DNA of 32,000 bases. It comes from Candidatus Omnitrophota bacterium. GTDB taxonomy: Bacteria; Omnitrophota; Gorgyraeia; Zapsychrales; JANLHA01. Shown one piece after another: positions 1 through 32,000 of the stretch (its first letter is position 1; every line of letters begins with the position of its first letter). The stretch lies in the NCBI GenBank assembly GCA_963662715.1, contig OY759724.1:690001-722000 (forward strand), in the 5' to 3' direction. The position numbers and the translations under genes are program-made. A model generated the notes under the pieces. It was not told the DNA's origin, did no database searches, and saw only the letters and a program-made list of their open reading frames with translations.

Positions 1-700
1 TCAGCCTGTAGGTTATCCACGCTACGGGAACAGCGTATAACACAAAAGGGATTTTTTCCTTCAAAACTTTCCCGCACAATCTCCTGCCGCGGAACCAATC
101 GCAAACAAGAAGCGCAAGAGGCAGACTCACCGCCATAGGCTTGGACAGCATGCCCAGGAATCCGAATAATATAGCAGCATAGTAGGGTCTTCTTTCTCCT
201 GTCCGGATAAAATTCATATACTGCACCAGAGCCAGCATATAAAAGAACGCGTACAGCACATCTTTCCGGGCGCTCATCCAGGCAACAGGTTCGACGTGTA
301 TGGGATGAAGGCCAAAAATCAGGGCAGCTGCACCGGCAGCCCTGGCGGATGCCCCCAGCTGAAGGGCGAACTTATAGACGAGACAAACCACGCCTATATG
401 AAGCAGCAGATTATCGAGATGATAGACAATCGGATTCTCTTGAAAAAAAAGATGTTCCAGGGAGAAAGACAGGATCGTTAACGGGATATATATATCGCAA
501 ACTGTACTCTTGAAGATCCGGACAATATTGCCCAGGCTGAATTGACGGGCCATTTGATTCCATTCAAAATTATTCTGATCATCCCAGACAAAATGCCCCG
601 TTAAAACCGGCCCATAAGCGGCCAGTATCAGCACAATCCCTAAAAAAAGCCGTCCCCGGCCGGGAGATAAAAAAGAAATCTTTTTCATAGAAAGACGCAT
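1..700 (-). CDS. GT-C fold membrane glycosyltransferase, TMTC/PMT_2 (GT39-like) family; N-terminal part only, gene runs off the left edge
   Basis: Absent from the ORF track because it has no stop inside the window. My own reverse-strand translation from the ATG at 698-700 stays open to base 1 (233 codons): MRLSMKKISFLSPGRGRLFLGIVLILAAYGPVLTGHFVWDDQNNFEW...YIPLTILSFSLEHLFFQENPIVYHLDNLLLH...HPIHVEPVAWMSARKDVLYAFF. The FVWDD loop, the PLT-x-LSF segment and HPxHVE-VAW are signatures of bacterial TMTC/PMT_2-type transferases. These usually carry C-terminal TPRs, which would lie beyond the edge. An alternative start is the ATG at 686-688. Confidence 0.7.
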   Translation of the reverse strand, partial: MRLSMKKISFLSPGRGRLFLGIVLILAAYGPVLTGHFVWDDQNNFEWNQMARQFSLGNIVRIFKSTVCDIYIPLTILSFSLEHLFFQENPIVYHLDNLLLHIGVVCLVYKFALQLGASARAAGAAALIFGLHPIHVEPVAWMSARKDVLYAFFYMLALVQYMNFIRTGERRPYYAAILFGFLGMLSKPMAVSLPLALLVCDWFRGRRLCGKVLKEKIPFVLYAVPVAWITYRL

Positions 701-766
701 AAAATGAATCGCAATCTGCATATGTTTATGACACGATAAACCTGTTAATATATCCCTGCCGAACGG

Positions 767-2338
767 TTATTTCTCCTGAAGCTCCGGGATGAAAAAGATG
801 ATATACTCCGTACGGAGAATAAATCTGTTTTCACTGCGAAAGATAAAGCCAAAAAGGGGCAAATCGCCCAGGAGGGGAACTTTAGACGTTTTTTCAACTT
901 CTTTTTCTCTCAACAATCCCCCCAGAATAATCACGTCCGCCCCGTCGATCGGCAGTTCCGCAGAAACCTGCGGCTGAAACGGCTTGTCTGAAGAAGCCTC
1001 CAGCGTCGGACGATTATCGGCCAGCCAGTGAAGATGCGGACTCAGCCGGACAAGATATTTCTTTTCCGGAAGGGCATTGACCAGAATTTTCATCTTCATG
1101 GCAAACCCTTCATCATCCTTAAAATCCCCGGGGACATTCATCGTGTCCCAGCCCCATTCCTTCTCACTATTTAACTGGGAGACCCCGGAAAAATCGTTCA
1201 AATCAATAAGCTGGCCCGCGGCATCTAAGGCGTCTTTTAAGACAGGAAAATCTTCCTTCGTAATTGTGCCCAGGCTCAACCGGTTCTCCTCAGGTGAGCC
1301 GTTCTGTTGATCCCCTAAAATATCAAAATTTTTATAATCGGAAACAATGGCGTCCCAGTCAATGCCCCCCTGATGTTCCTCATTCAGTTGAATTCTCGAA
1401 ACCTGGATGCGCCAACGGACTTTAATAAGTTTATCCAGGTCCTGAATCATTTGCTCAATCTCCGATATTTTCTGCGCCGTATCCGTCACGGTTACGGAAT
1501 TCGTGTCCCCGTCAAGAACAAGCTGCCCCAGATCTTCGGTGAGTGTCTTGGAGATCTTCTCCACGACAATGTCCGCCTTAACAAACTGGAATGAAAACAC
1601 CTTTGTGACCAGGGGCGGGGTATCCCAGGACCGCAGCAAAGATTGCATTTGCTTCAAGGGTTCTTCGCTGTCCATAAGAATAAGCTGCTGGTTCTTTTCA
1701 TCAGCGAAAAAATGTCCTTTAAGGCTCTTCAGCTGCACCAGATTCTTTTTCATGTCATCCACGGAACGGTATTCCAGTTTAATAACTTCAACCTGTGTTT
1801 CCGGGGCAAAAGGACGCCCCATCTTCTGTTCATACTCTTCCCGGGAAACAACACGAATGACCTGCTCCTCCTGCATATAAGCCAAGTCACTCATCAACGT
1901 CACGACGGACAATAAATTCTCAAGGGAAACATCCTTTAAGCACAAAGTGATAAACCGAGTCGGCAGGACATCAGCTTCAATATTTAAATGGCTCTTTTCT
2001 GTCAAAACTTTTATGACATCCGACAAAGGGGTCCGGGCAAAATCCACTTCGGATATGACCCGATCCCACTCGTCTTCCATTCTCTTATCTTCTTCCGGGG
2101 CAGCGGCAGGACTGACAGCGACAGCCCGCTGGACATCCAACTCTATGGTAAAAAATTCCTTCGTCTTACCCGGGGAAAGCCCCTCCTGTTCCGGAACAGT
2201 TTCGTTCATCGGGACCGGCAACGAATCGTCGGAAGAAACAATTTCATTTTTAAGCGATGGAATCCGGGCCCCGGATTCTTCCGCATACACTTCAGCCCCT
2301 AAAAAAAGGCAAACAAGAAAAAGACAAAAATATCGCAT
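767..2338 (-). CDS. Secretin family outer-membrane channel (GspD/PilQ-like)
   Basis: 523-aa ORF with a signal peptide (MRYFCLFLVCLFLGAEVYA/EE). It has an N0-like domain (TPLSDVIKVLTEKSHLNIEADVLP...VIRVVS) and the canonical C-terminal secretin motif (IILGGLLREKEVEKTSKVPLLGDLPLFGFIFRS). The plus-strand ORFs inside it are shadows. Confidence 0.85.
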   Translation of the reverse strand: MRYFCLFLVCLFLGAEVYAEESGARIPSLKNEIVSSDDSLPVPMNETVPEQEGLSPGKTKEFFTIELDVQRAVAVSPAAAPEEDKRMEDEWDRVISEVDFARTPLSDVIKVLTEKSHLNIEADVLPTRFITLCLKDVSLENLLSVVTLMSDLAYMQEEQVIRVVSREEYEQKMGRPFAPETQVEVIKLEYRSVDDMKKNLVQLKSLKGHFFADEKNQQLILMDSEEPLKQMQSLLRSWDTPPLVTKVFSFQFVKADIVVEKISKTLTEDLGQLVLDGDTNSVTVTDTAQKISEIEQMIQDLDKLIKVRWRIQVSRIQLNEEHQGGIDWDAIVSDYKNFDILGDQQNGSPEENRLSLGTITKEDFPVLKDALDAAGQLIDLNDFSGVSQLNSEKEWGWDTMNVPGDFKDDEGFAMKMKILVNALPEKKYLVRLSPHLHWLADNRPTLEASSDKPFQPQVSAELPIDGADVIILGGLLREKEVEKTSKVPLLGDLPLFGFIFRSENRFILRTEYIIFFIPELQEK

Positions 2339-2469
2339 AGTTATTAATAAAACCTTTACCTTTTTAGCCCTGCCATAAAACTCATGCTTTGTGCGTCTGC
2401 AGAGCGTTGTTGAGAGGCCTTCCCGCCTCCGATGGGTTTTCCTGGCTCAGAGAGCCCCCCCAAAAATGT

Positions 2470-3807
2470 TTATTCTTTCAAATCAGATTTAAACTTATCC
2501 AGTTGTTGCCGCGAATAAACATTGTCAGGGTATTCCCTCACCAAACCTTCTTCAATATCAATGGCTTCCTGTATCCGCCCCATTTTGTAAAGGACCTCGG
2601 CTTTGGTATCTAAAAAAGCAAAATTATCCGGATCCAAAGTCAGGGCCTTATTTATCAATTCAAGCGCACGGGGCAAATGGATGTCATTTTCAGCATAAAT
2701 CCAGGCCAAATCATTATAAGGCCCCGGAGATGAAGGTTGATGGTTAATGCTTTTAAGCAACAGCGTTTCTTTACCCTTGAAGTCAAGCTCGTGATACTGT
2801 TGTTGAAATTCAAAATAAGTCGGATTACTCATCGCAAAAATGACAATAGAAATAAAGGTCATGCCGCCGTTGTAAACATAATGCATAATAATCCCCGGGA
2901 TAGCCGATCCCGTACGCATTCTCTGTAAAGTCAGGATCAAACCCAGGACGGCCACCACCAATATGGCCAGCCAATCCCCCCAATATTGTTCAACGTGCAG
3001 CAAGGCAAAGAGGCATGGAATGATAATGATCGCCGCCTTTTTTCCTTTGATCTTCTCCAGGATATAATAAAAATACCCCCGGAAAAGAATCTCCTCCAGG
3101 AAAGGCGCCATAAAAACCGCAACAATCATCAACGCCGGGAAGACCCACATGGCCGTTGTTGATTCAGCAAGCTGGCTGAGCGGAGTGGCCGGCTGGGTTT
3201 CCCGCGAATAAATAATCCAGCTGGAAATCCCCGCCATGCAGGCACCGGCCAAAAACGGCACGACGGTCAATTTCCACCAAGAAAGATTATGCCGCTTAAG
3301 CCCGAGTATTTCCAGGAACGATATGGACGTATACTTATGCACGGAACGCCGGATAATCCATAAAAGAACAAGCGGGGAGGCGGCAGAAATAACCACAACT
3401 TCCCCCAGTTCGGATTGCAGCGGCGGGTAAAGGCTGTAAAGGATCTTAAGCCCCAACGTAAACAGGGACATCCATACAGACCATATCAGGATTGATCCCA
3501 AAAGGTCCACGGACAGGGAAAGACGAAGCCCAAGGACCTCCGGGTCCTTTCTTTCCCCGGGCAAATGTCTTGTAAAGCCATACCGTTTAACCAAATAAAC
3601 CGGAAGGACAAAAAAGAAGCAATACGTTGAAAGCTGTGCCCACTGCTGAGAAAAAACGAATGCGATCAGAAGTAAGAATCCGTACACGGCCACAGGCCAG
3701 GTCAGGGTCTGAAAATATTTTTTATACAGGGCAGGATCTTGTCTCCTGATAACGAAAGAATCAAGATAAAGGAACCCAAAAACAATTAATAATAAAACCG
3801 GAGACAT
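2470..3807 (-). CDS. CPBP family intramembrane glutamic endopeptidase (CAAX protease/Abi type) fused to C-terminal TPR repeats
   Basis: 445-aa polytopic ORF with all three CPBP motifs: EEILFR (APFLEEILFRGYF), FALLH (CLFALLHVEQY) and HYVYN. The C-terminal 100 aa are TPR-like (NDLAWIYAENDIHLPRALELINKALTLDPDNFAFLDTKAEVLYKMGRIQEAI). RBS AAAGGAAG lies 5-6 nt upstream of the ATG at 3807. Confidence 0.8.
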   Translation of the reverse strand: MSPVLLLIVFGFLYLDSFVIRRQDPALYKKYFQTLTWPVAVYGFLLLIAFVFSQQWAQLSTYCFFFVLPVYLVKRYGFTRHLPGERKDPEVLGLRLSLSVDLLGSILIWSVWMSLFTLGLKILYSLYPPLQSELGEVVVISAASPLVLLWIIRRSVHKYTSISFLEILGLKRHNLSWWKLTVVPFLAGACMAGISSWIIYSRETQPATPLSQLAESTTAMWVFPALMIVAVFMAPFLEEILFRGYFYYILEKIKGKKAAIIIIPCLFALLHVEQYWGDWLAILVVAVLGLILTLQRMRTGSAIPGIIMHYVYNGGMTFISIVIFAMSNPTYFEFQQQYHELDFKGKETLLLKSINHQPSSPGPYNDLAWIYAENDIHLPRALELINKALTLDPDNFAFLDTKAEVLYKMGRIQEAIDIEEGLVREYPDNVYSRQQLDKFKSDLKE

Positions 3808-3925
3808 TACAACTTCCTTTCAGCATCCCCTCAATCTCACAAGGCCACAGCGGTAGACAGAATAACAGATTCATACACATAAAATAAAGGACCGGATAAT
3901 TCTTACGAGGCAGGAAGATTGAGCT

Positions 3926-4282
3926 TTAATTTCCTGGCATTGCATCGTCAACAACAACCCTTAAACGACCGTCAGGGTAATAAAATTTCGTAACGCCACT
4001 CTTTCTTGTCCAGACACTGGCCTTCCGTCCGTTCTCATGATAATTTAATTTGCGAAGCACTTCCCCGTTCTTATAAACATAATCCAATTTCACCTGGCCA
4101 TTACGGTAATAAGCCTTCTTCCGGACGATCAGGTCGTCCCGGAACTTAACATAGAGCCGAAGGTTACCATTATCATAATACTCCTTTTCGACATAATTCC
4201 CTTGGGGATGTTTGGCAAAAGCCATAGGAGCGTTATAAATAATATTAGTAAGTATTAAAGTTAATATTAGTAATTTTTTCAT
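3926..4282 (-). CDS. Small exported MORN-variant repeat protein (YwqK-like repeats)
   Basis: 118 aa with a signal peptide (MKKLLILTLILTNIIYNAPMAFA). It is followed by repeated YY-x-NG-x-(L/V)K/R units (EYYDNGNLRLYV, AYYRNGQVKLDY, VYKNGEVLRKLN, YHENGRKASVW, FYYPDGRLRVV). RBS AAGGGG lies 7 nt upstream of the ATG. Confidence 0.6.
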   Translation of the reverse strand: MKKLLILTLILTNIIYNAPMAFAKHPQGNYVEKEYYDNGNLRLYVKFRDDLIVRKKAYYRNGQVKLDYVYKNGEVLRKLNYHENGRKASVWTRKSGVTKFYYPDGRLRVVVDDAMPGN

Positions 4283-4306
4283 TTATACCCCTTTTTCTTT
4301 TTTTAT

Positions 4307-4334
4307 ATTATAAAACATTATTACCTTTTGGCAA
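4307..4334 (-). promoter_or_regulatory. Candidate sigma70-type promoter for the MORN-repeat gene (TTGCCA-16 nt-TATAAT on the minus strand)
   Basis: The reverse complement reads TTGCCA (4329-4334), a 16-nt spacer, then TATAAT (4307-4312). This is about 25 nt upstream of the ATG at 4282. Sequence match only. Confidence 0.35.
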
Positions 4335-4459
4335 ATACCTTCACACAATCCTCACATTTTTTCAAAATTGCCACATTTTCCCCTAAAATAGGGCCCCCTC
4401 CCGCTCCCGGGGAACGGCCTTACTTAATCCCTGCCCTTTCAACACAATAGAAATGAAGT

Positions 4460-5260
4460 CTACTCTGAATTTCCCATAGGAGAAACAAGAGGATTCATTT
4501 CAGGGCAAAAGTCGGTTAAAGTTTGTTTTAATATCTCCACCTTTCGTTTTAATATCGCATCATTCTTTATCCACTTATGGACGATGCGGTTTTGATTCTC
4601 TACCATAAGAGACGCAAATATTTCGGCCCGGTCCTCGTCCGGACTTTTCATGGAATAATCAGTCACAAACCCCGGAATGGAAGGCGCGTAATAATTTAAC
4701 GGGTTAGCGGAGCGTTGACGGGGCCGGGGATATTCATATTGAAATCCCGGAACATTCATACTCCCCCACAGGTCTCCTGCCCAGGAAAAGCCTGCTTGGT
4801 TTTCAAGCATATGATACAATTCATGATGAATGTTATGCCGTTGTTTTATTTTATTTCCCCGGTTTCGCAGGAAATCAAGCATGATAAAATCATGACCTAT
4901 CTGATAAAGCCCTTCCGTAGGAGAATTTTCATAAAATTGCCTCTTAACTAAAAAAACACACTTTAAACGGATTTCTTTAAAAAAACAATCCGGATACCTC
5001 CCCAGTTCTTCTTTAAGAAGCAACAGAAAGGCATGGACGTCTTTGGCATCTTCCGGGCCGGGAGGAGCGACAACAATCTTCGTCTCCGGGACAGCCGGGA
5101 GTTCCGTCAAAATAACCCGGGCCCCGAAATCCTGCTGAATTCCGGCGATAAGCTGTTCAATATCGGAAAGGCTTTGCGCGGCGAGGAAGGATGAAGACAT
5201 AACAAGCAGGCTGAGAAAAAAACAGCAGAATACAGCAATCCTAAAATGTCTCTTTTTCAC
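4460..5260 (-). CDS. Exported protein with HExxH zinc-metallopeptidase-like motif
   Basis: 266 aa with a signal peptide (CCFFLSLLVMSSSFLAAQS) and a single HExxH (NIHHELYHML). A downstream acidic segment (SPDEDRAEIFASLM) could supply the third ligand. The GTG start overlaps the stop of the upstream gene (GTGA, 5257-5260). Family not recognised. Confidence 0.5.
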   Translation of the reverse strand: MKKRHFRIAVFCCFFLSLLVMSSSFLAAQSLSDIEQLIAGIQQDFGARVILTELPAVPETKIVVAPPGPEDAKDVHAFLLLLKEELGRYPDCFFKEIRLKCVFLVKRQFYENSPTEGLYQIGHDFIMLDFLRNRGNKIKQRHNIHHELYHMLENQAGFSWAGDLWGSMNVPGFQYEYPRPRQRSANPLNYYAPSIPGFVTDYSMKSPDEDRAEIFASLMVENQNRIVHKWIKNDAILKRKVEILKQTLTDFCPEMNPLVSPMGNSE

Positions 5261-5781
5261 TTTTTATCCGTGAGCAGTAATTCTTCCCGCAAATGAGGCC
5301 TTTTGAGCCGGAAAAGCAAATAAGCAAATACCGTGACAGGCACGATGGATATGAAACCCCATTCGAGAATCGAGAAAAAAGAATATACAAGCAATCCCGC
5401 GATGATAAAAGACGACAAGCGATAGGCCCAGATGCGTTTATTTTTCAAATAAACAGAACAGACGACCAGGCTGAAGGAAAGGAACGCAATAATGAAAACA
5501 GTAAAGCCGTCGGGTTCGACCAACAAAATATTATATCCGGGCTTTGTATTTAAATATTGCAGGACGGGGATCGAGAGGAAGAAAATGGACAAAATCACAT
5601 AATATCCTAATAACCCCACAATCTGAATTTCCTTGGCGACCAGGTCCAGTTCACTGAAATATTTTCCTTTGAACTGCTCCCGGCGTTTCATAACCAGGTG
5701 AAAAACCAAAAAAAACGGAATAATGTTGATCAGAAACATCCGGCACATTAATTCAATGTAGACCCAGTCTATGGAGGACAT
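5257..5781 (-). CDS. Hypothetical integral membrane protein (about 5 TM segments)
   Basis: 174-aa hydrophobic ORF. RBS TAGGAG lies 7 nt upstream of the ATG at 5781. It has a 4-nt overlap with the downstream HExxH gene. Confidence 0.6.
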   Translation of the reverse strand: MSSIDWVYIELMCRMFLINIIPFFLVFHLVMKRREQFKGKYFSELDLVAKEIQIVGLLGYYVILSIFFLSIPVLQYLNTKPGYNILLVEPDGFTVFIIAFLSFSLVVCSVYLKNKRIWAYRLSSFIIAGLLVYSFFSILEWGFISIVPVTVFAYLLFRLKRPHLREELLLTDKK

Positions 5782-6012
5782 TCGTTTGCTCCTACATTAA
5801 AATGATTTTTATACGGCCTGACTTTACCCTGAGTCAGGCGCCATCAGATAGTTTACACTAATCGTCCCGATAGTGATAACCATTTTCTTTGTTTGCAAAA
5901 ATATCCTTATAAACGCTTTTCTTAATTTTCACGCTCAGCCCCTGAAATAATATGAACAAATCATCCCTTCAGGTGATGCGAGACAATCAGCTTTCCAAAC
6001 ACATGACAAACA

Positions 6013-7566
6013 TTATAAATCTATCGTATACCCGTCATTATCATTAAGATAGGGGTAACCGTGACGGTAATTTTTATGATCCAGTTCGATCAGGATTCCT
6101 TTTAATTCCTGAGGGGCAGCGTTTTCCTGCAAAGCGACCCCACGCCCCTTGTATCGCCAGATGCGATATATTCTTTCTTTTAAAAAAGGCCCAGAATAGA
6201 TCGGTTTATTATACGGGTCAAAGCGGCATTCCTGCCCAAGGAATAAAAGTTTTATCCGGGAAGGATGATAAGGATAATAATGGTACTTCTTATATATATT
6301 ATTAGTTTCAATGAAAACAAAACAAAGATTCATTTGAATAAAAAACAGGCAGGCAAAAACAACAGCTTTATTCAACCGGGATAAGAATAATAAACGTGCC
6401 AAGAATATGGCAAAAAATACAGACCAATATGTTCCGTACCAATAAGGCCCCCAGATAACATTGGAAACAGTCATAAACAAATTATGAAACAATATCAGCA
6501 TTGACAATCCGAAAGCCCATAGGATAAGTTCGATATGGATCGTGCTGTCCCGGGGAATCCGTCTTTGCTGATAAAATGCGCGGACGACAAGGACCGACAG
6601 CGTTATGACACATAAACAGTTCACCGCCCCTAACAACTTAAACCATACCAGACTGTTGGGAGAGATTTTGACGATCCCCAGCGTATCAAAAATTAATAAT
6701 GCTGCGTTTCGGGACAAATTTTGAATAAACACGCTGAAGGTTCTTTCATGAAATAATCCTTCGATCTTGCCGTATCCTTGAATCGGATCAAAACAGCCGG
6801 CGGAGTTTGTCATCATCGGCAGAAACTTTGTATACAACAACAAAGCCAGCACTGGGATTAACAGGAACCCCGTGAGCCTCACCCTATCCGTCAGTAAATA
6901 CGGAAAAAATAACACAACAGCAGGGTAAATGAGAAGTGCTGTTTCGTCCCAGAAGAAACTTATGAGCATCAACATGAGGAACCCGGCGAAACGCCAAGAG
7001 GGGAACGAACGGCTTTTGTCACAATGGGGTGGTGATGATTTGCATAGCGTTGAGGCATAAAACAGGCACAGGATGATGGAAAAATTCGTCATGGCTTTCG
7101 CTGGACGAAAAAGCATGACAACAAGCGACAAGAAGCCGGGGGACAGCAAATAAAAAGCGACAGCAGCTAAAGCGGTATTGGCGTCTATTTTTATGTTTCG
7201 AAGAAACCGGAACATAAAAATGGGGGATAATATTAAAGAAAATATCCATGTCAAGGATAAGCTGGGGTGCGGAGCGACGGCTTGCCATAACCAAACACGA
7301 AACTTGGTATCGATAATTTCAAAATAGGAAGATAGCGGCCTGGATATCCGGGGTGCATATTCGAAAACATTCCAGTTTAAGCCAAGCTGAAAATCCTGCA
7401 GGCTGAGATCTTTTCCTTGGTCCAATATCTGGCTTTTTATCCAGAATTGCTCAGGATGCATCCAGACATGATCATAAGACAACAAAAGGAACGCAATAAA
7501 TACGTAGGCAAAAGAAAGCAAAAGCGCGGCAGGGTAATTTCGAATAAATTGAAGGAACGCTCGCAT
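6013..7566 (-). CDS. Polytopic membrane protein, GT-C-like (putative glycosyltransferase) with C-terminal soluble domain
   Basis: 517 aa with more than 10 predicted TM segments. The first loop (YDHVW...EYAPRISRPLSSYFEIIDTKF...) resembles the DD-loop/RPL segment of the 1-700 and 7821-9545 proteins. The family assignment is an inference from topology and this motif. Confidence 0.55.
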   Translation of the reverse strand: MRAFLQFIRNYPAALLLSFAYVFIAFLLLSYDHVWMHPEQFWIKSQILDQGKDLSLQDFQLGLNWNVFEYAPRISRPLSSYFEIIDTKFRVWLWQAVAPHPSLSLTWIFSLILSPIFMFRFLRNIKIDANTALAAVAFYLLSPGFLSLVVMLFRPAKAMTNFSIILCLFYASTLCKSSPPHCDKSRSFPSWRFAGFLMLMLISFFWDETALLIYPAVVLFFPYLLTDRVRLTGFLLIPVLALLLYTKFLPMMTNSAGCFDPIQGYGKIEGLFHERTFSVFIQNLSRNAALLIFDTLGIVKISPNSLVWFKLLGAVNCLCVITLSVLVVRAFYQQRRIPRDSTIHIELILWAFGLSMLILFHNLFMTVSNVIWGPYWYGTYWSVFFAIFLARLLFLSRLNKAVVFACLFFIQMNLCFVFIETNNIYKKYHYYPYHPSRIKLLFLGQECRFDPYNKPIYSGPFLKERIYRIWRYKGRGVALQENAAPQELKGILIELDHKNYRHGYPYLNDNDGYTIDL

Positions 7567-7820
7567 GTATGTTGGCTTAAATTTTATAAATTAAATTTTT
7601 TATTTAATAGTCTAGCAGTAAACGTCTGAAATGTCCGGGATAAAAAAGGCGCAAAAGAACGGGGCAAAAATGCCGGGCTCATCAAAAAAAGGCAAACATA
7701 TGGACAAAACTTCCTGATAAGAGTATCTTAAACATAAGAAAATTCAATCGCACTGTTCATGTTTCTCAAAGGAGTTTCCCGGGAAACGACCTCCATAAAC
7801 CTAAAGGGTTGTTTATAGTT

Positions 7821-9545
7821 ATGGCGACATTATCAAAACCCTTCGGAAACAGAAAAACATATTTTCTTTCTTTACTGATTATCATCACGGTTAATTTGAT
7901 TGTCTTCTCTCCCTCGTTTCATATCCGGGCCAAAGGCGACCATATCGCCTATCTCATCGAAACCGCCGACATAGAAGACCTGACAGAGTTAATTAATTAC
8001 AGTTATTCCTACTGCCGGACACGGGTTATTTATCCCGGAGACCGCATCTTATTCCGCCCGCTGTTTTATGTTCTTCTTTCCCTTGAGAAATGGCTTTGGG
8101 GTTACAATTTCATTTATTGGCAAATAACGGGCTTCTTCTTTCATATCATCATCCTGTCTTTACTCCTTAGAGCATTAAATACGCTTCAGAGCCACAACAT
8201 TTCATTTCTTTTTGTCCTGTTCTTTTCTGTCTTATACATCGGACACGATCTGGTGACATGGCACCACATGCACGGCTACTTAGTGTTCATAATTTTGCTT
8301 CTCTTCTCCTTTATTCATTTTATTCATTACGTTCAAAATGAGCAGAAAAATCACAAGAATTTATGGAGCATGATCGGATGCCTCTTGCCCGCTGTGTTTA
8401 TCAATGAGTTCGGCGCTGTCGCTGCCATAATATTCTGGGGCACTTTACTGATTCACCGCAAGTTTGTTCTGTCTCCCCGGAGGAAAGGGAATGACGCGGA
8501 CAAAAGATGCTTCCGGAAATTCAACAATTTGACTTTCCTCTTTCTGCCCGTGATAATCTATTTTTATTTAAGCCTGATCGACTTCAACCTGAGATTTTCA
8601 ACAGGCTGTCTTTCCCAGGGATCAAACTTTTTTGCTTCTCTGGCTTCTCCCGGAAAACTCCTTATGCATTTCGTCTCCCTTCTCCTGGCCAGCTTTAGCC
8701 TTCCGGTTATTCCTGCGGCGTTCATGATATTTGTCGATGAAAAAAATTATGCCCAATTCATGAACCTTTCCCTCATCATGCAATATGACCCGCACACAAA
8801 AACTTTCTTCATATTAAATATCCTTCTTCTGCTGACCGCCGTGACGACAGGGGGCATGCTTATTTACAACCTGAGCAAAGACAAAATCCGGCTGAGCCCT
8901 AAGCTACGCGAGGCCTGTCACAATAAACAAATTCAAGATCTTCTTATCATGACATCCCTATGCAGTTTAATGCTTACGGCTTATATTTTTGTCCTGGTAT
9001 TTTTCCGGACATCAGGAAAAACCCTCTCGTATGTTTCTAATAATCTATACCATTTTTATATTCTGACCATATTCCCGGCCATTATTAGCTACTGTATATT
9101 TTTTGTCATCCATAATATCTTTATTAAGCACCAAAAAATGCTGACAAGCCTGACTGTCGTTGTGCTAGTGCTCGGAATTTCTTTAAATGCTTCAAAAGTA
9201 TACATGTTAAATAACATTGCTCAAAAAAAATACGCTCCCTGGACTCAGTTTATCAGAGAATTAGGACAATTTGTCAATGAACATAAAGAAGAACCCGGGT
9301 TCTCTTTTTTCTTTGTAAGCCGAGACACCCCGAATTATTTCCGCGTAACGGCCGAAAACAACCTGGAAAAGAAAGAGATACTCGGGTACACTTCCGATTT
9401 TCTTTTCCGGAGATATATCAACACCCTTTCTCCGAAATATTATCTTATTTTCAGACAGCACGAAGGCATTGTCCCTTTCCAATCCCAAAAAGAGGCAGAA
9501 AAATACCTGCAGCAAGAACAGACAAACCGCTTAACAGCTGAATAA
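7821..9545 (+). CDS. Polytopic membrane protein, GT-C-like (putative glycosyltransferase) with C-terminal soluble domain
   Basis: The ORF track starts at TTG 7809. The ATG at 7821 (MATLSKPF...) is more plausible. There are more than 10 TM segments. The loop KGDHIAY...RVIYPGDRILFRPLFYVLLSLEKWLWGYNFIYWQITGFFFH parallels the TMTC/PMT_2 first-loop architecture. Confidence 0.55.
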   Translation: MATLSKPFGNRKTYFLSLLIIITVNLIVFSPSFHIRAKGDHIAYLIETADIEDLTELINYSYSYCRTRVIYPGDRILFRPLFYVLLSLEKWLWGYNFIYWQITGFFFHIIILSLLLRALNTLQSHNISFLFVLFFSVLYIGHDLVTWHHMHGYLVFIILLLFSFIHFIHYVQNEQKNHKNLWSMIGCLLPAVFINEFGAVAAIIFWGTLLIHRKFVLSPRRKGNDADKRCFRKFNNLTFLFLPVIIYFYLSLIDFNLRFSTGCLSQGSNFFASLASPGKLLMHFVSLLLASFSLPVIPAAFMIFVDEKNYAQFMNLSLIMQYDPHTKTFFILNILLLLTAVTTGGMLIYNLSKDKIRLSPKLREACHNKQIQDLLIMTSLCSLMLTAYIFVLVFFRTSGKTLSYVSNNLYHFYILTIFPAIISYCIFFVIHNIFIKHQKMLTSLTVVVLVLGISLNASKVYMLNNIAQKKYAPWTQFIRELGQFVNEHKEEPGFSFFFVSRDTPNYFRVTAENNLEKKEILGYTSDFLFRRYINTLSPKYYLIFRQHEGIVPFQSQKEAEKYLQQEQTNRLTAE

Positions 9546-9715
9546 CCAATGATCGTCACCCGTCTTCGGGACTCCACAGGCCGGATGGCAGAATGTGCCT
9601 GTCCACATCAGGGCGTGCATTTAATTTTTCTTTGGATCTTAACAGAGAATTTAAAGGAAGGCGGACGCCGATAAAGCAACCATCCGTGCTGGATCAGGAT
9701 TTCAAAAAAAGCCCA

Positions 9716-10270
9716 TTACCCCCGGAGCACAAAAATCTTTTTAATACGGGAACAGATATCCTGCACCTGGACAGGCTTTTCGATAAATTCCACAAATTTA
9801 AAAGAAGCAAAAGAATCTTTCTGCAGACGCCGGTCTGAAAAGATAAAGACCGGAATTTTCCGGCCGATCGGACTGGCTCTTAAAGATTTCATGAAATCCC
9901 AGCCGTGAGAGGCAAGCAAATGACAGTCACAAATAATGAGATCCGGCACCAGTTGCCTCACCTTATTTAAACCTGTCGCCTCATCCTGGGTGAGGAAAGG
10001 CTGAAACCCCAGGTATTTGACCTCCTTGCATACCTGGTAGCCCAGCCCTTTCTTCCGCATAATGCAAAGGATGACCCGGGCCAGCATGTTTTTCATTCTG
10101 CGCTCCATCTCACTAACGAGTTCAGAGGCCGTCACCTGGTCCACCCCCAGTTCGACTAACTTATCAATAATATCCGACTTGTACAGACCGGCTAAAACCT
10201 GCTGAGCGACAAAATCATAAAGGTGAATGATATCTCTTTCTCTTTTTATTCTTTCCTGTTCATCCGTCAT
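9716..10270 (-). CDS. Atypical receiver (REC)-like domain protein with N-terminal helical extension
   Basis: 184 aa. The C-terminal 120 aa align to the CheY fold: phospho-acceptor Asp (PDLIICDCHL), Ser (IPVFIFSD) and Lys-Pro (FIEKPV). The beta1 acidic pair is replaced (RVILCIMRKKGL). No output domain is recognised. Confidence 0.55.
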   Translation of the reverse strand: MTDEQERIKRERDIIHLYDFVAQQVLAGLYKSDIIDKLVELGVDQVTASELVSEMERRMKNMLARVILCIMRKKGLGYQVCKEVKYLGFQPFLTQDEATGLNKVRQLVPDLIICDCHLLASHGWDFMKSLRASPIGRKIPVFIFSDRRLQKDSFASFKFVEFIEKPVQVQDICSRIKKIFVLRG

Positions 10271-10288
10271 GGATTCCTGACTCCCTAA

Positions 10289-11863
10289 CTAAGGGCCTGC
10301 TGTTCCGGCAAGAATCGCCTGAGCGACATTTTCCGCTATTAAACGGTTGCCTTTCGGCGTACAATGGCCGAAATTACCGGCAAAAGAATCCGAGAAAATC
10401 TCGTTATATTCTCCGTGCAGAAGCTCATTCTCAAAATTCTGTTTATTTTCCAAGAAGACGATATCCCGCTGATCCGAAAAAATTTCTTTAAGCGGCCCGA
10501 CATTTCTAAGCGGGTATTGCATGCAAAAAAGACGTACGCGCCGGTCCAGGATCATTCTGGCGATCTCCCGGTAATTCCTGACCGTGACCGGCAAATAGCT
10601 CTCTTCTTCCTCCCGCAGGGCCTTCGCTTTCTGCGCCATCTGCCGGGCTTTTTTTCCGTCTCCCATCTTTCTATAAAGCTGCGCTAATTGTTCATATTGC
10701 AAAAAATCATCCGGATATTCTTTCACCGATTCCTGCAAAACGACCTCTGCCTCCTCGAGATAGTTATGATCCATAAGCCACTTTCCGATGGTGCCGTCCA
10801 CTTTAAAAAGCTTAGTATCCTGCTCAAAGACTTTTTCATAAATGTCCTTGGCCTCTTTTTCCCGTCCGAGCGCTTCATAGCAACGGGCCATTTCCATATG
10901 AGCTAAAACAGTATCCGTGTTTATGGTAACGGCTTTATTTAAAAGAGGCAGCGCTTTATCACAATGATCCTCTTCAGCATAGCTGCGGGCTAGTTCCACA
11001 TAAGCCCCATAATTATCGGGGTCCAGCTGAATCGCATGTTCAAACTGCTCTTCGGCTTCGGGATATCTCTTATGCATCCGGTAAAACCATCCTAAATGCA
11101 CATGATAATAACTTTCCAGCGTTCTCAGTTTTCTAAGCTGCAGATATCCTTTTTTCCGCTTTTCAATATTTTTTTCCTGCGACATCTGAATATTGAGAAT
11201 TTTTATCAGAGACTGTATCTTTTGAATATTTTCCTGGGCCGCTTCCGAGCCTTTGGCATCACTGATATATTCCTCCTCTAAAATCCGCTGCCGTTCCGCG
11301 TTATGCTGGTCCAAATAAGAATCCCCTCCCCGCCACTCCCGCATTTTGGCCGTGATATGAAGCTTGAGATATTGCAGAAGCCGGCAGGTCCGCCAACGGG
11401 AAAAAACAGAAAACACGCCGCCCCGGTTCTGAACGGGTGCCTGCATCTTGAGCGAATCGTTGATTCCGATCATCGCGACGACGGCCTGAGGCCGGTATGT
11501 CTGAAGATATCTGGGAAGCCGCGCCAAAATATCCGAGGAAGTTTTCGAAACCAACCCTTTGTTAATGACCTTGAACGTGATCCGGGACTGTTTCCGGTTC
11601 AATATCTGCTCCAGTTGAGACGGATAGGAATTCTCGCCGCCCAAAGCCGTCGTCGATTCTCCAATGCATAAAATCCGGAACTCCTGCCGGTCAAAGGTCG
11701 CTTTATTCGAGGACTCCTGAAGAAGAGAAAAAACGGCCCCTCCTATTCTTAATCCCGCTTCTAAAATCAATATCGTCAAAACACATCCGAGAAACAGAAG
11801 AAAAATTTTCTGATAAAATTTTGTGGGCTGGTGAGGAGAACGTTTCATGGGGAAGTCCGGCAA
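10289..11863 (-). CDS. Membrane-anchored SGNH/GDSL-like hydrolase interrupted by a TPR block
   Basis: N-terminal TM segment (IFLLFLGCVLTILILEAGL). Block I is FRILCIGESTT, block II KGLVS and block III AMIGINDS. About 270 aa of coiled-coil/TPR follow (YHVHLGWFYRMHKRYPEAEEQFEHAIQLDPDNYGAYVELARSY...). A block V-like NFGHCTPKGNRLIAENV comes last. The track start is TTG 11863; the ATG at 11848 (MKRSPHQ...) is the likelier start. Confidence 0.6.
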   Translation of the reverse strand: MPDFPMKRSPHQPTKFYQKIFLLFLGCVLTILILEAGLRIGGAVFSLLQESSNKATFDRQEFRILCIGESTTALGGENSYPSQLEQILNRKQSRITFKVINKGLVSKTSSDILARLPRYLQTYRPQAVVAMIGINDSLKMQAPVQNRGGVFSVFSRWRTCRLLQYLKLHITAKMREWRGGDSYLDQHNAERQRILEEEYISDAKGSEAAQENIQKIQSLIKILNIQMSQEKNIEKRKKGYLQLRKLRTLESYYHVHLGWFYRMHKRYPEAEEQFEHAIQLDPDNYGAYVELARSYAEEDHCDKALPLLNKAVTINTDTVLAHMEMARCYEALGREKEAKDIYEKVFEQDTKLFKVDGTIGKWLMDHNYLEEAEVVLQESVKEYPDDFLQYEQLAQLYRKMGDGKKARQMAQKAKALREEEESYLPVTVRNYREIARMILDRRVRLFCMQYPLRNVGPLKEIFSDQRDIVFLENKQNFENELLHGEYNEIFSDSFAGNFGHCTPKGNRLIAENVAQAILAGTAGP

Positions 11864-11868
11864 TTCCT

Positions 11869-12927
11869 TTAATTAACCTGCCTGCTTTGGATCTCTTGTT
11901 CAGCGAGTTTTAAAGCCCGGATATCCTTTTTATCCTGCGGGTTCATAACCGGGCAGTATAAAACCCGCAGGGGCTCCGCCTCTTTATATTTTGAATGCCA
12001 TTGAATGAGAGCCGCGGCTGTCGCTAACACGGTCCGGGAAGGATTCCGGGATTTTAAAATAAGCACGGGCCCCGGATAGGCCTCCTCCAGCTGCATCAGC
12101 AGATCTTCCGGCCAGGCATGCTGTTGAAGCTGATGATTCTCGTATTCATTCCGTCCTAAAACAGCCACCGAATCCTCACTCAAACGAAAATACCGGCCCC
12201 ATTTCAGGATCTCTGTTTCCCGATAATGGCGACAACCGAATTGCAGAAAATCTTTCATCTTATTTCCGAAAGGGGGTTCCGTCAGCAAACAGCCTCCGGC
12301 CGGCGGCGCAAAAGTTTTAATCCCCCACTCCTCAGCCAGGGCCAGCTGCCTTTTCCGGGACCGGCCGGAAATATCTAAAAGCCGGCGCCGGTCAACCATC
12401 CCCTCCTCCTCGGGAACCGTGGACGGCAGCAAAAGAGCTGAAAGAGGCCTCAGCAGTCGCCCTTTTAAAGACAAGGCTTTCTCAACGGCACGCAGGCTGT
12501 CCTTCTTTTGAGATTTCGGTCTTTGGCCCATAACTTCTCCGGTGAAAATAAATTCCCCCCCTATTTCCAGCAGGTATTGCGCGGCTTTTTCCATCATAAA
12601 CAAATGGCAATCCATGCACGGGTTAAAGGCGCTGCCGTACCCGAACCGCGGGCGCTTCAGCATTTCCAGATAGTCGTTTTCCAGCTGAAAAATCTTCAAG
12701 GCGATATGCTGTTCCTCAGCCATGGCCCGGACATGATGCATCTTCTCATTTCCCCAGGGAAAGACAAAAAAAATCCCATAGACTTCAACACCTAAATCTT
12801 TCATAAGCCGGACAGCCAAAGCACTGTCCAGGCCTCCGGATATCAGCCCTACAGCTTTTATTTTTGCGCCGCTATGACTTTCCATGTTTTTCATGCTTAT
12901 AATTACCTGGCCCGAAAAATCAGGCAC
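11869..12927 (-). CDS. PP-loop ATP pyrophosphatase, MnmA/ThiI-like (probable tRNA sulfurtransferase family)
   Basis: SGGxDS PP-loop (AVGLISGGLDSALA), NPCMDCH Cys motif and TGEVMGQRPKSQ segment. The track start is a GTG; the in-frame ATGs at 12894 and 12885 are alternatives. Confidence 0.65.
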   Translation of the reverse strand: MPDFSGQVIISMKNMESHSGAKIKAVGLISGGLDSALAVRLMKDLGVEVYGIFFVFPWGNEKMHHVRAMAEEQHIALKIFQLENDYLEMLKRPRFGYGSAFNPCMDCHLFMMEKAAQYLLEIGGEFIFTGEVMGQRPKSQKKDSLRAVEKALSLKGRLLRPLSALLLPSTVPEEEGMVDRRRLLDISGRSRKRQLALAEEWGIKTFAPPAGGCLLTEPPFGNKMKDFLQFGCRHYRETEILKWGRYFRLSEDSVAVLGRNEYENHQLQQHAWPEDLLMQLEEAYPGPVLILKSRNPSRTVLATAAALIQWHSKYKEAEPLRVLYCPVMNPQDKKDIRALKLAEQEIQSRQVN

Positions 12928-12935
12928 AATCGGTC

Positions 12936-13232
12936 CTACAAAAAATCAATCTGGTGATCACAGATTTCAACGGCGTGATACCCGTCAATGAGATTCAGAA
13001 TACTCTGCAAGGCACTTTGAATATAGGAGCGGTCATTCCCTATCATGCTGAAGCCCAGCATGGCTGTCTGCCATTTATCATGGCCGTCAAGTTCAGCCAT
13101 CGACACATTATATGACGGCCTGATTTTATCTTTCAAACGCCTTAAGACCATGCGCTTATCCTTGAGGGATAAAGATTCCCCGATAAACAGATCCACGTAT
13201 AAAACACCGATATGAATCGCCGGTTCCGACAT
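12936..13232 (-). CDS. DUF503 family protein (YlxP-like)
   Basis: 98 aa. IGVLYVDLFIGESLSLKDKRMVLRRLKDKIRPSYNVSMAELDGHDKWQTAMLGFSMIGND matches the DUF503 pattern. A strong RBS GAGGAG lies 4 nt upstream of the ATG. Confidence 0.8.
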   Translation of the reverse strand: MSEPAIHIGVLYVDLFIGESLSLKDKRMVLRRLKDKIRPSYNVSMAELDGHDKWQTAMLGFSMIGNDRSYIQSALQSILNLIDGYHAVEICDHQIDFL

Positions 13233-13345
13233 GCTTCTCCTCAGAATGAAATTTTAAAAAAAATCTGAAGAATCAGACGTTCAGCCTTTTATATTATACC
13301 CTCCCCCCCGGGAAACACATCAGCAATATGCCCGCCAAGAGCCCG

Positions 13346-14287
13346 TTATGCTGTTCTGACCAGTTTAGCCAAAAAGAAACCTGTCATAAAACGGGTCGGA
13401 AGAACCCGGCAACATTGTGTGAGGCGGGCATCAAAATCCCGCTTTTGCCAGGTTTCCAAGCACGGATAGGTTGCGACAGACGGCAGATCAATGGCCTGGA
13501 TCTGAAAATTCCGGTCCGTCTTTCTCAGGAACCAGTCCAGCACACCCTCGTTTTCTTCCGGGGCAAAGGTACACGTGGAGTAAACCAATATCCCGCCCGG
13601 CTTTAACAAACGGCCTGCGGCCAATAAAATCCCCCGTTGTTTTCTGACCATCTCCCTGATCTTTCTCAGGCTCCAGTAAGAATACGTCTTGGGGGCCCGG
13701 ATATGAAAACGGCCTTCGGAACTGCAGGGGACATCCACCAGCACCTTGTCAAACGCCTCCCCGGATGTTCTATAACGCCTGGCATCCAGACAATAAAAAG
13801 ACACATTCTCAGCCCCCAGGCGAAGGGCGACGTTTTTTAACTTGTAAAATCTTGACCGGATCGCTTCCACGGCGACAATGCTTCCCTGATTCTGCATTAA
13901 AGCGGCCATTTGTGTCGTCTTGCTTCCCGGAGCGGCGCACAGATCACAGACTCTTTCCCCCGGCAGAGGATTCAAGACCAGTGCCGGCAACATACTTGCT
14001 AGACTCTGCCTGTAAAGACAGCCCTTGTCAAAATACGATGTCTCCAACAAATTCAAAGCCTCGGGACTTTCCAGAACCCAGGCCGCGGGATTCCAGTCGA
14101 CATCCTGAAAAGCGATCTTTTTTTCTTTCAATAAAGCAATAATTTCTTTGCGGTCGGTTTTCAGGGTATTAATGCGAAGACTGAGCACAGGCTCCGACAT
14201 GAAGGAAGACATCACACAGGAAAAATTCTCCTCGGGAACGATATGCCGCAAACGCTCAATAAAAAGGGGCGGTAATCCGGTATCCAT
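13346..14287 (-). CDS. RsmB/RsmF (NOL1/NOP2/Sun) family RNA cytosine-C5 methyltransferase
   Basis: SAM motif DLCAAPGSKTT and the two catalytic Cys motifs VLVDVPCSSEGRF and GGILVYSTCT. RBS AGGAG overlaps the stop of the upstream DUF77 gene. Confidence 0.85.
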   Translation of the reverse strand: MDTGLPPLFIERLRHIVPEENFSCVMSSFMSEPVLSLRINTLKTDRKEIIALLKEKKIAFQDVDWNPAAWVLESPEALNLLETSYFDKGCLYRQSLASMLPALVLNPLPGERVCDLCAAPGSKTTQMAALMQNQGSIVAVEAIRSRFYKLKNVALRLGAENVSFYCLDARRYRTSGEAFDKVLVDVPCSSEGRFHIRAPKTYSYWSLRKIREMVRKQRGILLAAGRLLKPGGILVYSTCTFAPEENEGVLDWFLRKTDRNFQIQAIDLPSVATYPCLETWQKRDFDARLTQCCRVLPTRFMTGFFLAKLVRTA

Positions 14288-14293
14288 TTTCTC

Positions 14294-14602
14294 CTACTGG
14301 GCCCTCGCTTTTTCCTCTAAAGAACGGACTTTCCCATCCATAGACAAAACTTTATCCTTGCGTTCATCCACTTCCAGGAAAACAACGACTCTGTCCGCAT
14401 GCACCAATACAGCCTGATGAATCTTTGCCGCCAGGACATACAACGTCTCCAAGGAAGGCCCTTCGATGATCGTACCCATGGACGTTATGTGATATTTGAA
14501 GTCCTGTTCTTGTTTAAGAATCCGGACGACCGGCACAAGAAATTCACTGACAGAAGCTGTCGGCGTTCCCAAAGGAATAACTTTCATTTCCATGACAGGC
14601 AT
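14294..14602 (-). CDS. MTH1187/YkoF-like (DUF77) thiamine-binding family protein
   Basis: 102 aa. MEMKVIPLGTPTASVSEFLVPVVRILKQEQDFKYHITSMGTIIEG fits the DUF77 ferredoxin-like family. RBS AAGGAGGG lies 6-7 nt upstream of the ATG. Confidence 0.75.
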   Translation of the reverse strand: MPVMEMKVIPLGTPTASVSEFLVPVVRILKQEQDFKYHITSMGTIIEGPSLETLYVLAAKIHQAVLVHADRVVVFLEVDERKDKVLSMDGKVRSLEEKARAQ

Positions 14603-14788
14603 ATATGGCCCTCCTTGTATAAACGGCTTTCGCAGCCTGGACCTCCAGAGACAATTCCCTCATATTATAAGGGACTCTGGAAAAAAGATAAGCATTATTA
14701 TCGTAAAACTCGATTGCATGTTAGCCGAAAAGATGATAAAAAAAATACAGTATCAAACATGCGCTGTTTTTAAGCTCAAAATAGGGGG

Positions 14789-15670
14789 ATGTCTTTCATG
14801 ACTGATACAACCAGGAAACGGTTCCGTTTTCATGCCAAAAACCGAAACGGCGACTATGAAGACGGGGAGATTGAATCTTTAAGCCAGAACCATGCTCTTG
14901 ACCAGCTCGATGCCAAAGGCCTCTCTGTCATCTCTATCTCAGAAATCAAACAAACGTCTCCTCAGGATGCCCCGCCGCAGGCCACGCCCCCGAAACCTCC
15001 GGCCATCTCCAAGGCCCTGGCCAATAAACTCCTGTACGGATTTATTGTCTGTGCATTTATTTTATCGGTCCTGTTCCTGGCCGGGATTGTGCGTGACGGA
15101 TCAAAACAGGCCCGGCTGACATATCATATTGTCCGGGTGAAGCCTTCGGGACCGAACGATTTCCGCCGCAAAGACATTACCATAAAAGTCCCCAGGGGGG
15201 CTAGGAGCAAGTTTATCAAAACGGTCTCCCAGAAGATCTATGACGATGTCAAAAAGAACAATCCTGTCATGGAAGAGGCTCAATTGTTCTTTTTTTCCGA
15301 GAATCAAGACGTTGATGTTCATAATCCTATTGCTGTCCTGCGCTGGAACTGGGAAGGCTACGGAGCATGGGAATACAACTTCAGCTTTCAGCACGAACAG
15401 GATGCCGATAAAAAAGTGATATTCAAACAAAAGCAATATAAACGGGACAAATTTGTCGTCTACGAGTTCACGTTACCGTCTAATGTCTCCATCGACTCTT
15501 CCATGACTGTGGCGAAAGACCAGCTGGAGGCTCTGGCGCCTCAATGGGAGAAAAAAGTCAAAACGATAAAAGTTGACGTTCATTATGAAGGGTACACCAG
15601 AAATTTAATGACCTGCGAATACGACTTCAGCGGGGAAGGGGCGCAATGTGCCCTCAAGTCCAAAAAATAG
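14789..15670 (+). CDS. Bitopic membrane protein with PilC/GspF-N-terminus-like cytoplasmic motif, Pro-rich linker and unknown periplasmic domain
   Basis: RFRFHAKNRNGDYEDGEIESLSQNHALDQLDAKGLSVISISE follows the F-x-Y-x-A-x-D-x-x-G...G-x-I-x-A...L...G-L-x-x-x-x-I pattern that opens PilC/GspF platform proteins. Then come QDAPPQATPPKPPAIS, a TM segment (LLYGFIVCAFILSVLFLAGIV) and a 190-aa domain I do not recognise. The ATG at 14798 has better spacing to GGGGG (14784-14788) than the ATG at 14789. Confidence 0.55.
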   Translation: MSFMTDTTRKRFRFHAKNRNGDYEDGEIESLSQNHALDQLDAKGLSVISISEIKQTSPQDAPPQATPPKPPAISKALANKLLYGFIVCAFILSVLFLAGIVRDGSKQARLTYHIVRVKPSGPNDFRRKDITIKVPRGARSKFIKTVSQKIYDDVKKNNPVMEEAQLFFFSENQDVDVHNPIAVLRWNWEGYGAWEYNFSFQHEQDADKKVIFKQKQYKRDKFVVYEFTLPSNVSIDSSMTVAKDQLEALAPQWEKKVKTIKVDVHYEGYTRNLMTCEYDFSGEGAQCALKSKK

Positions 15671-15755
15671 GGAAAGCCCCTTGCCTAAGGCCACAGACTT
15701 TCATGGGCAGAGAGGTAAAGCACAAAAAAAGCGATACTTACAGAGATAAAAACAA

Positions 15756-15787
15756 CAACCCATCCCAACCAGGGGTTGCTTTTTTTA
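15756..15787. terminator. Intrinsic terminator between convergent genes
   Basis: CAACCC (15756-15761), an 11-nt loop, GGGTTG (15773-15778), then C and a T7 run. An A-rich run lies on the other side, so it may act in both directions. Confidence 0.5.
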
Positions 15788-15835
15788 TTTGATGTCACGG
15801 CTTTCTCCTTTCTTAAAAACTCCCCCTCAAAAGCC

Positions 15836-18022
15836 CTATCGGTCCAGGGCCTGCATCGCCGTGGTAAACTCCGAAAAATCCGTTATCGGCTCCCGGCACG
15901 TCTCTTGTTGGCAGATATAAACGGCAGGACAAGCCTGTTTATGTTTTTTAGCGTAAAAAAAGGCTTTCAAAAATTCCTGTTTTTCCGTTTCCCCGGCACA
16001 AGGAGGCACCAGGGACACAACAGCATGAGGAGCAAAGGATTGATTCAGATGATCCAGCATGGCCTGCACCTCGGGGTTCTCTTGCCTCCCGATGAAAATA
16101 ATTTCCTGCCGCGGGCCCAACAATAAATCACAGGCAACAAGCAACTGCGGATAAGTCGCCGGCGCTTCCTGGATGACAGAGGAAAAAAACCGGCAGAGCT
16201 TTTCGGCCTTGGCATACCATTCGGTTTGACCGGTAAATTGAGAAAGCCGGATCAGGTCCCAAGCGGCTAACGCATTGCCGGAAGGAAGAGCTCCCGAGTA
16301 AATATATTTCTGCCTGTCGATGATTTGCGGATCGTCCTGACCTGTCAGGAAAAAACCTCCCTCGGAAGGATCCTCAAAGAGTTCGATCATGCTCTCTGTC
16401 AGCATGTGCGCCTTCTGCAGATATTCCACTTTAAATGTGGCCTGATAAAGTTCAATGAGACCATAAATAAAAAAAGCATAATCGTCTAACATGCCCAGTA
16501 CGGCCGCCTCTTGATCCCGGTACCGGTGAAAAAGCCGTCCGTCATCCCGGACGAGGTTTTTGAGCAGGAAATCAGCCGTCTGTTCGGCGCTTCGGGCATA
16601 TTGAGGTTTGTTAAGAACTCTCGCCCCTAACGAAAGCGCGGCCATCATAAGCCCGTTCCAATCGGCCAAGATCTTGTCGTCCCGGTGCGGACGGGGCCTC
16701 TGAGCCTGTGCCCCCCGGAGTCTCTTCCGTGCAAGACAAAGGCATTCTTCAATCTCCTCGGGCCTCTTTCGAAAATGACGGGCTGTCTGCAGCAAGTCCT
16801 GCTCTATCATCAGAATGTTCTTCTGTGGAAACGCGCCTTTAGGACCGCTGCGGATGTTCCCTGATGTTTTTATCCCGTAATAATAGGCAAAAATCTCTTT
16901 TTCTTCCTTGGAAAGGCAGGAATCTATCTCATGAACATCCCATAAATAATAGGCCCCTTCTTCTAACACATCCACAGGTGGAGAAGCAGAGGCGTCCCTG
17001 CGGGGCAAACTGTCGGCATCTTCCGCGGAATAAAACCCGCCCCCTTCATCATGTAAATTCCCCAATACATATTCTATGGTTTCTTCGGCCACCCGCTTAT
17101 AATCCATCTGCCCGGTGACCTGATAAGTTTCCAGATAAGCGACGGTCAACAGGGCCTGGTCGCACAGCATCTTTTCAAAATGCGGCAGCTGCCAGAATTG
17201 ATCCACGGAATACCGGTGAAACCCGCCCCGCAGATGATCCCGGATGCCTCCCCGGCTCAAAGCCTGGAGCGTCCTGTTAACCATGAATAAAGCTTCCTGG
17301 TTACGGGAGCGGCTCCAATACCTCAACAGAAAGGAAAGGCTGTGCGGCTGGGGGAATTTCGGCCGGATACCAAACCCCCCGTTTTTTCTGTCAAAATGAC
17401 TCTCCATGGACTGAAAAACTTTCTGAAGCAAAGAGGCTTCCACCGGGGAAGGCTCCGGGGAGGGCCGTGCCTCTTTCAGCAAGGCCATAATTTTATCGGC
17501 TGTCTGGTCGACCTTCCCTCTTTCCTTCTCCCACACCTCTTTTACGGATAACAGGACCTCTTTAAATCCGGGACGTCCGCCCTGCCGGTCCAAAGCGAAA
17601 TAGGTCCCCGCAAAAAAAGGACGGCCGTCAGGTGTCAGGAAAAGATTCATCGGCCACCCCCCGTTTCCGGCAAGAAGCATGACGGCCTGCATATAGTAAT
17701 TATCGATGTCCGGACGCTCCTCCCGATCAAGCTTGACAGGAATAAAATGCTGGTTAAGAATCCGGGCCACGTCCACGTCCTGAAAAGACTCCCTCGCCAT
17801 AACATGACACCAATGGCACGTTGAATAGCCGATCGATAAAAAAACCGGCCTGCTTTCCGCCTGAGCCTTACGGAAAGCTTCTTCTCCCCAAGGATACCAA
17901 TCAACCGGGGTCCCGGCGTGCTGTTGCAAATAAGGGCTTTTTTCTCCGCCCAGACGGTTGCGGCGGACATTCTCTTCCATAATGTTCCTCTTGCTCTGCG
18001 GGAGGGACAGGGAAGCCAACAA
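15836..18022 (-). CDS. Thioredoxin-domain protein of the DUF255/YyaL (SPATA20-like) family with six-hairpin glycosidase-like domain
   Basis: [59 protein letters not shown] is the canonical DUF255 N-terminus. The likely true start is the ATG at 17980 ([10 protein letters not shown]...). Confidence 0.85.
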
Positions 18023-18135
18023 TCTTATACAAAGAGGTGCCGGCCTTCTGCCGCACGATCATAAACATATCGATAAATAACAAACGGCAGAGAAAATCTT
18101 CTATCCCTGCCGTCAACGTCCCAACCGGATAATGA

Positions 18136-18342
18136 TCACACTTTTATCTTCAACGCTTTCCTGTAAGTTCTGTTGATGGCTTTTACCATCCTGTCATACG
18201 CCTCCTCGGGTGTCTTCCCCTCGGTCAAATGGTCATCACACAAAGCTGCGAATCCCGCACGATTTTTGATATTGAATATTTTGACACTTTTTTCCCCGAT
18301 TTTCACCGAAACTCCTTTCTGTTCATATTCATTGCCGACCAC
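18136..18342 (-). CDS. Hypothetical small protein (68 aa)
   Basis: ORF only. It has a GTG start with the purine-rich GAAAGG immediately adjacent, and no recognised motif. It lies between a hairpin/T-run and the DUF255 gene. Confidence 0.3.
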   Translation of the reverse strand: MVGNEYEQKGVSVKIGEKSVKIFNIKNRAGFAALCDDHLTEGKTPEEAYDRMVKAINRTYRKALKIKV

Positions 18343-18364
18343 CTTTCTATACTTCCCGGGACAT

Positions 18365-18394
18365 ACAAAAACAAAAATATCAGCCTCGGCTGAT
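18365..18394 (-). terminator. Possible intrinsic terminator after the response-regulator gene
   Basis: The minus strand reads ATCAGCC-GA-GGCTGAT (18379-18394), followed by ATTTTTGTTTTTG. The loop is very short, so the call is weak. Confidence 0.35.
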
Positions 18395-18502
18395 TCATTC
18401 TGCTTAGAAGGCCTCTACAATGAAACGGAACATCCTTCTTCAGGTGAAACGCGCGTCAAAAACACCATAAATCCCTGAGGGTTTCCCTGTTCCGAAAAAA
18501 CC

Positions 18503-18865
18503 TCAGGTTTCTAAAACCTTGTTGATGGAATCCAGGATATAAACTAAATCCGAAGTCTTAACAATAAAATCATCAGCTCCGGCCTGGCGGGCGCGGGTTA
18601 CATCAATAGCCTGTTCCTTATTCGTAAACATGATGACCTTGACATTCCCGTGCTCCTCCTTCATTTGCTGGCAGATATCAAAACCATTGCCATCCGGAAG
18701 CATAATATCCAGCAGAACTAGGTCCGGCTGTGCTTCCCGGAATTTTTCCAGAGCCACCTGTCTGTTTTCTGCCGTAAGGACATCATAGCCCGTCGATTTA
18801 AGACGCATATCCATCACAGAGAGCATATCCTCTTCATCTTCGACAATTAAAACCTTTTTAGACAT
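18503..18865 (-). CDS. Single-domain response regulator (CheY-like receiver)
   Basis: KKVLIVEDEEDML (acidic pair), PDLVLLDIMLPDGNG (phospho-acceptor Asp), VIMFTNK, DDFIVKT. The ATG at 18865 is preceded by AAGGAG with a 6-nt spacer. The track start at 18880 overlaps that RBS. Confidence 0.85.
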   Translation of the reverse strand: MSKKVLIVEDEEDMLSVMDMRLKSTGYDVLTAENRQVALEKFREAQPDLVLLDIMLPDGNGFDICQQMKEEHGNVKVIMFTNKEQAIDVTRARQAGADDFIVKTSDLVYILDSINKVLET

Positions 18866-19019
18866 AGTTGTCTCCTTCATTCAGTGATGATCCATATTAG
18901 GACATATCCAATATAGAAACTATTTTCTTATACTTTCAACATTAATGGAACAATTTTTTAAAATTTTATCAGCCTCCGTTGCTTTCATACGGGATCGTCC
19001 GGCAGGACGTTTCCTTTTC

Positions 19020-20396
19020 TCACGGCAGCTGAGTTTCTCTGACGGCCTCTTTTGGGAAACTAATCCACCACACACACAGCCAGATGACAATGGCCATTAA
19101 ACTGATAATAAAAACAATGGTTGGGCCGTGGATGATCACCAGAGGAATAGCGACAAAAGGCCAAAGGCCTCCCCCCATAAGAGGCTCATGAATCAGCTGT
19201 TTATATCCAAAAGCTGATATGGCTTTTGTTTCCATCTTCGGGTCAACGACCCGAAGTAAAAGCAGTCCTGTTGACGTCACTCCCATAGACTGCCCCAGTT
19301 GAACAATGGCCCGTTCAAACCAGGCGTCCGGAAGGATACGCCGGGCCAGCCAAAGGACACAAAAAACATTCCAAAACACTGTAACCAGAACCAGGCACAG
19401 GAAGGGGATAAAACCTTCAGCGATGTTTTTAACATTCAAAGTCACGATAGCCGAAATAATCAGATAATCCAGAGCCAGGCAGGAAACCCGCTGCATCTTC
19501 CGCGGTTCAACGGGGATTTTCGGCAGATAGAACTTCAACAAATAGCATAACAGGATCGCCCCAAAGATGCTGAATGGCGCCAAAGGGATGATCCGGAATA
19601 ACTGCTTTTCGGACAAAACAAAAATAAAGGATTCCAATAACATGAACCCGTGCTTCACGGCAAACCCTATCAATATGGCCAAAGCAATAAGCAAAAGATG
19701 CAGGAGATATGCGCCAAAAGCATTACAACCCACCGGAGCCCCCCCGGAACAGGCATCCCCTCCGGCATCCTGACTCAACTGATTCTTCACGGCCACCACA
19801 TCCTCGGTCCGTTTTATGACAGCCGTGTATCCTTGCCGGACAGCCCAGTTAATAAGAAACATTCCCGTCACAAGTGCGGAGAGGATACCGAAAGTCGCCG
19901 CGGCAAAACTGTAGTCCGCCCCTTTGGCCCAGTTGAGGGTCTCGAACGTTGACTTGAGCGCAGCCGTTGTCCCGTGCCCCCCTTCGAACCCCAAAGGGAT
20001 AATAATGCCGAGATGCGGCGGAGTATTAAAGGACGGGGCCAAAACAACCCAAGAGACAAAGATAGCGATACAATATTGTCCCCATGCAACAATTTGGCCA
20101 TAAACAAGCTGCGGCCCGCAATATTTCCAGATATTTCTGGGGGCCAGGGAGGGCAAGCTAAAACTCATGAACAATCCGGCGAAAACGATGTTAATGAGAT
20201 GCACCGGGAATTCCTCCCAGCCCCGCGTTAAGGCGGAAGGGAGAAAGCGTCCTGTCACTTGGATAATAAGCAGACCGAGAAGCCCGCTCGTTATTGACGG
20301 AGGCAAGAAAATTTTCTGGAATATTTTCTTTTTATTAATCTTCTGGCCGGCAAGACGAAGCAAATATAAACATACAATGGAAATAATATAGTTCAT
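19020..20396 (-). CDS. gltS: Sodium/glutamate symporter, GltS family
   Basis: Polytopic. GFEGGHGTTAALKSTFETLNW...ATFGILSALVTGMFLINWAVRQGY parallels E. coli GltS LSGGHGTGAAWSKLF...ATFGLVLGGLIGGPVARYLV. The start is probably the ATG at 20396 (MNYIISIV...), not the track start at 20510. Confidence 0.7.
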   Translation of the reverse strand: MNYIISIVCLYLLRLAGQKINKKKIFQKIFLPPSITSGLLGLLIIQVTGRFLPSALTRGWEEFPVHLINIVFAGLFMSFSLPSLAPRNIWKYCGPQLVYGQIVAWGQYCIAIFVSWVVLAPSFNTPPHLGIIIPLGFEGGHGTTAALKSTFETLNWAKGADYSFAAATFGILSALVTGMFLINWAVRQGYTAVIKRTEDVVAVKNQLSQDAGGDACSGGAPVGCNAFGAYLLHLLLIALAILIGFAVKHGFMLLESFIFVLSEKQLFRIIPLAPFSIFGAILLCYLLKFYLPKIPVEPRKMQRVSCLALDYLIISAIVTLNVKNIAEGFIPFLCLVLVTVFWNVFCVLWLARRILPDAWFERAIVQLGQSMGVTSTGLLLLRVVDPKMETKAISAFGYKQLIHEPLMGGGLWPFVAIPLVIIHGPTIVFIISLMAIVIWLCVWWISFPKEAVRETQLP

Positions 20397-20570
20397 AGTC
20401 CCTGCCCCGGTGAAAAATTCACCCGCATCATCCTTACAATCATACAAGAAACTTACGCATATGGGAACCCTAAAAATAGACAATAAACAACGGAATCCGT
20501 CCCTCCCCATAAAGGGTATCGCAAAAATCTACGGGAGATAAAAAAGGACGAGAGGGAAAAAACCTCCGGC

Positions 20571-20599
20571 TTGTCCGTAAACATATCATAATCTATAAT
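20571..20599 (+). promoter_or_regulatory. Candidate sigma70-type promoter for panE (TTGTCC-17 nt-TATAAT)
   Basis: TTGTCC at 20571-20576, a 17-nt spacer, TATAAT at 20594-20599. This is 60 nt upstream of the ATG at 20659. Sequence match only. Confidence 0.4.
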
Positions 20600-20658
20600 G
20601 GGACAAAGACCGCTTCCTTAAAGCCAAACACTTCAAACTCTACTGAAGGGAAAAACCT

Positions 20659-21609
20659 ATGCGGATACTGAATTACGGGGCCGGAGCCGTCGGATTAGGT
20701 ATTGATTCCTGTCTTTTATCATCCGGCTGTTCGGTCGATATTATCTCACGTCCGGAAACCGTCCGGGCATTAAAAGAGCACGGCCTAAAACGCACCGGGA
20801 TATTCAAAGAGCACTTGACGCCCCCTTCCCGCTTCGGAGCTTATGTTTCCCTCAATGATCTGCCTTCCCAAGAATATGATTATATCCTGGTTTCCACGAA
20901 ATCTTTTGATTCCCGCACGGCAGCTCAGGACATCTGTCACACCCCCCGTCTCTACAACAAACAGACCAGAATCATCCTTTTCCAAAACGGATGGGGCAAT
21001 GCAGATTTATTCACATCCTTTTTTCCCAAGGAGCAAATTTTCTGCGCCCGGGTCATTACGGGTTTTATCCGGCCGGCCCTTTATACCGTCGAAGTAACCG
21101 TGCATGCCGATGCCATCCATATCGGCAGCCTCTTCCAAGAAGAGACAAGGGACATTGAAGATTTATGTCAGGCCATAACCCGGGGAGGAATTCCCTGCCA
21201 GGCGACGAAAAGCATTGGCAAGGATTTATGGGCCAAAATGCTTTATAACTGCGCCTTGAACCCCCTGGGCGCCATCCTTAACGTGCCTTACGGACACCTC
21301 GGACAACGCGATGAAACAAAAGAATTAATGAATACCATTGTTTCCGAAGTTTTTGACGTCATGAAAGCCGCCGGCTACCATACTCACTGGTCCACGGCCG
21401 AAGCTTATCTGGACATTTTTTATTCCAGGCTCCTCCCTCTCACCGCCGGACATCATTCTTCGACGCTTCAGGATATCCGGGCGGGGAAACGGACAGAGGT
21501 CGACGCGCTCAACGGCATCGTCGTTCAACTCGCCCGGTCCCGCAATATAAATGTTCCAGCTAATCAAACGGTGTACCGCATGGTCAAATTTCTCGAACAA
21601 AAACCTTAA
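20659..21609 (+). CDS. panE: 2-dehydropantoate 2-reductase (ketopantoate reductase, ApbA/PanE family)
   Basis: N-terminal Rossmann motif ILNYGAGAVG. The C-terminal family signature is HSSTLQDIRAGKRTEVDALNGIVVQLARSRNINVPANQTVYRMVK. RBS GAAGGGA is present. Confidence 0.85.
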   Translation: MRILNYGAGAVGLGIDSCLLSSGCSVDIISRPETVRALKEHGLKRTGIFKEHLTPPSRFGAYVSLNDLPSQEYDYILVSTKSFDSRTAAQDICHTPRLYNKQTRIILFQNGWGNADLFTSFFPKEQIFCARVITGFIRPALYTVEVTVHADAIHIGSLFQEETRDIEDLCQAITRGGIPCQATKSIGKDLWAKMLYNCALNPLGAILNVPYGHLGQRDETKELMNTIVSEVFDVMKAAGYHTHWSTAEAYLDIFYSRLLPLTAGHHSSTLQDIRAGKRTEVDALNGIVVQLARSRNINVPANQTVYRMVKFLEQKP

Positions 21610-21670
21610 ATATTCCTAACTCCCTAAAATTTTTCGAGGCTTCAATTCAACCTGTCCACGGGACAAACAG

Positions 21671-21696
21671 AAAGGCAGTGAGCTGTCACTGCCTTT
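21671..21696. terminator. Bidirectional intrinsic terminator between convergent genes
   Basis: Perfect hairpin AAAGGCAGTGA-GCTG-TCACTGCCTTT, flanked by A-rich sequence (5') and T-rich sequence (3'). Confidence 0.6.
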
Positions 21697-21718
21697 CTTG
21701 AAAATCTCAGAAATAAAA

Positions 21719-22066
21719 TTATGCCCGAATCTTGAAAATATTATTAATGACCTTCGGGTCCCCGGCCGTAGCCTTTTTAGCGATATTAATAATATCCAAA
21801 GAAATGATGGATACAAAAATGAGGAATAACAGCATGAAAATTTTCATATTCTTTGACCAGGAATCGATCTGCCAGTCCAAATTTTTTTCATCAATACCAA
21901 AGACAGCGGCACTGCTGAAAAACAGGACGCCGGTGCTTAAAATAAACGCAATATGCATGACACGATGCACCAGCAATTCGGCAAGGCATAGAACAACAAA
22001 AAACACCAAAAAAGACAAAGAAACAAATTCGGCTGTCTTGATCCGTTCGTCTTGAGTCCTTATCAT
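21719..22066 (-). CDS. Hypothetical small membrane protein (3 TM segments)
   Basis: 115-aa hydrophobic ORF with a strong RBS AGGAGGGG 3-4 nt upstream of the ATG at 22066. Confidence 0.55.
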   Translation of the reverse strand: MIRTQDERIKTAEFVSLSFLVFFVVLCLAELLVHRVMHIAFILSTGVLFFSSAAVFGIDEKNLDWQIDSWSKNMKIFMLLFLIFVSIISLDIINIAKKATAGDPKVINNIFKIRA

Positions 22067-22150
22067 TTACCCCTCCTGAAAAAATAATTTAAATATATCA
22101 TAAACATCAATGACAGCTCGAGCAAGAGGAATGATAAAAATTTGTCTCAT

Positions 22151-22189
22151 AAAAAAGGGCAGAGAATAATCATGATTATTCTCTGCCCC
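22151..22189 (-). terminator. Strong intrinsic terminator after the EF-G-like gene
   Basis: The minus strand reads GGGGCAGAGAATAATCA/TGATTATTCTCTGCCC, a 16-bp perfect palindromic stem. T6 follows. It lies 20 nt downstream of the stop at 22210. Confidence 0.75.
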
Positions 22190-22209
22190 AAAAAAGAAAA
22201 AGACAGGTC

Positions 22210-24156
22210 TTATTCCTTATTTTCTTCTTTATTCTTCTCCTCTACAACTTGAGCCGTTATTTTCGACGGGGCCTGTTCATAATGGGAAAACTTCATGGAA
22301 TAGCTGCCCCGGCCCCCTGTCATCGAACGCAAATCTGTAGCATACTTGAACAATTCCGACAAAGGGATCTGCGCTATGATCGCTTCATTCTTGCCTTTGG
22401 CCTCCTGCCCCTGAATTCTTCCCCTCCGGGAGCTGATGTCCCCGGAAATCTGACCGATGAAGTCACTGGGGATGACGATCGTCACTTCCATAATCGGTTC
22501 AAGTAAAATAGGCCCGGCCTGTTTCACGGCCTCTTTCAAGGCCATAGCCCCGGCGATCTGAAAAGCCATATCGGAAGAATCAACGGCGTGGAAGGAACCG
22601 TCAACAAGATTAATCTGAATATTAATGATCGGAGATTTGGCGATAACGCCTTCGGTAATCGTCTGTTTAACGCCTTTTTCTACGGAAGGGATATAATTCT
22701 TGGGGATAGCCCCGCCGAAAATCTTATTAACAAATTCATATTCTTCGCCGTCCCGGGGGATAGGGGCTATTTCCAGATCCACGTCCCCGTATTGCCCCCG
22801 CCCGCCAGACTGTTTTTTATATTTGTAACGGTACCGGGCCGTCTTGGTAATGGTTTCCCGGTAGCGGACTTTCGGCGTCCCCAGTTCCACATCCAGATTA
22901 TACCGGCTTTTCATGCGGTCCAGAATGACCTTCAGGTGCAAATCCCCCATCCCGGAGATAATAAGCTCTTTTGTCTCGGTGTCTCGCTCGATCTGCAGAG
23001 TATGGTCCTCCTCACACATCCTATGCAAACTCGTTGATATCTTTTCCTCATCCGCCCGCGTTTTAGGCTTGATGGATGCCGACAAAGACGGCGCAGGGTA
23101 AGCGATGGGAGCAAAGGCATATTTTTCACCGGAAGCGGTGATGGTATCTGAAACATGGCTGTTTTTCAATTTCGGCAATGCGACAATATCCCCGCACTCC
23201 GCCTGGACAACTTTTGTCTGCTCCTTCCCCTGCAAAAGGCTGATGGTGCTGACATGTTCCTTGGTCTTGTTGGTGACGTTATAGCAGTCCGAATTGGCCT
23301 GCATTGTCCCGCTGACGATCCGAAACAGTGACAACTGTCCAAGATGCGGATCAAAAAGAGACTTAAAAACAAAGCCGGAGAAAGGCCCTTCTGATGAAAG
23401 AGAGACTTCTTTTTCCTCCTCGGAATCGGAAAGCAGACCTTTAAATGCGGGCCGTTCAACCGGGGAAGGGAGATAAGCGATAACAGCCTCCAGCAGAGCT
23501 TCAACGCCTTCATCATTTAAAGCGCTGCCGCAAATGACAGGGTAAATTTTCGCATCAACGACAGCCTGCCGCAAAACACCTTTAACATCATCCGGGGATA
23601 ACGTCCCTTCCTCTAAATATTTCTCTAAAAGTTTGTCATCTGATTCGGCAATAGCCTCAATAAATTCCGAAGACTCAAGATCAATCTTAACGGCCTTATT
23701 GGACAACTGCTCCTGGATAGAAGCGATGGCTTCATCCACTTTCGCTTCTTCTTTGTCAGTTTTGTTAACATAAATAAGACACGGCAATCCCATGGCCTTT
23801 AATCTGTCCCAGGCATCCTCTGTCCCGACTTCCACGCCGTTAACAGCATCGACCACCAGGATCGCGGCGTCCGTCGCCTGAATGGCGGACACGGTTTCAC
23901 CGACAAAGTCCATGTACCCGGGAGTATCAATCATCTGTATCTGATGATCTTTATAATTCACTCTCAGGAAACTTGAATTGATGGATATCTTGCGTTCCTG
24001 CTCGTCTTCATTATAATCACTTACGGAGGTGCCTTGCATGACATCCCCTTTTCGTGTCGTTGCCTTGCAAAAGAACAAGATGCTTTCGGCCAAAGTGGTT
24101 TTCCCGCTATGGGCATGCCCGACCAAGGTGATATTTCGTTTTAATTTTACATCCAT
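22210..24156 (-). CDS. Elongation factor G family GTPase, short stand-alone paralog (reduced G' insertion)
   Basis: G1 GHAHSGKTT, G3 DTPGYMDF, G4 NKTD. EF-G domain IV/V signatures are KKQSGGRGQYG, DGSFHAVDSS and LLEPIMEVTIV. It is 648 aa, compared with about 700 for canonical EF-G. The segment between NKTD and ICGSA is about 45 aa shorter. It is not embedded in an rpsL-rpsG-fusA-tuf context. Confidence 0.85.
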   Translation of the reverse strand: MDVKLKRNITLVGHAHSGKTTLAESILFFCKATTRKGDVMQGTSVSDYNEDEQERKISINSSFLRVNYKDHQIQMIDTPGYMDFVGETVSAIQATDAAILVVDAVNGVEVGTEDAWDRLKAMGLPCLIYVNKTDKEEAKVDEAIASIQEQLSNKAVKIDLESSEFIEAIAESDDKLLEKYLEEGTLSPDDVKGVLRQAVVDAKIYPVICGSALNDEGVEALLEAVIAYLPSPVERPAFKGLLSDSEEEKEVSLSSEGPFSGFVFKSLFDPHLGQLSLFRIVSGTMQANSDCYNVTNKTKEHVSTISLLQGKEQTKVVQAECGDIVALPKLKNSHVSDTITASGEKYAFAPIAYPAPSLSASIKPKTRADEEKISTSLHRMCEEDHTLQIERDTETKELIISGMGDLHLKVILDRMKSRYNLDVELGTPKVRYRETITKTARYRYKYKKQSGGRGQYGDVDLEIAPIPRDGEEYEFVNKIFGGAIPKNYIPSVEKGVKQTITEGVIAKSPIINIQINLVDGSFHAVDSSDMAFQIAGAMALKEAVKQAGPILLEPIMEVTIVIPSDFIGQISGDISSRRGRIQGQEAKGKNEAIIAQIPLSELFKYATDLRSMTGGRGSYSMKFSHYEQAPSKITAQVVEEKNKEENKE

Positions 24157-24273
24157 ATAGCCTTCCCCGTGTTTAATAATTAATGACTTAGCTTTACTGT
24201 AAACAAATAAAAACCCTCCCCCCTCCTCTGCAAGATCTGCCTAGAAGCCAAAGGACCGATTTATACTTTATAT

Positions 24274-24723
24274 CTACTTAAATATGACTTCCCCGGATTC
24301 GACATCAAGGGCAACATGATGCTGTCCGGCGTCCTGGGCGGAATTTTCCCGCAACCGAATGTTCTTTTGCTTTAAAATTTCTATAGTTGAATTTAAATTC
24401 TTTATATATTCCGGGTCATTCTCATCATGCGGGACATTCTCTCCCGTAACAAGCGCCACTTCAATACTTTCCCTGTCCGCCCCTATAAGAGCCATATCTT
24501 CGACCATTTCCTCAATCGCCTCTGCCGCGCTCCGCAATGTTGACGAATGCCATTTTTTATCCATACGGCCGGAAAAATACAACGCATGCGCTAAACCGCC
24601 GATCTTATGATTAGCATCATAAGCTAAAATAACCAAACAGGCCCCGTTCGTATCAGATTCCAGAACAACCTCACCCTGCCCCGCCATAATCTCGCCTCGA
24701 TGTACGTCAATTATCCTTTTCAC
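24274..24723 (-). CDS. cheD: CheD-like glutamine deamidase family protein
   Basis: 149 aa. VHRGEIMAGQGEVVLESDTNGACLVILAYDANHKIGGLAHALY parallels the CheD core (IGxGE...LGSCVAVxLYDxxxKIGGMAHxMLP), with the Cys and His retained. The C-terminal GQHHVALDVESGEVIFK matches the CheD end. The GTG start has AAGGAGG 5 nt upstream. Confidence 0.55.
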   Translation of the reverse strand: MKRIIDVHRGEIMAGQGEVVLESDTNGACLVILAYDANHKIGGLAHALYFSGRMDKKWHSSTLRSAAEAIEEMVEDMALIGADRESIEVALVTGENVPHDENDPEYIKNLNSTIEILKQKNIRLRENSAQDAGQHHVALDVESGEVIFK

Positions 24724-24760
24724 TCAGTCCTCCTTTGTTGAGATAAAAAGATGCGACAAT

Positions 24761-24792
24761 AAAAAAAAGGCAACCTGAGATTAGGTTGCCTT
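24761..24792 (-). terminator. Intrinsic terminator inside the leader of the CheD-like/EF-G-like operon
   Basis: The minus strand reads AAGGCAACCT-AATCTC-AGGTTGCCTT, followed by more T (T8 in total). It lies 38 nt upstream of the GTG start of the CheD-like gene. Confidence 0.65.
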
Positions 24793-24887
24793 ATTTTTCT
24801 TCGCAATTTTTTATTTTAACAATCATAAAGCTATTACCCCCCTGTAATAGTTTTAAATATTTTACTACTAAGCGCCCTTATTTGCAA
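24791..24887 (-). promoter_or_regulatory. Candidate promoter plus leader (hairpin and 11-codon mini-ORF), forming a possible attenuator or small RNA
   Basis: On the minus strand, TTGCAA (24882-24887), a 17-nt spacer and TAAAAT (24859-24864). A hairpin CTATTAC-AGGGGG-GTAATAG follows (24831-24850). Then comes ATGATTGTTAAAATAAAAAATTGCGAAGAAAAATAA (24791-24826, MIVKIKNCEEK). Its stop codon abuts the terminator stem. Confidence 0.35.
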
Positions 24888-24994
24888 GAAATATCCGCAG
24901 AAGACCGGGCAAAATAAAAATGTCCGCGATCAAAAAACATCCATTCTTCCAATATAAATGTCCCGGTTGTTTGAATTTATCGCTTTAAGTCTTG

Positions 24995-25025
24995 AAAAAA
25001 AACCGGAGAAATAAATTCTCCGGTT
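24995..25025 (-). terminator. Intrinsic terminator (minus strand)
   Basis: The minus strand reads AACCGGAGA-ATTTATT-TCTCCGGTT, followed by T8. It lies 250 nt downstream of the stop of the 25279-26685 gene. Confidence 0.6.
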
Positions 25026-25278
25026 TAGTGATGAGTAACTGGTTATTTTTAACTGGACGATGCGTATTGGTGTGGAAAATCAGGTAGGTTTACCACTATA
25101 CGATCGTAGTCTTAATAAATATAACACAAAAATTCTTCCGTCGCAATATTTGCCGAAAACCGGCCGGACCTGTTTTGGCCTTTTCCTCCGTTATTTCCTT
25201 CTGCTTACAGACTTTTCGGCAAAATCTATTCATGAAAATATATTGTTCACACAAATCAAACTCATAAGCACCAATAGG

Positions 25279-26685
25279 TTACAATAATTCCTGCTGTGGG
25301 CCGGCTGAATCTTGCTGCGGACGCGCCATAAAAATCAGGGCCAAGACGGCCAAAGGGAAAAAATGCAGAATCAGGCGGGAAAGCGTCGTATCTCTCTGCT
25401 CAATCCAGATATAAGCGTTTGTGCAAAGAAACAGAAGAAACAGAATAACAAAAAACAAGGTCATGCAAAGGCAAAACCATTTGAAAAAAGGATGAATTTT
25501 TGAGCGGAACGAAAAAAACGAGCTGAAAACAAGCAAACTCCATATGACGTTCCAATTCCCGCTCCAGAATAATTCCTGAATAAGCTTGCTGAAAATAAAC
25601 GGAATCCGGGCCAAATTCTGCCGACCGAGTTCATAAACAACCCCGACAGACATGCCTTGTCTCATAAATTTAAACAACGGGAAGAGCAGAGATATCCCCA
25701 AACACGGGAAAATAAAGTTTAAAGCCGTTTTCATGCGACGGCCGGACAAAGATTTGTCCGAAAACAGCAGGCCAACGAATAAAGCTCCGTAAACCAAAAG
25801 ATAGGCCATGCCCTCCCGTTTTGTAAATGTGGATATCCCGGCGAATACCCCGGCGAGGACCAAAAACCGGGTCTCTTTCTCCGCATACCACAAGAAAATC
25901 ATCATAAGGGTGACACAGTTATAAACCATCAGAGTAAAATCCATATATCCTAATGAAGCATGCAGGGCAAAAAGATTGGATGTAAACAACAAGCCGACAC
26001 TCCACAAAGCCCGTCTGCTGTTTAAAAAGTAATTCACAAATTCATAGTGAATCACAATATAAGAGAGAAGATAAAAAGGGATAAAAACTTTAACAATCTG
26101 GTCACTCCAATAACCTAAATTCAAAACCATCCATGTCTGCAAGAGAGAGACATGCAGAGGATACCCCCGGTACAGAATATCCTGCGGTAAAACAATATTT
26201 TTGTTAAAGAAAAAAACTTTGGCATTAAGAGTGTTAATTTTCAAGGGGTCAAATCCATAAACGGGAATATGAAAGGCGCGCCAGAAAATATAAACACACT
26301 GAAAAACCACAAAAAGGATAATAATGATGTCTAAGAATTCCCAATAAATCTCATAAGGAGATGGTCGGGATAACTCTTTCCGCACCAAATCCTCATTAAC
26401 AGCACCTTGCTGTCCCTGCCCAGACCGTTTCTTAGAAACACTCCTTATGATTCCTATAAAAATCAAGCCAAGCAAGAAAAGATGAAGCCCCTGCCCGGCA
26501 AACGAACCTCCCAGCATATTCCAGGATAACATTACAATCGTCAAAATCCCGGTGCCCAGAATAAACGAGAGGGATATCTTAGCGGGGACCGTCAGCTCCT
26601 CCCTGGGAAAAAGAAAAGACAAAGAAACAGACCCTATAAGCCAGGGGATAAAAAGAGCAATACCTATCGCAAAGCCCGGGATCAT
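25279..26685 (-). CDS. GT-C fold membrane glycosyltransferase, ArnT/PMT_2 (GT39-like)
   Basis: 468 aa with more than 10 TM segments. A periplasmic loop after TM1-3 carries HIPVYGFDPLKINTLNAKVFF...YRGYPLHVSLLQTW. A TFTKREG loop is typical of this family. The ATGA start/stop overlap with the upstream gene is at 26682-26685. Confidence 0.65.
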   Translation of the reverse strand: MIPGFAIGIALFIPWLIGSVSLSFLFPREELTVPAKISLSFILGTGILTIVMLSWNMLGGSFAGQGLHLFLLGLIFIGIIRSVSKKRSGQGQQGAVNEDLVRKELSRPSPYEIYWEFLDIIIILFVVFQCVYIFWRAFHIPVYGFDPLKINTLNAKVFFFNKNIVLPQDILYRGYPLHVSLLQTWMVLNLGYWSDQIVKVFIPFYLLSYIVIHYEFVNYFLNSRRALWSVGLLFTSNLFALHASLGYMDFTLMVYNCVTLMMIFLWYAEKETRFLVLAGVFAGISTFTKREGMAYLLVYGALFVGLLFSDKSLSGRRMKTALNFIFPCLGISLLFPLFKFMRQGMSVGVVYELGRQNLARIPFIFSKLIQELFWSGNWNVIWSLLVFSSFFSFRSKIHPFFKWFCLCMTLFFVILFLLFLCTNAYIWIEQRDTTLSRLILHFFPLAVLALIFMARPQQDSAGPQQELL

Positions 26686-27425
26686 CGCCGCCCTCCCTGT
26701 CTTACAGCCATGAGACTCTTGTGATCATAAGGAGAAAACCAGTGAAATCCGGGAGGCAGAGCCTTAAAAGGCTCATCTTTCATAAACATAATGAGAACGT
26801 CAGGGTCACTGATATCGGGTTTTAAAATATCGATAGGGTAAAGGAAATACGCAAGTTCTGTTTTCCAGAACAACCCCAGGCCCTTCTCAAGATACAAATC
26901 ACTTAAAAGACGTGCCCGGGCATACCCTGATATGTGTTGATGACAGTAGCGGGAAAATCCATAGGTTTGTTTATAAATTTGGGCATATTTATTCTGAACA
27001 TCTTCGCCTTTGAAATGCTGATATTCAAAGGCGAATTGTCTAAGCTGAAATTTCACCTGGAAAAATGTTAATATAAAAAGCATAATCCAGGCCCCTGTCT
27101 TGAGTGTCTTTAATCCCTTTCGGAGAAAAAAGCGGGGGGAATTGTCTGCATGACGCCTGTTTCTGTAAGCCAGCCAGAGGGAAGAAAAAAAGATCAAAGC
27201 ATACCCATACCACAAAATATTCAACGGGCCAATCTGACGATAGAGACAACGGTTGGGCGTCATGGCATAAAAAGTATCAATGAAGGAAACCATGGGAGAA
27301 GACGTATGCCAGGTAAAAGGAAAAAAAACAACAAACAAAACAAACAACACAATTCCGACTCCCAGCTTGATTGTGCGGGGTAACGTTTTCTGATCTTCTT
27401 CTTTATTATGGAAAGCAGCTGCCAT
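26682..27425 (-). CDS. Hypothetical membrane protein (3-4 TM segments plus soluble C-terminal domain), co-translated with the GT-C gene
   Basis: 247-aa ORF. It has a 4-nt overlap with the downstream glycosyltransferase-like gene. No recognised motif. Confidence 0.55.
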   Translation of the reverse strand: MAAAFHNKEEDQKTLPRTIKLGVGIVLFVLFVVFFPFTWHTSSPMVSFIDTFYAMTPNRCLYRQIGPLNILWYGYALIFFSSLWLAYRNRRHADNSPRFFLRKGLKTLKTGAWIMLFILTFFQVKFQLRQFAFEYQHFKGEDVQNKYAQIYKQTYGFSRYCHQHISGYARARLLSDLYLEKGLGLFWKTELAYFLYPIDILKPDISDPDVLIMFMKDEPFKALPPGFHWFSPYDHKSLMAVRQGGRR

Positions 27426-27740
27426 TGATACGGCCTTTAAAATTTAAAAATTTTCGAGATCATTATCAACCACCCATATCTTTTAGGCTAATTCACCTTA
27501 AAGGAAAAAACCTTAAAGTAAAATAAACAACTTCTATGATATTCATTTTAAAACGTTCTTACCAGTAAAATTAATACTATTTAGGAAGCCGCTTGAGAAA
27601 TACATTCTTAAAGTGTTTAGGGCATCGGGGCCTAATTAATTTTTAAAGGAACTTCCAAGTATTTCACCTCTTAATATATTTATATGATATGTTTAACATA
27701 TTGTTGATGTTAAAAATAATAGACACACATCCATGCATAC

Positions 27741-27763
27741 CTGTCCAGGACTGTCCTAGACTG
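27741..27763 (+). promoter_or_regulatory. Direct repeats CTGTCCaGGA/CTGTCCTaGA/CTG; candidate enhancer-binding-protein site (UAS)
   Basis: Two and a third 10-bp direct repeats in helical phase. The first contains the palindrome GTCC-A-GGAC. They are centred about 95 nt upstream of the sigma54 -24 element. Confidence 0.3.
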
Positions 27764-27845
27764 AGCAAAAGAGGCAAGAACAGAAAAACACGAATTATGA
27801 ACAAATATTTCACAAAACAATAAATTTACTCCATTAATTAATATT

Positions 27846-27860
27846 TGGTACATTTCTTGC
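27846..27860 (+). promoter_or_regulatory. Sigma54 (RpoN) -24/-12 promoter element TGGTAC-N5-TTGC
   Basis: TGGTACATTTCTTGC has the GG and GC separated by exactly 10 nt, as in the consensus TGGCACG-N4-TTGC. It is 64 nt upstream of the ATG at 27924, inside a 500-bp AT-rich gap. Confidence 0.5.
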
Positions 27861-27923
27861 TTGTAATTAATACGTTAACTTCGCATCACAGCAAAAATAT
27901 ATATCAATTTAGGAGGTTTTTCA

Positions 27924-28712
27924 ATGAAACAGTCACTTAGAAACATCAGCATCATCTTTTTAGCGGTTATAGGAGTTGTGGCTCTGACCAGCAGCCCGGC
28001 TTCAGCACAAGCTGCCGCAACAATTCCAGTTGACCTGGAATTGAGTTTGGTTATTGACATTTCCGGAAGTGTCAGCGCTTCTGAATATGCAACACAAATC
28101 CAGGGTTATGGAAATGCTTTTAAAAGCGCTGCTGTTATCAATGCCCTTGATAACGGACAATACGAACAAATCGCCGTTAATGTCGTATTCTACAGCGGTA
28201 GCGCCGCGGAAGTTGTGGAATGGACTCTCGTTGACCAATCCAACTCCTCTGCTTTTGGGGACACGCTTATTGCTTTAGCCGACCCAAACAATCTGGGCAG
28301 CTTGACCGGTGTGGCCAATGCCATTGATACAGCCGACAATCTGTTTTTCACCAATATCTACGAAGGTGACAGACTTGTTATGGATGTTTCCGGTGACGGA
28401 ATTGAAAACGTAGACAGCGTAGCAGACGTTTTAAGTGCACGCGATATCGCCCTGGCCTTGGGAATTGATGCCATCAACGGTCTTGTTATTGATGATGAAA
28501 CCGGTGTCGTGGATTTTTATGCTGACAACGTCGTTGGAGGAGACGGGGCTTTCTTACTCGTTGTTGATTCTTTTGATGATTTGCAGCCGGCTATCATTGA
28601 AAAACTCGCCAGAGAAATCGGCGATGATCCTGTTGTCCCTGAACCAGCCACTCTTTCCCTGTTAGGCTTTGGCTTAATGGGATTAGCTGGTTTCAGAAAA
28701 AAGAGAAGCTAA
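27924..28712 (+). CDS. DUF1194-type von Willebrand factor A domain protein with PEP-CTERM sorting signal
   Basis: RBS AGGAGG lies 7 nt upstream. Signal peptide: IIFLAVIGVVALTSSPASA/QA. MIDAS-like motif: LVIDISGSVS. DUF1194 hallmarks: VMDVSGDG...ARDIALALGIDAINGLVI...FYADNVVGGDGAFLLVV. The C-terminal VPEPATLSLLGFGLMGLAGFRKKRS is PEP, a TM segment and a basic tail. Confidence 0.85.
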   Translation: MKQSLRNISIIFLAVIGVVALTSSPASAQAAATIPVDLELSLVIDISGSVSASEYATQIQGYGNAFKSAAVINALDNGQYEQIAVNVVFYSGSAAEVVEWTLVDQSNSSAFGDTLIALADPNNLGSLTGVANAIDTADNLFFTNIYEGDRLVMDVSGDGIENVDSVADVLSARDIALALGIDAINGLVIDDETGVVDFYADNVVGGDGAFLLVVDSFDDLQPAIIEKLAREIGDDPVVPEPATLSLLGFGLMGLAGFRKKRS

Positions 28713-28737
28713 TATAATTATATATATTTATGAAACT

Positions 28738-28763
28738 CCACGGCCTCACGGCCGTGGTTTCTT
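28738..28763 (+). terminator. Intrinsic terminator after the PEP-CTERM gene
   Basis: CCACGGCC-TCAC-GGCCGTGG, followed by TTTCTT. It lies 25 nt downstream of the stop. Confidence 0.6.
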
Positions 28764-29028
28764 AACTATTTTGACTGTGCAAACGCAGCTAAAATTCTAT
28801 CTGCGTTTGTCCTCGGTCTTCCCGGCCTTGATATTCGATGTATCGCTTTATCGATTCTTCGTCGGCTCCAACCGTTGACACAAAATACCCTGCTGACCAT
28901 ATCCTGAGTTATCCCGCCATAAATACAATAAACAGCATATCGCACAAACCCATGGGAACAAAATATCGCAGGGAAAGCATTCACAGCAAGGCAGGATGAC
29001 GACAAGGCATGATTCACTGCACGGGATT

Positions 29029-32000
29029 TTATTCTGACACACAATCATAACACTGAATAGCAGATTGGCCATCCTGTCCCGAATAGGTAAACAAAATAAT
29101 ACTTGTTTTTAGACACTGCTCTGTTTCCTCACAAGAAGAACAGTCAACATACAAGCCCTCTCCCACACAACGCTTATCTCCTTTTTCAAACCTGCATTCG
29201 AAGCAAGCTTCTCCGCTGGACAATGTCTTGGCAAAAGTGCAGTTAGGACAATTTTTGCACTCTTTCTCCGTTAAATAACCTATCGAACTGCAGGTTTCCT
29301 TCTTTTTCTGACATATATAACATTGTTCTCCTTGTTTAGTCCTTTTTGTCCCTTCACATTCCTTTTTCGAATCGGATTTGCAGGCAAGACATTCTTGCTC
29401 CGTTAACAGACCGAGATCCGAACAAAGCTGTGGTTTCTCCTCGCAGCTGTAACACTGCCGGCCTTCTTTGGTCTTCTGATCTTTCTTACACTGATTCTTA
29501 GGATCCTCTTCACACAGAGAACATTCCTCTTCAGAAATTAAACCAAGATCGATACATTCTTCCGGTTTATCCATACAGCCGTAACATTGTTTCCCTTCCC
29601 TGGTCCTCTGATCTTCGACACATTCCTTCTTCGGGTCTTTGGTGCAAATCGCGCACTCTTCTTCAGCCAGCAATCCAAGGTCGACGCATGCTTCCGGCTT
29701 GTCCATACAGCTGTAGCATTGCCGGCCTTCTTTAGTTTTCTGATCCTCGACACATTCTTTCTTCGGGTCTTTGGTGCAAATCGCGCACTCTTCTTCAGCC
29801 AGCAATCCAAGGTCGACGCATTCTTCCGGTTTGTCCATACAGCTGTAGCATTGCCGGCCTTCTTTAGTCCTCTGGTCTTCGACACATTCCTTCTTCGGAT
29901 CTTCGACACATACCGCGCATTCCTCCTGTGACAGCAGACCTAAATCTTCGCACTCTTCCGGCTTATCCATACAGCTGTAGCATTGCCGGCCTTCTTTAGT
30001 CTTCTGGTCTTCGACACATTCCTTCTTCGGATCTTCGACACATACCGCGCATTCCTCCTGTGACAGCAGACCTAAATCTTCGCATTCTTCCGGCTTGTCC
30101 ACACAACCGTAACATTGTTTCCCTTCCCTGGTCTTTTGATCCTCGACACATTCCTTCTTCGGGTCTTCGGCACATACCGCGCATTCCTCCTGTGACAGCA
30201 GACCTAAGTCTTCGCATTCTTCCGGCTTGTCCATACAGCTGTAGCATTGCCGGCCTTCTTTAGTCTTCTGGTCTTCGACACATTCCTTCTTCGGATCTTC
30301 GACACATACCGCGCATTCCTCCTGTGACAGCAGACCTAAATCGACGCATTCTTCCGGCTTGTCCACACAACCGTAACATTGTTTCCCTTCCCTGGTCTTT
30401 TGATCCTCGACACATTCCTTCTTCGGGTCTTTGGTGCAAATCGCGCACTCTTCTTCAGCCAGCAATCCAAGGTCGACGCATTCTTCCGGCTTGTCCATAC
30501 AGCTGTAGCATTGCCGGCCTTCTTTAGTCCTCTGGTCTTCGACACATTCCTTCTTCGGATCTTCGACACATACCGCGCATTCCTCCTGTGACAGCAGGCC
30601 TAAATCTTCGCATTCTTCCGGCTTGTCCACACAACCGTAACATTGTTTCCCTTCCCTGGTCTTTTGATCCTCGACACATTCCTTCTTCGGGTCTTCGGCA
30701 CATACCGCGCATTCCTCCTGCGACAGCAGGCCTAAATCTTCGCACTCTTCCGGCTTATCCATACAGCTGTAGCATTGCCGGCCTTCTTTAGTCTTCTGGT
30801 CTTCGACACATTCCTTCTTCGGATCTTCGACACATACCGCGCATTCCTCCTGTGACAGCAGACCTAAATCTTCGCATTCTTCCGGCTTGTCCACACAACC
30901 GTAACATTGTTTCCCTTCCCTGGTCTTTTGATCCTCGACACATTCCTTCTTCGGGTCTTCGGCACATACCGCGCATTCCTCCTGTGACAGCAGACCTAAA
31001 TCTTCGCATTCTTCCGGCTTGTCCATACAGCTGTAGCATTGCCGGCCTTCTTTAGTCCTCTGGTCTTCGACACATTCCTTCTTCGGATCTTCGACACATA
31101 CCGCGCATTCCTCCTGTGACAGCAGACCTAAATCGACGCATTCTTCCGGCTTGTCCACACAACCGTAACATTGTTTCCCTTCCCTGGTCTTTTGATCCTC
31201 GACACATTCCTTCTTCGGGTCTTTGGTGCAAATCGCGCACTCTTCTTCAGCCAGCAATCCAAGGTCGACGCATTCTTCCGGTTTGTCCATACAGCTGTAG
31301 CATTGCCGGCCTTCTTTAGTCCTCTGGTCTTCGACACATTCCTTCTTCGGGTCTTTGGTGCAAATCGCGCACTCTTCTTCAGCCAGCAATCCAAGGTCGA
31401 CGCATTCTTCCGGTTTGTCCATACAGCTGTAGCATTGCCGGCCTTCTTTAGTCCTCTGGTCTTCGACACATTCCTTCTTCGGATCTTCGACACATACCGC
31501 GCATTCCTCCTGTGACAGCAGACCTAAATCTTCGCATTCTTCCGGCTTGTCCACACAACCGTAACATTGTTTCCCTTCCCTGGTCTTTTGATCCTCGACA
31601 CATTCCTTCTTCGGGTCTTCGGCACATACCGCGCATTCCTCCTGCGACAGCAGGCCTAAATCTTCGCACTCTTCCGGCTTATCCATACAGCTGTAGCATT
31701 GCCGGCCTTCTTTAGTTTTCTGATCCTCGACACATTCCTTCTTCGGATCTTCGACACATACCGCGCATTCCTCCTGCGACAGCAGACCTAAATCTTCGCA
31801 TTCTTCCGGTTTATCCATACAGCTGTAGCATTGCCGGCCTTCCCTGGTCTTCTGATCTTCGACACATTCCTTCCTCGGGTCTTCGACACATACCGCGCAT
31901 TCCTCCTGTGACAGCAGACCTAAGTCTTCGCATGCTTCCGGCTTGTCCATACAGCTGTAGCATTGCCGGCCTTCTTTGGTCTTCTGATCTTCGACACATT
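29029..32000 (-). CDS. Acidic cysteine-rich tandem-repeat protein (44-aa six-Cys modules); 5' end lies beyond the right edge
   Basis: The reading frame is open from the window edge to the stop at 29029-29031. It holds 18 near-identical modules (MDKPEECEDLGLLSQEECAVCVEDPKKECVEDQKTKEGRQCYSC), 2 diverged modules and a 93-aa Cys-rich tail (...IQCYDCVSE). The track start at 31950 is only the first in-window Met. Repeat sequence continues to base 32000. Confidence 0.85.
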   Translation of the reverse strand, partial: CVEDQKTKEGRQCYSCMDKPEACEDLGLLSQEECAVCVEDPRKECVEDQKTREGRQCYSCMDKPEECEDLGLLSQEECAVCVEDPKKECVEDQKTKEGRQCYSCMDKPEECEDLGLLSQEECAVCAEDPKKECVEDQKTREGKQCYGCVDKPEECEDLGLLSQEECAVCVEDPKKECVEDQRTKEGRQCYSCMDKPEECVDLGLLAEEECAICTKDPKKECVEDQRTKEGRQCYSCMDKPEECVDLGLLAEEECAICTKDPKKECVEDQKTREGKQCYGCVDKPEECVDLGLLSQEECAVCVEDPKKECVEDQRTKEGRQCYSCMDKPEECEDLGLLSQEECAVCAEDPKKECVEDQKTREGKQCYGCVDKPEECEDLGLLSQEECAVCVEDPKKECVEDQKTKEGRQCYSCMDKPEECEDLGLLSQEECAVCAEDPKKECVEDQKTREGKQCYGCVDKPEECEDLGLLSQEECAVCVEDPKKECVEDQRTKEGRQCYSCMDKPEECVDLGLLAEEECAICTKDPKKECVEDQKTREGKQCYGCVDKPEECVDLGLLSQEECAVCVEDPKKECVEDQKTKEGRQCYSCMDKPEECEDLGLLSQEECAVCAEDPKKECVEDQKTREGKQCYGCVDKPEECEDLGLLSQEECAVCVEDPKKECVEDQKTKEGRQCYSCMDKPEECEDLGLLSQEECAVCVEDPKKECVEDQRTKEGRQCYSCMDKPEECVDLGLLAEEECAICTKDPKKECVEDQKTKEGRQCYSCMDKPEACVDLGLLAEEECAICTKDPKKECVEDQRTREGKQCYGCMDKPEECIDLGLISEEECSLCEEDPKNQCKKDQKTKEGRQCYSCEEKPQLCSDLGLLTEQECLACKSDSKKECEGTKRTKQGEQCYICQKKKETCSSIGYLTEKECKNCPNCTFAKTLSSGEACFECRFEKGDKRCVGEGLYVDCSSCEETEQCLKTSIILFTYSGQDGQSAIQCYDCVSE
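29311..32000 (-). repeat. Coding tandem repeat, 132-bp unit, at least 20 copies, with a 792-bp (6-unit) higher-order period
   Basis: The Met codons of successive modules fall at 31950 minus 132n, down to 29574. Copies 792 bp apart are nearly identical: 30241-30300 and 31033-31092 differ at 1 of 60 nt. Confidence 0.95.

Follow-up and report, generated by a model that had tools for sequence, protein, structure and literature searches.

A tandem 44-residue, six-cysteine module in predicted exported proteins of Omnitrophota

The window analysed here, a stretch of 32,000 nucleotides from a contig of a Candidatus Omnitrophota bacterium, ends within a gene whose product consists of tandem copies of a 44-residue module with six cysteines. 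This module is a previously unmodelled repeat family that is nearly confined to exported proteins, for the most part lipoproteins, of Omnitrophota, and its predicted fold is of high confidence and has no known match. The gene probably encodes an exported, disulfide-stabilised, highly charged rod of the envelope or surface, built from tandem 44-residue modules, rather than a zinc array of the cytoplasm; we infer its export, its disulfides, its rod shape and its role.

Repeat gene and module anatomy

The minus-strand frame, which a preliminary description had read as open down to a stop at 29029, is uninterrupted over 989 codons (31998 to 29032, stop codon 29029-29031), whereas the remaining five frames across 29029-32000 hold 16-39 stops each. 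The fragment of the protein within the window comprises 989 aa with 135 Cys. TRF assigned the array a period of 132 nt, 18.5 copies and a score of 3177, and a module-specific degenerate DNA pattern matched 20 times in the window versus 0.00 matches expected from shuffles. Differences among modules are concentrated at third codon positions (671/421/1697 by position), and the dN/dS between module subtypes of about 0.07-0.10 indicates purifying selection on the module. The array may grow, shrink and homogenise by unequal recombination of 132-nt units, with purifying selection keeping the module sequence. The features of the gene are summarized in Table 1. A 92-aa ORF at 28766-29044, overlapping the stop codon of the repeat gene, gave zero hits and was rejected as spurious. 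The convergent neighbour (27924-28712) is a DUF1194/PEP-CTERM gene and bears the PEP-CTERM match.

Table 1. Location of the repeat gene, its modules and the adjacent terminator-like site in the window
Feature	Positions	Strand	Evidence or remarks
3' part of the open-ended CDS of the six-Cys repeat protein (989 codons + stop)	29029..32000	-	open frame, stop-filled other frames, dN/dS 0.07-0.10; N terminus beyond base 32000
C-terminal half of module cut by the window edge (aa 1-22)	31933..31998	-	CVEDQKTKEGRQCYSCMDKPEA = positions 23-44 of natural module
18 near-identical 44-aa modules (aa 23-814), three-subtype mosaic	29557..31932	-	module HMM 88-95 bits each; DNA/aa identity matrices
Two diverged canonical modules (aa 815-902)	29293..29556	-	78 and 68 bits vs module HMM; all six Cys kept
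Penultimate shortened module (aa 903-943, CSSIGYLTEKECKNCPNC...CFEC)	29170..29292	-	C15-C23 loop of 2 residues instead of 7; AF2 helix + hairpin as in canonical modules
C-terminal cap module (aa 944-989, C-x8-CxxC-x5-C-x20-CxxC-VSE)	29032..29169	-	conserved C-terminally in essentially all complete relatives; AF2 strands
G+C-rich palindromic hairpin, possible shared terminator (predicted), marking the 3' limit of the transcription unit	28738..28757	.	terminator-like site between the convergent repeat gene and DUF1194/PEP-CTERM gene

A short-read Logan contig (4.2 kb) of the same DNA terminates at the array edge, so that the number of copies depends on the parent contig of 3.36 Mb. That the array is mis-assembled, or a decaying and non-functional pseudogene, would be in line with this breakage of short-read assemblies, with the identical 132-nt units (longest exact internal repeat 269 nt) and with the genes of the closest relatives being split over contigs (L007/L013 and L014/L022). 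The intact frame, the low dN/dS, the size of the parent contig and the same architecture in intact ORFs of 792-2271 aa from independent MAGs make such an origin highly improbable.

The natural phase of the module, fixed from the first modules of full-length relatives, begins at 'C.DLGLL' and reads C-x10-CxxC-x7-C-x11-CxxC-x6. The distance between the two CxxC pairs is 17 residues in the phase used originally and 19 within the natural module. Direct reading bore out the 44-aa units, the fixed positions of the six Cys in each and the 13 Asp/Glu against 6 Lys/Arg of the consensus. All 20 complete canonical modules in the window score 68-95 bits against the module HMM. The 18 modules first described as almost identical do form a real array, which is a mosaic of three subtypes A, B and C with a DNA identity of 95-100% within and 72-90% between subtypes. 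The last 93 aa, holding 12 Cys and formerly taken as a unique tail, are instead two degenerate modules (one shortened, one a cap), both conserved in relatives. The shortened unit occupies the same place in L013, L022, L032, P0013 and P0018. The cap has a long predicted hairpin with a hydrophobic ...IILF... strand (AF2 strands at model residues 189-197 and 210-217), aligns with P0006, P0009, P0019, P0008, P0013 and P0018, and recurs in relatives as …(L/V)ILF(Y/F)…C(Y)xC…. The window protein, with tandem modules followed by a shortened unit and a cap unit, belongs to the 44-aa six-Cys family, the consensus of which (387 modules) includes D3, G5-L6-L7, D18-P19, T29, G32, [YF]36 and K41-P42; all six Cys are kept in 381 of these 387 distinct modules.

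Regarding composition, the window protein contains 13.7% Cys and 26.7% D+E, no His and no Trp, and has a net charge of -12.4 per 100 aa and a pI of 4.39. Its description as very acidic holds for this protein and fails as a family trait, the family pI ranging from 4.4 to 7.8, with K+R roughly equal to D+E in some relatives of pI 7.5-7.8. A matrix protein binding cations or minerals (Ca2+ binding, iron-mineral nucleation), in which the Cys scaffold would do no more than display densely packed carboxylates, would suit the acidity of the window protein and the fairly conserved D3, D/N18 and D/E40; some Omnitrophota are magnetotactic. The absence of magnetosome or biomineralisation genes among the neighbours and the spread of the family over many Omnitrophota MAGs render this role quite unlikely, and since acidity is not conserved, a cation/mineral (magnetosome) role is no family property and was rejected as the family function.

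Relationships, distribution and export signals

The window protein was compared with Pfam by hmmscan (E<=10), which gave only a sub-threshold match to Polo_box_3 (31 bits, under the cutoff and without a significant stretch) that was rejected; five full-length relatives gave nothing relevant (E<=1), and NCBIfam yielded 0 families (E<=10). The Pfam models for EGF-like, LDL-receptor class A, TNFR, furin-like and PSI domains did not match the window protein (E<=10) or the five relatives (E<=1). The Myxococcus cysteine-rich repeat (TIGR02232) gave no NCBIfam match at E<=10 and DnaJ_CXXCXGXG no Pfam match, and both the Gly/Asn-rich Myxococcus pattern and CxxCxGxG are absent from the consensus. The C terminus of the repeat protein, ending in ...QCYDCVSE, carries neither a PEP-CTERM tag nor a TM sorting segment, as had been noted earlier. 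Foldseek comparisons with PDB and BFVD were likewise negative, the best E values being 2.4-2.6 and the TM no higher than 0.19. A sequence search of PDB returned only the MDM2 RING (E 4e-4 for the window profile and 3e-3 for that of the family). The CxxC-x7-C-x11-CxxC spacing coincides with Zn site 1 of that domain, at borderline significance. A word-index protein homology search with the whole fragment, the C-terminal 197 aa or a 35-module alignment returned zero sequences, which reflects a limit of the index for this repeat and not absence, because the exhaustive HMMER scan found relatives. An exact 47-nt tail probe had no match among GTDB species genomes. In the literature searched on cysteine-rich proteins, lipoproteins and giant genes of Omnitrophota, no description of the module family was found. 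The initial view that the module belongs to no named family is thus upheld by the profile-HMM and structure comparisons; the claim of an undescribed architecture stands for the curated libraries and the literature searched, but some 50 public contigs of Omnitrophota share this architecture.

Exhaustive scanning of 1.84 billion representative proteins with HMMER gave 33 hits, one of which (P0020) is a false positive from an out-of-frame low-complexity translation. The degenerate DNA pattern located 22 stretches in GTDB species genomes, with matches spaced at multiples of 132 nt; 21 lie in Omnitrophota or mislabelled PVC MAGs, and L024 ('Ca. Contendobacter') is a chance match without a module ORF. 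Among 241 million metagenome records the pattern located 31 stretches, 27 of them with module ORFs; the other four (L034, L038, L052, L057) are chance matches lacking such an ORF. The module subfamily is restricted to Omnitrophota, where its distribution, which the preliminary description had left to be surveyed, covers many MAGs. One locus, from Ca. Omnitrophota USDV_maxbin.135_sub (L022), is syntenic and collinear with the window, sharing the order of the repeat-gene 3' end, the PEP-CTERM gene, homologues of the 247-aa and 468-aa proteins, CheD (80% identity) and EF-G (82% identity).

Uncharacterised lipoproteins and secreted proteins of Omnitrophota (e.g., JAJDCB010000023.1/L016, DAOWGP010000069.1/L008, JAHFFY010000012.1/L012 and JAKQKX01 L014+L022) share with the window protein the same 44-aa module with all six Cys, the tandem architecture, the penultimate unit and the cap unit. 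They differ in having 14-46 modules, in being mostly lipoproteins with a linker of roughly 40-110 aa, and in being much less acidic. Those checked are all without a Pfam match, and the literature searched contained no study of these proteins. Recognisable copies also follow the signal peptide of giant exported S8 subtilases (P0007, P0012, P0014, P0021-23, P0028, P0030, P0035-37), with the signature C.DLGLL...C..C..DP...C...G..C[YF].C; in these proteins other Cys-repeat types are interspersed among the modules, the cap unit is missing, an ...IIIIETP... segment is conserved and a Peptidase_S8 domain stands at the C terminus. One locus of this type, L026, is a JGI metagenome contig.

Every relative with an intact N terminus carries a lipoprotein or Sec signal peptide, and full-length relatives combine it with 14-46 modules and the same C-terminal cap. 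Lipoboxes (VSGC, LAGC, FSGC, FLGC, ASGC, LIGC, VVGC and others) lie at residues ~19-24 in L008, L009, L011, L012, L015, L016, L017, L020, L021, L023 and P0013, and likewise occur in metagenome relatives; the closest relatives (L007, L014, P0017, L031, L053) have an n-h-AxA|FDL Sec signal. Judged by these homologues, the window protein, with its own N terminus beyond base 32000, would be exported as well. Of the two functions proposed at the outset, the signals favour a secreted protein and conflict with a cytoplasmic redox buffer. Such a buffer, or a metallothionein-like store, would accord with the Cys content of 13.7% and could find room in the missing N terminus of the window copy, but it is very hard to reconcile with the export signals of all relatives with N termini, with the related modules fused to signal-peptide-bearing S8 subtilases, and with the ordered α/β fold predicted by AF2. 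Metallothioneins are small, have about 30% Cys in C-x-C, CC and CxxC clusters and lack regular secondary structure, whereas the window protein has 13.7% Cys, no CC or CxC motifs and a predicted ordered helix and hairpin.

Predicted fold and state of the cysteines

AlphaFold2 was run with a 36-row family alignment built from the proteins of the HMMER scan and reached a mean pLDDT of 89.5 (96-98 across canonical modules); a single-sequence run on four modules reached a pLDDT of 54. The pTM of the family-alignment model is only 0.56, and the rod-like arrangement of modules is therefore not fixed by the model. In the predicted module, a one-turn helix and a β-bridge are followed by a two-turn helix with the first CxxC and then by a β-hairpin with Cys23 and the second CxxC. 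In the model the first CxxC lies in helix 9-15 and the second in strand 34-40, and DSSP assigns C12 and C15 to the helix, C23 to strand 1 and both C35 and C38 to strand 2. The hairpin turn T29-G32 (T-K-E-G) is devoid of Cys, and the 5-residue T-x-E-G-x turn puts C23 and C35 on one face of the hairpin and C38 on the other.

Three intramodular disulfides are the most likely state of the six invariant Cys. A pairing of C12-C23, C15-C35 and C1-C38 is proposed from the secondary-structure geometry and one co-loss event in a single clade; the only real pattern of Cys loss is that of C12 together with C23 (P0012, P0014, P0015). These bonds would lock the core-less, highly charged module as a rigid bead, and at least 20 beads in series with the conserved cap would give a long, protease-resistant, strongly anionic rod, tethered to the cell envelope or released from it.

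The extracytoplasmic Cys might instead be metal-bound or reduced, as the lineage is largely anaerobic. In an exported poly-metal-thiolate array, four Cys per module (e.g., the two CxxC) would coordinate Zn, Fe or some other thiophilic metal in an anaerobic, reducing periplasm, the two remaining Cys would serve a disulfide or a bridging site, and the rod would sequester or buffer metal or relay electrons. The two CxxC and the hairpin align with the Zn site-1 ligands of the MDM2 RING (C438/C441...C461/C464, at the E values given above), six invariant Cys fit ligands as well as disulfides, and, in keeping with a mostly anaerobic lineage, the homologue in L010 is followed three genes downstream by a class III ribonucleotide reductase-like gene. 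Against this stands the geometry of the model. The preliminary description had seen in the CxxC pairs the geometry of a Cys4 zinc-ribbon or rubredoxin knuckle pair; one pair is helical, and the other belongs to a regular β-strand in which residues i and i+3 point to opposite sides and hence form no zinc knuckle. Zinc-ribbon knuckles, typically CPxCG, occupy tight turns of β-hairpins and converge on a single metal. Neither CxxC of the module sits in the hairpin turn, the consensus lacks a CPxCG-type Pro/Gly signature, and Foldseek returned no RING, zinc ribbon or rubredoxin. Of the eight-ligand cross-brace of a RING only the site-1 spacing is matched, His accounts for 0% of residues and the zf-RING models of Pfam gave no match. 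Furthermore, the partner of C12 in Cys loss is the lone C23 rather than a further CxxC ligand, the first pair tolerates CxxxC variants, and six Cys per module do not divide into Cys4 sites. A metal-thiolate array is accordingly considered unlikely. Its more specific form, in which the modules of ultra-small anaerobic epibionts would place extracytoplasmic Cys4 centres (Fe, Zn, Ni or similar) plus a spare Cys pair regularly along a surface rod tens of nanometres long, is a long shot; if true, it would be a non-haem protein metal chain that exchanges electrons with a host or mineral, or that sequesters thiophilic metals at high capacity.

Comparison with known systems and significance

EGF-like and LDL-receptor class A modules resemble the disulfide-stabilised rod proposed here in their size of ~40 aa, six invariant Cys, tandem rod-forming exported arrays and acidic surface. 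They differ in Cys spacing and in the absence of a Pfam match, and in the Foldseek output Notch EGF arrays reached no better than E ~5-8 with a TM of 0.14. The disulfide pairing is 1-3, 2-4, 5-6 in EGF and 1-3, 2-5, 4-6 in LDLa, whereas for the Omnitrophota module a helix-plus-hairpin fold is predicted and a 1-6, 2-4, 3-5 pairing is proposed. With the Cys4 sites of RING, zinc-ribbon and rubredoxin domains the module has in common two CxxC flanking a Gly-containing β-hairpin, with a spacing identical to MDM2 RING site 1; it lacks His, a second site, a modelled knuckle and a Foldseek match, and its family is exported.

The variant surface proteins (VSPs) of Giardia and the immobilisation antigens of ciliates are CXXC-rich protist surface coats with ~12-14% Cys, periodic modules and fast, recombination-driven arrays. 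They may be regarded as a functional analogue by Cys content, repeated CxxC, recombining arrays and a surface-anchored coat, putative in Omnitrophota, but are eukaryotic, have a TM or GPI anchor and show no sequence or profile similarity in the Pfam search; antigenic switching is not indicated for the Omnitrophota protein. Within the PVC superphylum, the chlamydial lipoprotein OmcA, OmcB and the Cys-rich wall proteins of planctomycetes are exported Cys-rich proteins for which a disulfide-based envelope rigidity has been proposed. The Omnitrophota protein shares with them the superphylum, the richness in Cys and, judged by its relatives, probably the exported or lipoprotein nature; they are not 44-aa tandem repeats, and the searches showed no relationship in sequence. 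There is no suggestion of intermolecular cross-linking in the Omnitrophota protein because its six Cys appear satisfied within the module.

Omnitrophota are a widespread phylum of ultra-small cells, many of which are thought to be attached to or to prey on other cells; to our knowledge there are no pure-culture isolates and almost nothing is known on their envelope proteins. The present analysis defines a phylum-restricted repeat domain that has no Pfam or NCBIfam model and no structural match in PDB or BFVD, with a high-confidence predicted fold. The module makes up whole lipoproteins, the longest with about 2,300 residues, and decorates giant exported subtilases. Because short-read assemblies break at the arrays, MAGs systematically carry truncated copies of these genes, and protein databases under-represent them. 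As a compact six-Cys scaffold, the module is of possible interest for protein engineering. The likely role of the protein would be that of a surface coat, spacer or contact fibre of ultra-small, often host-attached cells, and if the proteins are surface rods, they would be a candidate contact or coat layer and offer a handle for antibodies, proteomics and cryo-ET.

The repeat gene and its modules

On the minus strand, 989 codons are open from 31998 to 29032, with a stop at 29029-29031, and 16-39 stops interrupt each of the five remaining frames here. Tandem Repeats Finder returned a period of 132 nt for the window (18.5 copies, score 3177), the six cysteine positions are constant in every unit when the protein is cut at 44-residue steps, and a degenerate DNA pattern encoding T-[KR]-E-G-x-x-C-[YF]-x-C-x-x-K-P had 20 matches in the window, where 0.00 were expected. 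The consensus unit holds 13 D/E versus 6 K/R. The open frame, the tandem 44-aa six-cysteine modules at fixed spacing and this count had all been reported in a preliminary description, made by a model from the sequence alone, and were reproduced here. The 18 modules which it called almost identical are present and fall into three subtypes, with a DNA identity of 95-100% inside a subtype and 72-90% across subtypes. The 93-residue tail with its 12 cysteines is likewise present, but it is not unique as had been stated, since its shortened module (aa 903-943, the C15-C23 loop cut to 'PN') and the following cap module (aa 944-989), which has a long hairpin, are both also found C-terminally in relatives.

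Differences between units are distributed over the three codon positions as 671/421/1697, highest at the third, and comparison of the subtype consensus sequences (Nei-Gojobori) yielded dN/dS values of 0.07-0.10; purifying selection thus acts on the protein sequence of the module, and the DNA of the array, in which the longest exact repeat is 269 nt, is reshuffled and homogenised.

A Logan short-read contig identical to window positions 25403-29644 ends exactly at the array start. Regarding the possibility that the array is an assembly artefact or a pseudogene, as the preliminary description had considered, the frame is uninterrupted, dN/dS is low, and intact ORFs of 792-2271 aa with the same architecture occur in independent MAGs. 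Because of these independent ORFs the array is no assembly artefact; its exact copy number depends on the assembly of the 3,360,633-bp NCBI/ENA contig on which the neighbouring proteins are encoded. Short-read assemblies are regularly broken by such arrays (window 29029-32000, the contigs L001, L007/L013 and L014/L022, and many further loci), so that genes run into the end of a contig and the N-terminal half lies on another contig of the MAG than the C-terminal half. The family is thus truncated in or absent from protein databases, which probably explains why word-indexed protein searches with the window protein or its modules yielded no relatives.

Distribution and composition of the family

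A two-module profile, run exhaustively with HMMER against 1.84 billion representative proteins, matched 33 of them at E<=1e-3, including one spurious match (P0020). Arrays of the relatives start with 'C.D[LI]G[LI][LI]', which sets the natural phase of the module as C-x10-CxxC-x7-C-x11-CxxC-x6. The 449 module matches comprise 387 distinct full-length modules, 381 of which keep all six cysteines; further conserved positions are D3, L4, G5, L6, L7, D18, P19, T29 (85%), G32 (91%), Y/F36 (98%), K41 and P42. The degenerate DNA pattern was also run over one genome per GTDB species, where it matched 22 stretches, most of them several times at multiples of 132 nt; Candidatus Omnitrophota MAGs, a few of which are labelled 'uncultured Planctomycetales', account for 21. 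Among 241 million metagenome records 31 stretches were matched, with module ORFs in 27. The restriction to Omnitrophota is shown only for the module subfamily 'TKEG..CY.C..KP', because this is the subfamily targeted by the pattern.

The window protein was recognised by neither Pfam nor NCBIfam, and Pfam recognised neither five full-length relatives nor the non-protease part of related proteins. Together with the Foldseek searches of PDB and BFVD, this upholds the earlier placement of the module outside named repeat families. No description of the six-cysteine module family was found in the literature searched: the words 'cysteine', 'disulfide' and 'surface protein' never occur in a survey of Omnitrophota (PMC10066038), and cysteine is not mentioned in a preprint on giant genes (10.1101/2023.11.21.568195). 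The most fitting description of the module is a new domain family among 'Cys-rich tandem-repeat exported proteins', its novelty being genuine yet of a familiar type.

Among the array proteins compared, the window protein ranks first in acidity, with 26.7% D+E, a net charge of -12.4 per 100 aa and a pI of 4.39; comparable is only P0018, in which the modules are embedded in long acidic linkers. The term 'very acidic' therefore fits this protein but not the family, where the pI ranges from 4.2 to 7.8 and K+R in some members roughly equals D+E. High charge density is the family trait, and strong net negative charge a peculiarity of the lineage, so that a mineral- or cation-binding function is weakened for the family, not for the window protein.

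Export signals and gene neighbourhood

A signal peptide was found at the start of every relative whose N terminus is on its contig. In most relatives a canonical lipobox (VSGC, LAGC, FSGC, FLGC, ASGC, LIGC, VVGC, others) lies around residues 19-24, and a low-complexity linker of 40-110 residues separates it from the first module. The tail …CPNCTF…RFEKGDKRC…TSII(L/M)F…QCYDC(V/I)SE is distinctive and common to the window protein and the C-terminal fragments L013, L022 and L032, which belong to its closest clade; N-terminal fragments of this clade are L007, L014, P0017, L031 and L053, the pairs L007/L013 and L014/L022 each deriving from one MAG. The N terminus in this clade has a basic n-region and a hydrophobic core, after which comes AxA followed directly by FDLKQFWQEIQKKRE; beyond base 32000, the window gene is expected to start with roughly 80 residues of this type (MxxRRxHAFRM...AxA|FDLKQFWQEIQKKRE) and a first module CSEIGLITEEEC, its start being overlapped over 4 nt by an NHL β-propeller gene. 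In a second architecture, seen in a wider set of relatives, a signal peptide is combined with scattered module copies, other cysteine repeats and a C-terminal S8 subtilase. These proteins are 1,300-2,400 aa long, contain Cys repeats of several types (e.g., CPGSCSSDQECV..G.CY.C) as well as a conserved '…ITY(V/I)IIIIETPH.R.VL…' segment, and end in a Peptidase_S8 domain (P0007, P0012, P0014, P0021-P0023, P0028, P0030, P0035-P0037 from the HMMER scan, and one ORF on contig L026). Of the two locations weighed in the preliminary description, secretion is thus favoured and the cytoplasm very unlikely, because relatives, including the closest clade and the subtilase fusions, carry export signals; the window protein's own N terminus lies outside the window.

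In three closest-clade genomes the gene directly upstream of the repeat gene codes for an exported protein with a double NHL β-propeller (about 690-715 aa), and its stop overlaps the repeat-gene start by 4 nt, which suggests an operon with translational coupling. The window genome's counterpart of this region lies beyond base 32000.

Proteins neighbouring the repeat gene in the window are singletons in a 15-billion-protein collection. Gene order on contig L022 (JAKQKX010000062.1, Candidatus Omnitrophota bacterium USDV_maxbin.135_sub) follows that of the window: homologous repeat-gene 3' end, convergent PEP-CTERM gene, homologues of the window's 247-aa and 468-aa proteins (50-52% identity), CheD (80%) and EF-G (82%). 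This collinearity assigns the window to an Omnitrophota genome. A weaker homologue of the DUF1194/PEP-CTERM gene is present at the same position in L013 and L022; the PEP-CTERM tag implies an exosortase system in the window's Omnitrophota genome. Four polytopic membrane proteins of the window, reminiscent by size and hydrophobic pattern of GT-C-type glycosyltransferases, matched nothing in Pfam or NCBIfam. In the EF-G-family GTPase the model match is split into two stretches (protein 164-646 versus model about 211-690), and part of the G' insertion therefore seems to be absent. The secretin, CPBP/Rce1-like-TPR and DUF255 genes are other envelope- or redox-related genes of the window.

Features of the window and of contigs carrying relatives (L-numbers)
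Sequence	Position	Strand	Feature
Window	767-2338	-	Secretin (Secretin_N + Secretin)
Window	2470-3807	-	CPBP/Rce1-like intramembrane protease-TPR fusion
Window	6013-7566	-	Polytopic membrane protein
Window	7809-9545	+	Polytopic membrane protein
Window	15836-18022	-	DUF255 thioredoxin-domain (Thioredox_DsbH) protein, 728 aa
Window	22210-24156	-	EF-G-family GTPase, 648 aa only
Window	25279-26685	-	Polytopic membrane protein; 4-nt overlap with next; conserved beside repeat gene in L022
Window	26682-27425	-	Polytopic membrane protein; conserved beside repeat gene in L022
Window	27924-28712	+	DUF1194 (vWA-like) protein, signal peptide and PEP-CTERM tag; convergent with repeat gene
L025	6488-8566 / 8563-9011		NHL gene / repeat gene
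L007	892-3036 / 3033-4289		NHL gene / repeat gene
L014	2-1465 / 1462-2517		NHL gene / repeat gene
L016	2-625 / 604-7416		NHL gene directly upstream / distant 2271-aa homologue
L026	18-4013		Subtilase-type relative
L010	71-3023		Apparent class III (anaerobic) ribonucleotide reductase-like and radical-SAM activase-like genes, three and two genes downstream of a homologue (translations read)

Predicted fold, cysteine state and proposed role

Single-sequence AlphaFold2 prediction was poor (pLDDT 54), and prediction of the last 219 residues from an alignment in which 36 rows combined the window protein with its family gave a mean pLDDT of 89.5 (96-98 in three canonical modules, lower in the cap loops) and a pTM of 0.56. 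In the model, C1 opens a one-turn helix, followed by a β-bridge at L7, a helix at 9-15 (C12, C15), a strand at 21-28 (C23), a five-residue turn T-x-E-G-x and a strand at 34-40 (C35, C38). Neither CxxC forms a knuckle, and the zinc-ribbon/rubredoxin geometry proposed earlier was not borne out. Foldseek found no match: the best E value was 2.6 in PDB, with TM scores of at most 0.14, and 2.4 in BFVD. This is suggestive, not proof, of a new fold, since such a search has difficulty with small beads strung into a flexible rod.

The six invariant cysteines, an even number, probably form three disulfides per module. In the predicted regular hairpin with its 5-residue turn, C23 and C35 lie on one face and C38 on the other, so that C35 and C38 would be unable to chelate one ion together; the helix presents C12 and C15 on one side, where they can come within reach of C23 and C35. 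The sole genuine pattern of cysteine loss in the 387 modules is that of C12 and C23 together (one module each in P0012, P0014 and P0015, of one clade), possibly a single event. Export, the even count, the lack of knuckles, the hairpin geometry and this co-loss suggest the pairing C12-C23, C15-C35, C1-C38 (1-6, 2-4, 3-5).

A metal-thiolate state is unlikely and an extracellular metal-thiolate chain highly improbable. In favour of metal, CxxC-x7-C-x11-CxxC can be aligned with the hairpin and zinc site 1 of the MDM2 RING, at E values of 4e-4 for the window profile and 3e-3 for the family profile, Omnitrophota are largely anaerobic, and the ribonucleotide reductase-like gene lies near a homologue on L010. 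The latter and the activase-like gene are consistent with an anaerobic lifestyle, which bears on the thiol/disulfide question. The profile similarity to MDM2 (PDB 7ahy/2vje; module positions 12-38) is borderline and reproducible: the cysteine spacing is the same and the hairpin includes a Gly. Convergence is its probable cause, given the different predicted secondary structure and the absence of His ligands.

The gene encodes a selected, all-repeat protein of an exported family, composed of compact, cysteine-locked α/β modules and a conserved cap; its own export and the disulfide pairing are presumed. There are functional likenesses to tandem six-cysteine extracellular modules of the EGF/LDLa type, to protist coat proteins rich in CXXC and to cysteine-rich proteins in the envelopes of other PVC bacteria, but the module belongs to none of them, as profile tests were negative and cysteine spacing and predicted fold differ. 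Beads in series would form a stiff, protease-resistant, strongly charged rod, tens of nanometres long, which would be lipid-anchored in most relatives and secreted in the closest clade, and whose length could be adjusted via unequal recombination. The rod may be functionally linked to the putatively co-transcribed NHL propeller, and would coat the envelope, act as a spacer or form a contact fibre in these ultra-small cells.
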